64,000 nt of DNA, taken from a virus. Its lineage: Duplodnaviria > Heunggongvirae > Uroviricota > Caudoviricetes. The position numbers were made by a program, and so were the translations under genes. Under the pieces are notes generated by a model. It was not told where the DNA came from and did not search any database. It was given only the letters and a program-made list of their open reading frames with translations. This document shows, piece after piece, positions 1 to 64,000 of this stretch. Every line of letters begins with the position of its first letter. The first letter of the stretch is position 1. Location of the stretch: IMG/VR virus record IMGVR_UViG_3300024346_000020; one strand, written 5' to 3'.

Positions 1-159
1 ACAAGTCATGTTCATTATGTGGTAGGAAATGACCAGATGAGATATTTTGGTGCTGATTTAGAAAGTTTTACTGAAAGTTCTATTCCATTTTCGAATGTAG
101 AGGCCTTGCAATATACAAATGTATTAAATACACCGGTAGAAATAAGAGTTTATAATTAA
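1..159 (+). CDS. C-terminal fragment of an upstream protein (partial at window start), hypothetical
   Basis: Open frame from position 1 to TAA at 157-159 with no internal stop; not in the ORF track because it lacks a start codon within the window. Confidence 0.4.
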   Translation, partial: TSHVHYVVGNDQMRYFGADLESFTESSIPFSNVEALQYTNVLNTPVEIRVYN

Positions 160-208
160 GTTGACTTACAATTTTTTATATATAGTTATATAAAAATATT
201 TTAATAAA

Positions 209-2356
209 ATGAGTTATAGTAGTGATAGTTTTTTAAAGCCAATAGGCTCTGATAAAAGTATAAGACTTTTTGATAATGGTGGAAATTTAACATTTACTTT
301 AAAACCAACATTCATTACAGATGTTACTTCAGAAGCAAATCTTTTAAAAGTTACACTAAAAAGTGGTAAGCTAATTACATTAGATTTTATCAACTTTGAT
401 GATACCATATTAGCACAATCTAAACTACAACAACAAATTTCAACATTATTACAAACAAATGATTATGTTGATAATTCAACTCAAGGAGTTGTTGGTTATG
501 TTACTGCACCATTTAGTTATAGTACATTTTTAAGACCCATAACCGAATCTGATAGAAATATTAAGATCATGGATGTTGATTTAATAGTAAAATATACTAT
601 CGATCCATTTTATATTATAAACACAAATGTATCTAATAATCTTTTAAAAATAAGTTTAAAAAGTAATAAAGGTGTTACGTTAGAATTCTCAACTTCTAAT
701 GAAGCTAAATTATCAATTATTAGATTAAAAGAACAAATAGATGTTCTAACCGATAAAGTTCCTTTAATTGTTGATAAAAATGTTTTAAATTATATAGAAA
801 GTAAAATTTTTAGTGGACCAACAGGACCCCAAGGAGCAGAAGGATTACAAGGTCCAGAAGGATTACAAGGTCCAGAAGGTCCACAGGGAATTGAAGGTCC
901 AGAAGGAATACAAGGACCACAAGGACCCCAAGGAGCAGAAGGACCACAAGGAATTGAAGGACCAGAAGGAATTGAAGGACCACAAGGACCACAAGGACTA
1001 CAAGGTCCACAAGGTCTGGAAGGTCCACAAGGTCCACAAGGACCACAAGGAATTGAAGGTCCACAAGGAATTGAAGGTCCACAAGGTACTGCTGGATTTG
1101 GTATAGAATTTCAAGGTCAATTAGGATCTACATCATCATTACCACAGTCATCTACACAAGGGTTTGCATATCTAATAGATAATGTACTTTGGATATATGA
1201 CTCATTTGGTAATTGGGTTGATGGTGGTAATATACAAGGTCCACAAGGAATACAAGGTCTTGAAGGTCCGCAAGGTCCAACAGGTCCAGATGGGATTCAA
1301 GGTCTTGAAGGTCCTACCGGTGCGACTGGTGCTGGTAATTTTTCAGTTGGATTTGAATATGTAATTGGTGTTTTTTCTGCAACTAATTCACTTGTAAATG
1401 GAACTATAAACTTTTCAGCAACCTCATCACTTTCTACAGGTACTTTATATGTAAATACAAATGATATAAATAGTACTTCACTTGCAACATACTTTAATAG
1501 TATAAGTGGAGCTGGATCTTTATCAAATAGGGGTACTTTAATGTTAAGTAAAAAAGGAAGTACTAATACATTTGCCGTTTATAATATATCAACAATAGCA
1601 AGCCTAACAACACATAGGAATTTTAGTGCAACTTATCTATCTGGAAATGGAACATTTAATCAAGGAGATTCAATTATATTCTCTTTTGTTAGAACAGGAA
1701 CTCAAGGTAGTCCAGGTAGTACGGGTGCTCAAGGTAGTCAAGGAATACAAGGTATTCAAGGACCTCAAGGTAACCAAGGAATTCAAGGTGATCAAGGACC
1801 ACAAGGACCAACAGGACCAGCAGGACCACAAGGACCACAAGGACCACAAGGTACAGGAGGTACAGGAGAAAGTATTTCATATCAATATATACAAGGTAGT
1901 TTAGAAACTTTGGTAGAAAGTACAATTGCCGAGCTATCTGGTTTAGTAACTAATGATAGAGGAGATGAATATAAAAAATATAAACTAAAGGGTAGGGCTA
2001 TATTTGATAACTCAGATTCAATCTATGCATTATTAGTTGGAGTTATCTCAATTGATGGTGATGCACCAAAAGAAATAATAAATAGTGCCAATTCATCAAC
2101 AATAGCTACAAAAGGAGTGAATACATTTGTGAATACAACAACTCCATTTACAGTAAATGGATTGGTTAAAGATTTTACTACTGGTAATATAATACCACTA
2201 ACAAATGCTTTCTTTATATTAGATAATAGTATTGCAAGTGAAAGTGATTTTTTTATAACATTATTTGCAGAATCTACTGAAATCTTTTCTGGTTATGTAG
2301 AAATTGATTTAGAAATACTAATTAGTGAAAGACTAAGTGTGACATATTCAAACTAA
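209..2356 (+). CDS. collagen-like (GXY triple-helix repeat) structural protein with a tandem N-terminal domain duplication
   Basis: Three blocks of uninterrupted G-P/E/Q-X triplets ([13 protein letters not shown]..., [19 protein letters not shown]..., [16 protein letters not shown]...[10 protein letters not shown]). Two related ~100-aa N-terminal domains (LTFTLKPTF...[13 protein letters not shown] and IVKYTIDPF...[13 protein letters not shown]). Non-collagen beta-rich C-terminus. Confidence 0.85.
818..1095. repeat. GXY-encoding nucleotide repeat block 1 (ggtccacaagga-type 9-nt periodicity)
   Basis: Directly visible tandem ggwccwcaagg units; accounts for the shadow ORFs 810..1082(-) and 813..1106(+). 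Confidence 0.8.
1222..1336. repeat. GXY-encoding repeat block 2
   Basis: caaggtccacaagg / caaggtcttgaaggtcc repeats. Confidence 0.7.
1693..1868. repeat. GXY-encoding repeat block 3
   Basis: caaggtagtcaagg...caaggaccacaagg tandem units. Confidence 0.7.
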
Positions 2357-2684
2357 AAAATATATAAAAATAATGGCTACAGAAACAAATCCACTAGAAA
2401 TAACTACAATAAATGGTTATTTTTCAAAAATATATGAAGGAAAGCAACTTGGAGACTTTTATGCTGCACTAAATGATAGACTATCTTCTTATGTACAAAA
2501 GTAGAGCATAGTGATCCGGTGGTTCCGCATGGAAGGGCCATCGCTCAAAGGATAAAAGAAGCTATAGAAAGATTTGTTATGGACGGAACTCCGATCCCTC
2601 AATCGATAATTGATGAAAGAGAAGAATTAAAAACACAATATCATAATACAATAAACTCTTTATAAAGATTTCTATATAAGTTAG

Positions 2685-5600
2685 ATGAAAGTTAGAGCAC
2701 ATACCTGTTATTTAGGTCATACTGGTTTTGCAGCACACGCAAGAAATTTTTTTAGAGAATTATCAAAACATGTTGATTTAAGAGTTAGAAATTATACTTG
2801 TGATACCAATCCTAAATTAGATGAAATTGACTATTCAATTTTAGATAAAATTACATTAAGTAATTCAGATAATACATATTCTGATTACCCTATATCACAC
2901 TCATTTCCAAATTTACCTTGGACACATAAACAAGATTTTGAACAAGATGTTGATATTGTACTTATGGATATGCACCATAACTATTTCTACCAAGATTATA
3001 AAGCTAAAATTAAAATAGCTTACACTGTTTGGGAAAGTACTGAGCTAGAGCAAGTATTTTTCAATCAACTTCTAAAGTTTGACTACATTTGGGTTGTTAC
3101 ACAATGGCACAAAGATATGATTATTAAACAAGGTTATCCTGCTGATAAAGTTTTTGTTGTAAATGAAGGAGTAAACTCTATATTTTTTGACCATATTGAG
3201 AGTAATAATGATAAATTCAAATTTATGTTTTTTGGTAGATGGGATTATAGAAAAGCAGTACCAGAGATAATTGATACCTTTTTAAAATCATTCCCGAATA
3301 ATGATAATGTAGAACTTATTTTAAGTGCAGATAATCTCTATTCAGTAGATGGATTTAATTCAACTGAGGAAAGATTAAAACATTATAACTTTAATGATGA
3401 TAGAATAAAAGTTCTTCATTTTCCAAAATATGAGGAGTATGTAAACTATATTAAAACCGGTAATGTCTTAATTACGTGTGCTCGTAGTGAAGGTTGGAAT
3501 ATCCCTTTGATAGAAGCTATGGCAGCAGGAACTCCAGTAATATACTCAAATTGGGGTGCTCAATTAGAATTTGCACAAGGATTAGGAAATCCAGTTTCTA
3601 TAAGAACAGAATTACCTGCAAACATTGGTAGAGACTTAGGACTTGCTGGGGATACACCTGGGCTATATGCGGAACCTGATTATAACGACTTACAGAGAGT
3701 TTTAGTTGATTGTTATGAAAACTATACTAATAAAAAAGAAACTGCCTTAAAAGATGCCGAAATAATTAAAAATAAATTTAATTGGACAAGGATAGGTCAA
3801 GATTCATTCAACATATTAAAAAGTTTAAACTTGATTACTAAATTAGATGCAGTTGTAATAATGTCACATGCAGATGACCAAGAGAAACTAAACTTATTAG
3901 AACAATGTATAAATGTAAATAAGAATAAGGGTTATACTGTTATTTTATCATCTCATATAAAAGTACCTGATTATATATCAGACTTGGTAGATTATGTAAT
4001 TATTGATAAAGATAATCCAACTATTAATTCAAAGGAAGCAAATTTATATGGTTATCTACCATATACATATTGGAATCACACTGACTGTGATATTACATTA
4101 CCATTTCAATATAATCATAGTTATGCTGCACTTAAACTAATAAAAAATGGGTTATCGCTTGCAATTGTTAATAGTTTTAAAAAGGTTCATTTTGTAAATT
4201 ATGATTATATAATAAATACCAATTTACTAGAAGAAAATTCACATTTATTAAATAAATATGAATTTGTTGGATATGGATTTAATATAGGAGAATCTATATC
4301 AGTCAATAGTGGGTTATTTTCAGTGCAGAGTAATTCTTTTTATAAAATCATAGAACCATTAAATTCAAAGAAAAATTATTTTAAATATAAAAATAAGGGA
4401 TTTTTAGAAGATGTTATTGGTTCTGCTTTAGAGGAATTTAATATAAAAACAAATATTAGTGATATAGAACTCTTAAAACCAAACAATATTATAAATGCAG
4501 TCGAGATAAATAATAGATGGTTGAGTAAGTCTGGTTGTATAGTAGGGAATTCAGAAGAAGACTATTATATTATATTTATGCAAAATAATAATCAAAAGTA
4601 TATAATAAACAATAAGTATGAAATTATTGCGGATATACCCCGAAAATTAGTTAAAATTGATAAAAGTGATATATTAAAAGGAATCACCATATCAGATGAA
4701 CAAGAAACATTTATCGATTTATTTAATAGTGATAACTCAAATGCAAATATTATCATTAAAAATCATTTAATAAAGAGAGATATTAATGATAATAAATTTG
4801 AAATCAAAAATAGAATTGATATAAAGTATTTAGATGGTCCATTTGTTGAGATACTTGGTGATTCTGGTTATAAATATCTTGTTAAGTTTATTGATTCTGA
4901 TAAAAATAAAGTATTATACGAATGTATAATATCATCAAATCAATGGACTAGATGCTCTATTAGATATTTTGTGAATTGGAGAATTCAAGTTGAAAATCTA
5001 ACAACTAAAGAGATAACTATAGATGAATTTAACTTAAATAATAAAATCGTTAGAGTTAGCTTAGAATCATCATCTTTAGGAGATACCTTAGCTTGGACAC
5101 CACATATAAATGAATTTGCAGAAAAAAATAACTGTATTGTGATTGTTAGTACATTCAAAAACTTTTTATTTGATACTGAGAAATATCCTAGATTAAATTT
5201 TGTAAATCCTGGAGCAACTTATGAGAATACTTATTGTAGTTATACGATAGGATGGTTTTATGATAATAATAAAATGAATGTTTATAAAAATCCAAGAGAA
5301 TTTAAAAATATTCCTTTACAAGCAACAACATCCGATATTTTAGGATTAGAAGAAAGTTCAATAAAACCATTTATTAAAGTAAATGATAAAAATTCTCCAT
5401 TAGATAATAAATATATCTGTATTGCAGTACACTCAACTGCACAAGCAAAGTATTGGAATAATCCAACTGGGTGGCAGGATATTGTAGACCATTATAAATT
5501 AAATGGTTATGAAGTAGTTATTGTAAGTTCAGAAGAAGATGGATATATGGGTAATAAAAATCCAGAAGGTGTTATTCATATGAAAGATACTTCAATGGAT

Positions 5601-5915
5601 ACCTTAATAACATATTTATACAATTGTGAGATGTTTATTGGTATAAGTTCAGGTATCAGTTGGTTATCTTGGGCTTTAAATAAAAAGACTGTGATTATAT
5701 CAGGATTTAGTAAACCTATTACTGAACCATTAGATGAAAATATTATTAGAATATTTAATGAATCTGTTTGTAATGGATGTTTTAATTCACATAGATTAGA
5801 TGCAGGTGATTGGAATTGGTGTCCTATAAATAAAGGAACTGATAAACAATTTGAATGTAGTAAATCAATTACATCTAAACAAGTAATCTCTACAATAGAG
5901 TCTAGTAAAAATTAA
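2685..5915 (+). CDS. large multidomain glycosyltransferase (GT4-like Rossmann domain plus a C-terminal GT9/heptosyltransferase-like domain)
   Basis: ITCARSEGWNIPLIEAMAAGTPVI is the canonical GT4/GT1 E-x7-E sugar-donor motif. The C-terminal CIAVHSTAQAKYWNNPTGWQDIVDHYKLNGYEVVIVS resembles the ADP-heptose transferase (GT9) fold. 1076 aa. Confidence 0.7.
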   Translation: MKVRAHTCYLGHTGFAAHARNFFRELSKHVDLRVRNYTCDTNPKLDEIDYSILDKITLSNSDNTYSDYPISHSFPNLPWTHKQDFEQDVDIVLMDMHHNYFYQDYKAKIKIAYTVWESTELEQVFFNQLLKFDYIWVVTQWHKDMIIKQGYPADKVFVVNEGVNSIFFDHIESNNDKFKFMFFGRWDYRKAVPEIIDTFLKSFPNNDNVELILSADNLYSVDGFNSTEERLKHYNFNDDRIKVLHFPKYEEYVNYIKTGNVLITCARSEGWNIPLIEAMAAGTPVIYSNWGAQLEFAQGLGNPVSIRTELPANIGRDLGLAGDTPGLYAEPDYNDLQRVLVDCYENYTNKKETALKDAEIIKNKFNWTRIGQDSFNILKSLNLITKLDAVVIMSHADDQEKLNLLEQCINVNKNKGYTVILSSHIKVPDYISDLVDYVIIDKDNPTINSKEANLYGYLPYTYWNHTDCDITLPFQYNHSYAALKLIKNGLSLAIVNSFKKVHFVNYDYIINTNLLEENSHLLNKYEFVGYGFNIGESISVNSGLFSVQSNSFYKIIEPLNSKKNYFKYKNKGFLEDVIGSALEEFNIKTNISDIELLKPNNIINAVEINNRWLSKSGCIVGNSEEDYYIIFMQNNNQKYIINNKYEIIADIPRKLVKIDKSDILKGITISDEQETFIDLFNSDNSNANIIIKNHLIKRDINDNKFEIKNRIDIKYLDGPFVEILGDSGYKYLVKFIDSDKNKVLYECIISSNQWTRCSIRYFVNWRIQVENLTTKEITIDEFNLNNKIVRVSLESSSLGDTLAWTPHINEFAEKNNCIVIVSTFKNFLFDTEKYPRLNFVNPGATYENTYCSYTIGWFYDNNKMNVYKNPREFKNIPLQATTSDILGLEESSIKPFIKVNDKNSPLDNKYICIAVHSTAQAKYWNNPTGWQDIVDHYKLNGYEVVIVSSEEDGYMGNKNPEGVIHMKDTSMDTLITYLYNCEMFIGISSGISWLSWALNKKTVIISGFSKPITEPLDENIIRIFNESVCNGCFNSHRLDAGDWNWCPINKGTDKQFECSKSITSKQVISTIESSKN

Positions 5916-5947
5916 ATAAAGTAAAATATATTTTTAATATATACTCT

Positions 5948-6901
5948 ATGATAAAGAAGTATTTAGAGTTTATTAAAGAATCTGAATTACAAGACTTCAA
6001 TTCACTTGGAGAGTGGGTTGAGTCTTTGTATGATGATGAATATGTTAAAAACATAGTAAATCGATTTTTAGGAGATATACCTTCTAATATAAGACTGTCT
6101 AATGCTATAAATACATTAGAACAATCTGAACAAGATGATATTAAATCACAAATTGATACTTATCTTCAAAATGGTATCGAAGAAAAAGAACCTGAGATTT
6201 TGGTTTCAACCGAAATCAATGAGTCTGCTGAAATTACAATTGCTGGTAAATCAATCTTTAATTCATTTTTAAAATCATTGACCGCACTAGGTCAAAAAGA
6301 GAAAGGCTCAAATGTTGAAAAATGTCCTTCTCATTTCTTATTATTTTATTATTATCCAGACCTATCATCAGAAGATGTTAAATCTGTATTTAGTAGATTC
6401 AAATCATTGACAAGATATTTAGATATGATTGATTATGGTAAAAATGAATGTGGTCTTTACTTTGGTATTAAATGTGATGGAACATTTGAATATGGTGTTA
6501 CTTATGATAAATTAAATCCAATTGGACAATTCAAACTAACTCCTTCAGTTTTAAGATGGTTAGTAACTATTGAATCTAAATCAGCAGCTTCTTTGAAAAA
6601 GGAAATAGTAAATATATCACATACTGATATGTTACTTCTTGGTAAGATTAAAACCGATATGAAAGATTTTAAACCTGGATATTTTGAGAAAGAATCTAAA
6701 CCAACAATTAGCGATAAGGTAATTTCATTTGGATACTATGGTATTGGTAAATGGGATAATGGTAAATTAGATGAAGGTGAGTTACTGAATATTAAAAATA
6801 ATTTCACTGCTTGGGTTATGACTAAAAAATGGGGTCAAAAAGTTCTGATTAGTGTTAAACCACACTCATTTTGGTTATATGTACATATTAAGTTGAAGTA
6901 A
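5948..6901 (+). CDS. hypothetical protein with a capsid-targeting-like N-terminus (MIKKYLEFIKE)
   Basis: Long ORF; N-terminal M-[IK]-K-Y-L-E-F-I-K-E contains I-x-E. TAA stop overlaps the next gene's start (ATGA). Confidence 0.6.
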   Translation: MIKKYLEFIKESELQDFNSLGEWVESLYDDEYVKNIVNRFLGDIPSNIRLSNAINTLEQSEQDDIKSQIDTYLQNGIEEKEPEILVSTEINESAEITIAGKSIFNSFLKSLTALGQKEKGSNVEKCPSHFLLFYYYPDLSSEDVKSVFSRFKSLTRYLDMIDYGKNECGLYFGIKCDGTFEYGVTYDKLNPIGQFKLTPSVLRWLVTIESKSAASLKKEIVNISHTDMLLLGKIKTDMKDFKPGYFEKESKPTISDKVISFGYYGIGKWDNGKLDEGELLNIKNNFTAWVMTKKWGQKVLISVKPHSFWLYVHIKLK

Positions 6902-7335
6902 TGAAGTATTTGAAGTTTTATAAATTATTTGAAAATTTTTATATTGAAGACTTTATAAATGAACTAAAGGAAATAAGTGAGATGTATTTGGCTTACTTAC
7001 TAGATGATAATAATATTGAGGTTGGTGTATATGAATATCAATTCATAGATGAGTGTATAGTAATAGAGGTCTACTCAGTAGATGATAAAAATATAAAATG
7101 GGATAAACTTAAAAATCATTTAATTCCATTTGTAGAAATTATAAATAAGAAATATAAGTTAGTTCCAGAGAATACGGATTTAGATGATGAACAAGTTTTA
7201 GATGATGAACAAGTTGTATTACTATGGGATAGTAATAGTGAAACTACTCCATTTACAATAGAGGAATTAAAATCACATCCTATAAAAGAAGCTTCAGGAA
7301 TGAGCATTTATGTAAAATATAATAATGAGATATGA
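6901..7335 (+). CDS. hypothetical acidic protein with a capsid-targeting-like N-terminus (MKYLKFYKLFE); internal DLDDEQVLDDEQV duplication
   Basis: Start is translationally coupled with the previous stop. Tandem peptide repeat. Acidic. Confidence 0.6.
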   Translation: MKYLKFYKLFENFYIEDFINELKEISEMYLAYLLDDNNIEVGVYEYQFIDECIVIEVYSVDDKNIKWDKLKNHLIPFVEIINKKYKLVPENTDLDDEQVLDDEQVVLLWDSNSETTPFTIEELKSHPIKEASGMSIYVKYNNEI

Positions 7336-7619
7336 GATATTTAAGAAAATATAACGAGAACACTTTTGATAAACATCATGCAGTTGTAAAGATTAAAGAA
7401 CAGTTCACAGAAGAAACTGTTTCTGAAATGCTTGCAGATGAGGTAAAAGAATGGGTTGAAGAAGGCGATTATGAAGCAGTCAGTAATGGCGAAGCAGAAG
7501 ATATTATCATTCATCAACTAATTTCTTGGTATAAAAAAGAGTTTAATAAACAATTAGATGAAGAACAAGAGTCTGAACTAGAAACTGAACTTAAACAAGA
7601 ATACAAAACTCTAAACTAA
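7332..7619 (+). CDS. hypothetical acidic protein with a capsid-targeting-like N-terminus (MRYLRKYNE)
   Basis: ATGA overlap with the upstream gene; highly acidic (EEGDYEAV...EEQESELETE). Confidence 0.55.
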   Translation: MRYLRKYNENTFDKHHAVVKIKEQFTEETVSEMLADEVKEWVEEGDYEAVSNGEAEDIIIHQLISWYKKEFNKQLDEEQESELETELKQEYKTLN

Positions 7620-7654
7620 AATGATAATTTTTCTATAATAAACAAATTTTTATT

Positions 7655-7978
7655 ATGAAACATTTAAAAAATACCAGAAAAGATACCCAGAATAAATGGG
7701 ATAATCTTATTGGAAATATAGGTCTAACTGGATCTAAAGCCACCTGGATGTCTCAGTATGTTGGTTTACAATCACAATCAATAACACAATCAAATTTTCC
7801 TAGTATGCTTCCAATTGCAATGAAAGTTGCTGCACAAACTGTAGGATTAGATTTAGTATCAGTTCAACCAATGTCTGCACCACTAGGTACTTTACATTAT
7901 ATGGACTATCAATATGGTGACATGAAACATATAACAAGAAAAAGAAAAATTAATAATATATTTAAAGTCAATGAGTAG
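7655..7978 (+). CDS. hypothetical protein
   Basis: ORF only. Confidence 0.45.
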   Translation: MKHLKNTRKDTQNKWDNLIGNIGLTGSKATWMSQYVGLQSQSITQSNFPSMLPIAMKVAAQTVGLDLVSVQPMSAPLGTLHYMDYQYGDMKHITRKRKINNIFKVNE

Positions 7979-8138
7979 ATATATAGCACCTGAAGTCAAG
8001 CTTTATGTGGGTAAAAGACTTAGAAAATATAATCGTTTAAAAAAATTGAGAAGATTATTAGGTCTACCGGAAAAGAATATGTTTATTAGTCCTGGAGTCT
8101 ATACAAGGGAATATGATTCTAGTTTTGTAGAAATGTAA
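7971..8138 (+). CDS. small basic hypothetical protein (55 aa, below the ORF-track cutoff)
   Basis: ATG at 7971 overlaps the previous stop; MSRYIAPEVKLYVGKRLRKYNRLKKLRRLLG...; fills an otherwise empty 190-nt gap. Confidence 0.25.
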   Translation: MSRYIAPEVKLYVGKRLRKYNRLKKLRRLLGLPEKNMFISPGVYTREYDSSFVEM

Positions 8139-8172
8139 AAAAGAGGATCATGAAGAAGTAATATATACTTCT

Positions 8173-8505
8173 ATGACAAACATATATTTAATTTGTGCGG
8201 ATATAGAAGGTGAAAAACTACATAAAATAGGTTTCACTAAAAGAAAGATTGAAACAAGACTAAAAGAGTTTAAGACTGGAAATGCAGCAGATCTTTATTT
8301 AGTAGATTCTTTCAAATCGAAATGGGGAACTAAGATAGAATCAAGTCTCCATAGAATCTTTAGAAGTAAAAGAGTTAGAGGTGAATGGTTTAATCTAACA
8401 AAAGAAGATGTACACTCATTTAATGGTTACTGTCAAACCTTACACGATAACTTTGAGTTTATCACTGAGCACAATACATACTACTTAGATAAACCCAACT
8501 TTTAG
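8173..8505 (+). CDS. T5orf172 / MUG113 (GIY-YIG-like) domain protein
   Basis: IYLI...KIGFTKRKIETRLKEF...LHRIF...RVRGEWFNL matches the T5orf172 domain signature (GIY-YIG superfamily), including the terminal GEWF. Confidence 0.6.
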   Translation: MTNIYLICADIEGEKLHKIGFTKRKIETRLKEFKTGNAADLYLVDSFKSKWGTKIESSLHRIFRSKRVRGEWFNLTKEDVHSFNGYCQTLHDNFEFITEHNTYYLDKPNF

Positions 8506-8537
8506 TAATAAATAAATATAAAAAATAAAATATAAGT

Positions 8538-8810
8538 ATGAGTTCACTTAAAGAATTTTCAATTAGAGAATATATTTCAAAAATTGACTTTGTAAATGAT
8601 GATTGGAAAATCTCACAAATTAAAGAAGATATGCGTAGATTTTTAGGAGAAGAACCTGGAATCGATGTAATCTATAAGAAAGACGTAATGGTAAACGAAT
8701 TTTCTGGAGAAGCAAAAGAGTTTGTTGATGTAGATAAAATACAAATCGTTTTTACGGATACTGATGATAAATTTAAAAAACTCGAATTTGTTGTTGGACA
8801 AAAATTATAA
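8538..8810 (+). CDS. hypothetical protein
   Basis: ORF only. Confidence 0.4.
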   Translation: MSSLKEFSIREYISKIDFVNDDWKISQIKEDMRRFLGEEPGIDVIYKKDVMVNEFSGEAKEFVDVDKIQIVFTDTDDKFKKLEFVVGQKL

Positions 8811-8816
8811 TTAAAT

Positions 8817-9041
8817 ATGAAACTAGAAGACTACTATTTAGACCTTGATAAAGTATCAAATCTAAAGACAGAAGAAGAAAAACAACACATACATAACTAT
8901 TATAAAGATATGATGTATGCTATCACAGATAATTTAACTGATAGAGCAAATAGTATTATGAATACCTTAGTTAGAGGAGGTTACTTGAAAAATGTAACAC
9001 AAGAAGAAAGACAAGAAAAAATTGAAACTATATTAGGATAA
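8817..9041 (+). CDS. hypothetical protein
   Basis: ORF only. Confidence 0.4.
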   Translation: MKLEDYYLDLDKVSNLKTEEEKQHIHNYYKDMMYAITDNLTDRANSIMNTLVRGGYLKNVTQEERQEKIETILG

Positions 9042-9325
9042 TGACCTTTGATATAATTGAATATTTAGGAAAATTTGAAGATGGTGTTTTAGTACTTATT
9101 TCATTAAATTATGAAGATAACTACTATGACACCACTTTTTATTATAAAGATAATTTTGTAACACTAACAATAGATGATGACTTAGAACAAATTATAGGTC
9201 AGGTGGAACTATGGTCAGGTTATAATAACTTAGTCTTAGATATAATGAAAAAAGTTATTCCTGGTGATGAAATTTTAGGAAGACTTGATGAAATTGACTT
9301 TTCAGGTTTCTTTGATGAAGAATAA
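9041..9325 (+). CDS. hypothetical acidic protein
   Basis: ORF; stop/start overlap with the upstream gene. Confidence 0.4.
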   Translation: MTFDIIEYLGKFEDGVLVLISLNYEDNYYDTTFYYKDNFVTLTIDDDLEQIIGQVELWSGYNNLVLDIMKKVIPGDEILGRLDEIDFSGFFDEE

Positions 9326-9373
9326 TCAACTTATATAAGCATTTACTATATAAATAAGAAATTATTATATTAA

Positions 9374-11071
9374 ATGCTAATTAGTGAAATAGGAATAAGA
9401 GGGTATAAATCCTTTGGAAATAATGAACAAGTATTAAAATTAAACACAGAAAAAGGAGAATTGGTTCTTCTTGTAGGAAATAATGGTAATGGTAAATCCT
9501 CATTACTTGAATCTTTTGAATATGCTATTTACGGAAAAGTAAAATCTGGAAAAGCAAAAAAATGGCACAAACTTTCTTCGTTACCAAATCGTATAAACGG
9601 TGAACTATTAAATCGTATAAAATTTATTTCAAATGGAACAGATGTAGAAATCAAAAGAGGTATTTCTCCATCAGTATTAGAATTGGTTGAAAATGGTATT
9701 CCAAACGAAAGAGCAGGTAAAGCAAACATAGATGATAAAATTGAAAAGTATATCGGGTTAGATATAGAAACATTCAAATCATTTATCTCAATGTCTATCA
9801 ATGACTTTAAAAACTTTATCTCTTTAACAAATGAAGAGAAACAATTACTACTAGATAAGTTATTTAATCTTGAGGTTATCAATATTTTAAATGGTATTCT
9901 TAAAGATATAAATAAGAATAACAAACTTAGAATGACTTCTTTAGATTCTGAAATTAGAACCTTAGAAGATTCTATTGGCTCAATAAAGAAATCTATTGAA
10001 AAAGCAATTGAAAAAGCAAAAGAGAATATACAACAAGAAATTGAAACTCTTACTGAGGAAATGAATTCTAAAAAAGAGGATTATAAGCTTCTTAAAGAAA
10101 AGGTAGATAAGATTAAAGAAAAAGATAAAATACTTACTGACGAACTAGATATTGAAAAAAGACAATTGAGTAATACTCAGAATGAAGTTAGAAATGTTCA
10201 AAAAGAAATAAGTCTTTATGATTCTGGTAAATGTCCTACTTGTAGTACAGATTTTAATTCAGACCACTTTATTAGTCTTAGAACCACTTTAGTTGAAAAG
10301 AAAGAAAGCTTTGAGTCAGTATTGTCAGAAATAAATGATAATATTACTTCAATTAAATTAAAACAAACAAAGTTAAAAACTATTTCAGATAGTACAACAA
10401 CTTCATTTAATGATTTAAACTATCTTCTTAGAAATTACAAAACACAAATTGATAATCTTAATAGTAAGAAATCAAAAGAAACTGGTGAATCAGTAAATGT
10501 ACAAGAATTTCAAAATACTATTGGAGAATTGGATTCTAAAAAAACTGTTAGTCAAGATCATATAACTATCTGTAAAGAGAAAGAATTATTCTATAAAGAA
10601 CTTACAAGAGTATTTAGTGAAGATGGTGCCAAAAAATCAATCATAGCAGGTATTATTAAACCAATAAATCATTTCATTGGTGAGAATATTAAGAAAATGG
10701 GACTACCATTTGATGTAAAATTAGATGAGACATTTAGTTCAGAAATTAAAACATTGGGTTCTGTTGTTGAACATGATTCATTATCAACCGGAGAATCCAA
10801 AAAAGTGAATATTGCAATTCTAATTGCTTATTTGAAACTAATCAGAACTAAGAAACATATCAATATTCTGTTCTTGGATGAGGTATTTTCATCAATTGAC
10901 ATCGAAGGTATAGATTCTATATTATTACTTCTTAAATCGTTTGCAAATGATTATAACATCAATATATTTGTTGTTCATCATGCTATTTTGAATCAAGAAA
11001 TGTTTGATAGAATTATCAAGATAAATAAAGAAGTATTTTCTTCTATTGAAGAGGTAGAATATGATAACTAA
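9374..11071 (+). CDS. Rad50/SbcC-like recombination ATPase (T4 gp46-like) with a central CxxC zinc hook
   Basis: N-terminal Walker A (GNNGNGKSS), a long coiled-coil, a mid-protein GKCPTCSTDF zinc-hook motif, and a C-terminal ILFLDEVFSSID Walker B/D-loop. 565 aa, close to T4 gp46 in length. Confidence 0.7.
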   Translation: MLISEIGIRGYKSFGNNEQVLKLNTEKGELVLLVGNNGNGKSSLLESFEYAIYGKVKSGKAKKWHKLSSLPNRINGELLNRIKFISNGTDVEIKRGISPSVLELVENGIPNERAGKANIDDKIEKYIGLDIETFKSFISMSINDFKNFISLTNEEKQLLLDKLFNLEVINILNGILKDINKNNKLRMTSLDSEIRTLEDSIGSIKKSIEKAIEKAKENIQQEIETLTEEMNSKKEDYKLLKEKVDKIKEKDKILTDELDIEKRQLSNTQNEVRNVQKEISLYDSGKCPTCSTDFNSDHFISLRTTLVEKKESFESVLSEINDNITSIKLKQTKLKTISDSTTTSFNDLNYLLRNYKTQIDNLNSKKSKETGESVNVQEFQNTIGELDSKKTVSQDHITICKEKELFYKELTRVFSEDGAKKSIIAGIIKPINHFIGENIKKMGLPFDVKLDETFSSEIKTLGSVVEHDSLSTGESKKVNIAILIAYLKLIRTKKHINILFLDEVFSSIDIEGIDSILLLLKSFANDYNINIFVVHHAILNQEMFDRIIKINKEVFSSIEEVEYDN

Positions 11072-11079
11072 ACAAATAA

Positions 11080-11271
11080 ATGAATAATAATATAACATTT
11101 GGACCAAAAGGTTTGGATGTAACACAGGGTTTAAATGGACCAATTGGAGTAACAGGTCCACAGGGTCAACCTGGTCCATTAGGAATGACACAAATAGAAT
11201 ATAGAAAATTTTTAAGAATAAGAAAAGTAAATAAATTAAGAAAAATATGGGATTTAACAAGCGCTATTTAA
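11080..11271 (+). CDS. mini collagen-like peptide (63 aa)
   Basis: GPKGLDVTQGLNGPIGVTGPQGQPGPLG, about 9 GXY triplets, followed by a basic tail. Confidence 0.35.
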   Translation: MNNNITFGPKGLDVTQGLNGPIGVTGPQGQPGPLGMTQIEYRKFLRIRKVNKLRKIWDLTSAI

Positions 11272-11462
11272 GTAAGGAAAAGATTTTAACGGTTTATCAG
11301 AGCCAAGGATTAAAGAAATTGATTTCTTTTATTGAGAATACCGATTGTTTAATAATTGAAGATGACTTTTCAGAAGATGTTTCTGATATTGTCTTAAACT
11401 ATGATTATATGATTATAGATGAAAAAATAACAGAACTAATAATAGCACATGAACTTAAATAA
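11247..11462 (+). CDS. hypothetical protein
   Basis: ORF only. Confidence 0.35.
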   Translation: MGFNKRYLSKEKILTVYQSQGLKKLISFIENTDCLIIEDDFSEDVSDIVLNYDYMIIDEKITELIIAHELK

Positions 11463-12156
11463 AAATTATTATTCTATACTTGGTGTGGCGAATACATCAA
11501 CTGAAAAAGAAATTAAGAAAGCTTATTATAAACTTTCGTTTGAGAACCATCCAGACAAAGGGGGTGATGCTGTCATCTTTGGTGAAATGACTGAAGCATA
11601 TGATATTTTATGTGGTGAAGAAAGAGAAGACTATGATAAGAAAAGTAAGTTTGGTAATTGTTATAACGAATACTTTGAACTTTTTGAAACAAACTTTGAC
11701 TACTCATATGATGATACTAAAGATAAATATGAAAAGTTTAAAAAGAATGAAGTTTATAATATTCATATTAAAGTTGATGATACCTTTGATGGTAAATTAG
11801 AATACGAAAGATGGGTTCGTTGTAAACCTTGTGATGGTACTGGAAAAGATCTTTCTTCTAAAATTGTTATCAAAGATAATGATGGTAATATTATGAAAAT
11901 ATTTGACTCAGAAGATGGTTGTGATTTGTGTGAAGGGACAGGAAAATATAGAGATCAAGATTGTCCATTTTGTCTTGGTAAAGGTAAAGTAGGTCTAAAT
12001 CCTTGTACAACTTGCAAAGGAGAAAGACGTATTTTAGGAAAGCAAAAACTTACTAAGATAAAACTAACTGGTGAAGAAACTAAAATCGATGCAATGGGTC
12101 ATTGTTCTAAAACTGAACCGGGTAAAGTAGGATATCTACTAATTATTAGTAATTAA
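11449..12156 (+). CDS. DnaJ-like co-chaperone: J domain plus a CR-type four-repeat zinc finger
   Basis: YYKLSFENHPDKGGD (HPD tripeptide of the J domain). Four CxxCxGxG repeats (CKPCDGTG, CDLCEGTG, CPFCLGKG, CTTCKGER). Confidence 0.75.
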   Translation: MNLNKNYYSILGVANTSTEKEIKKAYYKLSFENHPDKGGDAVIFGEMTEAYDILCGEEREDYDKKSKFGNCYNEYFELFETNFDYSYDDTKDKYEKFKKNEVYNIHIKVDDTFDGKLEYERWVRCKPCDGTGKDLSSKIVIKDNDGNIMKIFDSEDGCDLCEGTGKYRDQDCPFCLGKGKVGLNPCTTCKGERRILGKQKLTKIKLTGEETKIDAMGHCSKTEPGKVGYLLIISN

Positions 12157-12667
12157 TTAAAAGTGGAGTTTTATAAATATAACCACTTTTCATTTTATCT
12201 ATTTGTTTTGGACCAGAAGCTTTCCATGTAATTTTATATAAACTATCCGCAACTTTTACAGCAGATTTATACTCTCTCGTAATTTTATCATCTACTATCC
12301 ATTTGTTACTATGTATGTATATTTCATCTGTTTTAGTTTCTTCATCGGTATATGGGTTATAACTTACCTTATCATCCCAATGAATATCAAAGAATATACC
12401 ATACTTCTCTATACCTATTTTTGTACCTTGATAAATAACATTTTCAATATCTTCTATATTATGATTTCCTGCTAAAATAATATCAATATCAGTAGGAGTT
12501 CCAACATTATCAACTAATTTATCTAAAAAACTACCAGTTAAATAAACATCAAATTTTTCAGAATTAGGTATTTTAAAGAAGTCATCTCTCCAACTGAAAA
12601 ATGATACTATATTTGGTTCTAACCAAACTATATTATCTATTTCTATTTTACCATATTTTAAATTCAT
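12146..12667 (-). CDS. putative Pol-beta-superfamily nucleotidyltransferase-fold protein
   Basis: YLTGSFLDKLVDNVGTPTDIDIIL fits the hG[GS]-x(9-13)-DhDh NTase signature; convergent with, and overlapping, the DnaJ-like gene by 11 nt. Confidence 0.35.
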   Translation of the reverse strand: MNLKYGKIEIDNIVWLEPNIVSFFSWRDDFFKIPNSEKFDVYLTGSFLDKLVDNVGTPTDIDIILAGNHNIEDIENVIYQGTKIGIEKYGIFFDIHWDDKVSYNPYTDEETKTDEIYIHSNKWIVDDKITREYKSAVKVADSLYKITWKASGPKQIDKMKSGYIYKTPLLINY

Positions 12668-12682
12668 AATATATTGTAATTT

Positions 12683-15600
12683 TTATGGATAATCATAACC
12701 ATCATTATCTTGTCCTTGATCATCATAACCTTGATCTCCTTGATTATCATATTGATCTTCTTGTTCAAAATCCTGAATATAACCTTGATCTCCAGGTTGT
12801 GGAGTATTACCTTGAGGTGTCGTTCCGGCAACAGTTACAACAACCACTCCTTTAGTACAAAATAGACTCATAGTAATACCTGGAGATTGATTATTCGCAG
12901 TATCAATAATTAAATACCTAAATGTTGTGGTATAGGAAGAACCCTCTTCTGTAATATCAGCCAATGATCCAGAACCCTCCCCATAGTTATTGTCTACCGG
13001 ATTACCCCATGGGAAGTAATACATTTTGTAATTAGTTATATCAGAAATATTAATCTCACCGTTTACTTGTAAGTCTACATAAGTAACATTATTATAAATT
13101 AGTTTACCAACTGTTGGCAACGATATAATTTTTATTTTACTAGCAGCACCGGCAGTACTACTATACTGAGATAATAATTCAGTAGATAGAATATTTTTAC
13201 CCAATTGAGTAGGAATATCAGTTACACTATAAGTAATACCTTTAAGCTTAGATGGGTTACCAACTAGTATAGTAGGAACTTGCACAACTGATAAAATAAC
13301 ATTTATATTAATTCGGGCGGTATCTGTTATTGGAAATGGTAAATTACTTGAAGTAGCAGATACTGCAGTAACTAATAACTGATAGTTGCCTGAGCCCAAT
13401 CCCGATGCAATAGGGTTTAAAGTATTAGAACCACTAAGAGTTATTGTTGGACCAGTTGAGGTAGGAAGAGTTGTCCAAGTAACTAATGATGGTGTACTAA
13501 TATCATTAGATGCAATAATATAAGCATTTAATTGTAATGGAAGTGTGTCGTTCTTATTAATAACAAGTAATCGTGAATCTGTTGCAGTTGAACTTTGATT
13601 TGTAATTACCGCAAATGTGGATACTGTTGTTGGTGTACTACTAATTACTACTGCAGTTTGACAATCTGTAGCAAGAGAGTTATTTCCGTTTGCATCAATT
13701 GCATCAACACCAACTGTAATATTATCAACAAATACAAAGTCAGAGTTTAAGTAATCAATATTTGGAGCTTCTCCAATATATGGAATTTGTATTCCTTTAT
13801 AGATATTGTCTTCATCAAAATATTTAAAAAATGGAATCATATCTACCTCATACATATTAAGATTATCCAACACTAACATTGATGTACTGGCACCAGTTGC
13901 ACCATTACCGTTGATACTTAACATCATATCAGTTTTATTATAGAAATATTCATACTTTTTGGTCGGTTGATTTTTTCCATAGCCGCCCCACTTAGCAGGT
14001 GTGGATTCTTCAATAGAATCTAATCTAAATGTATTTTTTACTTTTAAGTGATTAACATTTTCTCTTATAGGTAAATAATTCATCTTTTTATAAATCTGTA
14101 CATTATCATAACCAGATAATTGTGTAGTAATATCATAATTAAGATTAGAAAGATTTAATATTGGTAATGTTGAAATTGGTTCTGTATCTATACTAACCAA
14201 ATCTTTATACTGAATACTTATTGACCAATTTACTAGATCACAAGGAATTGCTACAAGTGGATTATATTTAATGTATAATCTCCAAACACCATAGATTGTT
14301 CCACCACTTATTAATTCTGATAATGTAGTAACATCTGATACATAAGAAGGAACCACTGGTCCAACCGGTGGCTGAAATGATTCATCACCTTGATTCAATT
14401 GCTTATCCATCAAATATGTATCAATATAAGGTGTTGTACCTAATGAAATTTTAGTATATACATCTCTTAAACTAAACTTAGTATTTGATAATTCTGTACC
14501 TAAACCACTTCCATTTCTTTTAACATTTATAATTGAACCATTAGGTGCTTGTAAATTAATAATTGTACTAGTAACATCACCATATAAATTAATCGTAACT
14601 AAAATATCATCTACTTGTATACCTGGAGGACCTGGTGGACTCATACCAAGTGAATAACTACTTAGTATAGTATTATTTAATGATGCACTAGGTCCAGGAT
14701 AAATTGTCTCTATAAATGGTCCAGTACTATCAATACTCTTTACTAAATAAATATTAGGGTTTTTATAAGTAAAGTTTGTACTTGCAACACTATAGGTTAT
14801 AACATCAAATTCTACAATAGAATATCTAGATTTTGAAATATTTATATTATTATTATTTAATATCAATCCTGTATTACTTGCATTTACATATAACTCATCA
14901 CCAGTTACCCCGGAGTTTAAAAAATCAGTAGATAATTGGTTGTTTAGTGATATTATATTTTCGGTTCTTTTTAAAGAAAAGTTATTTATATTATTATATG
15001 ATGAAGTCCAACCCACATTTATAAAGTTACTAAAATCTAGCTCATTAAATGGCTCATTAAATTCGGAACCCGCTCCAATAAAATCAGTAAATGCTTTATA
15101 TTTAGTACCTAATTTATATAATTTATAATCTAAAGTATTACTATCTCTAAAACGTGATAAAGATGCCAAAACATCATAGGTTGGATATCCATATAGATTA
15201 TTTCTATTTATAGATTTTTTGGTAAGTGGTTCATACATTCTAAAATCTCTACCTAAAGTAACTGATCTAGTAGAATCATAGTTTACATCAATCCAAGAAT
15301 TAAAGCTAAATACTGCAGTAGATAATGGATTATCAATAGACTTTATCTTAGATCTATTATTATCATAGAATTTAAAATTTTGTATCAAACCAGTTGCAGT
15401 ATATCTTATTACAGAACCAATTGAAGTATTACCTACAGGAACAGTAATTGGTCTTCCATCAAATACTTTATCAATTGTAACAACATCAAACATTATACCG
15501 TTTGTTGGATCTATTTTATGTTCCACTGCGATAACTAGTGCGACACCTGCATATCCACCACCATCAACTACATTACTTTCAAAAGTAATTAAAATATAAT

Positions 15601-17332
15601 CACCTGGTAAAAGTGATGTATATTGTCCATTTGGATATCCTTGTGCAGCACCAAATGTTAAATTTATATAACCATTAGTACAAGCTTGACGTGCATCAAA
15701 TCCAGTAAAATAATATGTATCTGAATAATTAGAATTGAAATGACCACCATTAAAGAATCCGTCAATCCAGTGTGTATTAAACATCTCTGTTATACGAGGG
15801 AATCCTTTGAATAATCCATTATTCCAAACACCAGAGAAATAACCATTAAAGAAACCACCAGATAGCCAAATATTTTTAGTTACCTTTATCTTATGGTTTT
15901 GAGAATCCTTCTCAATTCTTCTATAAGGAAAAGTTGTATCTAGATTTACTCTCATCCAACCATAAGCAGACTGTGTTTCTCCAGTTACAGAATAATTATA
16001 TGCGATACCCAAGTTTTCTATCTTATAATAATCTTTCAAAAGTTTCCTATTATCATTTATATCTATTGCAACAATATTGCCGATTGATACTGCAGATCCA
16101 GTTGCAAAGTTTGCAATTGAATATGTAGAACCTCTAATTTCAATTTTCCATGAAATATCCGATTCCGTTAAAACTGAAAATGCAACATCATCAAAGTCTC
16201 TTGCTTCTTCATCATCTCTCCAACCACTATTCCAAACACCATTCTCCCAAATACCTGATCTAAATAAACCATTACCGATTCTAGATGTTAGTGTATAAGG
16301 AGTTCCGTTTTGAAGTAGTATATGTGAATAAGTTGCTTCAAGAATATCAACTATTATTGGTGTAGTACCAGAATAACTTCCACTACCATCACTAGTTAGT
16401 TGTAATAAGTTATTTTTAGGATGATAAGCTCCAACGATATTAATATTATCCAAACTTGCTGCATAATTACTACTTTGTGATGCTGAGATAACTAAATAGT
16501 TTTTAGAACCATTTGTATTTGTACCTATTAAACTAGTAGTTGCGAATATTGTTGAAGATGTAAAACTTACGATAGAAGGTCCCCAAGAAGTTGGAGTTTT
16601 TAGTAAATCATTTCTAACTATATAAATACTCATTCCGTCACTTGTATTACTGAATGTGGAAGATGTATATTTTAGTTCTAAACTAAAAGTATCATACTCT
16701 ATAGGTTTTGCAATAAAATTTTTAGTAACTATCGTATCTAAACCAGAACCAAATATAGAGTATGTTGGTGTTATACTAGTAGAATTGTAAATCCAATTAT
16801 ATGAAGAAACCTGACTTGAATTATTACCAAAATACCATCCACTTGGTTGAGTATTATCATTAATTGATCTATCTAAGTAACTAAACTCTCTATAACCATT
16901 TATTAAAAAGTCAAGTTCATTTAATATAGATTTTGTAATTATTGATTGTGTAAAAGAATCATTCGCACCATATCTAACTATTGATTTTGATTTCAATGTA
17001 GATAAAGGAGTAGTATAAGTATAAAATTCAACACCTGTTTGTGTAATACCAGACACATCTGTTGTAACTGATGCAATAGAGTCTTTGAAGGGTGCATTAA
17101 ATCTAATAGATAATTGTGCACCAATTGTTGAAGTTGAGCTTGATACACCAGTAACTATTTGGTAGTTTTTACCCTGAGTGTAAGTATATCCACTTGGATA
17201 ATTAGTATCTATAACTCTACTATCAATATACACTATATTATCAACATTATTGGAATTTCTATTAATACCAATTTGTGATGATATAGTCGATGTGGTCCAG
17301 GACTGAATTAAATTTGTATCTATAAATGGCAT
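12683..17332 (-). CDS. giant virion structural protein (tail fibre or baseplate-like) with W-x-NG-x-F-NGG-x-F repeats and an acidic Q/D/G/Y-rich C-terminal tail
   Basis: 1549 aa, beta-rich and S/T/N-rich. Repeats such as IWLSGGFFNGYFSGVWNNGLFKGF...WIDGFFNGGHFNS are shared with the 19222..24816 protein. Confidence 0.6.
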   Translation of the reverse strand: MPFIDTNLIQSWTTSTISSQIGINRNSNNVDNIVYIDSRVIDTNYPSGYTYTQGKNYQIVTGVSSSTSTIGAQLSIRFNAPFKDSIASVTTDVSGITQTGVEFYTYTTPLSTLKSKSIVRYGANDSFTQSIITKSILNELDFLINGYREFSYLDRSINDNTQPSGWYFGNNSSQVSSYNWIYNSTSITPTYSIFGSGLDTIVTKNFIAKPIEYDTFSLELKYTSSTFSNTSDGMSIYIVRNDLLKTPTSWGPSIVSFTSSTIFATTSLIGTNTNGSKNYLVISASQSSNYAASLDNINIVGAYHPKNNLLQLTSDGSGSYSGTTPIIVDILEATYSHILLQNGTPYTLTSRIGNGLFRSGIWENGVWNSGWRDDEEARDFDDVAFSVLTESDISWKIEIRGSTYSIANFATGSAVSIGNIVAIDINDNRKLLKDYYKIENLGIAYNYSVTGETQSAYGWMRVNLDTTFPYRRIEKDSQNHKIKVTKNIWLSGGFFNGYFSGVWNNGLFKGFPRITEMFNTHWIDGFFNGGHFNSNYSDTYYFTGFDARQACTNGYINLTFGAAQGYPNGQYTSLLPGDYILITFESNVVDGGGYAGVALVIAVEHKIDPTNGIMFDVVTIDKVFDGRPITVPVGNTSIGSVIRYTATGLIQNFKFYDNNRSKIKSIDNPLSTAVFSFNSWIDVNYDSTRSVTLGRDFRMYEPLTKKSINRNNLYGYPTYDVLASLSRFRDSNTLDYKLYKLGTKYKAFTDFIGAGSEFNEPFNELDFSNFINVGWTSSYNNINNFSLKRTENIISLNNQLSTDFLNSGVTGDELYVNASNTGLILNNNNINISKSRYSIVEFDVITYSVASTNFTYKNPNIYLVKSIDSTGPFIETIYPGPSASLNNTILSSYSLGMSPPGPPGIQVDDILVTINLYGDVTSTIINLQAPNGSIINVKRNGSGLGTELSNTKFSLRDVYTKISLGTTPYIDTYLMDKQLNQGDESFQPPVGPVVPSYVSDVTTLSELISGGTIYGVWRLYIKYNPLVAIPCDLVNWSISIQYKDLVSIDTEPISTLPILNLSNLNYDITTQLSGYDNVQIYKKMNYLPIRENVNHLKVKNTFRLDSIEESTPAKWGGYGKNQPTKKYEYFYNKTDMMLSINGNGATGASTSMLVLDNLNMYEVDMIPFFKYFDEDNIYKGIQIPYIGEAPNIDYLNSDFVFVDNITVGVDAIDANGNNSLATDCQTAVVISSTPTTVSTFAVITNQSSTATDSRLLVINKNDTLPLQLNAYIIASNDISTPSLVTWTTLPTSTGPTITLSGSNTLNPIASGLGSGNYQLLVTAVSATSSNLPFPITDTARININVILSVVQVPTILVGNPSKLKGITYSVTDIPTQLGKNILSTELLSQYSSTAGAASKIKIISLPTVGKLIYNNVTYVDLQVNGEINISDITNYKMYYFPWGNPVDNNYGEGSGSLADITEEGSSYTTTFRYLIIDTANNQSPGITMSLFCTKGVVVVTVAGTTPQGNTPQPGDQGYIQDFEQEDQYDNQGDQGYDDQGQDNDGYDYP

Positions 17333-17368
17333 AAACTATATATTAAATTTATATACTACTTATGATAA

Positions 17369-19201
17369 TTATTTCCTTCTTTTTTTTCTTTTAGTTGTTA
17401 TCAGTTTATAGATCAAAATAGAGAATTTACTACCAATATAATTTATAATCTTTCCAATTTTATTATCTTTCTGCAATACTCTCATTGTATAAGCCATATG
17501 TTCGCTCCAAGGCTTTACTATTAAATATAAATACTTTGAATATTGTGGATTTTTAGTTAAGAAACTAACCACTGGTTTTGCCCATGTTAAATATCCAAAT
17601 GAAACTTCCTTATTTTTCCTCAACATTAATCTTCCAAACTTCTCATCTGCTTCCCAAATTTCCTTAGATAAGAATCCTTGACTATATAATAAATTACATA
17701 TAATTTTTGGTCCACTACCTCCACTATAACCAATACCACCATAATTACCGCCACCTAAATCAAAATTAGAACAATATGTAGGAGTAATTGTTATAATTCC
17801 ATCATTATTAATTTTACAAAGTGCATAAATTTGATCTGTTTGTAATAAAGTAGTTATAAATACTCTATATGTTAAATCACCACCCGGAAATGGTGTACCT
17901 GAAGAATTTATACACACCTGATCACCTGATCCAACACCGATCGGATTAGCAGATCTTATATGACAAGATATTGTACTAGTACTAAGACAATTTGCATTTG
18001 GATCTGATCTAAAACCAGGTCTAATAAGTGAACATACTGTAACCTTGTTGACTATACTGACTATTACAGATGTATTTGCATTAGTACCAATTTGTACTAC
18101 TTTTGTTAAAGTTACTGATGTCGATACATCTATATATTCTACAATATAAAAGAGTTTGGCTCCGATAAATGGTGTAGTACAATCACTATCTGAAAATAAG
18201 TTAGTACCAACCGCAAAATTCGCAGTATTCCAATAAACATTATTAGTCAGTGGGAGTTCACAGAAACCCGCTGCAGTAGTACCTACTTTACCTGCCGAAA
18301 TACGTGCAGTTTTACCAACACCACATAAATAGGGAGTTTCAACAATAACACCAACAGAATTTATTTTACATGAGTAAAATAAACCTGAAGGACTTTTAAT
18401 TATCCAATACTGATTAGCCAGAAGTATCATACCATTAAAAGTATTTGTTTGTATACTATTTGTATAAACAATAACACCAAGTGCAGGTGGTTCACTACTA
18501 AGAAATATTGCAGTATTAAAGTTATTTGTATTTGATGTTGTAATTGGACAACTATTTGCTTCTCCACCCTGAAAACTATATTCACTTGATATTTGATAAT
18601 TTGAAGTAATTACATAATTGAAATATTTATATGTAGGACTAACCTCACCACCTGCATCCCGAATTCTTATTCTAAATTGGTGTGTGACTAGTTGTTGTGG
18701 AGTAAAACTATAACTTCCACTTGTCTGTGAAGAATTTATAAATGGAAGATCTTGCCAAGAACCTGTTGTTTTATATGATAATTCATAACCTACTATATTA
18801 TATTCTGCATCAAACGCATTAGACCATTGTAATAATATTGGTAGACTTGTTCCAGGTGCAGGAGGTGCAGGAGGTGCAACTCCATTTACTTCAAAGTTAG
18901 ACCAATCAGCAATATCTGTAAAATTTGGACCAAGTGCAAGAAAGTTTATAGACCAATCACCACTACCATTATCTGTTACATTCCAGAGAGAACCATAAGG
19001 ATCTAATGTAGTTCCACTATATAACTCACTCCATGGTGCTGATGATAATGATGGATGAACTATTGCACCAGATAAAAGTTCTAAAGTCAATGAGTAATGG
19101 TCTGCAATTATTACAGCAGCATCTACTGCAGATATGTGAAATATCCAACTACTATTGATATTCACTACTACATTTCTACTTAAAATTGTTATTGTTGCCA
19201 T
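17369..19201 (-). CDS. virion structural protein (610 aa) with a PPAPPAPG linker and a basic KRKKRRK C-terminus
   Basis: Beta-rich composition; sits between the two giant structural genes on the same strand. Confidence 0.5.
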   Translation of the reverse strand: MATITILSRNVVVNINSSWIFHISAVDAAVIIADHYSLTLELLSGAIVHPSLSSAPWSELYSGTTLDPYGSLWNVTDNGSGDWSINFLALGPNFTDIADWSNFEVNGVAPPAPPAPGTSLPILLQWSNAFDAEYNIVGYELSYKTTGSWQDLPFINSSQTSGSYSFTPQQLVTHQFRIRIRDAGGEVSPTYKYFNYVITSNYQISSEYSFQGGEANSCPITTSNTNNFNTAIFLSSEPPALGVIVYTNSIQTNTFNGMILLANQYWIIKSPSGLFYSCKINSVGVIVETPYLCGVGKTARISAGKVGTTAAGFCELPLTNNVYWNTANFAVGTNLFSDSDCTTPFIGAKLFYIVEYIDVSTSVTLTKVVQIGTNANTSVIVSIVNKVTVCSLIRPGFRSDPNANCLSTSTISCHIRSANPIGVGSGDQVCINSSGTPFPGGDLTYRVFITTLLQTDQIYALCKINNDGIITITPTYCSNFDLGGGNYGGIGYSGGSGPKIICNLLYSQGFLSKEIWEADEKFGRLMLRKNKEVSFGYLTWAKPVVSFLTKNPQYSKYLYLIVKPWSEHMAYTMRVLQKDNKIGKIINYIGSKFSILIYKLITTKRKKRRK

Positions 19202-19221
19202 TATTTATTATATTTTTTTAA

Positions 19222-22200
19222 TTATACATTGTCTATATTAGTACTATTACTAGTAGGTATGGATAAAGTACTACTTCTTGCGGTTATTTCTACTAAACAA
19301 CTAGATGCAGTAGAAGTAGGATTAAATACATATGAAGAACTTGCACTTCCTAAACTATTCAATGTAATAGTTCCTGTTCTACCTAAATGCAAAAAGTCTA
19401 TTGTCGCTACTGATACCGGAGATGAAAATGATATACCATTAAAAGTACCATCAACACTAGCCGTAAAATCAAGTGTTAGCACTTCATTCGGTTCTCCACC
19501 TGAGAAATCAAGTGTTCCTGCTCCTGAATTAGGTATCTCCGAGGTAATAGTCAATCCCCCACCTCCCGATGGTGTAGATGTTCTTGTATATTTTAAAACA
19601 TTAGAATGTGTTAAAGCTAGTGTTGGAGTTAAGGTAACAGTCGATTCAATTCTAAAATAAATATCTCCTGTTATAAGGAAGTCTGTAAAGTCATATAACT
19701 TATTAGTTGTAGTTACATCAGAATCAAAAAACCATGTTATATTATCTTCACTATATTGCCATTCTGCAGCAATTAGATTACTTAAACTACTTGTCAATAA
19801 AACGTCTACTAAACCAGAGATGTCCTCTATATCAGCATTTGAATTAGTATCAAGATATACTATAGTGATAGGAAGTACTGGTATACTAACCGCACCACCA
19901 AATGTTGAATTAGATTGCCAAACTGGTGGTGTATTAGTAGTCTCAGAAATTATAATAGTTGAATCATAAATTATATCTGTAGCATTTGAATCTATAGAAA
20001 TATTAATATTTGAAAGGGATTCATTTAGAAATATATTCCAAACATGACAAGATGAAGTAATACCTCTGGAAGGCCAATTCATACCTCTAAATAGAATTTG
20101 TTTTTCAAAATCACTGGTTATACTACCACCACTATCTAGATCAAAGCTAGATCCATACCAGTTACCATTTCTCCAAAGGCCATTTTCCCAAAAAATATTA
20201 TAAGCATTCATATAACTTACAATACCATTTTTCCAAATCATACCATATCCATTACCAGATATAAAGTTACCATTTTCCCATTCTGATATATAAAAATCAC
20301 TATCTATAAGTGTTCCATTTTTCCAAATACAAGTATCACTAATACTAAAAGTTGGTATAGATGTTGGTAGAAATATATTTCTATTTACATACGGATTAAA
20401 TGAACTTGACTTAAATGTACCATTTTCAAATGTACCATCTATCCAAACAGAGTTTTGTATAGTTCCACTTGGATGACTAAATGTTCCACCCATCCAAAGT
20501 ACATTTCTTAACACCACAGTTTTTAAATTTATATTGGTATCACTTGCTCTTTTTGAATCAATATATACCCCTCTATTGACGTATCTATCCTTAGTATCCG
20601 TTACAAATCCACTTTTCCAAATACCATAGCTATTTATACTTGAAGTTCCAAAAGATGTTATAAAGTTTTTTGCATTATTTGATTCAGTACCACCAATTGC
20701 ATAATAACCAGATTGTGTTCTACCTCCACCATCAAACTCTCCAACTGTAAATATACCATTATTCCAAACCTTGCCCTTAAAGTATCCACCATTAAATTCT
20801 CCATCAAACCAACTTGAATTACTTACAACAGAACTATTATTTAATATACTTAAATCCCCAATTCCAAACTCACCACCATTAAATACACCATATTCCCAAG
20901 AATAATTAGCTTTAATATCTGATGTAGAATATAATATAAGTTGTGATGAATTATAATATGACGTAAATTTACCACCATTAAATACACCATTTAACCATTT
21001 AGCTGTTCCAGTAAACTCACCACCATTAAATACCCCTCCAGACCAAGTAGCTAAATTAAGATTGTTGTATGTACTAAAAATTCCACCATTAAATATACCA
21101 TTTCTCCATTGTATAAGACCATTTCTATTTATCCCTGGTGCTCCTAAAATTCCTAGTGGTAATTTTAGATTTGTCTGTGCAATAAGTTCTGCATTTTCAA
21201 CAGTTGTATAATTTATAATACCATTATAAACTTTTGTATATCCAGTTGTTATGGAAGAATCTCCTATTATACCACCATTTATCGTACCGTTATAGAATTT
21301 TGAATAGTAAAATTTACCACCATTAAAGTCTCCACCTTCCCAATCACTTTTATAAAACTCTCCATTTATAAATTTACCTTTTTGCCAAGACCATCTATTA
21401 TTCATTACTTCAGAAGCACGTGGACGTGGGGTGAATAAACCGACGGAAGCAAATATTATAATTTCTTTTGTTAAACCACTTTTATAAAAGTCATTTCTAT
21501 TATTGTCATTATATGAGAAATCAATAATATTACCATCAAAAGAATTTGAACTATAGAATAACCCATTATTAAATACACCATCTAACCAAGTTGAAGATTT
21601 AACCAAACCATCATTAAATGTCATACCATTCCAAATAGAATTATATAAAATACCATTTTCCCATATATCATTACCACCTACAAAAAATGAATTCATATAA
21701 GTTGCCTTAGATAAAATATTTGAGTTTTTAGAAAATATAGAATCTATTATTAATAAACTCTTTATTTTTTCAACATTATTAAATTCTCTATCACTAACAT
21801 CATATAACTCATTTTTTATTAAAGATGTATTAAAATATGCTTTTTTAAATATACCAGATAATATTTTTGATCTATAAAATTTAGTTTTGTGTAAATATCC
21901 ATATCTATTATTCGCACCATAAGAACTAAATTTACCACCACCCGTTAAACCAGGCAAAATACTTGTTGAACCAATTGCAATAATTTCTTGTAGTTGATAA
22001 TTACCCTGTGGTAGATCTTTAACTATTTTATATTGATCTGGTAATCTAGTCAAAGAACCTGTTATACCAGTTACTGAGAATGTTGCATTGTTTCCTGAAT
22101 TAGGTTGAATAATTGTTAGTATATCACCATTTGAATATCCTAAACCAGGATAATTAATATTTACTGATAAAACTGCACCATTATTTACTGAAGTAATAAG

Positions 22201-24816
22201 AATAATATCATCACTACCACCACCTTGTTGAACTCTTTGCATAGATACTGTAGATCCTACTGAATATCCAGATTGTCCAGTTCCAGGTACAATAGCAATT
22301 GAACTTGTATTTCCTGCAAACATACTAAATTGTAGTAGTCCATTTCCACCATTAACACCACTATCAGTAGAATATATATTATAGCCCAAATTTGGAATAC
22401 CACTACCTTCAGATATTAAAGTGAAACCAGTCACCTGACCTATAACACTTGCAGTAATATCAACAGTTAGTCCTGTTCCTTCCCCAGTCACTGAAGTTTT
22501 TGATGCTGATGCTGTATTATAATATGATCCAGTACCAGAGAAAGAAATGCCTGTCACTTTTCCTCTAGAATCATAATCGACTGCATTTAAGAATACTACT
22601 TCACCTAATGCTAAGTAGTCATTTTCTACTTCTTGATATCGGTCATTTGTAGTGGAATAAAGTGTTTTAACATTTATAGACGATGTTCCACCAACTAATG
22701 ATATATTATAATATCCACCTCTGTTAGAAAGATCTCCATACTTATCATCTGAATTCCAAATCTGTGCTGAGTCATCAAGCTTTATATTCACATCATTACT
22801 AAAATTGAAATAATTTCCACTATTCCAATTAGAATTTTCAAAAATACCACTTTCAAAGTCAGAGTTTAAAATATAAGCATCCGAATAATCAATAGTAAGA
22901 TCTGGTAATGTAACAGATAAATTTTGAATATCTGAAAGAGTAACAAAGATATCAATAGAATATCCGAAATTATCTTTAATAGTCGCAATATTTGGATTTA
23001 AAGAATTTGCAGTATAATTAACATCTGATAAGTAATCATTATCTTTTGGAGTTGAGAGCATACAGTTATACTCAAATCCTCTTTTATACCATTTTTTACC
23101 AGAGAAAGATGGAGATAAATCAAATTTATCAGTATATTCAACATAAGGTCCTATTTTAAATTTTTTATCAAAGAAGTTAAGTAATAAATTATCATTACTA
23201 TTTATCTTCAATCCTTTTATATAAAAGGTATCTTTAAACTTAAACTTCTCATAACTTCTTTTATTTATATAAAATTTATAAATCTTATGTGATGCAGACT
23301 GTGCACTAGCTTGACTAAACTCTGTTTCCTCAAAATGTAATATTCTTATTGAATTATCACTAATATAATTAGAGTTTTTAAATAAAGACTTTTTATACTG
23401 TGTATTTATTGACTTAACATTATAAAATCTACTATTTTCTACTCTTGAGTTTTTTACAACTGAGTTTTGTATATTTGCATTTTGAATACCACAACTTTCA
23501 AAATAAGCTTTATTTATAAGTGTGTCACTAAAATTATTCTGTATAAACTGTGTGGTCAGTGTTCCTCTTAAATGCTCTTCTACAATTGAATATGATGTAG
23601 ATGATGTACCTAATATTGAGTTACTAACATTCGCATTATTTATAATTGCATTTCTTATTTCTGAATTTATAACAAAATTATAACCATATCCATCATTATC
23701 TGGATTAGTTGATTTTTGATATGGTGCACCAAAAGTACCCACAATATTATCAAACTCAGAAACATAACTTTGTAGTTGACTTTGTTTAGATTCCATTATT
23801 CCTCTTTCCCAAATAGTATTTAATAAAGTACCTGAGTTCCAAATAGATGAGGTAGAGCCCCAAGTAATTCTTTTATCATTACTACCATAAATACCACCAT
23901 TCCAATTTCCATTGAAAGTACCATTTCTAAAATTAGATTTAGATATTAAAGGAACATTTTTATTTTCATGTTTTACATTTACTTGCCAACTTGAAAAAGT
24001 ACCAAATGTTTCATAACTATAAACTAAATTCTCTTGAAAATCTACTCCATAATAGTTAAAACTATTATTTAATATTAGTATTTTGTCTGCACTCGCAGTA
24101 GCCGCAATAGAATATGAACCAATCATAAAATCAATACTTATATTGATCCAACTTGAAGTTCCATTTTTAATAAAAAATCCAGGTCCACCATTTAAACCCA
24201 GTGATTCACCCCAAGGGCCAGTTACACTATGACTTGGTTCTGATGTAAATATTATATTATTTTGATTTTTATTAAATCTATAATCAAAATCCCCTCCACG
24301 AGTTGTAATCTGTCTATTTACATGAATAAAGTCATTCTGATCTTTAACATAATAAACTTTAATTAGATTATCTAAGTCATCACTTGGCTCTGTTGCTTCG
24401 TTACTAGGTAAACTACCATTGAACTCTATATCCAATACAACTTGACACTTATCTACAAATAAAACTTTATAACCATCATGACCTTTTTTATACTTATCAC
24501 TTGCTATTAGTAAATTACTATCATAAGTACCATTGATTATAAATACTCTATCTCCTATACTAAATCCAGAGTTAACTTCTGTATAGAATAAAGTATAATC
24601 AACACCCGCTATTTTATAAGGTTCAACCCAATTTAAAAGTTTAGGACTACAAGGTATACCATATTTTAAAACTACATTTGTATCATCACTTGTTAGATTT
24701 AATTGTGGGTCATATCCTACTAGATTAATATCTTGACCAATTTGATTTAATTCTTCTGTGGTTATTAAATAAGGTTTGGTGAATAGATTCTTTTTCACTA
24801 AATTTGTTGAACTCAT
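19222..24816 (-). CDS. giant virion structural protein (1864 aa) with numerous W-x-(N/D)G-x-F-NGG-x-F repeats
   Basis: WSGGVFNGGEFTGTAKWLNGVFNGGKFT..., WEYGVFNGGEFG..., WFDGEFNGGYFKGKVWNNGIFTVGEFDGGG. Glycine/aromatic periodicity suggests a beta-helix or fibre. Confidence 0.6.
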   Translation of the reverse strand: MSSTNLVKKNLFTKPYLITTEELNQIGQDINLVGYDPQLNLTSDDTNVVLKYGIPCSPKLLNWVEPYKIAGVDYTLFYTEVNSGFSIGDRVFIINGTYDSNLLIASDKYKKGHDGYKVLFVDKCQVVLDIEFNGSLPSNEATEPSDDLDNLIKVYYVKDQNDFIHVNRQITTRGGDFDYRFNKNQNNIIFTSEPSHSVTGPWGESLGLNGGPGFFIKNGTSSWINISIDFMIGSYSIAATASADKILILNNSFNYYGVDFQENLVYSYETFGTFSSWQVNVKHENKNVPLISKSNFRNGTFNGNWNGGIYGSNDKRITWGSTSSIWNSGTLLNTIWERGIMESKQSQLQSYVSEFDNIVGTFGAPYQKSTNPDNDGYGYNFVINSEIRNAIINNANVSNSILGTSSTSYSIVEEHLRGTLTTQFIQNNFSDTLINKAYFESCGIQNANIQNSVVKNSRVENSRFYNVKSINTQYKKSLFKNSNYISDNSIRILHFEETEFSQASAQSASHKIYKFYINKRSYEKFKFKDTFYIKGLKINSNDNLLLNFFDKKFKIGPYVEYTDKFDLSPSFSGKKWYKRGFEYNCMLSTPKDNDYLSDVNYTANSLNPNIATIKDNFGYSIDIFVTLSDIQNLSVTLPDLTIDYSDAYILNSDFESGIFENSNWNSGNYFNFSNDVNIKLDDSAQIWNSDDKYGDLSNRGGYYNISLVGGTSSINVKTLYSTTNDRYQEVENDYLALGEVVFLNAVDYDSRGKVTGISFSGTGSYYNTASASKTSVTGEGTGLTVDITASVIGQVTGFTLISEGSGIPNLGYNIYSTDSGVNGGNGLLQFSMFAGNTSSIAIVPGTGQSGYSVGSTVSMQRVQQGGGSDDIILITSVNNGAVLSVNINYPGLGYSNGDILTIIQPNSGNNATFSVTGITGSLTRLPDQYKIVKDLPQGNYQLQEIIAIGSTSILPGLTGGGKFSSYGANNRYGYLHKTKFYRSKILSGIFKKAYFNTSLIKNELYDVSDREFNNVEKIKSLLIIDSIFSKNSNILSKATYMNSFFVGGNDIWENGILYNSIWNGMTFNDGLVKSSTWLDGVFNNGLFYSSNSFDGNIIDFSYNDNNRNDFYKSGLTKEIIIFASVGLFTPRPRASEVMNNRWSWQKGKFINGEFYKSDWEGGDFNGGKFYYSKFYNGTINGGIIGDSSITTGYTKVYNGIINYTTVENAELIAQTNLKLPLGILGAPGINRNGLIQWRNGIFNGGIFSTYNNLNLATWSGGVFNGGEFTGTAKWLNGVFNGGKFTSYYNSSQLILYSTSDIKANYSWEYGVFNGGEFGIGDLSILNNSSVVSNSSWFDGEFNGGYFKGKVWNNGIFTVGEFDGGGRTQSGYYAIGGTESNNAKNFITSFGTSSINSYGIWKSGFVTDTKDRYVNRGVYIDSKRASDTNINLKTVVLRNVLWMGGTFSHPSGTIQNSVWIDGTFENGTFKSSSFNPYVNRNIFLPTSIPTFSISDTCIWKNGTLIDSDFYISEWENGNFISGNGYGMIWKNGIVSYMNAYNIFWENGLWRNGNWYGSSFDLDSGGSITSDFEKQILFRGMNWPSRGITSSCHVWNIFLNESLSNINISIDSNATDIIYDSTIIISETTNTPPVWQSNSTFGGAVSIPVLPITIVYLDTNSNADIEDISGLVDVLLTSSLSNLIAAEWQYSEDNITWFFDSDVTTTNKLYDFTDFLITGDIYFRIESTVTLTPTLALTHSNVLKYTRTSTPSGGGGLTITSEIPNSGAGTLDFSGGEPNEVLTLDFTASVDGTFNGISFSSPVSVATIDFLHLGRTGTITLNSLGSASSSYVFNPTSTASSCLVEITARSSTLSIPTSNSTNIDNV

Positions 24817-24896
24817 TAAAACGGTTTAGTTTTTATCTATATATAAATTTATTAATAGTATCTAAACAAATTTTACCCTTTTAACTATAATTAAAT

Positions 24897-25622
24897 ATGA
24901 ATAAACGAAAAAAAATATTAGTATTCTCTGGTGCAGGACTCTCGAAAGAAAGCGGGATTGAAACCTTTAGAGACTCTAAGGAAAGCTTATGGAACAATTT
25001 CAAGATTGAAGATGTTGCTACCATCGATGCATGGAGAAAAGATAAAGAATTAGTACTAAAATTCTACAATGAACGTAGGGCACAATTAAAAGAAGTAAAA
25101 ACAAATCTAGCACATAGACTTATAGCAGAGTTAGAGAATGAATTTGATGTAACTGTAGTTACACAGAATGTAGATAACTTACACGAAAGAGCAGGATCTA
25201 CTAACATAATACACTTACACGGAGAACTAACCAAAGTACGTTCAACATTAGACCCAAGACTAATCTACGATTGGACAGAAGACGTAAATATAGGAGATAA
25301 ATGTGATAAGGGATCTCAACTAAGACCACATATCGTTTGGTTTGGTGAGGCATTAAATCCAGATTATATGAGTAAAGCAGTAAAAGCAGCAGAACAATGT
25401 GACTATTGTATAATAGTCGGAACTTCTTTACAAGTTTTACCTGCAAATGAAATTCCATTTTTAACAGATGTAGAAGTACCCGTATATTATATTGAACCAT
25501 CTAATATAGATATGGTTATGTATGATATACCAGACTATAAATTACCTTATTTCCACCATGTGAAAAAGGTTGCCACAAAAGGAATGCAATATATTTTTAA
25601 CCAATTAAACAAACAAATATAA
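24897..25622 (+). CDS. Sir2-family NAD-dependent protein deacylase / ADP-ribosyltransferase (CobB-like)
   Basis: GAGLSKESGIETFRD (GAGIS-ESGI-TFR), QNVDNLHERAG (QNID-LH), HGELTKVRS and IVWFGE motifs, all characteristic of sirtuins. Confidence 0.8.
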   Translation: MNKRKKILVFSGAGLSKESGIETFRDSKESLWNNFKIEDVATIDAWRKDKELVLKFYNERRAQLKEVKTNLAHRLIAELENEFDVTVVTQNVDNLHERAGSTNIIHLHGELTKVRSTLDPRLIYDWTEDVNIGDKCDKGSQLRPHIVWFGEALNPDYMSKAVKAAEQCDYCIIVGTSLQVLPANEIPFLTDVEVPVYYIEPSNIDMVMYDIPDYKLPYFHHVKKVATKGMQYIFNQLNKQI

Positions 25623-25625
25623 ATA

Positions 25626-25880
25626 ATGGAAGATAGAGATTATATTTTTGATAATTTTAGAAAGTCATATAGTATAAAAGATAAATACTACGATTTAGGT
25701 AATTATATGAAAGTAGATAAGTATGGTAATTATACCAGTGCTCTTGAAGACTTTTTAGGTTACTACAAAGCAGATAAGTCTGCAAAACGTGAAGAAACTC
25801 CGCAAGAAAGAGAGGCTCGTTTATTAAGAGAGAAAGCAGAAGCCAGAGAAGCTAAAATTGATCAAATACTTAAAAAATAG
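25626..25880 (+). CDS. hypothetical small protein with a charged helical C-terminus
   Basis: ORF; REETPQEREARLLREKAEAREAKIDQ. Confidence 0.4.
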   Translation: MEDRDYIFDNFRKSYSIKDKYYDLGNYMKVDKYGNYTSALEDFLGYYKADKSAKREETPQEREARLLREKAEAREAKIDQILKK

Positions 25881-26129
25881 TATGGATAGTGGAGCAACTA
25901 CTTATAATGATGTTATGAAAAACTTTCATTTGACTATAAATAATTTAATGAGACCTATTAAAAGAAAAAAGATAATAAAAAGTGTACTTATTAAAACCGA
26001 GAAGAATAGGTAGTACTTATATGAACATAAAAAGAATAATGGATTCATATAAGTCATATAAGAGATATTCTCGTAAAGAAAGTATAAAAAGAATATTTAA
26101 TATATAGTTTATCAAAAATAATTAAATAA

Positions 26130-26687
26130 ATGGATTTACAAGAACTATTAAACGAATGGAATATTAAATGTGATGTTACTACACTACTTGCTATGTGGAA
26201 TGAATCACATAGATCTTATCACACTTTAAATCATCTAAATGATTTAATCGAACAAATAAATGAGGGAAAATCTAAATACTCTCAAAAGGAATATGAGAAA
26301 TTACTAATTACTGCACTTTTTCATGATTGTATTTATGATCCAATGAAAACTGATAATGAAGAAAGATCTGCAGACTTCTTTATAGAATGTTGTCAAGATA
26401 AAGATAGTAAAGATAATAAAGAAATTAGACAAATGATTTTAGATACTAAAAATCATGAAGCTACTACAAACTTATCTGAATCATTTAACTACTATGATAT
26501 GAATATTGTTGAAAGAGATTTCGATCAGTTGCTAGAGTGGGAGAAAGGTATCTCAGAAGAATATAAAGGATATGGTGATTCATATAAAGATGGTAGATTG
26601 AAATTTTTAGAATCTTTATTAGATAAATATCCAAATAATACAGAAAACTTATTAAAATTAGTTGACTGGATAAAAGAAAATTACTAA
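26130..26687 (+). CDS. HD-domain phosphohydrolase-like protein
   Basis: H...H (HTLNH) followed by ALFHDCIYDP (HD dyad) at the correct spacing. Confidence 0.5.
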   Translation: MDLQELLNEWNIKCDVTTLLAMWNESHRSYHTLNHLNDLIEQINEGKSKYSQKEYEKLLITALFHDCIYDPMKTDNEERSADFFIECCQDKDSKDNKEIRQMILDTKNHEATTNLSESFNYYDMNIVERDFDQLLEWEKGISEEYKGYGDSYKDGRLKFLESLLDKYPNNTENLLKLVDWIKENY

Positions 26688-26692
26688 AAGAA

Positions 26693-26718
26693 AAACCACT
26701 CATTTGAGTGGTTTTTTT
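26693..26718. terminator. bidirectional rho-independent terminator between convergent genes
   Basis: aaaaCCACTCAttTGAGTGGttttttt. Confidence 0.8.
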
Positions 26719-26719
26719 A

Positions 26720-27460
26720 TTAAAATCTATTAAATTTTGTAATTAAACTTTCTGCAACTACAGGTTCTTGTGTCTCAGCTGGTTTTTCAACACCTGAATG
26801 ATGTTTTGAAATAATATCTACAATATCAGCTCTTTTGTTACATTCATCAATAAATGTTTTATAAGGTGTAACTAACTCTTGATTCCAAACAGTACCTGAT
26901 AAGGCATCCGCAAGATTTTTTTCAGTTTCTGGATTTACTTCACCATCAAGTACTTCAACACTACCCATACTTACTTTATCATTTTTTACCCAAGTTCCTT
27001 TTTCTATATCAAAAAGTAATCCATTTGAAAATGTTAGAGTTGGATTTTCTGCAGCTAAATCAAATTTATAATCAAATTTAATTACTGCACTTGACCAAAT
27101 ACGACCATGCTCTTCCAATTCTGTTTTTCCTTCTGCCGCAATTTCTTTATCTAACATTGGAATTATATTTACAACTTTCTTATCATTAAATGTTTCATCA
27201 GTTAGTAAAAGTTTACCTCCTTCAACTTTTAACTTTCCTTCATTTGGTTTATAATTTACCAAATATGAAATAGGATGACTTTTTTCTTCATCAGTAAGAT
27301 CGGAACCACCCATAAATCTAAATGTATAAGCAAATCCTTGTTCTGCAATATTTTGTTTTTTTAACATTTCTCCAATAAGTTTTCCTTTATCAGATTTACC
27401 TTTAACAGCAGCTTCTAATCTATCTAGGAAACTCTCGTTGAATTTTTTAATATATCTCAT
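26720..27460 (-). CDS. hypothetical protein with a capsid-targeting-like N-terminus (MRYIKKFNESF)
   Basis: ORF; N-terminus matches the recurring M[KR]Y[LI]K motif. Confidence 0.55.
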   Translation of the reverse strand: MRYIKKFNESFLDRLEAAVKGKSDKGKLIGEMLKKQNIAEQGFAYTFRFMGGSDLTDEEKSHPISYLVNYKPNEGKLKVEGGKLLLTDETFNDKKVVNIIPMLDKEIAAEGKTELEEHGRIWSSAVIKFDYKFDLAAENPTLTFSNGLLFDIEKGTWVKNDKVSMGSVEVLDGEVNPETEKNLADALSGTVWNQELVTPYKTFIDECNKRADIVDIISKHHSGVEKPAETQEPVVAESLITKFNRF

Positions 27461-27534
27461 ATTACAATAATAATTTTTTATTATATATTAAAAAAAATAT
27501 AAAAAAAATTCACTTTTTAAGGTGGATTTTAAAA

Positions 27535-28644
27535 TTATTTCTTAAATTCTTTTTTATCAGAAGAAATGTAGAACTTATCGAAGTCATAATACTTAGAATA
27601 AACTTCTTTAATCTTTTTCAAAGTAACCTCTTCTAATATATCATACACCGACCAACCCGTGGGATTTATCCATTGATTCACAGAAGCATATCTATTGATT
27701 TCATCTTTTTGTTTTCTAACACCATAGTATTCTTTAACAAGGTTAAATCTTTCTTTAGTTAAAAACTTATCTGGATTTGTAATAACTTTCTTAACTGCTT
27801 CTACAACCTCATCAAAGTTTTTATTTGAAGTCAATGTTGAAATAGAATTTAATCCTTTATCATTTACTCTTGACTGATAACAATGAACGAAATAAACTAA
27901 TCCTTTTTTCTCTCGTATCTCTTGATATAATGGAGATTTCAATCCTAATGATAACATAGCATTGATAAAATGAACATATGCAAAGTCTTCTTCAATTACT
28001 GGTGAAAGAATTACAACAGAAGTTTTATCTTTAAAATCATTGTTTAATTCTAAATCTGTATCGTGATTACCAAAACTTAAATTAGTTACGATTTTTCTTT
28101 CTTGAAACTCAACCGCTTTATTTTTATAATCTTTGTTTTTAGATACATTGATAATTTTAGTTGGTTTTGCATATTGTAATTCAAAGAAGTTAAGACAATC
28201 CATAAATTTTAGATTCTCTAAATCTTTTTTCAATCCAATTGGATCATAATCATTAAATAACTTTCTAGAAAGATTTAACATATGAGATTGAGATTGATCA
28301 TTGAAACAATCCATATACTCTTCAAGAACAATTTTTCTTTCGTTTTCAAATTCCTCTTTAGTAACTTTAAAAGAAGTTAGTAAGTCGACAAATTGATTTT
28401 TATATTTATTTACCTTTTCATCTAATCCAGTTAAATAGAATACAATTTCATTTGATGAAGTATAAGCATTCCAGTCGATGCCGTCTCTATCAAAGTCTTC
28501 TTGTAAGTGATCGAATGATTTGCATAAAAGGTGTTCCATAATATGACTTATCCCATACCAACCCGGTTTTTCTAAGTTTGTTGAACCCTCATACACAACA
28601 TAGAATCCACTTAAATCAGTTGGACTTTTTAAATTTACTATCAT
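27535..28644 (-). CDS. M16-family (insulinase/pitrilysin-like) zinc metallopeptidase
   Basis: GISHIMEHLLCKSF contains the inverted zincin motif HxxEH, at the N-terminal position typical of M16 peptidases. Confidence 0.6.
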   Translation of the reverse strand: MIVNLKSPTDLSGFYVVYEGSTNLEKPGWYGISHIMEHLLCKSFDHLQEDFDRDGIDWNAYTSSNEIVFYLTGLDEKVNKYKNQFVDLLTSFKVTKEEFENERKIVLEEYMDCFNDQSQSHMLNLSRKLFNDYDPIGLKKDLENLKFMDCLNFFELQYAKPTKIINVSKNKDYKNKAVEFQERKIVTNLSFGNHDTDLELNNDFKDKTSVVILSPVIEEDFAYVHFINAMLSLGLKSPLYQEIREKKGLVYFVHCYQSRVNDKGLNSISTLTSNKNFDEVVEAVKKVITNPDKFLTKERFNLVKEYYGVRKQKDEINRYASVNQWINPTGWSVYDILEEVTLKKIKEVYSKYYDFDKFYISSDKKEFKK

Positions 28645-28748
28645 ATTTTAATTGTTTTATTTATTTATATAATTAAATTTTTATTAGTTTAGTTTTGTTT
28701 TATCAAAAGATAGTTGTATATTTGTATTTCAAAATATAAAAACGAAAT

Positions 28749-29396
28749 ATGATTACATTAGGATTATCAGGTAGTAGATACTCGGGAAAGAAAACAACTG
28801 TTGAGGTATTCAAGAGAATAGGTATACCCGTGTTTGATGCAGACCTTATTTTAAAGTTTATCTTAAATCATAATCACGAGTTATTAAGTGATGTAAGAAA
28901 AGAGATAGGTTCTGATTTCTTCATAAATCACCAATTGAATTTTCGTGGAATGAAGAAAGCTACTTTTGATAAAGTTCTTGATATCATTGAAGATGATCTC
29001 TTCAATGCCTTTACTAAGTTCTGTGATAGATATGAAAGAAAGGGTGCTATCTATACCATTTTTCATTCATCACTTTTATTTGAAAGGGAATGGGATAAAA
29101 AAATTGATTTAAGTATTACTGTATTTTCTCCAGAAGGAGATAGATTAAAAAGAGCTCGTTATCAAACTAATGAAGGTTTATTAAACATTAGAGATAGAAT
29201 GAAAACTGAAATGGATCCACTTCAGAAAAATCAAATGGCAGACTATATTATAAACAACTACAATAATGGTGAAGTAGTAGGTCATATCGGTTTACAACCT
29301 ACTAAATTACCAAGTTTAGTAAAACAAGTAAATCAAATCGATCAAAAAGTTATTGATGAATATTTATATAAAGAAAGCTTAATACTTTGTGTGTAA
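28749..29396 (+). CDS. P-loop nucleotide kinase, T4 gp1 dNMP kinase-like (or dephospho-CoA kinase-like)
   Basis: N-terminal MITLGLSGSRYSGKKTT matches the L-SG-x-x-SGK-TT P-loop of T4 dNMP kinase and CoaE. Size about 215 aa. Confidence 0.45.
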   Translation: MITLGLSGSRYSGKKTTVEVFKRIGIPVFDADLILKFILNHNHELLSDVRKEIGSDFFINHQLNFRGMKKATFDKVLDIIEDDLFNAFTKFCDRYERKGAIYTIFHSSLLFEREWDKKIDLSITVFSPEGDRLKRARYQTNEGLLNIRDRMKTEMDPLQKNQMADYIINNYNNGEVVGHIGLQPTKLPSLVKQVNQIDQKVIDEYLYKESLILCV

Positions 29397-29490
29397 TGAA
29401 AAATGTAATAAGAATAAAACTTATCAACCAATGTGCTGGTAAATTACAATTTGTAAAAAAATAAAATCAATTTGTACCAATTTAGGTTTA

Positions 29491-29871
29491 ATGGAAGTCA
29501 AAGACATTGTTGATAATATCTGTACTCAACCATTTAAGTATGTTGAGTTTGAAATTCCAAATAATAGCAGTATTTATGATGTTAAAAAAGTTTTAGATGA
29601 TTTGTCTTGGACTAACATACATGGTGACGGATGGTCGACGCACTCACCGGATGAAATGGCTTTTTACAACTACGAGATAAATGGTGGTGTACAATGGCAG
29701 AGAGAGGCAAATATGTTAAAATTAGGAATAGGTTCGCGAGAAGATTATTTAGACTTTATTAAGCAATCTATTCAAACAAATTTTGGTAACTCAGAAGAAT
29801 TGATTACATTTGTACTCAATAAATTATCAGACGAACAATTAAAAGAAACATTAGAAAAAATAGAATATTAA
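29491..29871 (+). CDS. hypothetical protein
   Basis: ORF only. Confidence 0.4.
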   Translation: MEVKDIVDNICTQPFKYVEFEIPNNSSIYDVKKVLDDLSWTNIHGDGWSTHSPDEMAFYNYEINGGVQWQREANMLKLGIGSREDYLDFIKQSIQTNFGNSEELITFVLNKLSDEQLKETLEKIEY

Positions 29872-30288
29872 ATGGCAAACGCACATATACATTCAGTATC
29901 TTCCGCTCGTAGATTTGGTGGTCAACCAGAGGATTACTTAACAATTCACATAAAAATGGATTGTTCTAAAGCTTATTTATCAGATAATAGACATAGAGCT
30001 TTAACACACCACGGGTTTTGGATACACGAGGTGATGATACCTATATTCGGATACACAATCACAAACTCAGATGATAAAGTTGTATCTGTGAAAGATATAT
30101 GTGAACAACATATATTAGAAGACTTTGGAATGAGGTTTATTCCAACCGCACAAGATTATCTTGAAAATTTGGAATTCAAAGAATGGATGCAAAACGGATT
30201 AAAGGATAATCCATCTTCTGCGATAAAAATTACACAAAAAAATAAAATCGGACAAATACCTAGTCCAACTAATACAATTTTAGACTAA
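29872..30288 (+). CDS. hypothetical protein
   Basis: ORF; ATG immediately follows the upstream TAA. Confidence 0.4.
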   Translation: MANAHIHSVSSARRFGGQPEDYLTIHIKMDCSKAYLSDNRHRALTHHGFWIHEVMIPIFGYTITNSDDKVVSVKDICEQHILEDFGMRFIPTAQDYLENLEFKEWMQNGLKDNPSSAIKITQKNKIGQIPSPTNTILD

Positions 30289-31013
30289 TGATAGTAATAT
30301 GTAAGAAAGGTAGTACCCGATTAGTAAAGGGACTTAGATATGAAGTAGTTGCTATGAATAATAGTCCTGCTAGTAGCTACAATAGTGTACGAATTAAAGA
30401 CTTCGGTGCGTACTCTGTAAAAAACTTTACCACTATTGATGGTAAAGAACTACCAAAAATTGATATACCATTACCACAGAACTTTTATAGATCTAGACTA
30501 TTAAAACCAGAAGAGGTTACTAAAGGTGATGTAATTGTTTGTACCCGAGACACATATAAAACATTAGTACAAGATGGTATGTATCGAATTGAAGAAATTA
30601 CCGTTAAATCAACACCTAGAACTTCTTATAATGGTACTATACTAACACCAAATGTAGAACATTTCATTAAGCTTGAAGGTGTTAAAAGAAAATTAAAGTT
30701 CAATGGTTGGACTTTTAGAAAATTGACAACTGCAGAAGCACGTGAAATGGCATTAGGTCAGTTACTCTTTGATGAAGAAACTGGAATTATCACTACAAAT
30801 GATGTAAGAAAAATTGACTTAGTACAGAATAAAAATTTAGAACTAATTAGATTGGTATCAAAATCTATATTAGACCCTAATAGACATGGATTAAAAATAC
30901 TTGACTGGGGTATTCAACAAGTGTCAAAGAAAACAGAAGTAAAGGCGGATGATTATGAAGCACTTTTAAATATGTCTTTAAAAGATATATTAGAACTAAT
31001 CGAAACTAATTAA
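30288..31013 (+). CDS. hypothetical protein
   Basis: ORF; overlaps the upstream stop. Confidence 0.4.
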   Translation: MIVICKKGSTRLVKGLRYEVVAMNNSPASSYNSVRIKDFGAYSVKNFTTIDGKELPKIDIPLPQNFYRSRLLKPEEVTKGDVIVCTRDTYKTLVQDGMYRIEEITVKSTPRTSYNGTILTPNVEHFIKLEGVKRKLKFNGWTFRKLTTAEAREMALGQLLFDEETGIITTNDVRKIDLVQNKNLELIRLVSKSILDPNRHGLKILDWGIQQVSKKTEVKADDYEALLNMSLKDILELIETN

Positions 31014-31024
31014 GAATAAGTAAT

Positions 31025-31052
31025 ACAATTAAAAACAATTAAAACAATTAAA
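31025..31052 (+). promoter_or_regulatory. tandem ACAATTAAAA repeats (x3) immediately upstream of the flotillin-like gene start
   Basis: acaattaaaa acaattaaaa caattaaa, ending 2 nt before the ATG at 31055. Confidence 0.35.
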
Positions 31053-31054
31053 TT

Positions 31055-32953
31055 ATGGTAGATCAGATTTTGGGTTATTGGCCCGTACTTTTAACGCTCG
31101 TATGTATCGTTATGTACAAATTTATTTTTCGTGTATTTTTCGGACTAGTCATTGTTCCTGAGGACAAGGTTGGTTTGGTTACGAAAAAATTCGTTCTTTT
31201 TGGAGACAATAAAGAACTTAGTGGTGATAGAATCATCGCAGTAAACGGTGAAGCAGGTTTACAAGCTAAAATGCTTTCTCCTGGTTTACATTGGTGGATG
31301 TGGCCTTGGCAGTATTCTGTTGATATGCAAGCATTTATCGTTATTCCAGAGGGACATATTGGACTAGTTTCTTCTAAAGATGGTAGAGTTCCTAAAACTG
31401 GACGTATCTTAGCACGTAGAGTTGAGTGTGATAACTTCCAAGATGCAGTAGCTTTCCTTAATAACGAAGGACAAAAAGGACGTCAGTCTGCATATATTAC
31501 GAATGGTACTTATAAAATCAACACTCACTTATTTGAAGTGTCTGCCGTTAAACAAGTAAGTGTACAAGAGAATATGGTTGGTATTGTAACTACAATGGAT
31601 GGTGAACCACTTAACACTGGTCAAATTGCCGGAGAACCTGTAACAGGACACAATAACTTCCAAGATTTTGATACATTCTTATCTGAGGGTGGTAACAGAG
31701 GTTTGCAACAACAAGTAATCCTTGCGGGTTCTTATAACTTAAATCCTTGGGCTGTTCAAGTTGAAGAAGTACAAATGACTGAAATTCCTATTGGTAATGT
31801 TGGTGTTGTTATTTCTTATGTTGGTGCTGATGGTGTTGACTTAACTGGTGATAACTTCAAACACGGTAACTTAGTGTCAAAAGGACAAAAAGGTGTTTGG
31901 GCTGAGCCACTTGGACCCGGTAAGTATGCAATCAATAGATATACTAATCGTATTGAAGTTGTACCTACTACTAACTTAGTTCTTAACTGGGCTAATGCTA
32001 GAACAGAGTCTCACAACTTAGACAAAGGATTGAGTACGATTACAGTACGTTCTAAAGATGGTTTCCCATTTAACTTAGACGTTTCTCAAATCATTCACAT
32101 TCCAATGACAGAAGCACCAAAAGTAATCGCTCGTTTCGGTTCTATGTTAAATCTTGTATCACAAGTATTAGAGCCTACAATTGGTAACTACTTCCGTAAC
32201 TCTGCACAAGATTCAGACGTTATTGCGTTCTTATCTACTCGTCAAATTAGACAAGATGCTGCCAAAGCTTCTATCTCTGCTGTACTTGATGAATATAACG
32301 TTCACGCTGTAGATACATTGATTGGAGATATTACTCCACCAGAGTCTTTGATGAAAACTCTTACTGATCGTAAGATTGCAGAAGAGCAACAAGTGACTTA
32401 CGAGACACAGAAAAAAGCTCAAGTTCAAAGACAGACTCTTGAAAAAGAAACTGCAATTGCAGATATGCAAGGTGAATTAGTAAAAGCAGATCAAGGTGTT
32501 CAGATTTCTGAAAGATTGGCAGACTCAGCAGTTAAAGATGCAACTGGTAAAGCTCGTTCAGTAAAAATTGCAGCAGAAGCTAACGCAGAATCTACAACAT
32601 TGAATGCTAAAGCAGAAGCTACAAGAAAAACTCTTATTGGAGATGCTGAAGCGAATGCCATCTTAGCAGTGGGTAAGTCAACCGCTGAATCTTACAGATT
32701 AGCTGTTGACGCAATGGGTCAAGATAACTTCACGACTTATAAAGTAACAGAAGAAATCGGTAAAGGTAATGTGAAAATTATGCCAGACTTACTTATCAAT
32801 GGTGGTGGTCAAGGTGGAAATGGTTCATTAGATGGATTACTTGGAGTTCAAATCATGAATATGATGGGTAAAGGTTTCAAAAATCTTGAGACAACAGAAA
32901 TTCCTGCTGAAGTGGTAGTAACAACTACCGAAGATAAAAAAGGAAAAAAATAA
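31055..32953 (+). CDS. flotillin / YqiK-like SPFH-domain membrane protein
   Basis: N-terminal TM helix (WPVLLTLVCIVMYKFIFRVFFGLVIV), a central SPFH-like region, and a C-terminal Ala/Glu-rich flotillin repeat region (AEANAESTTLNAKAEATRKTLIGDAEANAILAVGKSTAES). Confidence 0.65.
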   Translation: MVDQILGYWPVLLTLVCIVMYKFIFRVFFGLVIVPEDKVGLVTKKFVLFGDNKELSGDRIIAVNGEAGLQAKMLSPGLHWWMWPWQYSVDMQAFIVIPEGHIGLVSSKDGRVPKTGRILARRVECDNFQDAVAFLNNEGQKGRQSAYITNGTYKINTHLFEVSAVKQVSVQENMVGIVTTMDGEPLNTGQIAGEPVTGHNNFQDFDTFLSEGGNRGLQQQVILAGSYNLNPWAVQVEEVQMTEIPIGNVGVVISYVGADGVDLTGDNFKHGNLVSKGQKGVWAEPLGPGKYAINRYTNRIEVVPTTNLVLNWANARTESHNLDKGLSTITVRSKDGFPFNLDVSQIIHIPMTEAPKVIARFGSMLNLVSQVLEPTIGNYFRNSAQDSDVIAFLSTRQIRQDAAKASISAVLDEYNVHAVDTLIGDITPPESLMKTLTDRKIAEEQQVTYETQKKAQVQRQTLEKETAIADMQGELVKADQGVQISERLADSAVKDATGKARSVKIAAEANAESTTLNAKAEATRKTLIGDAEANAILAVGKSTAESYRLAVDAMGQDNFTTYKVTEEIGKGNVKIMPDLLINGGGQGGNGSLDGLLGVQIMNMMGKGFKNLETTEIPAEVVVTTTEDKKGKK

Positions 32954-33018
32954 TACCAGAATAATCAGGAATACATACTCCATAATAAAAGATTATTTTT
33001 ATCCTTTTTTAAAAAATT

Positions 33019-33048
33019 ACACCCCTATTTTCTAATAGGGGTGTTTTT
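33019..33048 (+). terminator. rho-independent terminator after the flotillin-like gene
   Basis: ACACCCCTAttttctaaTAGGGGTGTttttt. Confidence 0.8.
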
Positions 33049-33074
33049 ATTTATAATTTTTAATATATACAATT

Positions 33075-33821
33075 ATGTACAACAAAATATATGACTTCTG
33101 TAAAGTAAGAAATGAAGGAACTATCTATGATAATAATTCACAGACTCCACCTCCAAGAGTTCAATTTCTAATGGAACTTTTAGAGTCAGAAGGTATTAAA
33201 TACGAATTAGATAAATTCTATACTGCTGAAGTAACAGGATATAATATTATCTTACAAGGTACATCAAACAGAATGGTTGTCGCACATCATGATGTAAGTA
33301 ATCCTAAAATAGATAATGCAAATGATAATAGTGCGTCAGTAATCAATTCTATAATGATTAAGAAGCTTTTGCCAACAATGAATGTAATTCTATTAGATGG
33401 TGAAGAAGTTGGGGGAGTGGGCTCTAATAGAGCTTCAGAACTAATCAATAATGGTAAATTTGGTGATATAGAATGGGTACTTAATTTAGAGTTAAGTGGT
33501 AAAGGTGGTAAACACTTTTTTATTGGAGATTATCCAGGTCCTTTAACAAATCATATTAAAACTCTTTTTGATTGTCCAATAGTTAAAACACCTTTTAATG
33601 ACTCAGTTACATTTAGAAGAAATGGAATTGATTCAGTAGTAATAAATCCTTTACCTCCTGTTTTGGAAGGTAAAACAAATGTCAAATGGAATGAAGATAC
33701 ATATTTAGATTACTCTATGTTATTTAATTGTCATTCATCAAAAGACACGATTGCAACAATTGATCCAACAGATATGAAAGAATTTGTTGAGGATGTTGTT
33801 TTAAAAATATTAACATATTAA
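33075..33821 (+). CDS. putative M28/M20-like zinc peptidase-fold protein
   Basis: MVVAHHDVSNPKIDNANDNSASV...LLDGEEVGGVGSN resembles the H-D...D...EE metal-ligand pattern of M28 aminopeptidases; weak. Confidence 0.3.
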   Translation: MYNKIYDFCKVRNEGTIYDNNSQTPPPRVQFLMELLESEGIKYELDKFYTAEVTGYNIILQGTSNRMVVAHHDVSNPKIDNANDNSASVINSIMIKKLLPTMNVILLDGEEVGGVGSNRASELINNGKFGDIEWVLNLELSGKGGKHFFIGDYPGPLTNHIKTLFDCPIVKTPFNDSVTFRRNGIDSVVINPLPPVLEGKTNVKWNEDTYLDYSMLFNCHSSKDTIATIDPTDMKEFVEDVVLKILTY

Positions 33822-35021
33822 ATGAGAAGTTTAACCAAGTATGATGAGTTCATAGTGGAGAAACTTATATTAGAACAACTTTTGTTAGAGTCTAACATAA
33901 TTTATTCTAGTAAGTTTAAAAAAGCACTTACAAAATTACCGGAGAATGAAATGGCTCAAAAACTATTAGAGATAGAAAATCAAGATTTAGATGTAGTTTC
34001 TAATTTCTTTGATATAAAAATTGATAATGATAATATATTGACATTTACTCCAGATAGAGTTGCACAACAAATACTCGAAGATACAAGAGAGTATGTAAAT
34101 TATGTTGGTCGTAGAGGTGGTTGGTTGACTAATAATGTTAGAACTAACGGAGCTATCTTTGCAAGACTTGGATTTACTCCTGCGACAGAAGAAGTATTTC
34201 ATCCAAATAATAATCTTATTGGTGAAGTAATTAGTGAGGTAACTTCTGAAAAAACTCATAAAACTTGGTGTTATGTTAAGTTTCCAACTGGTGAAGGTGT
34301 TTATAATAGAGAAAAGTTAAGAACTATTGTTGATGATAAACAAAAGATAGTATTTACTAAAAGTAGACAAGAAATAAGAATTGGTAGAGCAGTTAGACTT
34401 CTATTGACTGCTTACAACTTCAATCCAACCGCTGCGGCTATAGAAACATTTGTAAATGAGTTTAGAGCAGTCTTATCAATTATGAATGATGTATTCTCTC
34501 GATTTGAGATAGTAGAAGGTGATGATTTGGGATTCTGGTATCATAGAAGAAACTATGAGTTTCCACATAATGGTACATTAGGTGGTTCTTGTCAGGCAGT
34601 TGGAAATCTTGATTGGTTAGAAATCTATACTAGTAATCCACAAACAGTTAAACTACTTATGTTAAAGTCAGAAAACTTTGATAATAAAATTATTGGTAGG
34701 GCACTTCTTTGGACGTTAGATGATGGTAGACAAGTAATGGATAGTATTTATACAAGTAAAGATTCAGATAGAAATGTATTTATTGAGTACGGTAATGCAA
34801 AAGGATACTTACAAATGAATTATAGTGATACCTTTGTTGCACATATAAATCCTGGTGAATTTGATCAATATCCATCAGTTGATAATATGAATAATTGGGA
34901 TCCAACAACGGGTAAAATTAGTAATAAGTCTTTCCCAGGATCAAGAGGTATAATATGGAGTGAGAATGATGGAGATGAAGAGTGGGATGAAGAGTGGGAT
35001 GATGATCCAGATAATGACTGA
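33822..35021 (+). CDS. hypothetical protein; N-terminus MRSLTKYDEFIVE (capsid-targeting-like), C-terminus EWDEEWDEEWDDDPDND
   Basis: ORF; ATG directly after the upstream TAA; acidic W/D/E-rich tail. Confidence 0.5.
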   Translation: MRSLTKYDEFIVEKLILEQLLLESNIIYSSKFKKALTKLPENEMAQKLLEIENQDLDVVSNFFDIKIDNDNILTFTPDRVAQQILEDTREYVNYVGRRGGWLTNNVRTNGAIFARLGFTPATEEVFHPNNNLIGEVISEVTSEKTHKTWCYVKFPTGEGVYNREKLRTIVDDKQKIVFTKSRQEIRIGRAVRLLLTAYNFNPTAAAIETFVNEFRAVLSIMNDVFSRFEIVEGDDLGFWYHRRNYEFPHNGTLGGSCQAVGNLDWLEIYTSNPQTVKLLMLKSENFDNKIIGRALLWTLDDGRQVMDSIYTSKDSDRNVFIEYGNAKGYLQMNYSDTFVAHINPGEFDQYPSVDNMNNWDPTTGKISNKSFPGSRGIIWSENDGDEEWDEEWDDDPDND

Positions 35022-35040
35022 TAAAAATAATATATACTAA

Positions 35041-35217
35041 GTGAAATATTTAAAACTTTTTGAAGCATTTGTAGCAGACATGCCACAAGTAGAATTATCG
35101 GATAAAACAATTGATGATGTTCTTAATCCTGATTTCTTTGAAGAAGATATTGAGGATGAAGGTTCTACAATAGATTCAAATGGTGTTATACATATAAAAA
35201 ATTGGAACACATACTAA
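35041..35217 (+). CDS. small hypothetical protein (58 aa, GTG start) with a capsid-targeting-like N-terminus (V/M)KYLKLFEAF
   Basis: GTG at 35041 to TAA at 35215-35217 is an open frame; the motif is shared with five or six other ORFs; not in the ORF track (non-ATG start, under 60 aa). Confidence 0.3.
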   Translation: MKYLKLFEAFVADMPQVELSDKTIDDVLNPDFFEEDIEDEGSTIDSNGVIHIKNWNTY

Positions 35218-35222
35218 GAGAA

Positions 35223-35250
35223 AAAGCTATCAAAATGATAGCTTTTTTTA
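35223..35250 (+). terminator. rho-independent terminator (perfect 10-bp stem)
   Basis: AAAGCTATCAaaaTGATAGCTTTttttatttt. Confidence 0.75.
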
Positions 35251-35253
35251 TTT

Positions 35254-35664
35254 TTATACTTCTACAACCCATGTGTCAGTTTTAAAATCATCCTTTGTCA
35301 TTACTGTTATTACAGTTAGTGTAAATTCATTTGCACCAGGTGTTAGTACACAAACTATATTTAGTTTTGTTCTCTTATCTCTAATAACAAATCTATTTGG
35401 ATTACCATACTCATCCATAATATCAAATTGATCTTGCATTAAAGCAATTGTTATTTCCTCAATTGCAGATTCTACCAATCCTCTAATATCATCATCATCA
35501 ATCTTACCTGTATCTTTATTAAAACCATGTCTATATTGTTGAATAGCTGCATGTTCTACCTTTTCAAGATCAATTCTAATCTCAACTCTTTTTTGAATCG
35601 GACCTAAATCTGTTACTCTTGGTCTAAAACCACCTCTAAAGTTTTCAAAATTTTTAATTACCAT
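35254..35664 (-). CDS. hypothetical protein
   Basis: ORF only. Confidence 0.4.
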   Translation of the reverse strand: MVIKNFENFRGGFRPRVTDLGPIQKRVEIRIDLEKVEHAAIQQYRHGFNKDTGKIDDDDIRGLVESAIEEITIALMQDQFDIMDEYGNPNRFVIRDKRTKLNIVCVLTPGANEFTLTVITVMTKDDFKTDTWVVEV

Positions 35665-35700
35665 CTTAATAAATTATTTTTATTAAACTATATATTAAAT

Positions 35701-35736
35701 AAAAAACCCTAGATTTCTCTAGGGTTCATTTTTTTA
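35701..35736 (-). terminator. rho-independent terminator downstream of the S1-domain gene (hairpin flanked by A/T runs on both sides)
   Basis: aaaaAACCCTAGatttctCTAGGGTTcattttttt. Confidence 0.7.
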
Positions 35737-35754
35737 AAATCGGTCGTTTTTATT

Positions 35755-36843
35755 TTATCCTATAGTAAGAAAAATCTTACGACTTTGTCTATCTACTGAT
35801 AAAACTTTTACTTTGATGTCTTGTCCAGATACAAACTTTTTACCTAGTTTCTCCATTTCTGAAGTGTGAATTAGTCCAACTGTTTCAGAATCTAAGATTA
35901 CCAAAGTTCCAAATTGTTTCACATCTTTCACTCGACCATCAATAACTTGACCATTTTTGATGTTATCCCAAAGTGTTTCTCTTAGAACTTGAGTAAGAAT
36001 AATCTTCTCTTTGATGATTTCTTTTACATAGAATTCAATCTCTTGTCCTGGTTTAATTTCGGAGATTCTGTTTTGCCAATCTTCTGTAACATTAGCTTTG
36101 TGTATCATACCAGTTAAGCACTCATTGAACTCAACAAAGATACCGAATGGTGTTGTTCCAGTTACTCTACCACCATATAAGGTGTTAAACTCAAGATTAC
36201 CAATTTCTTGAGGAATCAATGTTTGTAGATACTTTCTACGACTTACGATATAGGTTCCTTCATGTTCTGAGAAAGACTCAATCATTACTTGGAACGTATC
36301 ACCAACGATTGAAGTTGGATCATAAAGTTTGTTGATACCGGCTAAGGTATTTGGCATAAATCCAGGAAGAGTTACTCCTCCATTTGTGATTTCAACATCG
36401 TAACCAGCTGGGTTAAGTGATCTTACATAAGCAGTTACTGATTCTCCTTCCTCTAAAGATTTAAGGTTTTCGTGAGCTCTTGACTCATATAGTGAAGCAA
36501 TGCTTCCTTTGATGAAATATTGACCTTGATTTATCTCGGTAATTAAAACATCAACCTCATCTCCAGTGTTGCAATTTTTAAGGTACTTAGCCTCGTTTGG
36601 TTTGTCTTCAACTCTGACATCATCTTTGAATCCGTCAACACTGAATACAAACTGATTAGCCATAATACCTCGGTAGTTTGATCTAACTACATTACCTACT
36701 TGTGGTATTTCTAATTTAATAGAGTTATAAAGAGAATCTAAGTCTTTATCACTCATATTCTTACCCTTTCTGTAACTTTTTTCTTCAAATAAAAGCTCAA
36801 AGTCTGGGTTTCCTACTTCTGGGTTTAAAATTTCGTTTGTCAT
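35755..36843 (-). CDS. S1 RNA-binding-domain repeat protein (truncated ribosomal protein S1-like, about 4 S1 domains)
   Basis: Repeated S1 OB-fold signatures (GQVIDGRVKDVKQFGTLVILDSETVGLIHTSEM, GRVTGTTPFGIFVEFNECLTGMIHKANV, GDTFQVMIESFSEHEGTYIVSRR). 362 aa. Confidence 0.65.
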   Translation of the reverse strand: MTNEILNPEVGNPDFELLFEEKSYRKGKNMSDKDLDSLYNSIKLEIPQVGNVVRSNYRGIMANQFVFSVDGFKDDVRVEDKPNEAKYLKNCNTGDEVDVLITEINQGQYFIKGSIASLYESRAHENLKSLEEGESVTAYVRSLNPAGYDVEITNGGVTLPGFMPNTLAGINKLYDPTSIVGDTFQVMIESFSEHEGTYIVSRRKYLQTLIPQEIGNLEFNTLYGGRVTGTTPFGIFVEFNECLTGMIHKANVTEDWQNRISEIKPGQEIEFYVKEIIKEKIILTQVLRETLWDNIKNGQVIDGRVKDVKQFGTLVILDSETVGLIHTSEMEKLGKKFVSGQDIKVKVLSVDRQSRKIFLTIG

Positions 36844-36894
36844 AATTTTTTTTTAGTGTTTAAGTTTTAGTGTGAATTATTAAAAAGTTTTAAA

Positions 36895-37260
36895 TTATTT
36901 AATTCTTTTTATAGATTTCTTTAGCATATAGTCTCTAAGCTTTGCAGCTTCTTCAAACTTTTCATTTTTAATAAGCTCATCCATTTTATCATTTACTTCT
37001 TTAGTAACTTCTTCTAAAGTTTTATTACCTATTTTTACAGGATCTAAAATAGAATTATAAAAGTCATCCATCTCTGAAATACTACTTAGATAAACATCCT
37101 GAGCTTTAGGATTATTTAGTTTAGCACTCTTTATTATTTTATTTAAGAATGGTTTATTTAGAGCGGAGTTTTCGATCAGGTATTTTGCTAGATGATAAGG
37201 TCTATTCTTAAACATCTTTAAAAAGTTTGCTAAAATTTCATTTAATTCCTCGTTATTCAT
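36895..37260 (-). CDS. small protein with a C-terminal UVR (UvrB/UvrC-like) motif
   Basis: FEEAAKLRDYMLKK matches the UVR helix motif FE.AA.LRD. Confidence 0.35.
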   Translation of the reverse strand: MNNEELNEILANFLKMFKNRPYHLAKYLIENSALNKPFLNKIIKSAKLNNPKAQDVYLSSISEMDDFYNSILDPVKIGNKTLEEVTKEVNDKMDELIKNEKFEEAAKLRDYMLKKSIKRIK

Positions 37261-37292
37261 ACTACATATTATAAGTAATTAAATGATAAGGT

Positions 37293-37991
37293 TTATATTT
37301 TCTCAAATAAAATATTGAAGTAATAATCAAATTTATAAGAAGAACTTGGTTTTTCTTGATTAAACATTATTTTAATTGAAGATTGGTCAAACTCTGTCTC
37401 ACTTTGAATCTTAACTACTTTATACGTAGGATCTATTATGTTTGTTGACCAACTATTGTTATACCTAAGTAAGTTTTGATTTCTTAAATCTTGGTATCTT
37501 ATATAAAGTTCTACACCTTTATACTTATATCTATCTAAAATATTTGAACGTATATAACTTGTTACTGCAACATTTACATCATTAAACATTGTCATATCAT
37601 TTCTAACACCTTCAAAAGATCTATACTTTTTAAGTGTTGCAAATAAGTAATTAGTAAGTATTGTTTTTAGATCAATGGTTAGTATCCATCTAGTATTAGA
37701 ATCTAGTTGAAATTTTGGTTGTGTCGCATCAATAACTAAAGTATGATTTTTAAACTTATCACCAGTGTTACTACCTGGTGAATAAATATATGAATCTAAT
37801 GATGTTTCGGTCGAACTATCTAATTGTTCTCCACTTGTTCTTTGATAATAAATAATATCTTGATTATCGATACTTATAGTATCTTCTACCTCAAGCATTT
37901 TTGCCCCAAAGAAGGTACTTTCTTCAACCATGTTTAATGTTCCATAAACAGCTCTATTTTGATATTCTGGTGATATATAGCTTCTTCTCAT
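37293..37991 (-). CDS. virion structural protein (first gene of a four-gene minus-strand structural block)
   Basis: ORF; its stop is 1 nt from the start of the next giant gene. Confidence 0.4.
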   Translation of the reverse strand: MRRSYISPEYQNRAVYGTLNMVEESTFFGAKMLEVEDTISIDNQDIIYYQRTSGEQLDSSTETSLDSYIYSPGSNTGDKFKNHTLVIDATQPKFQLDSNTRWILTIDLKTILTNYLFATLKKYRSFEGVRNDMTMFNDVNVAVTSYIRSNILDRYKYKGVELYIRYQDLRNQNLLRYNNSWSTNIIDPTYKVVKIQSETEFDQSSIKIMFNQEKPSSSYKFDYYFNILFEKI

Positions 37992-37992
37992 T

Positions 37993-40900
37993 TTAATTAT
38001 CTTGTGTTTTTCCTATATAAGATGGTATTACAATTGGAGTTACTATATCAAATGTGTTTATTACATTTTCATCAAAAGTATATTTTTGTAAATAATCTTT
38101 ATTTTTACTAACTGAAGTAGTTTCTAAATAATACTTTAAATCCCAGGTTGATGAAAATATAAAAAAATCATAGATAGAATATCCGAATTCATCTAACATA
38201 GGATATATTGATTTTTCGTCATTTACATTACCCAATCTTAATATGTTTCCTTTTCTATTTACTTTTCTAATTTTTCTTTCTTTCATTAAACCGAAATCGT
38301 TTAATAAAGTATCAAATTTATAATTACCACCAGATGGTATTCCGTTAGAATCTCTTTCAAATAGTTGAACATCATAGAATACAGGACTGTAATATCCACT
38401 ATATCTATGAATTTCATTTTTTATAATATTTGTACCACCATGATAGTTTTCTAACACTTTAGGTGGAAATTGATTTTCGATAATATTTGCGGCAACTGGA
38501 ATATTATTATAATAATTTAGTTGAGTTATATCTACTATTCTTCCAGAGTCCAACTTTCTAATTGGATTTAGTGTATTTGGAAGTTCAACAGCTCTTTTAA
38601 ATAATGAATTTACTTTAATATCTAATTTATCAGGTTCTTCACATTGTAATAAATATGTTAAGTCTTTAATATTACCACCATCAATATCTGAATAACTATA
38701 TCTTCTAATATTATTATTTTCATCAATAACAACATATGATAGGTAGTTACTAAATCCATATTTATTACTAATATCATTGATAGCATTTATAAAATTACCT
38801 GCCGTTAGTTTTTGGTTTATATCATTATATAAACTATCCCTATTTGAGTTAGATATATTTGGTGTTGTTCCATCACTTATATTTATATTTACTAAAATAT
38901 TTTTCCACTTTTTATTTATATAAATAATAATACCATTATTAAGATCAGATACAGTAGATTTACCACCACCTACTAAGATATTATATTTATTATTCAATTT
39001 TATTATTGAATTTGTTCCACTTATTGTATTAAATGACTTTGAATCATTTCGAAACCAGTAATCTTTCGATTTAACTGGTTCAGTACCAACTGGGGGTTGT
39101 TCTGTAGATAATGATATATTTTCTGAATTTGATGTATAAAGTTTATATACACTTTCATTATAAACAACATTATCATTCCAATAATACTGTTTTGTTGGGT
39201 TCCATGATTCTATTATTTTCCATTTTGATGATGTGACTACAGAAGATGCCGTCCAAGTATTCATTGTTGGTTTAAAGTAATTATTATCTTTTAGTGATGT
39301 ATAGTAATTATTCTTATAAATAACTGTATCTTGCGTCATATAACCAGTTGAAATAGATTTTCTTGGATTCCAAAAGTCAATAACATTAGATTGTGATGCA
39401 CAAAAGTAATATTCACCAGAATTATATACAATTGATGGTTTATTAGGTTCTTGAGGTTTATAACCAAGTGGTAAAATAACTCCGTCATCTGCAGCAGTTG
39501 GTCCCACTAATGATGTATAACTATTATAGGTAGGTGACCAAAAAACAGAATACTCGTTACTAATATAATTACTCCAACCCTGTGTATATGGTGCAGAAGG
39601 TATTGTAACTCCATATGTTGCAAATATTGGATTATTAGTAGTAATTGAGTTACCATACTTAGCATATAAAATATCATCATGTAAAACTTTTGATGCATTA
39701 GCAAAACTCGTACCACCACCACTATATCTTTTATCCATCTTCCATTCATCAATAACAGACCATACAAGATTATTAGTTGAATCTATAAGTCCTGTTATTT
39801 TACTGCTATCTACAGTATCAAATATTGGTGAACTATTATTATCAGATAATAAAACCGAGAATTTATAATCATCAAATGAATTAGATGACTTTATATTGAT
39901 TTTATCAATTTTATTATTTGTATTGAGTGTAATACTACTAACCTCATAAATATCAAATTTTATACCTCTAAACAAAGTATGATTTGGTACAGACTCATCA
40001 CCTACATTAAAATAAGAATACTTATTAGAATTTTCTTTAATTTTACCATTAAAAAATTTATTAGATTTACTAAATAAATATGTAAAATAATCATATGGAT
40101 ATGGAGATGTTGATTGTGTTGTTGATGAAACACTATCGAAATATGAATAAGTAAAGTTTAAATACTTATTTAACTCAAACTTAAATTTAGTATCTATATT
40201 GTTATTGTTATCTACATTTTCTATATGTAAACTATGATAAACATATGATGATGTTGCCGAGTTTATTGTATAGAAGTAATCTAGATTTCTTTCAGATCTT
40301 GTAGGATATGGCTCATAAACATTAGTAGTTCTATTAAAATCATCAAAGATTAAAGAGTTATTTAATGAGTATGGTAAATCATTTACAGAAAGTGATTTAT
40401 GAAATCCCCATTTACAATAAACTGGATTTTTCCTCCATATCTCAGATAAATCATTACCATCTATTTTGAATGTCTCATAGTTAGCGGTATATTCAGAAGA
40501 GGTTGGTATATTAACGATTTTATTTTGATAACTAAAGTCATCTAGATTTACAGGATCAGTCAAGCTTCTTATATCTTCTAAATACATTTTTGTCTCATCT
40601 GTATTAGTAATATTTGTAGATTCTTCATATTCATATTTAGAATAACCAGTATCAACGATTCTTGTATCAAAATCTTTTATATCACAAAAATTAAGCTTAT
40701 AAATTGAAAACTTTTTAGGTGCATTATTAAAATCAACTACGGTGCTAACTTTTTTTGATTCTCCACGAACTTTATATATGAAATCATTTTGGTTAAAAAT
40801 AAAAGAGTAGTCTGTATTAAGCATTATATAATTATCTATATTAACTAAGTTATGGTATAAACCATCAATTTCAATTATCCAGACATCTGCACTGTCAAAT

Positions 40901-42270
40901 CCTGCTATCTGAAAATCTTTTACTGCACTACCATCACTAGTAATTAGTTTATTAGTAGGATCTATTTCAGCATAGTTCTGATTAAAACTTGACGCAGTTA
41001 AACCGGTCAAATTTAAGTTAGTTATTATTTTATATTTAGTAACAATAACATTACCAAAATCTTCTACAGCTGATTTAGCATTTGTAGTAACTGATTTTTT
41101 AATAACACTTGCATTTTTATTAAATTTTGATGAACTAAATCCTAAGTCTTTAGACATTCTACTTTCTGTATTAGTAAATGTATTAGCAATTTTAATCAAT
41201 TGATTGGAAGTAGTTTCAGTAAATTGTTCTACTTTATAGTAGTTTCCGTCATACTCTACATAAAATGGTTTTTTATTCGACCAATCTTGAAGAAACGGAT
41301 TTTCATTACTTGGTGAGTAAATTATATTTGATACCGAATTTACATCACCACCAATCACAGCATTGTTCTGAATAATAATATCACTTCTTAAAGGTATTGA
41401 TAAATATGGTGAAACAGTTTTGACCAATTCTAAATCGTTTAAGTAAAATCCATAATATCTGTTTATAGACCATTTCCTCTTAATTTCTGGAGTTGATGGA
41501 GTATCATCAAATAAAAATGAAAAATTTATTATATTAGGAAAAACAACCTTATTATTTTTATAAGAGTCAAATATAAACTTTTCAAGTTCAAATATTTCTT
41601 TTTCCTCATCTAATATATCATCAATAAATAAAGATTTATATGTATATCCACCATTCTGATAATCTATACCATTCCATCTACAAAATTCTAAATTTCTAAA
41701 ATCTATATCTAATGGTGAGTCTGGAAAGTATTTATTATCTGTAAAATTCTTTGTTAACCACTCACCTAATATACTTTGTTTACTCAAATCAAATAGTTTA
41801 ACTGTCTTTAGTTTCTTAATTATTTCACTATTAAAATTATTCCTATCTAAAGTTCCGATACCAGAACCATCAACTCTGAAAATAATAAAGCTTTTAGGTA
41901 AACCATTTTTAGTAATGTATAAAGGAGCAAAATATTCATACTCTTCACTATAGTTTTTATTATTAACTATATTACGAGCACCATAACTATATAACTCATC
42001 ATATTGATTTTTAAAATCATTTGACATTGTATCAACATCATTCTCATATTTAATTAAGAATGCCGTATCTGCAGGCAAGGTTTTATAGAAGTATGGAATC
42101 AACTCATCATAGTAATTATCTTTAGTAAAACTAACTTTTTTAAATTTATCGAAAGATAAGTTAGGATCAGATTCAATACTATCTAAACTAAATTTATAGT
42201 TAGTATCAATCGTAACCTTAATATTTGTTGTCAATCCAACATTTGTTCTTAATAAACCAAAACTTTTCAA
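37993..42270 (-). CDS. giant virion structural protein (1425 aa; baseplate or tail-associated)
   Basis: Long beta-rich, N/S/T/Y-rich ORF tightly coupled to its neighbours. Confidence 0.55.
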   Translation of the reverse strand: MKSFGLLRTNVGLTTNIKVTIDTNYKFSLDSIESDPNLSFDKFKKVSFTKDNYYDELIPYFYKTLPADTAFLIKYENDVDTMSNDFKNQYDELYSYGARNIVNNKNYSEEYEYFAPLYITKNGLPKSFIIFRVDGSGIGTLDRNNFNSEIIKKLKTVKLFDLSKQSILGEWLTKNFTDNKYFPDSPLDIDFRNLEFCRWNGIDYQNGGYTYKSLFIDDILDEEKEIFELEKFIFDSYKNNKVVFPNIINFSFLFDDTPSTPEIKRKWSINRYYGFYLNDLELVKTVSPYLSIPLRSDIIIQNNAVIGGDVNSVSNIIYSPSNENPFLQDWSNKKPFYVEYDGNYYKVEQFTETTSNQLIKIANTFTNTESRMSKDLGFSSSKFNKNASVIKKSVTTNAKSAVEDFGNVIVTKYKIITNLNLTGLTASSFNQNYAEIDPTNKLITSDGSAVKDFQIAGFDSADVWIIEIDGLYHNLVNIDNYIMLNTDYSFIFNQNDFIYKVRGESKKVSTVVDFNNAPKKFSIYKLNFCDIKDFDTRIVDTGYSKYEYEESTNITNTDETKMYLEDIRSLTDPVNLDDFSYQNKIVNIPTSSEYTANYETFKIDGNDLSEIWRKNPVYCKWGFHKSLSVNDLPYSLNNSLIFDDFNRTTNVYEPYPTRSERNLDYFYTINSATSSYVYHSLHIENVDNNNNIDTKFKFELNKYLNFTYSYFDSVSSTTQSTSPYPYDYFTYLFSKSNKFFNGKIKENSNKYSYFNVGDESVPNHTLFRGIKFDIYEVSSITLNTNNKIDKINIKSSNSFDDYKFSVLLSDNNSSPIFDTVDSSKITGLIDSTNNLVWSVIDEWKMDKRYSGGGTSFANASKVLHDDILYAKYGNSITTNNPIFATYGVTIPSAPYTQGWSNYISNEYSVFWSPTYNSYTSLVGPTAADDGVILPLGYKPQEPNKPSIVYNSGEYYFCASQSNVIDFWNPRKSISTGYMTQDTVIYKNNYYTSLKDNNYFKPTMNTWTASSVVTSSKWKIIESWNPTKQYYWNDNVVYNESVYKLYTSNSENISLSTEQPPVGTEPVKSKDYWFRNDSKSFNTISGTNSIIKLNNKYNILVGGGKSTVSDLNNGIIIYINKKWKNILVNINISDGTTPNISNSNRDSLYNDINQKLTAGNFINAINDISNKYGFSNYLSYVVIDENNNIRRYSYSDIDGGNIKDLTYLLQCEEPDKLDIKVNSLFKRAVELPNTLNPIRKLDSGRIVDITQLNYYNNIPVAANIIENQFPPKVLENYHGGTNIIKNEIHRYSGYYSPVFYDVQLFERDSNGIPSGGNYKFDTLLNDFGLMKERKIRKVNRKGNILRLGNVNDEKSIYPMLDEFGYSIYDFFIFSSTWDLKYYLETTSVSKNKDYLQKYTFDENVINTFDIVTPIVIPSYIGKTQDN

Positions 42271-42279
42271 TTTAAACTA

Positions 42280-45200
42280 TTATTTTTTACTTGATGTTGA
42301 CCAATCATCTATATATGCAGGACTACCACCAGTTGAGTTGAACTTTCTAACAACAACTTTATTTCTACTTAGATTAAATTTCAAAGTAAATATAAATGGT
42401 CTATTCTCTGATTCATTTTCCAAGAAAAATTTAATTTTCTTAACGTGTTTTACAGTTCTTGTTGAATTATTAAGATCAATATATTGATAATTTAATCCTG
42501 TTTGGCTATTATCTAATGAATTAAGTTTGAAATAAATATTTAGTGGAACTATAATAGAGTTTTTATCACCAACATTTACAGTCTTAACTTTATCACTATT
42601 GTTTTCTTGTATGTTTTCTAAACTTTTAACCACCGGATGTATAGTTGTTAAAAACTTGGTCGTTGATGCAATCGAAACAGTCACATCACTCCATTTAGAT
42701 GGATCTAATAAAGATTTATTATTACCAATAAATTTTAATATACCTGACTCATTATAACCAACATTATAATCACTAGTTCCAAGTACATTTGTTATTGAGT
42801 TTGAATTCACATCAATATTATCAAATGTATTACCTATGTTCTCGGATAATTTTGCCACAGTATTCTGTGTAATAGAATCATAGTTCATTTGCCAAACAAA
42901 TTGATTATCTAAGTGAGTTCTGGTTTGACCAGTTTCAATAACATCATTTGTCAATAACTCATCTTGACTATTTACCCAAAAACTTTGAGGTGCTTGTGTA
43001 TTATATACTGCACTACTTTGTAAATATGTTCTATTAGATAGTAAACCTAATAATGACTCTTTTGCATTATTTTTAATTTTCATAACAAAATCTTTAATAA
43101 CATAAATATTGTTTTCATAAACTCTACCAGTTGGTGCACCCTGTCCATTGAATAAAGTTAAATAATCTTCACACTCAACATTAAATGTTGTTTCAGAACC
43201 ATTATTTACTATAAACTCTTGATTATTTCTAAGAATAATAATTTGAAGTTCACCTTTTGCTCTTGTAATTTTCTCTTCTAATGATGCAATTCTATCAGAT
43301 AACTTTTGTATATAGGAATATAAGTCAAGTGAAACACCGTTCTCATCTTGAAAACCAGATAAAATCTTTTTTGCTTCGTGATGGAATGTAACGTTATTTA
43401 CAGTTACTGTGTCTGCCAAGTGATTATCTAATCCTTTTGCAGATAGTTCTGAATTCATACTTATTTTTAAGTCTTCCTTAGTTGCTGCAGTTAAGATAAA
43501 ATCATTTTCATTAGCAATTGTGTTTAAATCATCTGGAAAATCAATTGTAATAATTTCAGAATAATCAGATTCAACTGCAGATTCCGGCCATCCAACCTCG
43601 GAAATAGATTTAATTCTAATTTCAACTCTTTCATTAGATTGAATTGGAATATCTATTTGATTAATATTTGGTGTATCTGCATTAGTAACATCTTCAATTG
43701 CCCAAGTATATTCACCTGTTGATGTATTATACTCTCTTTTTCTTGCATCAGTTTTAAATTCTGTCCAGTTAGAAAAAGACGCTTTACTTTGAGAGTCTGT
43801 AATTGTAAATGTATCTACTGGTGCTTCTCTACCATCTTTACTAGTATATTTATATTGAACTCTAAATTGTACAATCTCTTGTGGTTTAGTACCAGTAGTA
43901 ACTACAGAACTTGGAATTGGCCAAAAACCTCTTACACTAAATTTAGGAGTAACTTTATTTTTTGGATCTTTAGATAAGTCAATAACTTCTTGAGTAACAG
44001 ATGCAAGTAATTTACTTTTACTATCTTTCTTATTTGTTAGTTCTTCAACTTCTAAGTCTGCTTGTTTTTTTGCAGAGTCTGATTTAAACTTAGTAAATTT
44101 TGCAGTTTTATTTCTTGATAAAATAGCTTCTTGTAATTGTTGTATTTCTGACTTTAAAGATAATTGATAATTATGTTTTTGTTTAACTAAGTTAGAATCA
44201 GGAGTATCAGTAAGATGTTTATTGATCTGAACTACTTTAAAGTTTTCCAATGCTAATATTGGTGAACCAGGTGTTCCTGCTAAAGAGTTTGGTGTTTTCT
44301 TTGCAACCAAATCTTGTAAAACAACACCATAATCATAAACATAGTCAATATAGAATTGTTCCATTGATAATCCATTTGCACTAGAGTCAGAAGTAAGTCT
44401 CAAGTCATTTGTATAATAACCAGTACCTAAACTCCATTTTTTTGCGACTAAATTATTATCAGCATTTACTGGCTTAACAAAAAGAACATTTCTTTCATTA
44501 TAACCAACACTTACTCTAACTTTCTTAGTATAGATAACAGATGAATAAACTTTTAAAGTTCCAATTCCAACAGGAATTGGTTCAATACCTTCAAGTCTTT
44601 CTACTCTAATTCTAGGATTAGATTCTGCCGTTGAAACTTCTAATATCTTATATCTTGTTGATGTTTTTTCTGAATTTATAATAACTTCATCTCCAATAGA
44701 TAATCTTCTAGTTGAATTTGTATCAACTACTAAATAATCTAAAGTATCTAAAACATAAAAAAGCTTTCTATTTAACCTATCTTCTTGTATTCTTAAAACA
44801 CTAAATTGACCATCATATAATAAATTATTAGGTTCTAAATCAAACATTTGCTCATCATATTTAGGATTTGTTGGATTTAATAATCCAGTAGTTGTAGTAT
44901 ACCAGTTTTCAAATTCTGATATAATAATATTAGCATTTCCTCTAAATAACTGATTATAACTATTTAAAGCAGATTGACCTAGTGTAGTAAAAGAACCATC
45001 TGCATTTTTTGCAAAATCAACAATATATCTTCTAATCAAACACTTTCTAACATTATCTTCAATTTTACCGGATAAATCAAGTTCTACTGAGACCATAGGG
45101 TCCATAAGAGAATCGAAAAACCAATTAGGTGCGGATTTAAAAGTACTTAAAGTACCTAAACTACCAATAGGAGTGGGGTCTCTGTTTAAATCAACTGTAA

Positions 45201-45486
45201 TAATCTTTTTGTATTTATTTTGTGTTGAAGTTTGAATTAAAGCTCCTGCTGCATCAATACTATAAAGTGAATTAATATTATTATTTAATCTATCAATATC
45301 TGCTTTTAATGATGTAAAAGAAGGTAATGTGAAATTTCTCAATACACCATTCTCATCATATACTTGAAGAGTAACAGAAGAGTCTGTTGTTGTAGTTAGA
45401 GAATTGATTTTAGATAAAATCTCAACAATATTTTTATTATACGTTATTATTTGATCCGCTACTTTTGGAAATGAACTTTGAACCAT
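42280..45486 (-). CDS. large virion structural protein (1068 aa)
   Basis: Long ORF, 9 nt upstream of the next gene on the same strand. Confidence 0.55.
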   Translation of the reverse strand: MVQSSFPKVADQIITYNKNIVEILSKINSLTTTTDSSVTLQVYDENGVLRNFTLPSFTSLKADIDRLNNNINSLYSIDAAGALIQTSTQNKYKKIITVDLNRDPTPIGSLGTLSTFKSAPNWFFDSLMDPMVSVELDLSGKIEDNVRKCLIRRYIVDFAKNADGSFTTLGQSALNSYNQLFRGNANIIISEFENWYTTTTGLLNPTNPKYDEQMFDLEPNNLLYDGQFSVLRIQEDRLNRKLFYVLDTLDYLVVDTNSTRRLSIGDEVIINSEKTSTRYKILEVSTAESNPRIRVERLEGIEPIPVGIGTLKVYSSVIYTKKVRVSVGYNERNVLFVKPVNADNNLVAKKWSLGTGYYTNDLRLTSDSSANGLSMEQFYIDYVYDYGVVLQDLVAKKTPNSLAGTPGSPILALENFKVVQINKHLTDTPDSNLVKQKHNYQLSLKSEIQQLQEAILSRNKTAKFTKFKSDSAKKQADLEVEELTNKKDSKSKLLASVTQEVIDLSKDPKNKVTPKFSVRGFWPIPSSVVTTGTKPQEIVQFRVQYKYTSKDGREAPVDTFTITDSQSKASFSNWTEFKTDARKREYNTSTGEYTWAIEDVTNADTPNINQIDIPIQSNERVEIRIKSISEVGWPESAVESDYSEIITIDFPDDLNTIANENDFILTAATKEDLKISMNSELSAKGLDNHLADTVTVNNVTFHHEAKKILSGFQDENGVSLDLYSYIQKLSDRIASLEEKITRAKGELQIIILRNNQEFIVNNGSETTFNVECEDYLTLFNGQGAPTGRVYENNIYVIKDFVMKIKNNAKESLLGLLSNRTYLQSSAVYNTQAPQSFWVNSQDELLTNDVIETGQTRTHLDNQFVWQMNYDSITQNTVAKLSENIGNTFDNIDVNSNSITNVLGTSDYNVGYNESGILKFIGNNKSLLDPSKWSDVTVSIASTTKFLTTIHPVVKSLENIQENNSDKVKTVNVGDKNSIIVPLNIYFKLNSLDNSQTGLNYQYIDLNNSTRTVKHVKKIKFFLENESENRPFIFTLKFNLSRNKVVVRKFNSTGGSPAYIDDWSTSSKK

Positions 45487-45590
45487 TTTATGATCTTTGA
45501 TTTTTTAGTATATATTAAATTGTCAGTTTTCTTTAATGGTTTATTTGTTATTAAAAATAAAATTCGTATATTTGTAGAAATATAATAATT

Positions 45591-47426
45591 ATGATAGATA
45601 GAATAGTAGCAAAATTAGAAGAGGCTAATGAAGCTTATAGAACTGGTAATGCAATCATCTCAGATAAAGATTATGATGAGATGGTCGATTTACTATTTTC
45701 ATATGATCCAGAGAATGAATTTTTCTCAAAAGTAGGTATTGAAGTTCTTGATGAAACAAGAAAATCAAAACTACCTATTGATATGGCTTCTATGAATAAA
45801 ATTAAAACCATCGAAGATGTACGCACATGGTTAAGATTAAAAGGTATCAATCCGAATACCGAAATCGTATGTACCCCAAAATATGACGGACTTTCTTTAT
45901 GCCATGATGAAATCAATACAAACACCTGGACTAGAGGTGATGGTGAATTCGGCCAGAAGTCAGATGCACACTACAAACTAATACAAAATCACTTATCTTT
46001 AAAAAGTGATGTATTTACATATACTTATGGTGAGGTTATAATGCCTAAACAAGTTTTTTTAGACAAATACTCCGCAGAGTTTGCTAATCCAAGAAACTTA
46101 GTTGCGGGCTTACTTAACTCAAAAGAAGTAACACAACCATTAAAAGACTTACAATTTATTAAATACGGTGCAATACCAAATGAAGGATTTAACTTTAAAA
46201 CCAAGTCAGACATATTAGATATGTTAAACTCTGGTCAAGAAGTTAAAGTAAACTACCATTTATTTGAAGCAGAAGATATTACCGAAGACTTATTAGTAGA
46301 ATTATTTAAAAGATGGTCTACTGATTATGAAATCGATGGTATAATTCTTGAAGTAAATGACCTTAATCTACAAGAAAGTTTAGGTCGTGAGACTTCTTCT
46401 AATAATCCTTGTTACGCAAGAGCATTTAAACACGACTCATTTGAACAAAAAGCAGAATCGACAGTAGTAGGTATTTCTTGGAATATCTCTAAACACGGTC
46501 TCTTAAAACCTGTTTTACACATTACTCCTATTAAATTAGACGGTGTCACTGTTTCTAACGTAACTGGTAACAATGCTAAATTCGTAAAAGATATGGGTTT
46601 AGGAATTGGTGCGAAAGTTGTAGTTAAAAGAAGTGGTATGGTTATTCCATTGATTGTAGAAGTGTTAGAAACAGTTGAATTTGTTATGCCAGTTGTTGAA
46701 GGTACTGATATTGATTGGAATGAAAATGGTATTGAGTTAGTTACTTTAACGGAAACTGATGATCAAAAGATAAGACAAAATATTGCGTTCTTTGAAATAT
46801 TAGAAGCAGACAATGTGTCAGAAGGTATTATCACTCAATTATGGGATGCTGGTTACAAAACTATCGAAGATATTTTAAATGTTACTACTACTCAATTAGA
46901 GAAGATTGATAGATTTGGTAAAAGAAAAGCTCAGATAGTTTATAACTCAATTCAAAAATCTGTTACGGATGTTCAATTATCTAAACTTCAACACGCCACA
47001 GGTTTGTTTAGAGGTCTAGGTAGTAAGAAATTATTATTACTTGAACACTTCACAACTAAACCTACAGTCAATCAAGTTATGGAGATTGAAGGATTTGCCG
47101 AAATTTCTGCAAAAGTTTTTGTGGATAACTATGATAACTTCTTTACCTTTGTAGGAAATCTTCCTATAACGATTGCTAAAAAAGTAGAAGCAGTTAAAGT
47201 TGGTACAGATTTAGAAGATAAATCATTTGTGTTCACAGGTTTACGTAGAAAAGATTTAGAAGAAGTAATTGAGTCACGTGGTGGTAAGATTTCTGGTTCT
47301 GTATCTAAAACAACAACATATTTGGTAATGAAAGCAAAAGGTTCTGGTTCAAGTAAAGAAACAAAAGCAGTTTCACTTGGAGTAGTAATATTGACAGTAG
47401 AAGAATTAGAAAACTTATTATCATAA
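45591..47426 (+). CDS. ligA: NAD-dependent DNA ligase (LigA)
   Basis: Adenylation motif KYDGLSL (KxDG), the Ia region, an OB-fold, HhH repeats and a C-terminal BRCT (SFVFTGLRRKDLEEVIESRGGKISGSVSKTTTYLV). 611 aa. Confidence 0.85.
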   Translation: MIDRIVAKLEEANEAYRTGNAIISDKDYDEMVDLLFSYDPENEFFSKVGIEVLDETRKSKLPIDMASMNKIKTIEDVRTWLRLKGINPNTEIVCTPKYDGLSLCHDEINTNTWTRGDGEFGQKSDAHYKLIQNHLSLKSDVFTYTYGEVIMPKQVFLDKYSAEFANPRNLVAGLLNSKEVTQPLKDLQFIKYGAIPNEGFNFKTKSDILDMLNSGQEVKVNYHLFEAEDITEDLLVELFKRWSTDYEIDGIILEVNDLNLQESLGRETSSNNPCYARAFKHDSFEQKAESTVVGISWNISKHGLLKPVLHITPIKLDGVTVSNVTGNNAKFVKDMGLGIGAKVVVKRSGMVIPLIVEVLETVEFVMPVVEGTDIDWNENGIELVTLTETDDQKIRQNIAFFEILEADNVSEGIITQLWDAGYKTIEDILNVTTTQLEKIDRFGKRKAQIVYNSIQKSVTDVQLSKLQHATGLFRGLGSKKLLLLEHFTTKPTVNQVMEIEGFAEISAKVFVDNYDNFFTFVGNLPITIAKKVEAVKVGTDLEDKSFVFTGLRRKDLEEVIESRGGKISGSVSKTTTYLVMKAKGSGSSKETKAVSLGVVILTVEELENLLS

Positions 47427-47706
47427 TGAAAGGAGATATAACAGAAGCTATTATTAGAGAAACTTCAAAAGGACGTATTAGATTTACAAGACTTTTCAAT
47501 TAGAGCCAAGAACTTTGGTTCTAACATTGAGGCAGCAGCTTTCAAAAATATTGAAGAAGGCATAGTAAAAAATCTTCACAAAGCTAATAAAGAACAACTA
47601 CATGTAATGTTAAATGGTTGGAAGTTTCGATACTATACCGAATTCAATAAAGACAAAAGCTTGATTGTTAGAGAATTAAGAGAAAATAGATTAAAAGATA
47701 TATTAA

Positions 47707-48300
47707 ATGGCAAAGAAAAGAAATAAAATATTTGTATTAGGTGATTCTGTATATAGATCAGAGACAACCTTTTTAAATAATATAAAACGAATGATTTCAA
47801 GACAAGATTTTGAAAACAGTTATGCTGCAAGAATGACTTATCAAATTTTTGAAGTTAGTGAGTCTGGTACACTTGTTGATTATAAAACAAGAGTAGATCA
47901 AGTTAAAGTTAGTAATGAGAGAGATTTACAGTTAAAATCTTTATTAGATCAATTAGATCCAATGGATAATGCAGTATTGACAATTATCAATATGTATCCT
48001 ACATTAGAGAAAGATGATAAAAAAAGAAGAAATGTTTTACATGGATTGAACAACATAAAGTTCGAGATTGATAATTTCAAAAAATATATTATTGATAATA
48101 AATCTTACTTTTTAAATATATCTACTGATTTAGAGTGGATGAAAGCAATTTTAACTATTCACAATTTTAGAGATTGTAGTTCTAATAGATACTATGATTA
48201 CTCTCAAAGAAAATATGTTACTACACAACCTAGTGATGAATTACTTTCAGTATTTAAACAAGCAAAGCTAGAATTAAGAAAAAAACGTAAAAAAAAATAA
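47707..48300 (+). CDS. hypothetical protein (basic LRKKRKKK C-terminus)
   Basis: ORF only. Confidence 0.4.
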   Translation: MAKKRNKIFVLGDSVYRSETTFLNNIKRMISRQDFENSYAARMTYQIFEVSESGTLVDYKTRVDQVKVSNERDLQLKSLLDQLDPMDNAVLTIINMYPTLEKDDKKRRNVLHGLNNIKFEIDNFKKYIIDNKSYFLNISTDLEWMKAILTIHNFRDCSSNRYYDYSQRKYVTTQPSDELLSVFKQAKLELRKKRKKK

Positions 48301-48301
48301 T

Positions 48302-48679
48302 ATGATTTGGTTAGGGATATTGATAGGACTCATACTAGGTGTGAGTTCTACTTGTCTTTACTTCTTATCGAATTCAAAAGATAAGAAGGTTAAAGATAAA
48401 TTTTTAAGAAGAGGTATTTGGACAAATACTTATACTACTGTTGCTGGTAGACCATTTCACGTTCAATTTGAATTAGGAGAGTTAGAAAAAACTTCTACAA
48501 GATCCAAAGTAGAGATTATTTCTATGACTGCGGATCAATCAGAATTTAATACAGATTTAACTAAAAAACGTATCAGTGAAATGGTCAATAATACTTGGAT
48601 CAATTCAGAAGGGATTGAATGGATTGAAGACGACTTAGCAAAGAAAAGAAACGATAGAATTGAAGAAATACTTAAATAA
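48302..48679 (+). CDS. small membrane protein (N-terminal TM helix)
   Basis: MIWLGILIGLILGVSSTCLYFL hydrophobic segment. Confidence 0.4.
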   Translation: MIWLGILIGLILGVSSTCLYFLSNSKDKKVKDKFLRRGIWTNTYTTVAGRPFHVQFELGELEKTSTRSKVEIISMTADQSEFNTDLTKKRISEMVNNTWINSEGIEWIEDDLAKKRNDRIEEILK

Positions 48680-48681
48680 AT

Positions 48682-49173
48682 ATGACATTAAAAGAAATTA
48701 GAGAGTTTATGTTTAGTCATTTAGGTACACCTGTGTATGATGGTAGTGATTATTATGACGACGATGGTCATTGTGGAGACACATTATATGACGAAATCGT
48801 AGAGTTTTGGAAAGATTTCAATAAAGATGAAGATTTTTACTATCTTGTATTTGGAACTTTTGAAGGTGATTTAGACTTACATGGTGGTAGATCTTATTTA
48901 CTACCAGAAGAAGAACTCGCTCCTATGTGCTTTGAATATCTTGTAAGTAAAGGATTCACTGCAGATAGATTTAGTAAACTAATTTACAATGGTAATGAAT
49001 TAAATGAGCTTATTGAAGAATTATTTGAAAGTAAATCGTATATTAGAGATATTAAAATAAATGAAGTTCTTAAAGAAGAAACTACTCCTATAAACATTTG
49101 GTCGAGTTATAACTTTGAAACTCCAGAAAAACATACGTTCATAGATTGGATAAGAAAATTAAATAAAGTGTAA
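48682..49173 (+). CDS. hypothetical acidic protein
   Basis: ORF only. Confidence 0.4.
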   Translation: MTLKEIREFMFSHLGTPVYDGSDYYDDDGHCGDTLYDEIVEFWKDFNKDEDFYYLVFGTFEGDLDLHGGRSYLLPEEELAPMCFEYLVSKGFTADRFSKLIYNGNELNELIEELFESKSYIRDIKINEVLKEETTPINIWSSYNFETPEKHTFIDWIRKLNKV

Positions 49174-49244
49174 GGAAATAACAACTTTTTAATATATATA
49201 TAATATAATATTATTACGGCAATTAGAATAAATAACAAGCATAC

Positions 49245-49280
49245 AATCAATCAAATCAATCAAAAGCAATTGACGGCATG
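49245..49280 (+). promoter_or_regulatory. CAATCAA direct repeats and a GCAATTGACGGC element upstream of the sigma-factor gene
   Basis: acaatcaatcaaatcaatcaaaagcaattgacggcatg, about 30 nt upstream of the ATG at 49307; candidate operator or promoter. Confidence 0.25.
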
Positions 49281-49306
49281 TCAAAAAGAAAAATGAAAAG
49301 CAATCT

Positions 49307-49909
49307 ATGGAATTAAGTAAAGTCCCATTCTCTGAACAAGAGAAAATTTTTAAAGAAAGAACTGGTAAAGACTTCGCAACACTTTATCAAAAGTACTACC
49401 CAAAACTAATCTACTTTACATCAAGAATTTGTAATGATGTACAAAAAGCAGAAGACATTTCAACAGACTCATTTATGATAGCTCTGGAAAAAATAGAAAT
49501 GTATCAAAAAGAAAAATCACAATTCTCAACGTGGTTATTCACAATTGCAAAAAACTTATCTTTACAAGATAAAAAACTGGTAAACAGAAACATATCACTA
49601 GACATTGAGTTTGATGATGAAGGTACTACCTTAAAAGATTTCTTACAAGAAACTGAAAGTAATGAAGCCATCTATGATGTTTTCACACAGAAAGCAGATG
49701 TAATGAAGAAACATATCGACGAATTAAAAGAGCCGTATAAAACAGTTATTATAATGAGAGAGATAGAAAGAATGCAATATAAAGATATAGCAGATACCTT
49801 AGGAAAGAATTTATCTACAATAAAATCTCAAATTAGAAATGGTCGTCAAATTTTAATGGAACAGTCTAAAAAAGAGTTTGAACAGATAGATGAAATGTAC
49901 TTAGACTAA
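49307..49909 (+). CDS. sigma-70-family (ECF-like) RNA polymerase sigma factor
   Basis: Region 2-like ...DISTDSFMIALEKIEMY...FSTWLFTIAKN. Region 4 HTH TVIIMREIERMQYKDIADTLGKNLSTIKSQIRNGRQIL. Confidence 0.75.
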   Translation: MELSKVPFSEQEKIFKERTGKDFATLYQKYYPKLIYFTSRICNDVQKAEDISTDSFMIALEKIEMYQKEKSQFSTWLFTIAKNLSLQDKKLVNRNISLDIEFDDEGTTLKDFLQETESNEAIYDVFTQKADVMKKHIDELKEPYKTVIIMREIERMQYKDIADTLGKNLSTIKSQIRNGRQILMEQSKKEFEQIDEMYLD

Positions 49910-49954
49910 AGTAAAATGAATTTTTTTTAAATTAAATACTAAAATAGAAAAGTA

Positions 49955-51208
49955 ATGAACGTAGAACAGTTGGCAAAGAATGCGATTGAGAAAATAAAAT
50001 CAAATTGGGGTTTACCTAAAAGAGGGTTTATCGCAGGTGGTTCTATTGCAAATATTATATGGGAAGAAGTTTCTGGAACAAAAGCAATCATCAATGACAT
50101 CGATGTTTTTTTGTTTGATGGTCTTTTAGAAAATTATAACGAAGATAAAAAAGAATACTATTTTTCATTTAAAGAAGATGAACAAAATGTTTGGTATGAT
50201 GATTACGCGGGTCTAAGATTTATTGATAGAGCTAAAAACTATTACTCTATTTGTGAATCAACTACTGATGGTATATTCAACTACGTTAGTTACAAGTCAA
50301 ATACTCATAATCCAGAGATTATTATCAAATCATTTGATATAAACTGTACTGCGGTTGGTTATTCGATCGAAGAAGATAAGTTTTATTGGACACCAGAGTT
50401 TGAGAAGTTCTTAAAAACTGGTGAGTTGAAAATATCTAATTTGAAAACACCTTGTCATACTGCAATTCGGATTGTAAAGAAATCAGAAGAACTTGATGTT
50501 AAGTTAGATTTATTTGAATTAGAGATTGTTCAAGGTGTCTTATCACGTCAACTACAAGATGTTTATAAAGTTAGATTTCAAGATAGGTATTTCAACCTAT
50601 TTAATAATCATAAAATACTTGAAAACTATTTTACAATAGAAAAAGATTTAGATTGTATGACACACGTCAAAACAACATATGACAAAGATGTAAATCTATG
50701 GACTTTAAAAACTAAGAAAGAATCTGTTTGGTCAGGTGATAATAATCTTCTTGCAATTCACAAAGGTGAAGATTTCTTATTTTATTTAAGAAACATTTAT
50801 ACTAAACCAGAATTGATAGATGTATGGAATAAGTTAAGACCATTATTTATAAATGAAGATTATGTAGATGGTGGTGTTGATGTAGAAGATATGAAATTAT
50901 TATCAAGTACAATTCAATTTCTACCAAAAACAATTCTTAATCTAAGAGGTTATAAACTAACTGAACAAGTTTCAATAGTTAAATCATTATTAGAAAGATA
51001 TAAAGAAGATCCCGCAATTGCTTTTTCGGTATTGGAAAAACATACGATTGAACCAAATCAAGAGATTGATGATTCAACTGCACTTCTTTATGAACTTTCA
51101 GTAAGAAAAGAAATTGTTGATGAAAGACATAATTCTATGGTCGAAAGTATATTATCTAAGGTAGAATATAATGATAGTGATGCATGTTATGCAACTTGTG
51201 TGGATTAA
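49955..51208 (+). CDS. hypothetical protein with an N-terminal nucleotidyltransferase-like motif
   Basis: GFIAGGSIANIIWEEVSGTKAIINDIDVFLF (GGS ... DIDV), compatible with a Pol-beta NTase or CCA-adding-enzyme-type head; weak. Confidence 0.3.
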   Translation: MNVEQLAKNAIEKIKSNWGLPKRGFIAGGSIANIIWEEVSGTKAIINDIDVFLFDGLLENYNEDKKEYYFSFKEDEQNVWYDDYAGLRFIDRAKNYYSICESTTDGIFNYVSYKSNTHNPEIIIKSFDINCTAVGYSIEEDKFYWTPEFEKFLKTGELKISNLKTPCHTAIRIVKKSEELDVKLDLFELEIVQGVLSRQLQDVYKVRFQDRYFNLFNNHKILENYFTIEKDLDCMTHVKTTYDKDVNLWTLKTKKESVWSGDNNLLAIHKGEDFLFYLRNIYTKPELIDVWNKLRPLFINEDYVDGGVDVEDMKLLSSTIQFLPKTILNLRGYKLTEQVSIVKSLLERYKEDPAIAFSVLEKHTIEPNQEIDDSTALLYELSVRKEIVDERHNSMVESILSKVEYNDSDACYATCVD

Positions 51209-51253
51209 ACTTTTCAATAAAATATAATATAAATAAAAACTAAATATAAAACT

Positions 51254-51574
51254 ATGGGATTTATAACAGAATTAAATGAAACAAACTATAACGGATTTGT
51301 AGAAAGTGGAGTGGCTTTAGTAGACATATATGCGATTTGGTGCGGTCCGTGCAAACAAATTGCACCTATTGTAGATCAATTTTCAATTGATTTTCAAGGA
51401 AGAGTAGCAGTAGGTAAATTAGACGCATCTCCAAATGGAGATAAAGTAGCTGAGTTAGGTATCAGAAACATTCCTACAATCTTGATTTATAAAGATGGAG
51501 AAATTGTAGATAAAAGTGTTGGTATGACAACTAAAGAAAAATTGTCTGAACTTGTTGAGCAATACTTAAACTAA
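51254..51574 (+). CDS. trxA: thioredoxin
   Basis: WCGPCK active site, 106 aa, canonical spacing (VDIYAIWCGPCKQIAP...IPTILIYKDGE). Confidence 0.85.
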   Translation: MGFITELNETNYNGFVESGVALVDIYAIWCGPCKQIAPIVDQFSIDFQGRVAVGKLDASPNGDKVAELGIRNIPTILIYKDGEIVDKSVGMTTKEKLSELVEQYLN

Positions 51575-52149
51575 TGGAAGAAATAGATTATTTATATGAT
51601 CTAATTAGTAAAACTGAGACAACCTTAATTGGTTATCGATTTTCAGATGAAAGAATTAAAGATGAAATTATTTCTAATCTTGGAAAAACCAAGACAATAG
51701 ATTTAAGTTCATCTTTTTCTATGAAGTCGATCCTTAGAGATATAAAAATTGATCAAGTTTTAAATGAAGAAGAAAAAATTGATTATCTACTATTAGATAT
51801 AAATGATATAAGAAATTCTTATATTGAACAAAGAAACTTTACTAATGAAGATATAAGTCGAGCAGGTATAATAAAAAATATTATTTACGATGTAAGAGAT
51901 TGTTTAAGAGATAGTAGAAATGGTAAAGATATTAGTGATATTAAATTGATACTTACTTGTCCACTACAATCTAATGGTTTAAATAGAGATGGTAATATGA
52001 TTGATGCTTTTATGGGTGGTTCGACACCTTTATATTATGCAGATTTAGCAATGATTATAACTCAACAAAGTAATGATAAGATAATACAAGTCATTAAGAA
52101 CAGAGAATCAGATTCTCACAAAATTATAAAATATGATAGCATTAAATAG
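51574..52149 (+). CDS. hypothetical protein
   Basis: ORF; ATG overlaps the upstream TAA. Confidence 0.4.
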   Translation: MEEIDYLYDLISKTETTLIGYRFSDERIKDEIISNLGKTKTIDLSSSFSMKSILRDIKIDQVLNEEEKIDYLLLDINDIRNSYIEQRNFTNEDISRAGIIKNIIYDVRDCLRDSRNGKDISDIKLILTCPLQSNGLNRDGNMIDAFMGGSTPLYYADLAMIITQQSNDKIIQVIKNRESDSHKIIKYDSIK

Positions 52150-52564
52150 AAGAGCTCGTTACGAATATACTTTTATAGAGGAATTTGACTGCGGGATAAT
52201 ATTGGTTGGTAGTGAGGTAAAATCCGTTAGAATGGGTAATGTTACTTTAATAGATGCATTTATTTTTATAAAAGATAATGAGGTTTGGATAAAAAACTTA
52301 AAGATTGCTGCTTATAAATCAGCACATACTTTAGACATACACGAAGAAAATCGTGATAAGAAACTTCTTTTAAATAAAAAAGAGATTACTCGAATCAAAC
52401 GAAAATTGGAAGACAAAGGTATAACCGCGATTCCACTTGGTATGTTTGTTAAGAATAATAGAATTAAAATCAAAATAGCAGTTGCTAAGGGGAAGAAAAC
52501 TTGGGATAAAAGAGCTTCAATTAAGGAGAGAGACCTTACCAGAGAGATGCAAAGAAATATATAA
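52133..52564 (+). CDS. smpB: SsrA-binding protein SmpB
   Basis: NRRARYEYTFIEEFDCGIILVGSEVKS...LLLNKKEI...IKIKIAVAKGKKTWDKRASIKERD matches the SmpB family along its full length (143 aa). Confidence 0.85.
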   Translation: MIALNRRARYEYTFIEEFDCGIILVGSEVKSVRMGNVTLIDAFIFIKDNEVWIKNLKIAAYKSAHTLDIHEENRDKKLLLNKKEITRIKRKLEDKGITAIPLGMFVKNNRIKIKIAVAKGKKTWDKRASIKERDLTREMQRNI

Positions 52565-52567
52565 TGT

Positions 52568-52921
52568 ATGAAATTGACCTTATTAGAATATCTCGATAAG
52601 CTACATCTTTCAACTACTGAGGAGCAAGCCATTGATACACTCAAAAAACTTATGAAGAACTTTAGTTCTAATAATTATAAAAGTGTTATTATGACTAATC
52701 CATATTTTAAATCATTAGCACTTGATTTAAAAGAAGAGGTGAGTAAAGAAATGAATTTAATGAGAAATTTAATAACTGTTGAAATTGATAATCTTAATTC
52801 ACAATTAAATAAAACTAAAAATACAGCAGACTTTTTAAAATTAAAGGATCTAAGAAGAGAGTGTGTTCATCTTTTAACAGATTTAGAAGCCAGACAACAT
52901 GACTTATACCTACTATCTTAA
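52568..52921 (+). CDS. hypothetical coiled-coil protein
   Basis: ORF only. Confidence 0.4.
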   Translation: MKLTLLEYLDKLHLSTTEEQAIDTLKKLMKNFSSNNYKSVIMTNPYFKSLALDLKEEVSKEMNLMRNLITVEIDNLNSQLNKTKNTADFLKLKDLRRECVHLLTDLEARQHDLYLLS

Positions 52922-54586
52922 AAGGTCTTTAAATACTTTTTCAAGTTTATCTAATCTTTTAACATCACTATTATACTCTTCTTCACTATATCTTAATCTA
53001 CTCATAATTAGTTTTAATGATGAAGTATCAGCATCTAAGTTTATAAGAATATTTTTAGTATTTCTAGAAAGTATAAAAATATCATCTTGTACTAATTCAT
53101 ACAATGATGCTAGTCTAACTTGTATTGATTTAAGATCTTCAATAGTTTCTATATTTCTATTTTTAATTGAATTTGATAAAAGTTGACCTATATTAGTTAT
53201 TCTGTCAATTACATCAGACATTCTTTCTGCATTTTGATTATCAGTATCTTTAATAATTTTAATACTATAGGAGTAAGCAGTAGTTTGTTTTAAACGTCTT
53301 TTCTTAATAGTTTTAAACAATTCATATGTTTTCTCAAAGTTATATGAGTTATCACTTTCTGACATCAATCTATACAAAAATGTAATAAAGTCTGATAATC
53401 TATCAATATAAGAACTACTATTATAAAGAGCAATTATAAAATAATCTCCAATAATTGATGATAAAACAACTGAGTTGAGATTTTTAAATTCTTGTTTATC
53501 TTTTTCAATTCCTAATTTTGTAAATAAAGTAGTTAAATACCTTTCAACATTTTCTTTTCTAATATCATCTGGTTTCCTTAAAGCGAGAGCATCCTTTTTA
53601 ACAGACTTTCTTCTTTTTATAATATCAGATGTAGTATCATCAACATTTTTAATGATTATATCATCAAGAAAAAGAACGATTGCGAAGTTTGCTTCTTTAT
53701 TTACTTTATTAAAAATTGAAGTTTTTCTCTGATTCCATTCTTCCAAAGTAGTTCCATCTAATGGTAAATTGAAATCCCAAACAGATTCTTCTGTTTTATT
53801 CATTTTATCCAAATCTTCATCCTTAAATCTTAATGGATTTTCATCAAGTATTACTTTATGTAACATAAGATGATCATCATTCTCACTTTCTGGACTTCCT
53901 AATGACCAAGCATATTGATAAGCTGCATTACCTGCATATAGATTATATCTGTCTGGTAACACGATATTATTTCTAGTTGAACCAGGATCTGATCCTTCAT
54001 GTTCATTTTGATAAAAGTAATATTGAAGTTCATCATCATTTCTTCTATTATCAGCATATATTTCACCAAAAGTTAAATAAGAAGGATCTCCATTGAAATC
54101 ATCACCACAAACCATTACTACTTTATCACCTGTTACTAAATCTCCTAATCTCGCTGGAGTAATAACACCACCTATTCTATATTCTCTAGCTAGGTAAGCC
54201 AAATGTGATTGATCTAAACCTTCGCCATTACTCATCATAGAACCATTATAAGAATTATACTTGTTATAATCCATAGTTTTATTTCCAGATCCAGTACTAC
54301 ATAAATAACCTTTTTCTAATGAAAACCAATATTTAATACAGTAAGTACCAGATGGATTCATTGCTTCTTCACCTTTACCAACAACTAAAGCTTTATTTAC
54401 CGGTAAGTATTGTATTTCTTTATCGCTTAATGTACTTAGTGGGAAATCAAATTTATCAGCAAGTTTTTTTAATACTTTTAAAAACTCTCTTGTTGGATTA
54501 TCACTCTTTATCTTTTTATTTAGAAATGAAAGTATTGCACTAACTCTATCAGATTCAAACCCTTCGTATAATTTTAAGTATTTCAT
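52913..54586 (-). CDS. hypothetical 557-aa protein with a capsid-targeting-like N-terminus (MKYLKLYEGFE)
   Basis: Long ORF, convergent with the upstream plus-strand block; N-terminal motif shared with other ORFs. Confidence 0.55.
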   Translation of the reverse strand: MKYLKLYEGFESDRVSAILSFLNKKIKSDNPTREFLKVLKKLADKFDFPLSTLSDKEIQYLPVNKALVVGKGEEAMNPSGTYCIKYWFSLEKGYLCSTGSGNKTMDYNKYNSYNGSMMSNGEGLDQSHLAYLAREYRIGGVITPARLGDLVTGDKVVMVCGDDFNGDPSYLTFGEIYADNRRNDDELQYYFYQNEHEGSDPGSTRNNIVLPDRYNLYAGNAAYQYAWSLGSPESENDDHLMLHKVILDENPLRFKDEDLDKMNKTEESVWDFNLPLDGTTLEEWNQRKTSIFNKVNKEANFAIVLFLDDIIIKNVDDTTSDIIKRRKSVKKDALALRKPDDIRKENVERYLTTLFTKLGIEKDKQEFKNLNSVVLSSIIGDYFIIALYNSSSYIDRLSDFITFLYRLMSESDNSYNFEKTYELFKTIKKRRLKQTTAYSYSIKIIKDTDNQNAERMSDVIDRITNIGQLLSNSIKNRNIETIEDLKSIQVRLASLYELVQDDIFILSRNTKNILINLDADTSSLKLIMSRLRYSEEEYNSDVKRLDKLEKVFKDLLR

Positions 54587-54842
54587 AAACTATATATTAA
54601 AATATATTTTTTAAATTGAAACTTTATTGTATATTTGCATAATAAATAATGAGCTACTACAACTGACCTGTTAGAGAATAAGTTTTGGTCACATAGTTAT
54701 AGTTAGTGTTTATGGTAGTAATTAGCTGGGAAATACGTTTTCTTATACACTTTTAATAAAAACAGTGAACTACCTCGATATTAAATATAAAATATGAAAA
54801 TAAAAGTGTATTTTTTTTTAGAAATTATTAAAAATAAATATT

Positions 54843-55247
54843 ATGAATTTAAAAGAACAAATTAGCAAAGACTACATGACCGCTTTCAAAGAAAGAAATG
54901 TCGTAGCAAAGAACTTACTTTCTGTAGTGAAAGGAGAGATCCAAACTATTGAAAAAAATACAGGAGTAGATTGTCTTTCTGATGTAGAGGTAATTAAAAT
55001 TCTTAATAAAACTGCAAAATCTCTTAAAGAAGTTATCGAAATTTCTGGAGACGCTGAATCTATAACTCAATTAGAAATGGTTGAATCTTTACTTCCAGCT
55101 GCTATGACAAGAGAAGATGTTGTTGTAAAAGTTAGTGCACTTGTTGCATCAGGTATTACCAATGTTGGTGGAATTATGAAAGAGTTTGCTACTTTACAAG
55201 TGGATAGAAAAGTTGTATCAGAAGTTATTAAAGAAGTATTAGCATAA
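54843..55247 (+). CDS. yqeY: GatB/YqeY-domain protein
   Basis: MNLKEQISKDYMTAFKERNVVAKNLLSVVKGEIQ...TREDVVVKV... matches the YqeY family. Confidence 0.7.
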   Translation: MNLKEQISKDYMTAFKERNVVAKNLLSVVKGEIQTIEKNTGVDCLSDVEVIKILNKTAKSLKEVIEISGDAESITQLEMVESLLPAAMTREDVVVKVSALVASGITNVGGIMKEFATLQVDRKVVSEVIKEVLA

Positions 55248-56503
55248 TGAAAAATATAGTAGAAGAATTAAAATGGCGTGGGTTGGTACACGATATAATA
55301 CCAGGAACGGAGGATCAACTTTTAAAAGAAGCCACCACCTCTTATATTGGTTTTGATCCAACGTCAGATTCTCTACATATCGGTAGTTTAGTTCCAATCA
55401 TTCTTTTAAAACACATGAAGAATTTTGGACACAATCCTATCGCACTTGTTGGAGGTGCCACTGGTATGATCGGTGACCCCTCTGGTAAGTCAAATGAGAG
55501 AAATCTATTAGACGAAGAAGAACTTAATAAAAATGTTGAAGGTATTAAAAATACTCTTGAAAGATTTTTAGGTGATACTCCTGTGGTAAATAACTACGAT
55601 TGGATGTCAAAGTTTAGTTTCATAGACTTTGTAAGAGACATCGGTAAAAGAATTACTGTAAATTACATGTTATCTAAACAATCTGTAAAAAATCGTATAG
55701 AAGGTGAGGGAATGTCTTTCACTGAATTTACATACCAGTTGATTCAAGGATACGATTTCTACCATCTAAACAAAGAACATAACTGTTTATTACAAATGGG
55801 TGGTTCAGATCAATGGGGTAACATTACAACAGGAACTGAACTAATTCATAAAATGAATCCTGGTAGGGAAGCATTTGCTATGACATGCCCTTTACTAACT
55901 AAATCGGATGGTTCTAAGTTCGGAAAATCTGAAGGAGGTACAAATATATGGTTAGATAAAGATAAGACCTCTGTGTACAAGTTTTACCAATTTTGGATAA
56001 ATACTGATGATAATGATGCAGAGAAATACATTAAAATCTTTACATTTTTAGATAAAGAAACTATTGATAATTTAATAGAAGAACATAATAAAGCAAAGAA
56101 CTTATTTTTGTTACAAAAAACATTAGCAAGAGAAATAACTATTATGGTTCACGGTCAGCAAGAGTTTGAAAAGGCAGTAGAAGCTTCTAACATTTTATTT
56201 AATGGTGGAGATTTAAACTTACTTGATGAAGAATTATTTCTAGATATATTTAATGGAATACCACAAGCGAAAGTTCCTATGGAAGACATTCTTTCTGGTA
56301 TTACAATGACAGACATTCTATTTAAAACAGGTTTCTTAAAATCAAATAATGAAGCTAGAAGAGCTTTAAAAGAAAATTCAGTTGCAATAAATAAAATAAA
56401 AAGAGAAGAGGATTATATCGTAACAGATGTTGATTTGATAAATGATAAGTTTATCATACTACAAAGAGGTAAGAAAAGTTACTTCTTAGTTGAAGCATCA
56501 TAG
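55247..56503 (+). CDS. tyrS: tyrosyl-tRNA synthetase
   Basis: HIGH motif (LHIGSL), KMSKS motif (KFGKS), a TyrRS catalytic core (GGSDQWGNI) and a C-terminal S4-like domain. TAG stop. Confidence 0.85.
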   Translation: MKNIVEELKWRGLVHDIIPGTEDQLLKEATTSYIGFDPTSDSLHIGSLVPIILLKHMKNFGHNPIALVGGATGMIGDPSGKSNERNLLDEEELNKNVEGIKNTLERFLGDTPVVNNYDWMSKFSFIDFVRDIGKRITVNYMLSKQSVKNRIEGEGMSFTEFTYQLIQGYDFYHLNKEHNCLLQMGGSDQWGNITTGTELIHKMNPGREAFAMTCPLLTKSDGSKFGKSEGGTNIWLDKDKTSVYKFYQFWINTDDNDAEKYIKIFTFLDKETIDNLIEEHNKAKNLFLLQKTLAREITIMVHGQQEFEKAVEASNILFNGGDLNLLDEELFLDIFNGIPQAKVPMEDILSGITMTDILFKTGFLKSNNEARRALKENSVAINKIKREEDYIVTDVDLINDKFIILQRGKKSYFLVEAS

Positions 56504-56682
56504 TTTTCACTTACATAAGTTTGAAAACTTTTAACTTTGGTTGGTAACCCACTGGCTTTAACGTCTTGGGTCCAATCTTCGTTAAATACCCACTTCATAT
56601 GTTTGGGTGCATTCTTTTCAGTTTTATATTTACGACGCATCGCAAAAATGTACTTTAATTGCTGTTTTGAAGAAGCTGGCAT
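56479..56682 (-). CDS. small basic hypothetical protein (67 aa), convergent and overlapping the tyrS 3' end
   Basis: ORF only; could be a shadow ORF. Confidence 0.25.
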   Translation of the reverse strand: MPASSKQQLKYIFAMRRKYKTEKNAPKHMKWVFNEDWTQDVKASGLPTKVKSFQTYVSENYDASTKK

Positions 56683-56727
56683 TTTTAAAGATTTTTTCTT
56701 TTATATATAAAAAACATAAAATACAAT

Positions 56728-56994
56728 ATGGAAATGACTAAAATTAGTAAGGAGGAAAAACTAGTTCGCGACATTCATAGACAATTGTTTAAAGAAACAA
56801 TGCCTATTGCGAATTATGATGAACTCATTAAAGATGAAAAAACAAACTTTAAAAGTTATATTATATCAATGTGGACTTACCACACTATTGTAGAAGAAAA
56901 CTTAACTGGTAAAAAACTAACACCTTTAAAAAAAGCAGTTATTCGTAATATGCTTAACTCAAGCGAAACTTTACCTGACATTAAAAGACTTTAA
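56728..56994 (+). CDS. hypothetical protein
   Basis: ORF only. Confidence 0.4.
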   Translation: MEMTKISKEEKLVRDIHRQLFKETMPIANYDELIKDEKTNFKSYIISMWTYHTIVEENLTGKKLTPLKKAVIRNMLNSSETLPDIKRL

Positions 56995-57008
56995 AAAATA
57001 AAAATAAA

Positions 57009-57326
57009 ATGAAATTCATAAATCCCTTCAGAAGTAAGAAAAAAATAGATAAAGAGTCAATACTAAAGTTAGTAGATAAGGATACGGTATATGTAAATTA
57101 TATAAATAAAAATGGTGATGAAGAAGGATGTTTATTTAATGAATGGTCTTTAAGTAAAAGAGGAACTAATAAATTAAGTGATATTACTAGATATTATTTA
57201 TATGATGGTTCTGATTTGAAGTATATAATAAGAATTAAATCTAATATATTAGTATGTTGTGTTGATGAAGTCAAACTAGTAATAGATAATGAATTTATTC
57301 AACAAATCACAGATAAATTACTTTAA
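57009..57326 (+). CDS. hypothetical protein
   Basis: ORF only. Confidence 0.4.
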   Translation: MKFINPFRSKKKIDKESILKLVDKDTVYVNYINKNGDEEGCLFNEWSLSKRGTNKLSDITRYYLYDGSDLKYIIRIKSNILVCCVDEVKLVIDNEFIQQITDKLL

Positions 57327-57579
57327 TATGGTTTTAAAAATATTCTGTATAGTAGAACCAGACATTTCCTATACAAGAAACAAAGCATTAGTTGTAAATG
57401 AAACTTATTATGGTGTATATACCGAAGCCACACTAGGTGACTATGGTATTTGTCCTATATATGATGTTTATGATGAAAGAAAAAACAAGCTTGGTCAATA
57501 CTATGCTAGAGACTTTATAACTTTAGAAGAGTATAGAGATAGAAAACTTGAAGAAATTTTAGGTTTAAGTTTGGTATAA
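57289..57579 (+). CDS. hypothetical protein
   Basis: ORF; overlaps the upstream gene. Confidence 0.35.
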   Translation: MNLFNKSQINYFNMVLKIFCIVEPDISYTRNKALVVNETYYGVYTEATLGDYGICPIYDVYDERKNKLGQYYARDFITLEEYRDRKLEEILGLSLV

Positions 57580-57624
57580 TCAAATTAAGTTATATCTTTG
57601 TAATCTAAATAAGAAGAATGAGTA

Positions 57625-57861
57625 ATGACTTCTAAAAATAAAAGTAAACTAACATTAGTTACAGGTATAACAGCAATATTTATGATGTTTGTATTACCAT
57701 TCTTTTTACCTAATAGTATTTGTAATAATAAAACATATACTTTGATTTACTTTATAGTGTTCCTTAGCTTAGTTGGATGGTCTAACTATACTAATGAAAA
57801 GATAGATAAAATGTCTGTAGAAGAGAAGAGAGAAGAGAAATTAAAAGAAATACTAAAATAA
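57625..57861 (+). CDS. small membrane protein (two predicted TM helices)
   Basis: LVTGITAIFMMFVLPFFLP and LIYFIVFLSLVGW hydrophobic segments. Confidence 0.4.
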   Translation: MTSKNKSKLTLVTGITAIFMMFVLPFFLPNSICNNKTYTLIYFIVFLSLVGWSNYTNEKIDKMSVEEKREEKLKEILK

Positions 57862-58093
57862 ATTAGGTAGATAAGTAAACTTTTATTACTTTTGTACTAT
57901 AAAAATAACAAAAAAAACAAAAAGAGAGAATAAACTTTTAATATATAATAACAATGAGAACAAATTCAATACATACAAGCTTTAGTAAGTCGTTCAAGTG
58001 GTTTAGCCACAAGTTCGGATGTATGAGTATGTCGTTCTCAAAAGAAGATGTTATTGTAGGATAATGTCATAAAAGAGAATAAAACATAAACGT

Positions 58094-58127
58094 AAACCCG
58101 AACTTATAAAAAAGTTCGGGTTTTTTT
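58094..58127 (+). terminator. rho-independent terminator preceding the tRNA array
   Basis: aaaCCCGAACttataaaaaaGTTCGGGttttttt. Confidence 0.75.
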
Positions 58128-58136
58128 ATTTTATAA

Positions 58137-58222
58137 TCCCTCTTAGCTCAGTTGGTTTGCATTATGCTTAGAGCAATCGTCTTTTAAACGATGGGTCACA
58201 GGTTCGAATCCTGTAGGGGGAA
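58137..58222 (+). tRNA. tRNA-Lys (anticodon TTT) with an abnormally long D-loop (about 21 nt, extra GCAttaTGC mini-hairpin)
   Basis: Acceptor TCCCTCT/AGGGGGA; D-stem GCTC/GAGC; anticodon arm ATCGT-CTTTTAA-ACGAT; T-arm ACAGG-TTCGAAT-CCTGT; hand-folded. Confidence 0.55.
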
Positions 58223-58225
58223 CAA

Positions 58226-58723
58226 GACTTTTAATATATAAATAAAATTAAAAGTCAATTATGGAAAAATATTGTGGTACATGTAAAGAAGTTAAAAATA
58301 AAACTGAATTCAATAAAAATAAAGGTAGAAAAGATGGTTTAAACTCTATATGTAGAGTTTGTAGTAGGACTAATTCATATAATTATTATAAGGATAATAA
58401 GGAAATAATGAAGCCTATGATAAATGATAGTAAAAGGAAAAGAAAAATTGAAAGAATTAGATATATCTATCACTATTTTATGAAAAATCCTTGTATCGAT
58501 TGTGGGGAAACTAATCCGATAGTATTAGAATTCGATCATAGAGATAATGTTGAAAAGATAGATAATCTATGTGATATGATTAGTGAAGGTGCTGGTCTAG
58601 ATAAAATTAAAAATGAAATAGAAAAATGTGATGTTAGATGTGCGAATTGTCACCGAATAAGAACATCCATACAACAAAATTGGACTATGTTACAATTTAT
58701 ACAATAAAAAAGATTATTAAAAT
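58226..58723 (+). mobile_element. putative freestanding HNH homing-endonuclease insertion within the tRNA array
   Basis: HNH ORF at 58261..58707 sits between tRNA-Lys and the next tRNA; inference from phage precedent. Confidence 0.3.
58261..58707 (+). CDS. HNH endonuclease
   Basis: N-terminal CxxC...CxxC zinc finger (CGTCKEV...CRVCS) and an HNH core (LEFDHRDNVEKIDN...CANCHRIRT). Confidence 0.75.
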   Translation: MEKYCGTCKEVKNKTEFNKNKGRKDGLNSICRVCSRTNSYNYYKDNKEIMKPMINDSKRKRKIERIRYIYHYFMKNPCIDCGETNPIVLEFDHRDNVEKIDNLCDMISEGAGLDKIKNEIEKCDVRCANCHRIRTSIQQNWTMLQFIQ

Positions 58724-58796
58724 ACAGGTCAGCATAATGGTATGCACCAGGTCTCCAAAACCTCGGATGGAAAGAGTTCGACTCTCTTGGCTTGTG
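58724..58796 (+). tRNA. probable tRNA, anticodon CCA (Trp), atypical D-region
   Basis: T-arm AAGAG-TTCGACT-CTCTT; acceptor ACAGGTC/GGCTTGT with two G-U pairs; anticodon arm (C)AGGT-CTCCAAA-ACCT(C); needs software confirmation. Confidence 0.35.
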
Positions 58797-58806
58797 CAAA
58801 TATAAT

Positions 58807-58879
58807 GGACCTTTCGTATAGCTGGTGCGTACGTTGGACTGAAAATCCAAAGGACAGGGCTCGATTCCCTGAGGGTCCA
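58807..58879 (+). tRNA. tRNA-Phe (GAA)
   Basis: Acceptor GGACCTT/AGGGTCC; D-loop with GG; anticodon arm TTGGA-CTGAAAA-TCCAA; T-arm CAGGG-CTCGATT-CCCTG. Confidence 0.6.
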
Positions 58880-58891
58880 CTTTGATGGTAG

Positions 58892-58954
58892 CTTAATGGT
58901 TAAAGCACTTGGTTGTGAACCAAGGGATTGCGGGTTCGAGTCCCGTCTGTCAAC
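58892..58954 (+). tRNA. tRNA with anticodon GTG (His-type) but no G-1; canonical 73-nt fold
   Basis: Acceptor TTGATGG/CTGTCAA; D GCTT-AATGGTTA-AAGC; anticodon arm CTTGG-TTGTGAA-CCAAG; T-arm GCGGG-TTCGAGT-CCCGT; discriminator C. Confidence 0.5.
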
Positions 58955-58961
58955 CCAAAAT

Positions 58962-59034
58962 GGTGATTGTCGTCCAAAGGTCAGGATGCCTCCCTGTGAA
59001 GGAGGAGATGTGGTTTCGAGATCCATCATTCACC
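58962..59034 (+). tRNA. tRNA-His (GTG) with G-1:C73
   Basis: G at -1; acceptor GTGATTG/CATTCAC (one U-U); anticodon arm CCTCC-CTGTGAA-GGAGG; T-arm GTGGT-TTCGAGA-TCCAT; 3' ...C-CA encoded. Confidence 0.5.
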
Positions 59035-59041
59035 CAAATTC

Positions 59042-59115
59042 TCTCCCGTAGCTTAAATGGAGAAAGCCGCATACTTTTAATATGCAGACTACCGGATCGT
59101 ACCCGGTCGGGGGAA
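59042..59115 (+). tRNA. tRNA-Lys (TTT), second copy, with an unusual T-loop ATCGTAC (A54/T58 swapped)
   Basis: Acceptor TCTCCCG/CGGGGGA; D GCTT-AAATGGAGA-AAGC; anticodon arm GCATA-CTTTTAA-TATGC; T-arm ACCGG-ATCGTAC-CCGGT. Confidence 0.45.
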
Positions 59116-59123
59116 CAAAAATT

Positions 59124-59195
59124 GCGGATTTAGCTGAGACGGTTTAGCGTATGGTTGAAGCCCATAAGAGGTCAATTCGATTTTGACAATCCGCA
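59124..59195 (+). tRNA. tRNA-Phe (GAA), second copy (G37)
   Basis: Perfect acceptor GCGGATT/AATCCGC; D GCTG-AGACGGTT-TAGC; anticodon arm TATGG-TTGAAGC-CCATA; T-arm GTCAA-TTCGATT-TTGAC. Confidence 0.6.
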
Positions 59196-59199
59196 CAAA

Positions 59200-64000: not shown

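Follow-up and report, generated by a model that had tools for sequence, protein, structure and literature searches.

The window analysed here, the whole of a 64,000-nucleotide stretch from a virus of the Caudoviricetes, carries near its left edge two genes read in the same direction: an ORF at positions 209-2356 (+), whose product has 715 residues, and an ORF at positions 2685-5915 (+), whose product has 1076. A preliminary description of this DNA had presented the former as a collagen-like protein with three long GXY blocks, followed co-directionally by a two-domain glycosyltransferase, and had proposed that the virus might glycosylate its own fibre. The collagen-like protein proved to be real, as did the order and direction of the pair. 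The first gene is composed of the following features.

209-2356, + strand: mosaic collagen-like fibre protein of 715 residues, the candidate acceptor (ORF; Pfam Collagen).
209-808, + strand: N-terminal module of two tandem repeats of about 95 residues (residues 1-98 and 99-200; internal local alignment score 124).
815-1102, + strand: GXY block 1, 32 triplets of GPQ/GPE/GIE/GLQ type, with no Lys and only 2 Thr.
1238-1336, + strand: GXY block 2, 11 triplets, including GPT twice and GAT.
1337-1696, + strand: Ser/Thr/Asn-rich non-collagen domain (residues 377-496), with 13-16 Ser/Thr per 40 residues.
1697-1867, + strand: GXY block 3, 19 triplets, GxQ types among others.
1868-2356, + strand: C-terminal globular module (residues 554-715), conserved in the relative L002.

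The fibre protein scores 84.8 bits against Pfam Collagen (cut-off 27.2), and its long, unbroken Gly-X-Y runs, at residues 203-298 (32 triplets), 344-376 (11) and 497-553 (19), are those of a predicted collagen triple helix (PF01391). The GXY tract is not a chance feature, since this gene, which abuts that of the transferase, is the sole long GXY ORF in the 64-kb window. Its triplets are mainly GPQ, GPE and GIE, and the 186 residues of the GXY blocks hold 0 Lys, 3 Ser and 10 Thr, only 13 Ser/Thr in all; the Ser/Thr/Asn-rich inter-collagen domain, which is kept in the L002 ortholog, is a plausible target of O-glycosylation. PHROG tail-fibre families match the protein chiefly via its GXY blocks. 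Searched alone, the non-collagen modules gave no PHROG match save for a weak tail-fibre match to a 44-residue inter-collagen segment, with the N-terminal module and the 377-496 domain matching no PHROG family and the C-terminal module no family at all, so that the label of tail fibre draws mostly on GXY similarity and on context. With the fibre of another relative, L126, the N-terminal module shares 47-55% identity at the N-terminus.

The second gene encodes three modules, and not two domains as initially described.

2685-3824, + strand: module 1, GT4 (GT-B fold), with EX7E at E269/E277 (Pfam PF00534, 46.5 bits; phrog_2170).
3825-4826, + strand: module 2, GT-A-fold domain (about residues 389-597) and beta-sandwich (about 618-700), with an invariant HFVNYDY from residue 502.
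4827-5915, + strand: module 3, TibC/Aah-type (BAHT) protein O-glycosyltransferase (PDB 4rap; TIGR04414; residue mapping).

The GT4-type motif reported earlier is present: Glycos_transf_1 (PF00534) is matched above its cut-off of 26.4 bits, phrog_2170 aligns with residues 13-381 (E 4.6e-31), and the motif EGWNIPLIEAMAAGTPVI, which begins at residue 269, holds the EX7E pair; E269-x7-E277, inside CARSEGWNIPLIEAM, is close to invariant in alignment A1, as expected of GT4 enzymes. The region that makes the third module necessary, residues 381-714, is a GT-A-fold domain plus a beta-sandwich, and the domain shows the Rossmann-like GT-A fold, one that is also common to nucleotidyltransferases. In most relatives, a SAM methyltransferase is fused as well.

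The C-terminal domain had been called GT9-like, and Pfam Glyco_transf_9 does match residues 900-1034 above cut-off (34.7 bits versus 22), but it is more exactly described as a homolog of TibC/Aah. The TIGR04414 equivalog model scores 283.3 bits (cut-off 200), Pfam TibC_1st remains under its cut-off (22.2 bits versus 27), and a phmmer search against the PDB aligns residues 728-1071 with residues 39-383 of TibC (4rap, E 1.3e-52), a span that takes in beta-barrel, GT-B catalytic domain and iron finger. Residue mapping places D800 at the catalytic base of TibC, Asp110, and T918, K922 and W993 at the ligand contacts Thr226, Lys230 and Trp305, of which Thr and Lys contact phosphate and Trp contacts the sugar; these roles, and that of the four Cys, are taken from PMC4358343. 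All four positions and the four Cys are invariant in 120/120 sequences (the window protein and 119 homologs), the latter forming a putative iron finger (C1029/C1032/C1046/C1058, equivalent to TibC Cys339/342/358/370). The transferase consequently joins GT4, GT-A-fold and TibC/Aah-type O-glycosyltransferase domains in which the catalytic and iron-finger residues (EX7E, D800, T918/K922/W993 and Cys4) are intact. Since the characterised members of the TibC/Aah family glycosylate proteins (PMC4358343), protein glycosylation is more plausible than the preliminary description could have known.

BAHT enzymes pass heptose from ADP-heptose to Ser. Module 3 departs from TibC at the nucleotide, where Leu974 takes the place of the adenine-binding Arg286. 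In TibC, Arg286 contacts adenine N1 and is the basis of ADP-sugar specificity, and the R286A substitution abolished or largely diminished activity. The residue is retained in 45/47 classical members of the family; it is lost in 30/31 bacterial and 120/120 phage members of a clade linked to GXY proteins, in which the position is occupied by A, T, L, V or S (120 phage homologs) or by I, V, L or M (30/31 bacterial members). The TibC-like subfamily to which module 3 belongs therefore differs from the classical autotransporter heptosyltransferases at this nucleotide-contact residue. At the stereoselectivity position (300) the window protein has S988, and the clade has Ser or Gly; together with the replacement of Arg286, this means that the donor may be one other than ADP-heptose. 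The loss of the Arg weakens the prediction of the donor and, strictly, that of activity, and the transferase is best regarded as a predicted enzyme. In addition, the thumb tip is Tyr-Met (Phe265/Val266 in TibC), immediately preceded by a deletion of 3 residues, and a module fused to two further domains may not fit into the ring-shaped dodecamer of TibC.

The neighbour of the transferase gene is a collagen-like fibre and not the AIDA-type beta-helix passenger encoded beside BAHT enzymes. The iron finger of TibC serves to recognise a folded beta-helix, and the structural unrelatedness of a collagen-like acceptor to such a helix counts against the fibre as client. What argues for it is the recurrence of the pair. 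In 7/15 phage lineages, a collagen-like (repeat) ORF lies within 1.5 kb of the transferase ORF. The lineage of the window provides L126, L037 and L039, all with a collagen-like gene directly upstream of the transferase; the L126 fibre ortholog has 1331 residues with GPT and GSS/GTS blocks, and the L037 protein has 2323 residues with a GSS/GTS run of 138 triplets. Outside this lineage, L044, L036, L014 and L003/4 have the collagen-like gene immediately next to that of the transferase, and a distance of 1.7-1.9 kb is found in L042 and in Microcystis phage Mel-JY01, a relative that is in culture. Across lineages, the conserved partner is usually of the Ser/Thr-saturated (G-T/S-S)n type (GTS/GSS), for which the window fibre is atypical.

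This synteny bears on the possibility that the adjacency is coincidental, the transferase having no defined phage function and the fibre being a cassette in a hypervariable slot. That slot, which precedes the transferase gene, is indeed highly mosaic, its occupant ranging from 715 residues (window) through 1316 (L002) and 1331 (L126) to 2323 (L037), and the intergenic region carries a 64-nt rRNA-like scar. In L002, a 97%-identical relative, the collagen centre of the fibre is swapped for a non-collagen module between common N- and C-terminal modules, and the genes for fibre and transferase have two small ORFs between them. Nevertheless, within the window lineage GXY blocks are found in whichever cassette fills the slot, the catalytic residues are strongly conserved in 120 homologs, and bacterial synteny (see below) is an independent line of evidence, which leaves coincidence very improbable.

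The phage loci also allow the enzyme to act on virion proteins generally, or on another one (Ser/Thr-rich structural, capsid or sheath), with the adjacency to the fibre reflecting a shared gene block. Two large structural ORFs of the window, 59999-61792 and 61792-63984, are Ser/Thr-rich (26-27% Ser+Thr), and the latter has tail-spike PHROG matches. Mel-JY01 has a Ser-rich, non-collagen 'structural protein' between its unannotated (GTS)n ORF, at nt 2-3052, and the transferase, and in L040 the gene immediately upstream is Thr/Ser-rich, without collagen repeats, and beta-helix-like by eye. Moreover, neither the largest phage lineage (19 loci) nor that of L023 has a collagen-like ORF in the roughly 2.8-8 kb of flanking sequence available, and a recombination-prone region that holds both fibre and transferase genes could inflate adjacency within phages.

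Such an artefact of phage structural blocks cannot explain the pairing, since it is also found in bacterial chromosomes, where the enzyme stands alone. These relatives were obtained through an alignment-based genome scan, a single-sequence scan of bacterial genomes having given none. A gene for a secreted (GTS)n/collagen-like protein lies within 1.5 kb, mostly at 40-220 bp, in 22/33 bacterial genomes that carry the same subfamily, and there are almost no (GTS)n ORFs elsewhere in those loci; for the classical, Arg-retaining subfamily the corresponding figure is 0/47 genomes. It is thus the clade containing module 3 that pairs with Pfam-Collagen proteins. Two sampled classical members adjoin AIDA-repeat (AIDA-type) adhesins, the known type of substrate, and thereby give a positive control for the principle that enzyme and substrate are encoded side by side. 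The proximity of the bacterial genes to small (GTS)n proteins speaks against action on virion proteins at large, to which we assign a low, although not trivial, probability. The pair is therefore syntenic elsewhere, in several phage lineages as well as beside the stand-alone bacterial enzyme, as the preliminary proposal required; with the catalytic residues of the transferase retained on alignment, neither of the two outcomes named there as refuting it is observed.

Two further roles, remodelling of host envelope glycans and glycosylation of phage DNA, are both unlikely. Many GT4 and GT9 enzymes act on lipopolysaccharide, and the transferase could modify the lipopolysaccharide core, capsule or S-layer glycan of the host, for example in superinfection exclusion. 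Its Pfam GT9 (heptosyltransferase) and GT4 matches would fit, as would weak NCBIfam matches to lipopolysaccharide heptosyltransferase I and polysaccharide transferases, and in the 19-locus lineage the gene sits among ORFs that look sugar-modifying by N-terminal sequence alone. However, the TibC/Aah match reaches 283 bits, as opposed to 21 for lipopolysaccharide enzymes, and extends over the beta-barrel and Cys4 iron finger that are specific to TibC; no membrane segments were noted in the transferase, and the linkage to collagen-like genes holds in phages and bacteria, so that an envelope substrate is improbable. Modification of DNA (hypermodified bases), as practised by T4-like and other phages, would suit the T4-like genome context (Gp23, gp15-like and S77 protease in relatives), and phages are known to have GT-A and GT-B enzymes for the modification of 5hmC (bioRxiv 10.1101/2023.12.21.572611). 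The scanned window ORFs include no hydroxymethylase or TET-like gene, and the bacterial orthologs adjoin secreted repeat proteins, which makes this role exceedingly improbable. To our knowledge, the TibC/Aah family also has no characterised DNA transferase.

Comparative genomics thus makes it reasonably probable that the 1076-residue protein is a single-polypeptide glycan assembly line, that the product of the preceding fibre gene is its likely client, and that the phage encodes its own virion-fibre O-glycosylation. The TibC-like module would act in the cytoplasm of the host, late in infection, and place a first sugar, supplied by a nucleotide sugar possibly other than ADP-heptose, on Ser/Thr hydroxyls of the fibre, with acceptor sites in G-S/T-x triplets and in the Ser/Thr-rich domain between collagen blocks. 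The glycan would then be lengthened by the GT-A and GT4 modules and, in most relatives, capped by the fused SAM methyltransferase, and the glycosylated fibre would be mounted on the virion. The likely benefit would be stabilisation of hydroxyproline-free triple helices, as for Thr-glycosylated (GPT)n, and/or protection or altered adsorption; Thr glycosylation is reported to render (GPT)10 triple-helical (PMC11923368). A wider proposal is more tentative. The Arg-less TibC/Aah branch may be dedicated to the O-glycosylation of microbial collagens that lack hydroxyproline, those with (G-T/S-S)n and related GXY repeats: in Methylococcales and Burkholderiales it would be a stand-alone enzyme encoded next to secreted collagen-like proteins, and in large aquatic phages of T4-like type it would be fused with two elongating transferases (usually also a methyltransferase) and coat virion fibres, glycans replacing hydroxyproline as the helix stabiliser.

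Among known systems, TibC/Aah (BAHT, TIGR04414; PDB 4rap/4rb4) is the closest to module 3, since the C-terminal 350 residues of the window protein align with it end to end and its gene also lies beside a repetitive, Ser-rich putative substrate. The window enzyme differs in being virus-encoded and fused to two further transferase domains, in its collagen-like (GXY) neighbour as opposed to an AIDA-type beta-helix, and in the change of Arg286 to Leu (A/T/L/I/V across the clade). Multidomain glycosyltransferases are also encoded by chlorovirus PBCV-1 (A064R and A111/114R), with which the sequence relation is limited to the GT-A fold. A064R lengthens an N-linked glycan carried by the capsid protein of a virus of eukaryotes and, unlike the window enzyme, has no initiating protein O-transferase.

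The analogy originally drawn was with mimivirus, another virus that encodes collagen-like proteins plus the enzyme that glycosylates them (here predicted from genes). Mimivirus L230 combines a lysyl hydroxylase with a glucosyltransferase that acts on hydroxylysine, and it lies outside the glycogene cluster and is not adjacent to collagen genes (PMC9614988). The hydroxylysine analogy fails, since the window fibre is mostly GPQ/GPE with no Lys in its GXY blocks; in addition, the window enzyme belongs to a family that targets Ser, and Pfam scans of the transferase and of the 30 larger window ORFs covered gave no hydroxylase domain. A nearer likeness is found in BclA of Bacillus anthracis and in worm cuticle collagen, for which PMC11923368 (its references 27, 28 and 103) describes hydroxyproline-free GXT-type helices with O-glycans and glycosylation able to replace hydroxyproline in stabilising the helix. 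Those collagens have GPT, whereas GTS/GSS (relatives) or GPQ/GPE (window) is found here. Nor is a TibC-like enzyme known there. As for phages, mycobacteriophages O-glycosylate their own structural proteins through phage-encoded transferases (Freeman et al. 2023, in PMC12619734); the targets there are the C-termini of capsid and tail-tube subunits, and the enzymes are of other families, with no collagen-like acceptor and no multidomain fusion. Taken as a whole, the interpretation offered in the preliminary description is partly supported.

Our literature search brought up no article on TibC-like enzymes of phages, nor any on the glycosylation of their collagen-like fibres. We know of no dedicated enzyme family that glycosylates microbial collagen-like proteins, and none was found in the literature searched. 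Collagen-like proteins rich in Thr/Ser triplets are widespread among bacteria and viruses, neither of which has prolyl hydroxylase. A stabilising role in such proteins has been suggested for Thr glycosylation (PMC11923368), and the locus and its relatives nominate a concrete candidate enzyme for this role. Judged from gene content, the recurrent pairing points to an undescribed way to sugar-coat microbial collagens, an idea that becomes directly testable because a homolog has been solved, the catalytic residues are known and the peptide substrates are obvious. If it is true, the autotransporter heptosyltransferase family would gain a new substrate class and would extend to viruses; phage virion glycosylation would have a second case, of a different mechanism, and phages would have their equivalent of the chlorovirus enzymes that build capsid glycans with several domains. 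For the large phages that abound in fresh water, a glycan coat on the fibres would matter for the recognition of hosts, the stability of the particle and its escape from immune systems or proteases.

The surroundings of the pair yielded minor observations. The 64-nt rRNA-like scar lies in an intergenic region that gave no match in an Rfam scan; promoter, terminator and T4 late-promoter (TATAAATA) scans around both genes were uninformative, with no terminator-like site between them. The 52-codon ORF tail at the left edge of the window has no match in any fetched locus, and an exact-sequence search with the fibre protein, aimed at the DNA beyond that edge, gave no record. A Pfam scan of 20 further window ORFs identified Sir2, M16 and M28 peptidases, CoaE, SPFH, S1, NAD-ligase, a sigma factor, TyrRS and others, and no sugar-nucleotide or heptose pathway genes (GmhA/HldE/GmhB-like), a negative that counts against the proposed assembly line. 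A 'cytidylyltransferase-like' protein of Mel-JY01, considered as a sugar-nucleotide enzyme, was set aside, its CTP_transf_like match being marginal. One more feature concerns collagen-like sequence.

11080-11271, + strand: 63-residue ORF with 7 GXY triplets and a basic C-terminus (Pfam Collagen 20.1 bits, below cut-off).

This mini ORF, noted earlier as collagen-like, exists with its 7 triplets, but its Pfam score is sub-threshold. Comparison of its conservation in L002, L126, L037 and L038 provided no evidence tying it to the glycosylation system: it is absent in L037 and L038, and is kept, with in-frame indels of the GXY tract, in L002 and L126.

The two reading frames lie exactly where the preliminary description had placed them:

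209-2356 (+): collagen-like fibre protein, 715 aa
2685-5915 (+): glycosyltransferase, 1076 aa

The GT4 motif quoted at first reading starts at residue 269 of the transferase (EX7E pair E269/E277), in which Pfam recognizes both Glycos_transf_1 (46.5 bits) and Glyco_transf_9 (34.7 bits, residues 900-1034) above their thresholds. The second, GT9-like domain exists as described, but it is not a generic GT9: it corresponds to a C-terminal third of the TibC/Aah type, which in a search of solved structures matches E. coli TibC (E 1.3e-52) over residues 39-383 of 406, a span comprising the N-terminal beta-barrel, the catalytic domain and the iron finger, and which scores 283 bits against the NCBI equivalog TIGR04414 ('autotransporter strand-loop-strand O-heptosyltransferase'; cut-off 200). 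Both TibC and Aah attach O-linked heptose to Ser in autotransporter adhesins, namely TibA and AIDA-I (PMC4358343). Residues 381-714 have no sequence-family match in Pfam or NCBIfam; their AlphaFold2 model, built with 34 homologs, is confident (pLDDT 90, pTM 0.84) and shows a predicted GT-A Rossmann-like domain followed by a beta-sandwich. Foldseek comparison of this model with viral models gave as top match a phage protein automatically named 'Glycosyltransferase Aah/TibC', and the other named matches are nearly all phage or giant-virus glycosyltransferases, with no sugar nucleotidyltransferase among them. Taken together, the Pfam and TibC matches and the GT-A model indicate three transferase-like modules (GT4, GT-A and TibC-like) instead of the two domains originally proposed. 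More than 1,600 metagenomic homologs exist, and their architecture is modular.

Architectures of the transferase in homologs and in viral-contig loci
Homologs: three modules, as in the window; 1076-1117 aa
Homologs: three modules and a C-terminal SAM methyltransferase; 1270-1358 aa; commonest among the 120 best matches
Homologs: GT4 and TibC-like, middle domain missing; about 750 aa
Viral-contig loci: middle domain and TibC-like; about 705 aa
Viral-contig loci: TibC-like alone; 390 aa

When the residue roles defined for TibC (PMC4358343) are mapped onto the window protein, the catalytic base Asp110 corresponds to D800, and Thr226, Lys230 and Trp305, which contact the beta-phosphate and the sugar, to T918, K922 and W993, while the four iron-coordinating Cys residues are C1029, C1032, C1046 and C1058. 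Another 119 homologs have every one of these residues without exception; on the test of catalytic residues proposed at the outset, they are retained. On alignment, the TibC-type protein O-glycosyltransferase module is thus shown to be intact and fused to two further predicted transferase modules. Arg286 of TibC hydrogen-bonds adenine N1, and its Ala mutant had abolished or largely diminished activity (PMC4358343); this position is Leu in the window and A, T, L, V or S across the phage family. Pro300, a determinant of D,D-heptose selectivity (PMC4358343), is Ser both in the window and in Aah, the family as a whole having Gly or Ser there.

The 715-aa protein contains the three GXY blocks initially reported, all uninterrupted (residues 203-298, 32 triplets; 344-376, 11; 497-553, 19), and scores 84.8 bits against Pfam Collagen (cut-off 27.2). 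The window is AT-rich (about 25-37% G+C), and since this is the sole long GXY ORF in its 64 kb, the feature did not arise from composition by chance. The protein is a mosaic of two tandem N-terminal repeats of ~95 aa, GXY block 1, a 45-residue linker, GXY block 2, a Ser/Thr/Asn-rich domain (residues 377-496), GXY block 3 and a globular C-terminus; 'tail fibre' is a likely label, its PHROG matches being mostly GXY-driven. The triplets are mostly GPQ, GPE, GIE and GLQ, with just 3 Ser and 10 Thr (in GPT, GAT, GST, GSP, GSQ, GTQ, GTA and GTG), and most hydroxyls lie in the non-collagen domain 377-496. In this respect the window fibre departs from the conserved partner type, which is saturated in Ser/Thr (GTS/GSS).

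Related contigs illustrate how the fibre slot varies. In L002, a contig 97% identical to the window downstream, the ortholog keeps its N- and C-terminal modules and has about 800 aa of non-collagen sequence in place of the collagen centre, with two small ORFs between it and the transferase gene. In L126, a 402-kb contig whose transferase is 92% identical to that of the window, the ortholog lies directly upstream and carries a 41-triplet GPT/GPQ/GEI block and a 42-triplet GSS/GTS block, and the slot in L037 (516 kb) is taken up by a protein of 2323 aa whose GSS/GTS run extends over 138 triplets. The cassettes filling the slot in the window lineage all bear GXY repeats, whichever one is present.

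Bacterial loci provide an independent test of the pairing. An alignment-based scan with one genome per species gave 313 relatives, the best 80 of which were fetched and split at 39% identity to the window domain (33 loci at or above, 47 below). A GXY or (G-S/T-S)n ORF is found within 1.5 kb, mostly 40-220 bp away, in 22 of the 33 (Methylobacter, Methylomicrobium, Polaromonas, Burkholderiaceae and others), the partners being small, with N-termini that mostly resemble those of signal-peptide-bearing proteins or lipoproteins and lead into GTSGTSGTS... runs. None of the 47 has such an ORF within about 8 kb; two sampled ones adjoin AIDA-repeat adhesins, the known substrate class, which confirms that the enzyme sits beside its substrate in this data set. 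Of the 47 classical, low-identity members, 45 keep Arg286; in the collagen-linked clade another residue stands there in 30 of 31 bacterial members and in 120 of 120 from phages. Neither group varies at Asp110, Lys230, Trp305 or the Cys4 motif. The switch of neighbouring partner tracks the active-site change at Arg286.

Among phages, loci with a TibC-like domain cluster into 15 lineages, and a GXY ORF lies within 1.5 kb of the transferase ORF in seven. The gene is directly adjacent in the window lineage and in the related loci L044, L036, L014 and L003/4; giant (GTS)n ORFs occur 1.7-1.9 kb upstream in L042 and in the cultured Microcystis phage Mel-JY01, and a GXY ORF is 3.7-6 kb away in three more lineages. 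None was found in the 19-locus lineage or the L023 lineage, within flanks of about 2.8-8 kb, and the 64-kb window holds no (GTS)n gene. The pair is thus syntenic elsewhere, as the preliminary description had proposed to check, and the link of the TibC-like module to collagen-like genes is cross-kingdom and subfamily-specific.

Individual loci gave further observations, and the first three entries below are annotated otherwise. Because repeats of the GTS/GSS type are open in several frames, (GTS)n-type proteins are probably under-annotated in metagenomes.

L001 (GenBank PP395634, Mel-JY01), 2-3052 (+): a single open frame, 1017 codons or longer, largely GTS/GSS, cut by the record start; annotated as three short CDS on both strands
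Mel-JY01, 4750-8430: transferase homolog, annotated merely as 'methyltransferase FkbM'
L042 (JGI contig Ga0480368_0000009), 2-6214 (+): ORF, 2071 aa or longer, in which GTS/GSS/GTD triplets predominate; the gene caller broke it up into a number of small genes, on both strands
L040, 6948-9743 (+): 931-aa Thr/Ser-rich (32%) protein directly upstream of the transferase, with repeats that look beta-helix-like by eye, resembling collagen less in style than the passengers of classical autotransporters; some 6 kb further upstream is a GTS-repeat protein of 721 aa
L023 and L025 (viral contigs; locus coordinates about 9.0-12.8 kb): TibC-like gene clustered with ORFs whose N-termini resemble, by look of sequence, sulfotransferase, APS-kinase and cytidylyltransferase, which hints at sulfated or otherwise decorated glycans

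The TibC-like module is very probably an active protein glycosyltransferase, and the adjacent class of collagen-like fibres is its probable, if less secure, substrate. In the proposed mechanism, the module would initiate O-glycosylation of fibre Ser/Thr in the cytoplasm, and the GT-A and GT4 modules would extend the glycan, with methylation added in relatives. A heptose as the first sugar is possible but less likely than not, and the loss of the adenine contact suggests that the donor may differ from ADP-heptose; no sugar-nucleotide genes were found by Pfam among the scanned window ORFs. The glycan would likely stabilize hydroxyproline-free triple helices and/or affect shielding and adsorption. 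A stabilizing role is suggested by the finding that (Gly-Pro-Thr)10 is triple-helical solely when its Thr residues are glycosylated, and by the over-representation of Thr triplets in viral and bacterial collagens (PMC11923368).

In sequence comparison, catalytic residues and synteny support the core of the initial idea, that the phage encodes its own system for glycosylating a collagen-like fibre, whereas the accompanying mimivirus analogy is mechanistically wrong. Mimivirus L230 combines a lysyl hydroxylase with a glucosyltransferase that uses hydroxylysine as its acceptor, and the collagen genes do not lie next to it (PMC9614988); in the window the two genes are adjacent, the GXY triplets have no Lys and no hydroxylase occurs among the scanned ORFs. 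Nearer comparators are TibC/Aah, for chemistry, and PBCV-1 A064R, for a multidomain, virus-encoded glycan-building architecture. The Aah/TibC homology of such phage proteins, already labelled by automated pipelines, is not itself new. A literature search found no paper on phage-encoded TibC/Aah members or their fusion architecture, nor on a collagen-linked subfamily or glycosylated phage collagen-like fibres. The system is chiefly of value in offering an enzyme that can be tested as a candidate for the glycosylation of microbial collagens.

The T4-like gene context of relatives (Gp23, gp15-like, S77 prohead protease, terminase) and their contigs of up to 386-650 kb suggest a large, possibly huge, phage as the source of the window. 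Further observations concern the following features:

2374-2505: remnant ORF, the first 43 codons of one of the small L002 ORFs, all that survives
2495-2558: 64 nt between fibre and transferase, matching domain V of bacterial 23S rRNA at 92-98% identity
11080-11271 (+): mini collagen-like ORF, 63 aa
24897-36843 and 45591-49909: auxiliary genes unusual for a phage (Sir2-family protein, M16 and M28 peptidases, dephospho-CoA kinase, 632-aa SPFH/Band-7 protein, S1-domain protein, NAD-dependent DNA ligase with BRCT, sigma-70-family factor)
55247-56503 (+) / 58724-59782 (+): full-length tyrosyl-tRNA synthetase (Pfam tRNA-synt_1b, 267 bits) adjoining nine tRNA genes (Trp, Phe x2, His x2, Lys, Arg, Ser x2)

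The 23S-like stretch, which surfaced via rRNA-contaminated 'phage' GenBank records, stands in for about 920 bp of L002 coding the two small, paralogous ORFs; it was found in no other fetched locus, an Rfam scan of the intergenic region gave no match, and it reflects either a chimeric assembly or illegitimate recombination with host rRNA that left a scar. The synthetase and tRNA genes are compatible with a huge-phage genome. The mini collagen-like ORF noticed at first reading has counterparts of 54 aa in L002 and 53 aa in L126, and is absent from L037 and L038. Its basic C-terminus (VEYRKFLRVRKINKL.KIWDLTSAI) stays constant and its GXY tract changes length in frame; it is probably a real small gene.

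Follow-up and report, generated by a model that had tools for sequence, protein, structure and literature searches.

The window examined here is the whole 64,000-nt stretch of DNA, and its source is an uncultivated huge phage of about 640 kb, of the "Mahaphage" type. When 20 kb of the window was compared by Megablast, no cultured or deposited phage matched, and relatedness to known phages was detectable only at the protein level, by tblastn. The main comparison genome was that of the relative LR745206, which is complete and has 942 ORFs. The head module of this phage type is known from relatives rather than from the window; their Rad50/gp46-like protein is 30 to 80% identical to that of the window.

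Seven ORFs of the window open with the pattern M-[KR]-Y-[LI]-[KR]-x-[FY]-x-E or M-I-K-K-Y-x-E-F-I-x-E, referred to below as the tag (Table 1). The ORFs and N-termini quoted in an earlier sequence-only reading are all present, and its claim that otherwise unrelated ORFs have near-identical starts was borne out for these seven. Gene 35254, which fits a loose pattern only, was excluded from the count. Past residue 15 the seven proteins have no detectable similarity to one another: all BLASTP matches had E values above 0.4, phmmer gave nothing up to E=10, and searches of the seven against Pfam and PHROGs yielded no significant family.

Table 1. Tagged genes, upstream elements and neighboring genes in the window. 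A slash marks the candidate cut after Glu; scores are those of the position matrix.
Position	Strand	Feature	Product	Description
5935-5943	+	TAATATATA promoter-like 9-mer		4 nt 5' of the 5948 ATG
5948-6901	+	Tagged gene	317 aa	Class B, MIKKYLEFIKE/S; K-x-Y-x-E-F-I-x-E as in T4 MKTYQEFIAE
6901-7335	+	Tagged gene	144 aa, pI 4.3	Class A, MKYLKFYKLFE/N; score 17.3
7332-7619	+	Tagged gene	95 aa, pI 4.55	Class A, MRYLRKYNE/N; score 19.5
7655-7978	+	Associated gene	107 aa	Mini-paralogue of major capsid protein propeptide and N-arm
26720-27460	-	Tagged gene	246 aa	Class A, MRYIKKFNE/S; score 19.7
27482-27490	-	TAATATATA element		21 nt upstream of 26720-27460
27535-28644		M16 peptidase		Intact HxxEH motif
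33061-33069	+	TAATATATA element		5 nt upstream of 33075-33821
33075-33821		M28-peptidase gene
33822-35021	+	Tagged gene	399 aa	Class B, MRSLTKYDEFIVE, then KLILEQLLLE/S
35028-35036	+	TAATATATA element		4 nt upstream of the 35041 GTG start
35041-35217	+	Tagged gene, GTG start	58 aa, pI 4.05	Class A, (M)KYLKLFEAFVAD; score 21.7
35254-35664	-	Possible extra weak tag	136 aa	MVIKNFENF (K-x-F-x-x-F), loose pattern only
35689-35697	-	TAATATATA element		24 nt upstream of 35254-35664
52913-54586	-	Tagged gene	557 aa	Class A, MKYLKLYEGFE/S
54591-54599	-	TAATATATA element		4 nt upstream of 52913-54586

N-termini have the motif hundreds of times more often than protein interiors do. The enrichment that the sequence-only reading had proposed to check is evident in the core [KR]Y[LI][KR], which occurs six times in the first five residues of 63 ORFs, while about 19,850 internal positions yield it just twice. 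A position matrix derived solely from another genome gave a score of at least 8 to five window N-termini and, those five included, to 10 of the 67,963 stop-free six-frame positions in total. An [LI]-x-E tripeptide, said to be present in most of the tagged ORFs, is found within residues 6 to 13 in five of the seven and is missing in 7332 (Y-N-E) and 26720 (F-N-E). Gene 33822 had been ranked as a weaker case, but its Y-D-E-F-I-V-E is among the best matches to the T4 core Y-Q-E-F-I-A-E.

Three tagged genes, 5948, 6901 and 7332, are clustered, and the start of 6901 overlaps the stop of 5948. The 5948 protein has no Pfam or PHROG match and belongs to a family with 779 homologues; a MIK[RK]YL[ED]FIKE-type leader is present in all 120 of the matches listed. 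No orthologue of 6901 was found in LR745206, and that of 7332 is G_291084, 41% identical, with the start MKYLRKYNES. The next gene in the cluster, 7655, begins with MKHLKN, which is not a full tag. Its product matches Pfam Gp23 (1.6e-7) and the PHROG major head protein (1.4e-7) and aligns with residues 1 to 142 of the relative's capsid protein (E value of 9e-18).

The remaining tagged genes are dispersed. Gene 26720, also without an orthologue in LR745206, is adjoined by the M16 peptidase gene. The stop of the M28-peptidase gene abuts the start of 33822, apparently forming one unit with it, and an SPFH protein is encoded nearby. The 33822 tag is followed by further [LI]-x-E sites in KLILEQLLLE, and the body has SH3-like and GNAT-like domains; fold searches gave weak domain-level matches only. 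Gene 35041 encodes KYLKLFEAF after its GTG start, and its orthologue in LR745206, G_315068, begins with MKYLKLYENFD. The largest of the seven proteins, that of 52913, has 99 homologues and is 28.6% identical to its syntenic orthologue in LR745206, compared to about 45 to 77% for most of its conserved neighbors.

Units headed by the TAATATATA element hold all seven tagged window genes. The copy at 5935-5943 heads the unit of 5948, 6901 and 7332, and 7655 is probably part of the same unit. In LR745206, the full 9-mer precedes the genes for the portal, the protease-scaffold protein and the tail tube; those for the terminase, capsid protein and sheath have shorter cores only (AATATATA or TATATA), the terminase gene having the 8-mer AATATATA. 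A 7-mer of the element (AATATATA core) lies upstream of 47% of the matrix-tagged genes of that genome versus 16% of the clearly untagged ones. The element need not be a strictly late promoter, since it also lies ahead of uvsX- and gp46-like genes; a search for a homologue of gp55 came up empty. Since TAATATATA ends 4 to 6 nt before the ATG in most directly promoted tagged genes, many such mRNAs may be leaderless; no Shine-Dalgarno sequence was visible. Tags are also present on 17 genes with 15- to 35-nt spacing and on 49 genes that lack the element, 44 of which are operon internal, and the tagged fraction did not differ significantly between spacings of 3 to 7 and 15 to 35 nt (p = 0.08).

The sequence-only reading had counted at least six such ORFs in the window; tagged genes number about 100 per genome, not a handful. 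In LR745206, 74 of 942 N-termini score at least 8 with the matrix, compared to 23 of 176,446 internal positions, an enrichment of about 600-fold. Matrix and class-B pattern together give 97 tagged ORFs, or 10.3% of coding capacity. Class B, K-K-Y-x-[QE]-F-I-x-E, comprises 23 of these ORFs plus window genes 5948 and 33822, and class A has aromatic residues at positions 7 and 10 with the first Glu at 8, 9 or 11; the two classes interchange inside one orthologous family. Nearly all tagged proteins have the first Glu at residues 8 to 12 within a strong common consensus, and P3 is I, F or L in 66 of the 97. Class-A tags have strict L/I-x-E in part only, F-N-E and T-F-E being common, and some tags (E-[AG]-F-E/S) would also fit an A/G-x-E rule; S or N most often follows the tag Glu. 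The tag is amphipathic and charged, with K, E, N and S between the aromatic residues and no hydrophobic run, and we rejected a secretion or lipoprotein signal on these grounds.

The proteins that carry the tag are diverse. When 79 of them were trimmed of 15 residues they fell into 68 BLAST components, one having 5 members and several having 2, some of them true paralogues in tandem arrays; the tag sits on at least 60 unrelated protein bodies. This failure to cluster led us to reject a single paralogous family. Among the bodies are a peptidoglycan hydrolase, dozens of acidic orphan proteins and an RNA ligase of the RnlA type, which carries the tag in the form of about 18 extra residues compared with T4 RnlA. 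One tagged protein is a 2H-phosphoesterase (weak Acb1-like match) fused to an exonuclease, and two have an HExxH sequence motif with no family match. Tagged proteins are acidic on average (median pI of 4.9). The tagged genes vary between close relatives, as T-even internal-protein genes likewise do (PMC3012670).

By the measure of codon use, the tag is conserved at the amino-acid level: synonymous codon use in it is close to genome-wide use, which argues for selection on the protein. Across the 52913 family, no other segment is as well conserved as the N-terminal 12-mer (0.86 versus 0.50, rank 1 of 545), and the tag is kept far better than the body, down to 24 to 30% identity. That it outlasts the body points to purifying selection on the peptide. 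In the AlphaFold model of 52913 the tag falls below pLDDT 50. The model of 33822 has a mean pLDDT of 86; residue blocks 1 to 10 and 11 to 20 average 49, and segments 1 to 4 and 17 to 22 are below 50. The tag is thus modeled outside the fold in both proteins and, as modeled, behaves as a linear motif, conserved yet structurally detached. The two bodies are unlike, SH3/GNAT-like in 33822 versus mixed beta with a long helical bundle in 52913.

The head module of LR745206 is of the T4 type, with a portal (5e-23 against gp20), a gp23-type capsid protein (Pfam Gp23, 2e-26) and a gp21-type prohead protease. Such a protease had been proposed as a check on the sequence-only reading, and we found it in the relatives rather than in the window (hhalign against T4 gp21, probability of 94.4%, E value of 9e-8). 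The relatives' protease keeps the residues aligned to His85 and Ser140, which we take to be the catalytic pair of T4 gp21, and is 34 to 38% identical to annotated head maturation proteases; its Pfam S77 match is weak (E value of 0.005). A phmmer search of PDB sequences with the protease domain missed T4 gp21; the relationship was drawn from BLASTP, hhalign and tblastn. The protease is found in 426 IMG/VR loci.

Protease and candidate scaffold form one polypeptide of 633 to 806 aa, whose scaffold part has 11 to 14 tandem Y-S-E-Y-I-A-E repeats in 14-residue units (in longer form, Y-S-E-Y-I-A-E-N-L-D-K). The scaffold repeats, the T4 capsid-targeting sequence (CTS) MKTYQEFIAE and the tags have one core in common, Y-x-x-[FY]-I-x-E, and the repeats fit the I-x-E rule. 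Eleven of the 62 internal matches to the CTS-type pattern genome-wide fall in the protease-scaffold protein, where 0.19 would be expected (P of 2e-16). The repeats recur in LR756504, LR756500 and LR756501, and tags and repeats are both present in four huge-phage lineages; the LR756504 sample has loose tag matches only, and the LR756500 sample has one strict match. Neither feature was seen in samples of Lak-C1 or pT24 (100 kb for pT24, a cultured jumbo phage of Bacteroidota), and 40 kb sampled from HTVC008M, in which the scaffold gene is separate, had no tags; tag absence in Lak, pT24 and HTVC008M thus refers to samples of 40 to 100 kb.

On balance, the tag is probably a T4-like capsid-targeting leader that is removed by the prohead protease and has expanded to about 100 genes. 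The leader is portable and spans about 8 to 13 residues, reaching about 23 at most in the 33822 family. It would form a short amphipathic helix with an aromatic/hydrophobic face, [YF]-x-x-F-[ILV], and dock its protein on the scaffolding core while the prohead assembles; the protease-scaffold fusion would build this core from its tag-like units. Once the shell is closed, the gp21-family serine protease would cut scaffold and leaders after Glu, at I/L/F-x-E sites mostly followed by S or N, and the mature proteins would stay in the head and enter the host with the DNA. We infer packaging, cleavage, scaffold binding, virion residence and ejection of tagged proteins from sequence. The sequence-only reading had proposed a leader of this kind, with loading into the prohead and a cut after Glu, and the tag, the protease and the scaffold repeats speak for it, although its statements about acidity and Alt did not hold.

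The resemblance to the T4 CTS is close. In T4, Y4 and F7 of the CTS serve targeting and I8 and E10 serve processing (PMC9026906), a spacing that class B matches in full and class A in part. Applied to 242 T4 ORFs, the megaphage-tag detector picked exactly IPII, IPIII and gp61.1. Both systems have a leader of about 10 residues on unrelated, fast-turnover proteins (in T4, IPI, IPII and IPIII, with MKTYQEFIAE or MKTFKEF..., removed by gp21), the core K-x-[YF]-x-[EQ]-F-I-x-E with its spacing, a terminal Glu with I or L at P3, and the company of a gp21-family protease, a gp20 portal and a gp23 capsid protein. They differ in that T4 has 3 to 5 tagged genes, the dominant megaphage variant has an extra M-K-Y-L prefix (MKYLKxFxE), and the residue after Glu is A in T4. 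The three adjacent genes had been likened to T4 internal proteins as small and acidic, but IPI, IPII and IPIII are basic (pI 8.9 to 9.5), in contrast to the mostly acidic putative cargo of the megaphage. T4 Alt, to which MKTYQEFIAE had been ascribed, starts with MELITELFDE. Our literature search found nothing relevant on MKYLK or on capsid targeting in huge phages or megaphages.

Other head systems have parts of the scheme. The T4 core (gp22, with the N-terminus MLKEQLIAEA, and gp67/gp68), which gp21 degrades at L/I-x-E, likewise has many L/I-x-E sites, and the likeness of scaffold to CTS is seen in both phages (QLIAE/A in gp22, EYIAE/N in the megaphage repeats); gp22 has neither the regular tandem array nor the protease fusion of the megaphage scaffold. 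In the giant phages phiKZ, 201phi2-1 and SPN3US, many internal head proteins are also processed after Glu by a gp21-related protease, and their propeptides are thought to target proteins into the prohead (PMC5694885). These propeptides differ from the tag in being mostly 80 to 130 residues long with no common short consensus, on about 8 to 19 processed proteins, and the phiKZ-like proteases gp175/gp245 cut at S/A/G-x-E. We rejected a phiKZ-type long propeptide given the early first Glu and strong consensus of the tag. To our knowledge, phiKZ-like phages have no repeat scaffold. The P1 Dar system and the P22 ejection proteins are alike in that anti-defense or entry proteins are carried in the capsid and delivered with the DNA; we know of no common cleavable N-terminal decapeptide or gp21-type processing in either.

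With about 100 tagged genes per genome, the claim that all are packaged is stronger than the T4 precedent covers, and tagged cytoplasmic-type enzymes (RNA ligase, exonuclease) may not need to be packaged. The widest form of the proposal, in which a leader mimicking one scaffold unit would load about 100 proteins, roughly a tenth of the proteome, into the capsid for delivery with the DNA, could be correct, but we lean slightly toward doubting it. If true, it would mean a preassembled infection and anti-defense toolkit on a scale unknown for any phage, and the injected proteome of uncultivated huge phages could be read directly from sequence via the tag. Huge phages are not amenable to culture; a virion-packaging tag would classify about 10% of their genes, hundreds of which have no known function, and would flag proteins that act first in the infected cell, likely counter-defense or takeover factors. 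The T4 capsid-targeting principle would then extend to a branch lying very deep within the T4-like head lineage. The suggested mechanism, a tag equal to one unit of the scaffold's own repeat, would be testable in T4 too, and tag plus cognate scaffold could give a second, orthogonal way to bring foreign proteins into phage capsids.

We think it unlikely that the tag is instead a sorting or recognition signal for other phage machinery, its likeness to the T4 CTS being a convergence of short amphipathic helices. The machinery, with the same low likelihood, could be a chaperone, a membrane- or SPFH-associated assembly site, a compartment, or processing or degradation by the M16 or M28 peptidase. 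Tags on 97 of 942 genes are very many for capsid cargo, the tagged proteins are acidic and include some cytoplasmic-type enzymes, and peptidase and SPFH genes lie beside or near 26720 and 33822. However, a sorting signal leaves unexplained that the core is repeated 11 to 14 times in the protease-scaffold protein and nowhere else, that the detector is specific for T4 internal proteins, and that a paralogue of the capsid-protein N-terminus is clustered with three tagged genes; the link between tag and peptidases is one of adjacency, and we found no sequence link.

It is quite improbable that the common N-terminus is a relic of shared ancestry or cassette shuffling, a peptide without a targeting role, either within a very large multigene family that diverges fast or on a mobile 5' module (promoter plus first codons) spread by recombination. 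T4-type phages shuffle promoter-containing cassettes (PeSL elements), which gives this idea a precedent; some tagged genes are true tandem paralogues (the BLAST components of 5 and 2), and about half have the element directly beside the ATG. Yet 68 of the 79 trimmed proteins are singletons or pairs by BLAST, the two modeled bodies look different, the 52913 tag outlasts the rest of its protein, and 49 tagged genes have no upstream element. The tag varies freely at synonymous sites and is therefore no DNA module that was copied recently.

A need of the mRNA or of translation initiation, e.g., in leaderless or Shine-Dalgarno-less late transcripts of a Bacteroidota-type host, is a highly improbable cause of the conservation: the element close to the ATG, the lack of a visible Shine-Dalgarno sequence and the A/U-rich tag codons would suit it, but the amino acids are fixed with codon choice near genome-wide usage, swaps between K and R and between L and I are conservative for the protein, and tags also occur at the longer spacing or with no element, as noted above. 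Returning to the capsid-targeting leader, candidate substrate peptides for a cut after Glu include MKYLKTFESF..., MIKKYLEFIKES... and NIAYSEYIAENLDK.

The window has 29% G+C and dense coding, with 63 ORFs of at least 50 aa and nine tRNA genes, and no close DNA match was found to it among deposited phages. It encodes a Rad50/gp46-like protein that shares 80% identity with the counterpart in LR745206.1 (634,780 bp), 76% with that of LR756502.1 (642 kb), 46% with that of LR756504.1, and 27-31% with those of a 735-kb phage and the Lak phages. We take LR745206.1, LR756502.1, and their kin to be huge "Mahaphage"-type genomes, which reportedly come from the work of Al-Shayeb et al. in 2020. The window is syntenic with LR745206 at 290-336 kb, and taking the entire sequence of this genome (here, the relative) made genome-wide tests possible. 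Coordinates are collected in the table.

The shared N-terminal peptide, or tag, is confirmed as a phenomenon and is far larger than the sequence-only reading described; the ORFs and N-termini quoted there are all present. The string [KR]Y[LI][KR] occurs six times in the first five residues of window ORFs and twice in ~19,850 internal positions. A position matrix trained only on N-termini of the relative (cut-off ≥8) finds five window N-termini, which are among its ten hits in 67,963 stop-free six-frame positions. In the relative, it marks 74 of 942 N-termini versus 23 of 176,446 internal positions, so that the N-terminal enrichment proposed as a check is borne out. The tag comes in two forms: class A, M-K-Y-L-K-x-[FY]-x-E-[SN], with the common variant M-K-Y-L-K-K-Y-K-[IL]-F-E-S, and class B, M-I-K-K-[YW]-x-[QE]-F-I-x-E-S, seen in window genes 5948 (MIKKYLEFIKE) and 33822 (MRSLTKYDEFIVE). 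With both counted, 97 of the 942 ORFs of the relative are tagged (10.3% of coding capacity), a figure without the numerous weaker variants, for example MKHIKRFNE and MIYLKKFNES. An IMG/VR scan with one codon version of the tag gave at least 120 loci; among the matches listed, 129 of 133 open an ORF of ≥50 aa, on contigs of up to 675 kb and 17-36% G+C.

In the 52913 family (99 homologues, identity down to 24%), no other stretch of the 557-residue protein is as conserved as the N-terminal 12-mer (0.86 versus a mean of 0.50; rank 1 of 545), and a MIK[RK]YL[ED]FIKE-type leader is present in 120 of 120 of the 5948 homologues listed. AlphaFold models place the tag outside the fold, both in 33822 (mean pLDDT 86), where the first two ten-residue blocks average 49, and in 52913 (mean pLDDT 81.6), where residues 1-9 are below 50. 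Such conservation without a part in the fold is typical of a linear motif that a partner recognises, and the best-supported explanation is that the tag is probably a leader like the capsid-targeting sequence (CTS) of T4.

The T4 record gives the leader of IPII and IPIII as MKTYQEFIAEA and that of IPI as MKTFKEFTS. The first ten residues of IPIII are enough for packaging, CTS residues 4 and 7 serving for targeting and 8 and 10 for processing, and gp21 cleaves after L/I-x-E (PMC9026906). The class B spacing, Y-x-x-F-I-x-E, is exactly that of the T4 CTS. When a strict detector built on the megaphage was applied to ~146 kb of T4 (242 ORFs), it returned only IPII, IPIII, and gp61.1, with IPI in the loose set; it was because of this company that we noticed gp61.1, a 54-aa hypothetical protein with the near-perfect CTS-like leader MKTFKEFIKE. 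T-even internal proteins are a diverse defence-countering set with the CTS alone in common (PMC3012670), and the tagged window genes vary in a similar way: the relative has no orthologue of 6901 or 26720, and 52913 shares 28.6% identity with its syntenic orthologue there, compared to about 45-77% for most conserved neighbours. A further likeness, that the tagged proteins are acidic as T4 internal proteins are, does not hold, since the latter are basic; tagged proteins of the relative are more acidic than the remainder (median pI 4.9 versus 5.6).

The prohead protease that the sequence-only reading would look for is absent from the window but was found in the relative, which has a T4-type head module with a portal (5e-23 versus gp20) and a gp23-type capsid protein (Pfam, 2e-26), and also encodes large terminase, sheath, tail tube, and gp4. 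The first ~190 residues of a 707-aa protein are a gp21-type protease (28% identity to T4 gp21 by BLASTP; hhalign probability 94.4%, E 9e-8), with conserved residues aligned to His85 (G-E-F-D-H-P) and Ser140 (V-S-S-R), presumably the catalytic pair of gp21. It is 34-38% identical to the annotated head maturation proteases of HTVC008M, S-H38, PA5oct, and pT24, and it matches Pfam Peptidase_S77 below threshold (E 0.005). The remainder is a scaffold of 11-14 tandem 14-residue units, N-I-A-Y-S-E-Y-I-A-E-N-L-D-K, followed by an acidic tract, and each unit combines an I/L-A-E site with the CTS core Y-x-E-[FY]-I-x-E. Since 11 of the 62 internal matches to a CTS-type pattern in the relative fall in this one protein (0.19 expected; P 2e-16), the pattern is concentrated at N-termini and the prohead scaffold only. 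To our knowledge, such a regular repeat scaffold has not been described before. We suggest, as a new mechanism, that the leader may imitate one unit of the repeat scaffold; our literature search found no paper linking such a tag to huge phages.

Repeats of the Y-S-E-Y-I-A-E type also occur in LR756504, LR756500, and the 735-kb LR756501, the last of which has class-B-like N-termini as well; very few tags turned up in the samples from LR756504 and LR756500, which are small. In Lak-C1 and pT24, the protease is also fused to a scaffold, one that lacks these repeats, and sampling of 123 and 106 ORFs, respectively, gave no tags; HTVC008M, with a separate scaffold gene, has none in 46, all three being partial samples. 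Within this coverage, tags and repeats went together. In IMG/VR, 426 relatives of the protease were found, and at least five contigs are in both the tag-match and protease-relative lists. A linear motif could also serve another sorting system; with the core of the tag repeated in the prohead scaffold, we consider this unlikely.

The conserved unit is the peptide, and it is portable. As the window ORFs had been said to be otherwise unrelated, so they proved past residue 15, where BLASTP gives E>0.4 and phmmer among the seven tagged window proteins gives no match up to E=10. In the relative, 79 tagged proteins shorn of 15 residues form 68 BLAST components, and the tag of an RnlA-type RNA ligase is an ~18-residue extension compared to T4 RnlA (BLASTP, 5e-26). 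Classes A and B are interchangeable: members of the orthologous 33822 family (132 homologues) start with MRSLTKYDEFIVE, MKHLNKYGNFIVE, MKYLKLFESFILES, or MIKKYLDFIKES, each followed by a nearly invariant L-[IL]-L-E-S-N-V-[IV]-Y-S. Paralogy or cassette shuffling would also leave shared N-termini as a remnant, which appears improbable for proteins so different beyond the tag. An mRNA-level constraint is very improbable, with tag codons (AAA/AAG, TAT/TAC, TTA/CTA/TTG) near genome-wide usage and the amino acids fixed.

If the tag is a capsid-targeting leader, a cleavage site would be expected at its first Glu, which in the relative is residue 8, 9, or 11. Of the 97 tagged proteins, 66 have I, F, or L at P3, two positions before it, and the Glu is followed by S in 44 and by N in 12. 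The scaffold repeats likewise have N after E, as does a candidate site in the capsid protein of the relative, read from its sequence as I-N-E (residues 42-44) before N. T4 has Ala at this position in the leaders of IPII and IPIII (IAE-A), the gp22 N-terminus (LIAE-A), and gp23 (LTE-A), the last of which we take to be a known cleavage point. Domains of tagged proteins in the relative include, besides the RNA ligase, a GH108 muramidase, a weak DHH phosphoesterase, and a 2H-phosphoesterase (weak Acb1-like match) fused to a DEDD exonuclease; two have an HExxH motif (HELNH, HELTH), and neither matched a Pfam family. All of these fit as candidates for injected "first-minute" repair or counter-defence roles.

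The promoter-like 9-mer TAATATATA has 191 copies in the relative, 140 of them ≤60 nt upstream of an ORF. The distance to the start codon is bimodal, 4-6 nt or 17-30 nt; the shorter implies putative leaderless or nearly leaderless mRNAs, and no Shine-Dalgarno sequence is apparent. Upstream of the portal, protease-scaffold, and tail-tube genes, the 9-mer is complete; the terminase gene is preceded by the 8-mer AATATATA, and the capsid, sheath, and gp4 genes by the TATATA core alone. A 7-mer from this element (AATATATA core) lies ≤40 nt upstream of 47% of matrix-tagged versus 16% of clearly untagged genes, and 44 of 49 tagged genes without the element are directly behind a same-strand gene. All seven tagged window genes sit in units headed by TAATATATA: 5948, 6901, and 7332 behind the copy at 5935, 33822 behind an M28 peptidase gene, and 26720, 35041, and 52913 each in such a unit. 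The element may be "late", yet it also precedes uvsX- and gp46-like genes, but not polymerase, helicase, or primase genes.

Features of the window, the relative, and other phages
Feature	Sequence	Coordinates (strand)	Remarks
Tagged genes	window	5948-6901(+), 6901-7335(+), 7332-7619(+), 26720-27460(-), 33822-35021(+), 35041-35217(+), 52913-54586(-)	named by first coordinate
TAATATATA, 15 copies	window	(+) 5935, 8159, 26098, 33061, 35028, 49190, 57939, 58232, 59360; (-) 17337, 22373, 27482, 35689, 45509, 54591	
Capsid N-part copy	window	7655-7978(+)	107 aa; stand-alone major capsid protein propeptide and N-arm
Collagen-repeat protein	window	209-2356(+)	715 aa
Glycosyltransferase domains (GT1, GT4, GT9)	window	2685-5915(+)	1076 aa
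SPFH/Band-7 protein	window	31055-32953(+)	632 aa
M16 peptidase	window	27535-28644(-)	insulinase-type
M28 peptidase	window	33075-33821(+)	
Protease-scaffold protein	LR745206 (L004/L005)	198546-200669	directly upstream of capsid gene
Tagged RnlA-type RNA ligase, 2H-phosphoesterase/exonuclease, GH108 muramidase, and two HExxH proteins	LR745206	470485-471747, 448257-449573, 96496-97470, 252909-253988, 466947-468290	
Protease-repeat-scaffold fusion	L016	23760-26054(-)	
Protease-repeat-scaffold fusion	L019	30841-32739(+)	
Protease-repeat-scaffold fusion	L224	from 3001(+)	
T4 gp61.1	AF158101 (L222)	18966-19130(-)	

Directly behind the 5948-7332 trio lies the capsid N-part copy, which aligns to residues 1-142 of the gp23-type protein of the relative (E 9e-18) and has a 157-aa orthologue there; this is an association that links the cluster to head assembly, and possible roles of the copy are those of an assembly regulator, a decoy, or a minor head protein. 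The collagen-repeat, glycosyltransferase, and SPFH/Band-7 proteins have no match in the relative.

Two peptidase genes adjoin tagged genes, an M16 type with intact HxxEH (HIMEH) beside 26720 (76% identity in the relative) and the M28 type directly upstream of 33822, apparently in one unit (70% identity); processing or clearing leader peptides is a possible role. The untagged 49955-51208(+) has an identical gene in an ENA contig with the precomputed Pfam assignment PF26128 "Gad2", which we take to be an anti-Gabija family, and in our own Pfam scan the sole match, a weak one, was to a nucleotidyltransferase. A translation-related cluster (51254-56503 and 58724-59782) encodes thioredoxin, SmpB, a YqeY-domain protein, and tyrosyl-tRNA synthetase (Pfam, identical ENA contig), and the tRNA genes are Trp, Phe (two), His (two), Lys, Arg, and Ser (two).

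What the first reader, a model, noticed from the sequence alone, without database searches (positions are those of the whole stretch)
12683..24816. Novel W-x-(N/D)G-x-F-NGG-x-F repeat shared by two giant structural proteins
Both the 1549-aa and 1864-aa minus-strand proteins contain many copies of an aromatic/glycine motif (for example WLNGVFNGGKFT, WFDGEFNGGYFKG, WIDGFFNGGHFNS, VWNNGLFKGF) at irregular 12-20-aa spacing. I cannot place this repeat in any named family from memory; it may define an uncharacterised fibre or beta-helix fold used by this phage lineage for host recognition. The 1549-aa protein also ends in a Q/D/G/Y-rich acidic low-complexity tail
Basis: seen in the sequence. Interest (0 to 1): 0.55.

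Follow-up and report, generated by a model that had tools for sequence, protein, structure and literature searches.

The report
Aromatic pentapeptide-repeat beta-helix in huge-phage fibre proteins
Two giant neighbouring proteins of a huge (about 600 kb class) bacteriophage share a tryptophan/phenylalanine/glycine repeat that proves to be an unusual variant of the known "pentapeptide repeat", predicted to build a rigid beta-helix rod of the kind used in phage tail spikes and bacterial adhesins, so it is a new flavour of a known building block, not a new fold.

Summary
The ORFs and the motif are real. B (19222-24816, 1864 aa) has 12 fifteen-residue units and about 20 double pentads. A (12683-17332, 1549 aa) has only 4 units, in two short patches. 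Shuffles give about 0. The repeat has a 5-residue period, [W/F]-x-x-G-x, grouped W-F-F into 15-residue units with loops after the third pentad. Pfam, NCBIfam, PHROGs and PDB sequence searches do not place A's or B's repeat. Regular versions of the same repeat in other phage proteins pass Pfam's threshold for Pentapeptide_4 and the SV2 luminal pentapeptide domain, and B orthologues give sub-threshold hits to the same two families. AlphaFold2 models B 976-1560 confidently as a right-handed beta-solenoid, nearest to the TibA and Ag43 adhesins and to phage tailspikes. A's patches are modelled poorly. Homologues (about 430 each) are all unnamed metagenomic proteins, many on 400-650 kb phage contigs (Mahaphage-type). 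B then A is a conserved gene pair. Homologue C-termini swap Ig-like, lectin-like and Peptidase_S74 modules, which fits fibre or spike proteins. Best reading: the repeat forms the shaft, and the C-terminal modules bind the host. This is a new variant of a known kind, of moderate interest. Whether a coil holds three or four pentads is unresolved.

The parts
19222..24816 (-). Gene B, 1864 aa: giant beta-solenoid fibre- or spike-like protein
   Evidence: ORF. 437 unnamed homologues, some on 400-641 kb contigs. AF2 model of aa 640-1600 has pLDDT 78.6 and pTM 0.69.
20137..21891 (-). B aa 976-1560: main aromatic pentapeptide-type repeat region. It holds 12 fifteen-residue W-F-F units, including 9 contiguous pentads at aa 1144-1188, interrupted by loops.
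23797..23931 (-). B aa 296-340: N-terminal patch of aromatic pentads (FRNGTFNGNWNGGIYG...WNSGTLLNTIWERG)
   Evidence: Seen in the sequence. Not modelled.
23371..23553 (-). B aa 422-482: stretch resembling canonical pentapeptide repeats
   Evidence: Pfam Pentapeptide_4, E 4.9e-5, 23.8 bits, below the gathering score of 38. Weak Qnr and HetL NCBIfam hits. The family profile gives weak hits to the SV2A luminal domain.
22807..22872 (-). B aa 649-670: aromatic pentad patch (ILNSDFESGIFENSNWNSGNY) just before the inserted domains
21997..22719 (-). B aa 700-940: inserted beta-rich domains with repeated G-x-G-Y motifs, lying between solenoid segments
   Evidence: AF2 pLDDT about 75-90 with longer strands. 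Function unknown.
19225..20019 (-). B aa 1600-1864: variable, acidic, Ser/Thr-rich C-terminal region, the candidate distal or binding end
   Evidence: The family consensus breaks down here. Homologues carry fn3, PKD or Peptidase_S74 at this position. 30% S+T, net charge -21.
12683..17332 (-). Gene A, 1549 aa: second giant protein and conserved downstream partner of B
   Evidence: ORF. 425 unnamed homologues. B-to-A adjacency is seen in LR745206, LR756502 and at least 7 IMG/VR contigs.
16433..17332 (-). A aa 1-300: beta-sandwich domains resembling carbohydrate-binding modules
16220..16279 (-). A aa 352-371: aromatic pentad patch 1 (IGNGLFRSGIWENGVWNSGW)
   Evidence: G353, N354, W362, G365, W367, N368 and G370 are invariant in 36 homologues. 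AF2 pLDDT is below 40.
15878..16201 (-). A aa 378-485: beta domain inserted between the two repeat patches
   Evidence: AF2 pLDDT about 70-80.
15728..15874 (-). A aa 487-535: aromatic pentad patch 2 (three units, including WIDGFFNGGHF)
   Evidence: W489, G492, F494, W503, G506, W522, G525, G529 and G530 are invariant. AF2 pLDDT is below 40.
12686..12820 (-). A aa 1505-1549: acidic Q/D/G/Y low-complexity tail
   Evidence: Net charge -12 over the last 50 aa. DNA tandem repeat at 12688-12751. Present in relatives of at least 68% identity and replaced by other tails in more distant ones.
17369..19201 (-). Gene C, 610 aa, lying between B and A. It has no repeat and is a lineage-specific insert in the B-A pair.
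   Evidence: No units found. No confident family match. B and A lie directly next to each other in LR745206 and LR756502.
12146..12667 (-). 173-aa ORF, the last gene of the minus-strand B-C-A block. Function unknown.
   Evidence: no family match.

Best explanation
A and B are a conserved pair of very large fibre-, spike- or adhesin-type proteins of a huge, Mahaphage-type phage. The shared motif is an aromatic variant of the pentapeptide repeat. The central residue is Trp or Phe, where canonical repeats have Leu or Phe, and the residue two positions before it is Gly, where canonical repeats have Ala. Pentads come in a fixed W-F-F order, giving a 15-residue unit.

Stacked pentads give short strands joined by Gly/Asn turns. 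These wind into a right-handed beta-solenoid. The invariant aromatic side chains probably fill the core and the glycines probably make room for them (inferred). In B this solenoid, about 600 residues with loops and inserted domains, is the rigid shaft. In A two short patches clamp an inserted beta domain, and may need oligomerisation or a partner in order to fold. Host or surface binding is more likely done by the CBM-like and Ig-like modules and the variable C-termini than by the repeat itself.

Shown: the repeat statistics, its conservation, the Pfam link through relatives, the predicted solenoid, the gene order and the domain swapping. Inferred: virion location, oligomeric state, the orientation of the aromatic residues and the binding role.
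For: Repeat statistics and the 5/15-residue period. W, G and F columns are invariant in both families.

The same unit in other phage proteins passes Pfam's gathering score for Pentapeptide_4 and LD_SV2, with the match lying on the repeat itself. That region aligns to B 1051-1375 at E 3e-21. Of 50 repeat-only segments, 18 hit Pentapeptide_4 and 19 hit LD_SV2, and essentially nothing else matches. Seven of 10 B-orthologue segments give sub-threshold hits to the same two families. Profile hits carry precomputed PF13599/PF23894 labels and the JGI name 'YjbI with pentapeptide repeats'. B 1144-1188 holds 9 contiguous pentads, which meets the rule of at least 8 in PMC8145042.

For a fibre role: Peptidase_S74 sits at the extreme C-terminus of homologues of both A and B, and fn3, PKD, He_PIG, Fib_succ_major, DUF5122 and P-domain modules are swapped among homologues. 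A's N-terminus is CBM-like. The B-to-A gene pair is conserved. The family is virtually absent from 185,579 cellular genomes.
Against: A's and B's own repeat regions match no Pfam pentapeptide model, even at E<=1. Trp at the centre and Gly at i-2 lie outside the published consensus.

There is no proteomic or microscopy evidence that either protein is in the virion, and no cultured phage has a homologue. The flanking genes are not structural: Sir2, DnaJ, an SbcC-like protein and an M16 peptidase.
Confidence: 0.58

Rival explanations
1. The repeat is an independent 15-residue beta-helix repeat: one rung per W-F-F unit, three faces, with an aromatic ladder on each face. It only resembles pentapeptide repeats by convergence, through its 5-residue period and Gly/Asn turns. 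On this reading it would define a new solenoid family with a geometry of its own.
Against: Regular copies score above Pfam's gathering threshold over the full length of the Pentapeptide_4 model (positions 3-78 of 78). In B and its shorter relatives the aromatic repeats run on from canonical-looking pentapeptide repeats within the same chain. That continuity is easier to explain by divergence than by convergence.
Confidence: 0.25
2. The repeat does not form a single-chain solenoid. Instead it forms an intertwined trimeric beta-helix, as in endosialidase stalks, the T4 gp5 and gp12 type, and fibres that depend on a C-terminal S74 chaperone. The monomer AF2 model would then be an artefact.
For: Peptidase_S74 intramolecular chaperone domains sit at the C-termini of some A- and B-family members. 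A's repeat patches do not fold as a monomer, with pLDDT below 40.
Against: B's repeat region is modelled as a monomeric solenoid with pLDDT 85-96. S74 chaperones also serve trimeric tailspikes in which each chain has its own helix (general knowledge, not tested here). Only a few homologues carry S74.
Confidence: 0.1
3. A and B are intracellular pentapeptide-repeat effectors, for example DNA mimics that target gyrase like Qnr and MfpA, rather than external fibres.
For: Weak NCBIfam hits of B aa 373-515 to Qnr and HetL models.
Against: Those hits score 9-15 bits against cut-offs of 240-500. B's repeat region is about neutral, with net charge +2 and pI 8.2, whereas DNA mimics are strongly acidic. 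The proteins are 1500-1900 aa long and carry CBM-like, Ig-like, lectin-like and S74 modules.
Confidence: 0.03
4. The motif is a MORN-type repeat, or simply a compositional artefact of a Gly/Asn/aromatic-rich sequence.
For: A tblastn hit of a repeat protein to a MORN-type 'PIP5K-like' gene of Pseudomonas phage PspYZU05 (E 2e-4). MORN shares the G-x-W-x-x-G pattern.
Against: No MORN Pfam hit appears in any of 50 repeat segments. Composition-preserving shuffles give about 0 motifs. Motif columns are invariant across homologues.
Confidence: 0.02

Closest known systems
Pentapeptide repeat proteins (Pfam PF00805 / PF13599 Pentapeptide_4; Rfr fold; MfpA, Qnr, HetL; SV2 luminal domain PF23894)
   Same: Tandem 5-residue units with a hydrophobic or aromatic central residue, a small residue at i-2 and Gly/Asn/Asp at i+2. 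B has a run of at least 8 contiguous pentads. A right-handed beta-solenoid is predicted. Regular relatives of the repeat pass the Pfam thresholds.
   Different: The centre is Trp or Phe, with an invariant Trp every third pentad. Position i-2 is an invariant Gly, not Ala/Ser/Thr/Val. Pentads form a fixed 15-residue super-repeat with loops after the third pentad. A and B themselves fall below every Pfam model. The predicted solenoid resembles three-faced helices more than Rfr-fold structures. The setting is a 1500-1900 aa modular phage protein, not a roughly 200 aa cytoplasmic protein.
AIDA-I-type autotransporter adhesin passenger domains (TibA, Ag43) and other secreted beta-helix adhesins (pertactin, EtpA, SPATE passengers)
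   Different: There is no sequence relationship. TibA uses 19-residue repeats with small aliphatic core residues (general knowledge), not a 5/15-residue aromatic repeat. B has no autotransporter barrel.
Phage tailspikes and tail fibres with beta-helix bodies and a C-terminal Peptidase_S74 chaperone (for example CBA120 TSPs, HK620, Det7, Andhra gp15, endosialidase-type fibres)
   Different: No catalytic (lyase or hydrolase) signature was found. The rung is much narrower and repeat-regular. The proteins are far larger. No homologue exists in any cultured phage.

Membership tests
Pentapeptide repeat superfamily (PF00805/PF13599 clan) | At least eight contiguous 5-residue repeats (definition in PMC8145042) | tested here: met
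   B aa 1144-1188 holds 9 contiguous pentads with centres W F F W F F F I I. The lag-5 aromatic autocorrelation is z=5.7. A has at most 4-5 contiguous pentads, so it is met for B only.
Pentapeptide repeat superfamily (PF00805/PF13599 clan) | Consensus [S,T,A,V][D,N][L,F][S,T,R][G], or the 2019 update (A/C/S/V/T/L/I)(D/N/S/K/E/I/R)(L/F)(S/T/R/E/Q/K/V/D)(G/D/E/N/R/Q/K) | tested here: inconclusive
   The unit consensus from 426 copies is S-x-W-x-N | G-T-F-N-G | G-x-F-x-N. Phe at the centre and G/N/D at i+2 fit. Trp at the centre and Gly at i-2 are outside both published consensus sets.
Pentapeptide repeat superfamily (PF00805/PF13599 clan) | Match to a Pfam pentapeptide HMM at or above the gathering score | tested here: not met
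   A: no hit. B repeat region: no hit at E<=1. B aa 422-482 scores 23.8 bits against a gathering score of 38. It is met only by relatives carrying the same unit: the L019 ORF at 43.6 bits against 38, and 18 of 50 segments at E<=0.01. Seven of 10 B orthologues are sub-threshold.
Pentapeptide repeat superfamily (PF00805/PF13599 clan) | [quoted passage not shown] | tested here: inconclusive
AIDA-I/TibA-type autotransporter adhesins | 19-residue imperfect repeats, a C-terminal beta-barrel translocator, and sequence homology to the AIDA family | tested here: not met
   No Pfam, NCBIfam or PDB sequence match. The similarity is in fold only.
Phage tail fibre or tailspike (receptor-binding protein) | Presence in the virion at the tail tip or baseplate | not testable with these tools
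   No cultured relative and no proteome. The only support is indirect: S74, Ig-like and CBM-like modules.
Phage tail fibre or tailspike (receptor-binding protein) | C-terminal Peptidase_S74 intramolecular chaperone, or another recognised fibre domain, in this protein | tested here: not met
   A and B have no such hit. Homologues P0102 (B family) and P0239 (A family) do, at 25-28 bits against a gathering score of 22.
MORN repeat | Match to the Pfam MORN model; 23-residue Y-x-G-x-W-x-x-G-x-x-x-G-x-G unit | tested here: not met
   No MORN hit in A, B or any of the 50 repeat segments. The period is 5/15, not 23.

The most novel reading that the evidence does not exclude
The W-F-F unit forms a previously undescribed solenoid geometry. 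It would be a narrow right-handed beta-helix with one 15-residue rung (three pentads) per turn, not the four-pentad Rfr coil. Its core would be made almost entirely of stacked Trp and Phe rings, with invariant glycines at the corners. Jumbo and huge phages would have evolved it from pentapeptide repeats as an ultra-compact rigid shaft for very long fibres. A's two unfoldable patches might complete or dock onto such a helix in an oligomer or in an A-B complex.
Probability: 0.3. Interest if true: 0.6.

Novelty: new variant of a known kind. Interest (0 to 1): 0.4.

Why it matters
Huge phages (400-735 kb) have never been cultured, and their particle architecture and host-attachment machinery are essentially unknown. 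This work identifies a conserved gene pair of giant beta-solenoid proteins with swappable distal modules. These are concrete candidates for the receptor-binding fibres of Mahaphage/Lak-type phages. That could help host prediction and the design of capture reagents.

For protein science, an all-aromatic, Gly-cornered pentapeptide-type solenoid extends the known sequence space of that fold. It is currently missed by the Pfam models: A and B score nothing. A dedicated profile would annotate a few hundred orphan giant phage proteins. If the rung really is 15 residues, it would be a new minimal beta-helix geometry of interest for solenoid design.

Tried and rejected
Direct family searches found nothing for the repeat. 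I ran Pfam, PHROGs and NCBIfam on A, B and C. The only results were weak pentapeptide hits at B 422-482 and meaningless sub-threshold hits.

PDB sequence searches were equally empty. Single sequences gave no hits. The family profile gave only weak SV2A luminal-domain hits at the canonical-like N-terminal stretch.

BLASTP of A against B showed only motif-level matches, so the two are not paralogues over their length.

I checked for stop-codon recoding and read-through between C and A, which are in the same frame. All stops are TAA and the genes are separate.

DNA-level tandem repeats are absent from the repeat region, so this is not a recent duplication. The promoter and terminator scan gave counts at chance level.

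The MORN idea was rejected. The DNA-mimic idea was rejected on charge.

I tested whether the TibC-like heptosyltransferase 7-10 kb from A specifically partners these TibA-like helices. Only 1 of 35 viral contigs with the enzyme also carries the repeat. The enzyme is also absent from LR745206 and LR756502, which hold the closest B and A orthologues in the phage collection. The idea is not supported as a specific association.

The cellular-genome scan found only one contig, from a metagenome-assembled genome, which is probably a phage contig.

I could not inspect the AF2 coordinates, so residues per turn and side-chain orientation remain unresolved.
Full report
**1. Observation**

The window has about 29% G+C. 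It carries a minus-strand block of four ORFs. B is at 19222-24816 (1864 aa). C is at 17369-19201 (610 aa). A is at 12683-17332 (1549 aa). A 173-aa ORF lies at 12146-12667. All end in TAA, and 30 of the 35 long ORFs in the window use TAA. C and A share a frame, but a TAA stop and an ATG 12 codons downstream separate them. There is therefore no sign of stop-codon recoding or fusion.

The strict pattern W.[ND]G.F.[NGD]G occurs 5 times in B and once in A, against 0 in 300 shuffles. A loose double pentad occurs 19 times in B and 6 times in A, against 0.7 and 0.3 expected. No other ORF in the window has it beyond one isolated match at the level shuffles give.

I built a 15-residue unit HMM from 426 copies taken from other phages. 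It finds 12 units in B (aa 1075-1555), 4 in A (aa 360-534) and none in C. Shuffles give 0.02. The observation therefore holds. 'Many copies' is true only of B, because A has two short patches at aa 352-371 and 487-535. Outside the motif, A and B are not detectably similar.

**2. Anatomy of the repeat**

Aromatic residues in B 1031-1560 recur at lag 5 (z=5.7), lag 10 (3.3) and lag 15 (2.6). The basic unit is a pentad, [W/F]-x-x-G-x. Three pentads in a fixed W-F-F order make a 15-residue unit. Its consensus is S-x-W-x-(N/G/D)-G-(T/I/V)-F-N-(G/N)-G-x-F-x-(N/G/S).

Loops of 1 to about 18 residues are inserted only after the third pentad. B 1144-1188 is an uninterrupted run of nine pentads.

Across 36 B-family members at 46-89% identity, the W, G and F positions are invariant columns. 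The same is true of A's two patches across 36 A-family members down to 35% identity. There is no DNA-level tandem repeat under the repeat region, so the copies are old.

**3. What it is**

Pfam, PHROGs, NCBIfam and PDB sequence searches give nothing for A. For B they give only a sub-threshold Pentapeptide_4 hit at aa 422-482, which lies outside the aromatic repeat.

I scanned IMG/VR for the back-translated motif and found 113 stretches. Besides B and A orthologues, these include many shorter proteins of 400-900 aa. They have 15-27 double pentads, often as perfect 15-residue arrays such as WSGGTFNNGTFENSN. They are only 26-31% identical to B's repeat region.

One such array passes Pfam's gathering score for Pentapeptide_4 (43.6 bits against 38, covering model positions 3-78 of 78). 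It also passes for the SV2 luminal pentapeptide domain (36.4 against 29). Both alignments lie on the W/F/G repeat itself. That array aligns to B 1051-1375 at E 3e-21.

Of 50 repeat-only segments, 18 hit Pentapeptide_4 and 19 hit LD_SV2 at E<=0.01. Apart from a single Tudor_2 hit in one segment, no other family appears. Seven of ten B-orthologue segments give sub-threshold hits to the same two families.

A profile search with the repeat alignment returns metagenomic proteins of roughly 570-720 aa. Many are already labelled PF13599/PF23894, and some are named 'YjbI with pentapeptide repeats' by JGI.

By the published definition, a pentapeptide repeat protein has at least 8 contiguous pentads, the consensus [S,T,A,V][D,N][L,F][S,T,R][G] and a right-handed quadrilateral helix (PMC8145042). 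On that basis the repeat is a divergent, aromatic member of this superfamily. Phe at the centre and G/N/D at i+2 fit the consensus. An invariant Trp every third pentad and an invariant Gly at i-2 do not.

**4. Fold**

AlphaFold2 on B 640-1600 with 35 homologues gives pLDDT 78.6 and pTM 0.69. Within the repeat blocks pLDDT is 85-96, and a 2-3-residue strand is centred on every aromatic residue.

**5. Context and distribution**

tblastn against 50,697 phage records finds B and A only in uncultured huge phages. These are LR745206 (634,780 bp) and LR756502 (642,428 bp), and for B's repeat also LR756501/LR756503 (735,411 bp). Together with LR756504 (636,363 bp), their lengths match the 634, 636, 642 and 735 kb genomes of Al-Shayeb et al. 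2020. Those genomes fall in the Mahaphage clade with predicted Bacteroidetes hosts (PMC7162821).

The protein database holds about 430 homologues of each protein. All are unnamed, and many lie on 400-650 kb contigs. Exhaustive phmmer of B's repeat region against 1.84 billion representatives finds only 194 proteins. One hit appears among 185,579 cellular species genomes, on a 43-kb contig from a metagenome-assembled genome.

B directly followed by A is conserved in LR745206, in LR756502 and in at least seven IMG/VR contigs. C is a lineage-specific insert between them.

Homologues keep the N-terminal two-thirds and swap C-terminal modules. The modules seen are fn3, PKD, He_PIG, Fib_succ_major, the DUF5122 propeller, the proprotein-convertase P domain and, in both families, a terminal Peptidase_S74 chaperone. 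This pattern is typical of receptor-binding fibres and spikes.

The flanking genes are not structural. They encode Sir2, DnaJ, an SbcC-like protein, an M16 peptidase, an NAD-dependent ligase and an S1-domain protein. A collagen-like 'tail fibre' gene lies at 194-2353.

**6. Mechanism**

My best-supported reading has confidence of about 0.58. B is a long, rigid beta-solenoid shaft built from aromatic pentapeptide-type rungs, with inserted domains at aa 700-940 and a variable distal end. A is its conserved partner. A carries CBM-like and Ig-like modules, and its two short repeat patches clamp an inserted domain and may fold only in an oligomer or complex.

The invariant aromatic residues probably form the core, and the invariant glycines probably make room for them. 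Both points are inferred. The repeat is therefore more likely scaffold than the recognition surface.

A DNA-mimic role like that of Qnr or MfpA is unlikely. B's repeat region is about neutral, with net charge +2 and pI 8.2.

The rivals are an independently evolved 15-residue three-faced helix (0.25), an intertwined trimeric helix (0.10), an intracellular effector (0.03), and MORN repeats or a compositional artefact (0.02).

**7. Novelty and verdict**

A beta-helix-forming repeat that no database model recognises in A or B is correct. It belongs, however, at the edge of a well-known superfamily, and it is not restricted to this lineage.

I rate it a new variant of a known kind, with interest 0.4. 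The most novel reading not excluded is a new 15-residue, all-aromatic-core solenoid geometry (probability about 0.3).

Noticed in passing
window 2685-5915 (+): A 1076-aa fusion glycosyltransferase. The N-terminus is GT4-type (Glycos_transf_1). The C-terminal aa 728-1071 is a strong sequence homologue of TibC, the heptosyltransferase that glycosylates the TibA beta-helix adhesin (PDB 4rap_A, E 1.3e-52). TibC-glycosylated TibA is also the best structural match of protein B. The enzyme is not specifically linked to the repeat proteins, however. Only 1 of 35 viral contigs carrying it also has the repeat, and it is absent from LR745206 and LR756502. A collagen-like fibre gene lies immediately upstream and could be its substrate instead.
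   Followed up: partly
window 194-2353 (+): A 720-aa protein with collagen triple-helix repeats (Pfam Collagen, E 3.7e-24). It hits many PHROG 'tail fiber' families through those repeats. It is another candidate fibre protein of this phage.
   Followed up: no
window 17369-19201 (-): Gene C (610 aa), between B and A. It has 12 cysteines and ends in a hydrophobic stretch followed by a basic tail (KRKKRRK). No confident family matches; the only hit is a weak Endotoxin_C match at 16.5 bits. It is absent between B and A in LR745206 and LR756502, so it is a lineage-specific insertion.
   Followed up: partly
window about 7655-7978 (+) and 8173-8505 (+): A 107-aa ORF carries a precomputed Pfam Gp23 (T4 major capsid) hit. 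It sits close to a T5orf172/MUG113 (GIY-YIG-like) ORF. Coordinates were mapped from locus L001. It may be a capsid-gene fragment next to a homing-endonuclease-like gene.
   Followed up: no
window 37993-42276 (-) and 42280-45504 (-): Two further giant minus-strand ORFs of 1427 and 1074 aa. Neither has a Pfam match, and neither carries the W/F/G repeat. The second matches phrog_29329 (unknown function) at E 2e-89.
   Followed up: no
window 21997-22719 (-), B aa 700-940: A set of beta-rich domains with recurring G-x-G-Y motifs (for example GSGY, LGYN, GLGYS) is inserted in the middle of B's solenoid. They are modelled at pLDDT about 75-90 and match no family.
   Followed up: no
locus L003 (JALOAD010000029.1, 43 kb): The only 'cellular' genome hit for the B family is a contig binned into a Candidatus Muiribacterium halophilum metagenome-assembled genome. 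It is 45% identical over B 640-1600. This is probably a huge-phage fragment placed in the wrong bin.
   Followed up: no
window 24897-25622 (+), 11449-12156 (+), 27535-28644 (-), 45561-47426 (+), 35755-36852 (-): Auxiliary genes typical of very large phages surround the fibre-like block: a Sir2-family protein, DnaJ, an M16 peptidase, an NAD-dependent DNA ligase with BRCT, and an S1 RNA-binding protein.
   Followed up: no

What the first reader, a model, noticed from the sequence alone, without database searches (positions are those of the whole stretch)
24897..26687. Sir2 deacylase/ADP-ribosyltransferase plus HD-domain phosphohydrolase gene pair in a phage context
A compact CobB-like SIR2 (it shows the CDKGSQ stretch but not the full pair of zinc-binding CxxC...CxxC motifs by eye) is followed on the same strand by a small helical protein and an HD-domain protein. 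The trio is transcribed divergently from the giant structural gene and ends at a strong bidirectional terminator. SIR2 and HD domains are recurrent effector or signal-degrading modules in bacterial anti-phage systems (Thoeris, DSR, SIR2-HerA; HD nucleases and phosphodiesterases) and in phage counter-defence. The same genome encodes an NAD-dependent ligase, so NAD+ handling may matter to this phage. The trio could be an NAD+/nucleotide-signal manipulating anti-defence module or a hijacked defence island
Basis: inference. Interest (0 to 1): 0.55.

Follow-up and report, generated by a model that had tools for sequence, protein, structure and literature searches.

The report
Phage CobB-type sirtuin beside HD phosphodiesterase
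A huge Bacteroidetes-infecting phage carries an ordinary CobB-type protein deacylase a few genes upstream of an uncharacterised phosphodiesterase-like HD enzyme, but the two are independent passenger genes, not a defence or counter-defence module.

Summary
ORFs at 24897-25622 (Sir2), 25626-25880 (84 aa) and 26130-26687 (HD) lie on one strand, divergent from a 1864-aa gene, and end at a bidirectional hairpin (26691-26716).

The Sir2 is a class III, CobB/SIRT5-type sirtuin with all catalytic motifs. It has no hit to defence-system models. Its nearest cellular relatives are the sirtuins of Bacteroidota, the predicted host phylum. These also lack the four zinc cysteines, so the missing CxxC pairs are a lineage trait and not a phage novelty.

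The HD protein belongs to a large uncharacterised HD family. Its predicted fold (pLDDT 97.7) is closest to class I cyclic-nucleotide phosphodiesterases. In Bacteroidota it is often fused to a CoaD-like phosphopantetheine adenylyltransferase.

Sir2 and HD are not a coupled module:
- HD keeps its place in 7 related phage loci that lack Sir2.
- The spacer between them varies from 424 to 2105 bp.
- None of 80 bacterial Sir2 loci has an HD neighbour.
- More distant huge phages carry one gene without the other.
- HD has its own conserved promoter-like motif (TTAATATATA), shared with the giant gene and other genes in the window.

Sirtuin genes occur in about 1000 phage records. Verdict: new members of known kinds, of low to moderate interest.

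The parts
24838..24847 (-). Promoter-like motif TTTATATATA, 21 nt upstream of the ATG of the divergent 1864-aa gene
   Evidence: This is one of 16 TT[AT]ATATATA sites in the window, against 4.8 +/- 2.3 in shuffles. 13 of the 16 lie within 24 nt upstream of a same-strand ORF start.
24897..25622 (+). Class III (CobB/SIRT5-like) sirtuin, 241 aa, without the four zinc-binding cysteines
   Evidence: Pfam SIR2 E=1e-42. phrog_2162 'Sir2 (NAD-dependent deacetylase)' E=2e-45. PDB CobB 6rxj/1s5p at E about 1e-45, with alignment. AF2 model pLDDT 89.9. Foldseek top hits are Sir2-Af1, CobB and SIRT5 at TM 0.8. No PADLOC hit.
25626..25880 (+). 84-aa phage-specific small protein; its start lies 3 nt after the Sir2 stop; function unknown
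   Evidence: No hit in Pfam, NCBIfam, PHROGs or PADLOC. Homologues of 36-56% identity occupy the same slot in relatives (88% in the near-identical L090). It is retained in L103/L104, where Sir2 is replaced.
26021..26107 (+). Possible 28-aa ORF (41 aa from a GTG at 25982) ending in ...IKRIFNI; coding status uncertain
   Evidence: It shares the C-terminal motif [IV][DNKS][KQR]I[FL] with the 84-aa protein. These are the only 2 ORFs in the window with the motif, against 0.075 expected. Similar tails occur on small ORFs in the same spacer of L001 and L002.
26097..26106 (+). Promoter-like motif TTAATATATA, 23 nt upstream of the HD start codon
   Evidence: 12 exact copies in the window against 2.5 expected. 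The motif is conserved at the same distance upstream of HD in more than 20 related loci, including L083, which has no Sir2.
26130..26687 (+). HD-superfamily enzyme with a phosphodiesterase-like fold, 185 aa, from an uncharacterised family (JGI product name 'predicted metal-dependent HD superfamily phosphohydrolase')
26691..26716 (.). Bidirectional intrinsic-terminator-like hairpin between HD and the convergent 246-aa gene
   Evidence: 11-bp stem with 4 GC pairs, a 4-nt loop, flanked by an A-run and a T-run.
28749..29396 (+). Context gene: CoaE-like (dephospho-CoA kinase family), syntenic with HD and the M16 peptidase in most relatives
   Evidence: Pfam CoaE E=1e-16. The only PDB hits are dephospho-CoA kinases and one unnamed Thermus protein. 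Synteny is shown.

Best explanation
The region is a plastic slot in the genome of a huge, Mahaphage-like phage of Bacteroidota. It holds independently acquired, host-like auxiliary genes, not a dedicated system.

(1) Sir2. The gene encodes a class III CobB/SIRT5-type sirtuin. It most likely removes acetyl and succinyl-type acyl groups from lysines of host or phage proteins, consuming NAD+ and releasing nicotinamide and O-acyl-ADP-ribose. Its small domain folds without structural zinc, as in the Bacteroidota sirtuins it descends from.

(2) The 84-aa protein is a phage-specific small protein of unknown role.

(3) HD. The gene encodes a metal-dependent phosphodiesterase with a PDE-type active site: H31 as a likely general acid one helical turn before the metal ligand H35, then H65-D66 and D123. 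It has its own phage promoter-like motif, of the same class as the giant gene, so it can be transcribed independently of Sir2. Its substrate is unknown. My best guess, by inference, is a phosphodiester in the CoA/4'-phosphopantetheine branch. Candidates are release or recycling of 4'-phosphopantetheine, or cleavage of dephospho-CoA or CoA. The reasons are that nearly half of the family's representatives are fused to a CoaD-like phosphopantetheine adenylyltransferase, and that the phage gene stays syntenic with a CoaE-like kinase.

Shown: domain identities, motifs, folds, phylogenetic neighbourhood, synteny statistics and the promoter motif. Inferred: catalytic activities, substrates, timing of expression and the benefit to the phage.
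For: Sir2 type:
- Searches place it in class III.
- Motifs GAGLS, FR, Y57xxR60, QNVD, H108G and GTS are present in the window protein; most of their key residues are invariant across 53 phage-clade homologues, the rest nearly so.
- The fold matches Sir2-Af1, CobB and SIRT5 at TM about 0.8.

Not defence:
- There are no PADLOC hits.

Host-like origin:
- The best 80 genome hits are nearly all Bacteroidota at 45-58% identity.
- 81 of the 82 Sir2 sequences scored (80 bacterial plus the two related phages) have 2 or fewer Cys in the zinc module.
- The phage copies form their own clade with no bacterial locus inside.
- The related 634- and 642-kb phages are predicted to infect Bacteroidetes.

Commonness:
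- Sir2 homologues occur in 1006 phage records.

HD:
- establish the family, its invariant residues and its fold.
- Fusion to CoaD-like domains is shown (TIGR01510 92-106 bits against a cutoff of 103).
- Synteny with the CoaE-like gene is shown.

Independence of Sir2 and HD:
- Of 29 HD-selected phage loci, 21 have Sir2 upstream and 7 informative loci lack it. These include L083 and L104, where an endonuclease-like ORF sits in the Sir2 slot.
- The Sir2-to-HD gap varies from 424 to 2105 bp. Mean identity to the window is 61% for Sir2 and 77% for HD.
- None of the 80 bacterial Sir2 loci has an HD homologue within 5 kb.
- Distant huge phages carry one gene without the other.
- HD has its own conserved TTAATATATA motif.
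Against: - Sir2, the small ORFs and HD are co-oriented with no predicted terminator between them. Read-through co-transcription is therefore possible.
- The adjacency is kept in about three quarters of the related loci.
- No enzyme activity was measured.
- The CoA-related substrate guess rests only on domain fusion and loose synteny. The three bacterial contexts of the fused gene that were examined showed no CoA operon, and no PPAT gene was found in the window.
- The closest structural neighbours are cyclic-nucleotide PDEs and the ADP-ribose-processing PDE domains of SidE. These would fit a signalling or ADP-ribose substrate at least as well.
- Loss of the zinc site could in principle mean altered or lost deacylase activity.
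Confidence: 0.6

Rival explanations
1. Counter-defence enzyme. The PDE-like HD protein degrades nucleotide immune signals, such as cyclic mono-, di- or oligonucleotides of Pycsar, CBASS or type III CRISPR, or the cyclic ADP-ribose isomers of Thoeris. Sir2 would be an unrelated or auxiliary NAD-linked factor.
For: - The YHxxxH / HD / D arrangement mirrors the PDE active site.
- HD-superfamily phosphodiesterases of jumbo phages have been predicted to act as counter-nucleotide defences (PMC7824862).
- Structurally similar HD proteins occur in other jumbo phages.
Against: - The same family, with the same invariant residues, is a chromosomal gene in Bacteroidota, often fused to a CoaD-like adenylyltransferase.
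- No model of a known defence or anti-defence family matched.
- The gene carries the promoter-like motif also found before the giant and other very large ORFs. If those are late structural genes, this is not the timing expected for an anti-signal enzyme. That step is inference.
- Sequence-level matches to PDEs are not significant (E 0.6).
Confidence: 0.15
2. Coupled NAD+/ADP-ribose module. Sir2 consumes NAD+ as a deacylase or ADP-ribosyltransferase, and the HD phosphodiesterase processes its product. It would cleave the pyrophosphate of O-acyl-ADP-ribose or ADP-ribose, or of a protein-linked ADP-ribose, as the SidE PDE domain does.
For: - The genes share a strand, with no predicted terminator between them.
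- Sir2 lies upstream of HD in 24 of 32 related phage loci.
Against: - HD is retained in the same place without Sir2 in 7 loci.
- The intervening content is variable.
- HD has its own conserved promoter-like motif.
- No bacterial Sir2 locus has an HD neighbour, 0 of 80.
- Bacterial HD genes are fused to CoaD-like domains, not linked to Sir2.
- Distant huge phages have one gene without the other.
- The Sir2 has the full deacylase signature and does not look like an ADP-ribosyltransferase-type sirtuin.
Confidence: 0.12
3. Hijacked defence island. The Sir2 is an NADase effector of the Thoeris, DSR or SIR2-HerA type captured by the phage, with HD as a nuclease or effector partner.
Against: - None of the three proteins hits a PADLOC model.
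- No SLOG, HerA, TIR, pAgo or other partner domain is present. The protein is a bare 241-aa sirtuin core.
- Best matches are CobB, Sir2-Af1 and SIRT5 by sequence and fold.
- The locus is core-syntenic in a phage clade, next to the M16 peptidase and CoaE-like genes.
Confidence: 0.03

Closest known systems
E. coli/Salmonella CobB and other class III sirtuins (human SIRT5, Archaeoglobus Sir2-Af1)
   Same: - About 45% identity to CobB over the core in the printed alignment; Foldseek reports 36-37% over the full model.
- The same NAD+ and acyl-lysine motifs, including the YxxR pair that recognises succinyl or malonyl groups in SIRT5 and CobB. The role of that pair is from my own knowledge of the family.
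- The same fold, at TM about 0.8.
   Different: - The four zinc-ligand positions carry only one Cys.
- Scores fall below the NCBIfam CobB cutoffs: 180-201 bits against 243-320.
- The gene is encoded by a phage.
- The C-terminal 50 residues are divergent.
Single-copy CobB-like sirtuins of Bacteroidota (Flavobacterium, Dyadobacter, Bacteroidales, Cytophagales)
   Same: - These are the closest cellular relatives, at 45-58% identity.
- They have the same zinc-less small module, with 0-2 Cys in 81 of the 82 Sir2 sequences scored, which include the two related phages.
- Bacteroidota is the likely host phylum.
   Different: - The phage copies form a separate clade.
- The bacterial genes have no HD or p84 neighbours.
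Phage-encoded Sir2 / 'NAD-dependent deacetylase' genes (PHROG 2162; T5-like coliphages, KVP40-like vibriophages, other jumbo phages)
   Same: - The same family (phrog_2162 E=2e-45).
- Homologues are found in 1006 phage records.
- Phage sirtuins have been noted in surveys (PMC9503650, PMC7824862).
   Different: - Identity is only 33-47%.
- Those copies derive from other host lineages.
- None has been reported next to this HD family.
Class I cyclic-nucleotide phosphodiesterases (PDE1-PDE9 catalytic domains) and the PDE domains of Legionella SidE
   Same: - They share the H-x3-H, HD and D metal/acid arrangement.
   Different: - The phage protein is half the size, 185 aa against about 330 aa.
- Identity is 12-21%.
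- There is no significant sequence or Pfam PDEase_I match.
- The second motif is FHDxxYDP rather than the HDxxHxG that I recall from PDEs.
- Substrate-pocket elements are absent.
Bacteroidota HD + CoaD-like fusion proteins ('adenylyltransferase/cytidyltransferase family protein', e.g. WP_313983993.1 of Xanthocytophaga flava)
   Same: - The N-terminal domain is homologous to the phage HD protein (E 1e-17 to 1e-34, 31-48% identity).
- Its invariant residues are identical.
   Different: - The phage protein lacks the adenylyltransferase domain.
- No PPAT gene is present in the window.
- The function of the fusion protein is itself untested.

Membership tests
Sir2/sirtuin family (Pfam PF02146) | Domain match above the curated threshold over the full Rossmann core | tested here: met
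   146.6 bits against a cutoff of 24, covering residues 12-182 of the protein and positions 1-180 of 180 in the profile.
Sir2/sirtuin family | Catalytic His and NAD+-binding motifs (GAGxS, FR, QNxD, HG, GTS) | tested here: met
   The alignment to CobB shows GAGLS, TFR, TQNVDNLH, HLHG and VGTS. Across 53 clade members most of the key residues are invariant (including G12, G14, F24, R25, Q90, N91, H108, G109, G175, T176, S177), the rest nearly so.
Sir2/sirtuin family | Structural zinc site formed by four cysteines in the small domain | tested here: not met
   There is one Cys (C136) between the HG motif and RPHIVWFGE. The same holds for the 120 closest metagenome homologues and for 81 of the 82 Sir2 sequences scored. 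The AF2 model still predicts the small beta module with pLDDT 92-94.
Class III sirtuins (CobB/SIRT5 type) | YxxR pair in the acyl pocket; best similarity to CobB, SIRT5 and Sir2-Af1 | tested here: met
   Y57-N-E-R60 aligns with the YNAR of CobB and is invariant in the clade. The top PDB hits by sequence and by fold are CobB, Sir2-Af1 and SIRT5.
CobB equivalog (NCBIfam NF040867, NF001755, NF001753) | Score above the curated equivalog or subfamily cutoff | tested here: not met
   Scores are 201, 183 and 180.5 bits against cutoffs of 243, 318 and 320. The C-terminal 50 residues are not covered.
Defence-system SIR2 effectors (ThsA, DSR1/2, SIR2-HerA, SPARSA and others) | Match to the system's SIR2 models and presence of partner domains or genes | tested here: not met
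   PADLOC-DB gives no hit at E<0.1 for any of the three proteins. No fused SLOG, TIR, HerA or pAgo domain is present, and the neighbours are phage core genes.
HD superfamily of metal-dependent phosphohydrolases | H...HD...D metal-binding signature on the all-helical HD fold | tested here: met
   [not shown]
HD superfamily (Pfam PF01966) | Score above the gathering threshold for this protein itself | tested here: not met
   13.6 bits against a cutoff of 22, E=0.085.
Class I cyclic-nucleotide phosphodiesterases (PF00233) | PDEase_I profile match with the full ~330-aa catalytic domain and its nucleotide pocket | tested here: not met
   [not shown]
COG4339 / 'predicted metal-dependent HD superfamily phosphohydrolase' | Assignment to the COG/PIRSF model | not testable with these tools
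   JGI gives that product name to many close homologues. The link from the name to COG4339 rests on my own knowledge. No paper in the library mentions COG4339.
YqeK-type Ap4A hydrolases (HD, linked to nadD) | Match to the YqeK family models or a close fold match | tested here: not met
   [not shown]

The most novel reading that the evidence does not exclude
The HD protein would represent an uncharacterised, PDE-like phosphodiesterase family shared by huge phages and Bacteroidota. Its substrate would be a nucleotide-derived signal or an ADP-ribose/CoA-type dinucleotide. In the phage it would work with the neighbouring sirtuin and the CoaE-like kinase to reprogramme the host's NAD+/acyl-CoA/lysine-acylation state, or to destroy immune second messengers. 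That would be a new enzymatic route for phage takeover or counter-defence.
Probability: 0.15. Interest if true: 0.6.

Novelty: new member of a known kind. Interest (0 to 1): 0.28.

Why it matters
As posed, it matters little. Phage-borne CobB-type sirtuins and HD phosphohydrolases are both common in large phages, and this pair is not a defence or counter-defence system.

Three by-products could interest specialists:
- A whole Bacteroidota-plus-phage clade of class III sirtuins has dispensed with the supposedly universal structural zinc site.
- A large uncharacterised HD family has a cyclic-nucleotide-PDE-like core and is fused to a CoaD-like adenylyltransferase in nearly half of its representatives. 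That gives a concrete biochemical hypothesis to test.
- A clear phage promoter-like motif (TT[AT]ATATATA) assigns genes of these huge phages to a common regulatory class.

Tried and rejected
- Defence-system membership: PADLOC scan of the three proteins gave nothing.
- NCBIfam naming of HD and p84: nothing significant.
- Sequence and profile searches of HD against the PDB gave only non-significant hits (E 0.17 or worse).
- Literature searches for COG4339, for HD plus phosphopantetheine adenylyltransferase fusions, and for NMDAR2C-type misannotations found nothing on this family.
- The afdb50 fold library was not available.
- A degenerate-pattern search with the diverse HD alignment failed because no stretch was conserved enough. 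A closer alignment worked.
- PPAT gene in the window or in related phage loci: none found.
- Conserved operon around the bacterial HD-CoaD fusions: none in three contexts.
- HD neighbour of bacterial Sir2 genes: 0 of 80 loci.
- The idea that Sir2 and p84 form a strict two-gene cassette was rejected, because L103 and L104 keep p84 while Sir2 is replaced by an endonuclease-like ORF.
- The idea that the missing zinc cysteines are a phage-specific innovation was rejected, because the bacterial relatives lack them too.
- A sigma-70 consensus promoter scan was uninformative in this AT-rich DNA: 22 sites found against 20.6 expected.
Full report
**Observation**

- A 241-aa ORF lies at 24897-25622.
- An 84-aa ORF lies at 25626-25880 and starts 3 nt after the previous stop.
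- A 185-aa ORF lies at 26130-26687.
- All three are on the plus strand, divergent from a 1864-aa ORF (19222-24816, minus strand).
- They are followed by a perfect 11-bp hairpin flanked by A- and T-runs at 26691-26716, which faces the convergent 246-aa gene.
- The 250-bp gap between the 84-aa ORF and the HD ORF contains only very small ORFs.
- The window is AT-rich (about 29% GC). It is about 71% identical at the DNA level, over the aligned 45-59% of the 4-kb query, to two uncultured huge phages, LR745206.1 (634,780 bp) and LR756502.1 (642,428 bp).
- Genomes of 634 and 642 kb (matching these two records in length) belong to the Mahaphage clade; those above 634 kb are predicted to replicate in Bacteroidetes (PMC7162821).
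- Other genes in the window fit that kind of phage: DnaJ, SbcC-like, an S1-domain protein, tyrosyl-tRNA synthetase, a sigma-70-family factor, an SPFH protein, M16 and M28 peptidases, a CoaE-like kinase and an NAD-dependent DNA ligase at 45591-47426.

**The Sir2 protein**

It is a full-length match to Pfam SIR2 (E=1e-42) and to the phage family phrog_2162, 'Sir2 (NAD-dependent deacetylase)'.

Type and catalytic competence:
- Its best solved relatives are E. coli CobB (6rxj, 1s5p; E about 1e-45), Archaeoglobus Sir2-Af1 and SIRT5.
- The alignment to CobB shows every catalytic and NAD+-binding element: GAGLS, TFR, the class III Y57-x-x-R60 pair, TQNVDNLH, the catalytic H108 in HLHG, RPHIVWFGE and VGTS. 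Most of their key residues are invariant across 53 homologues of the phage clade, the rest nearly so.
- An AlphaFold model (pLDDT 89.9) superposes on Sir2-Af1, CobB and SIRT5 with TM about 0.8.
- It scores below the NCBIfam CobB cutoffs, mainly because the last 50 residues are divergent.
- It matches no model of a defence system.

Zinc site:
Only one cysteine remains in the small domain.
- This is not a phage peculiarity. The 120 closest metagenome homologues have 1-3 Cys there.
- The 80 best matches among 185,579 species genomes are almost all Bacteroidota (Flavobacterium, Dyadobacter, Bacteroidales, Cytophagales; 45-58% identity).
- With the two related phage loci included, 81 of the 82 Sir2 sequences scored have 0-2 Cys.
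- The model still predicts the three-stranded small module with pLDDT 92-94.

Phylogenetic position:
- In a neighbour-joining tree, the window, the related phage loci and all 120 metagenome hits form one clade that contains no bacterial locus.
- Three of those metagenome proteins were checked and sit in the same phage synteny.
- The gene is therefore a phage lineage of the host phylum's housekeeping-type sirtuin.

Commonness:
- Sirtuin genes of this kind are common in phages. There are 1006 phage records with E<=1e-10, including coliphages, Salmonella, Klebsiella and Vibrio phages. They have been noted in surveys (PMC9503650; PMC7824862).

**The HD protein**

For the window protein itself, Pfam HD is only a sub-threshold hit, but membership of the superfamily is secure.
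- The family is large, with 4750 cluster representatives at E<1e-3.
- H31, H35, H65-D66, T106, D123, E144, Y152 and R156 are invariant in 72 diverse members.
- 27 of those members pass Pfam HD at E<0.01 on their own.
- The AlphaFold model is very confident (pLDDT 97.7).

Structural neighbours:
- No solved structure is detectably related by sequence.
- The conserved Y-H31-x3-H35 lines up with the YHNxxH of PDEs in the weak profile alignments.
- I therefore infer phosphodiesterase chemistry with a general-acid histidine one turn before the first metal ligand.

Distribution and fusions:
- Structurally similar 'phosphohydrolases' occur in other jumbo phages, and sequence homologues occur in a handful of cultured phages.
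- The most informative clue comes from bacteria. 57 of the 128 representatives of 170 aa or more are 300-400 aa long. 43 of them were aligned, and these carry a C-terminal domain with the PPAT signatures GSFNPFHxGH, LIRGLRN and ISSSxIR.
- That domain scores 92-106 bits on the CoaD equivalog model, whose cutoff is 103.
- The fusions are chromosomal in Cytophagales and Sphingobacteriales, including Xanthocytophaga, Microscillaceae and Mucilaginibacter. Three contexts showed no conserved operon.
- JGI's occasional product name 'pantetheine-phosphate adenylyltransferase' for HD-only phage proteins probably comes from these fusions; this is my inference.
- The phage has no PPAT in the window. However, its HD gene is syntenic with a CoaE-like gene in most of the 29 related loci (20 of 29). 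The only significant PDB relatives of that CoaE-like protein are dephospho-CoA kinases and one unnamed Thermus protein.

**Is it a module?**

The evidence says no.
- Among 29 phage loci recovered through the HD protein, 21 have Sir2 upstream on the same strand. Seven informative loci do not.
- In L083 (a 598-kb contig), HD directly follows the divergent giant gene.
- In L103 and L104, the Sir2 slot holds a 289-aa endonuclease-like ORF, while the homologue of the 84-aa protein is kept.
- In the more divergent L093 and L111, HD follows the M16 peptidase gene.
- The distance from Sir2 to HD ranges from 424 to 2105 bp and contains one to six different small ORFs (up to six in L114).
- Homing-endonuclease-like genes have entered this slot: a GIY-YIG gene before Sir2 in L114 and a LAGLIDADG-like gene after HD in L104.
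- HD is better conserved than Sir2, at a mean of 77% against 61% identity to the window.
- None of the 80 bacterial Sir2 loci has an HD homologue within 5 kb.
- Among more distant huge phages, LR756501 (735 kb) and LR756504 (636 kb) have an HD homologue without Sir2 within 8 kb. LR756500 and LR756511 have a Sir2 without any HD homologue.
- HD has its own upstream signal. TTAATATATA lies 23 nt before its ATG and is conserved at that distance in more than 20 relatives, including the Sir2-less L083.
- That motif is over-represented in the window (12 exact copies against 2.5 expected; 16 against 4.8 for TT[AT]ATATATA).
- 13 of the 16 sites lie 4-5 nt or 18-24 nt upstream of a same-strand ORF start. 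These include the giant gene, the convergent 246-aa gene and ORFs of 1549 and 1068 aa.
- Sir2 lacks the motif. In most relatives it is preceded instead by a TAnnTTTG box, the Bacteroidetes -7 promoter element as I know it. The window's version (TAACTATA) is degenerate.
- Read-through from Sir2 into HD remains possible, because no terminator is predicted between them. Even so, the two genes are not an obligatory unit.

**Mechanism**

- I take the Sir2 to be an NAD+-dependent lysine deacylase (deacetylase or desuccinylase) that acts on host or phage proteins. This is inferred from complete motif conservation and family membership; it was not measured.
- I take the HD protein to be a metal-dependent phosphodiesterase. 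Its substrate is unknown.
- The domain fusion to a CoaD-like enzyme and the CoaE synteny make a phosphodiester of the CoA/4'-phosphopantetheine branch my first guess. A precedent is that E. coli ACP phosphodiesterase AcpH is itself an atypical HD enzyme (from my own knowledge).
- The structural neighbours make cyclic nucleotides or ADP-ribose derivatives serious alternatives.
- The 84-aa protein has no detectable relatives outside these phages. It shares a C-terminal [IV][DNKS][KQR]I[FL] tail with the neighbouring mini-ORF and with small ORFs in the same spacer of L001 and L002. I have no function to propose for it.

**Comparison, novelty and verdict**

The Sir2 is a new member of a well-known kind: phage-borne, CobB-type class III sirtuins. 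It fails only the zinc-site feature, as does its whole Bacteroidota lineage. The HD protein is a member of the HD superfamily. It is not a member of the class I PDE family, the YqeK family or any named defence family. It belongs to an uncharacterised family that deserves biochemical study. The reading as a defence island is rejected. A counter-defence role for the HD enzyme remains possible but is not favoured. Overall interest is low to moderate.

Noticed in passing
window 175-184, 5934-5943, 17337-17346(-), 24838-24847(-), 26097-26106, 27482-27491(-), 33060-33069, 35689-35698(-), 45509-45518(-), 54591-54600(-), 56700-56711, 58231-58240: The motif TT[AT]ATATATA is over-represented (16 sites against 4.8 expected). 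13 of the 16 sites lie just upstream of a same-strand ORF start, in two spacing classes of 4-5 nt and 18-24 nt. It is probably a promoter class of this phage group. The short spacing suggests leaderless or near-leaderless mRNAs.
   Followed up: partly
L003-L082 (bacterial Sir2 loci) and window 25215-25340: The Bacteroidota CobB-like sirtuins closest to the phage protein lack the canonical four zinc cysteines. Of the 82 Sir2 sequences scored (80 bacterial plus two related phages), 81 have 0-2 Cys. Reviews describe the Cys4 zinc site as a general sirtuin feature (PMC8603916).
   Followed up: partly
P0267, P0297, P0406-P0521; loci L088, L089, L113: Nearly half of the representatives of the HD family are fusions of the HD domain to a CoaD-like phosphopantetheine adenylyltransferase. 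They are chromosomal in Cytophagales and Sphingobacteriales, and no paper in the library describes them.
   Followed up: partly
window 25626-25880 and 26021-26107; L001 7451-7681, 8334-8537, 8527-8679; L002 7972-8124: Small ORFs in the Sir2-HD spacer end in a shared basic/hydrophobic tail (...KIDQILKK, ...IKRIFNI, ...VIDKILG, ...KINRIFEK, ...VKKIFNI, ...IKKILG). This suggests a family of paralogous mini-proteins. Only these two ORFs in the window carry the motif, against 0.075 expected.
   Followed up: partly
L104 6711-7580 and 8579-9388; L114 4304-5026: Homing-endonuclease-like genes occupy this slot in relatives. A 289-aa ORF replaces Sir2, a LAGLIDADG-like ORF follows HD, and a GIY-YIG/NUMOD ORF precedes Sir2. 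The region between the giant gene and the M16 peptidase gene is an insertion hotspot.
   Followed up: no
window 27535-28644(-) and 28749-29396(+): An M16-family peptidase (76-98% identical in close relatives) and a divergent dephospho-CoA-kinase-like gene stay syntenic with HD across most related loci (M16 in 23 of 29, CoaE-like in 20 of 29), more stably than Sir2 does.
   Followed up: partly
window 19222-24816(-), 12683-17332(-), 37993-42270(-), 42280-45486(-): These are very large ORFs of 1864, 1549, 1425 and 1068 aa. None was scanned against Pfam here; homologues of the 1864-aa protein in related loci carry no hit beyond a faint pentapeptide match. The 1864-aa protein is rich in short N/G/S-containing repeats. 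Three of them (all but the 1425-aa ORF) carry the TT[AT]ATATATA motif upstream. Their 'structural' nature was not verified.
   Followed up: no
window 209-2356, 11449-12156, 29872-30288, 31055-32953, 35755-36843(-), 49307-49909, 55247-56503: The window holds several host-like genes typical of huge phages: a collagen-repeat protein, DnaJ, DUF6915, an SPFH/Band 7 protein, an S1-domain protein, a sigma-70-family factor and tyrosyl-tRNA synthetase.
   Followed up: no
Acinetobacter phage MD-2021a records CAKLQH020000004.1/CAKLQH020000011.1 (hits H15, H22): An unrelated metagenomic phage assembly carries both an HD-family fragment (31% identity) and a cobB (43% identity), but on different contigs.
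   Followed up: no
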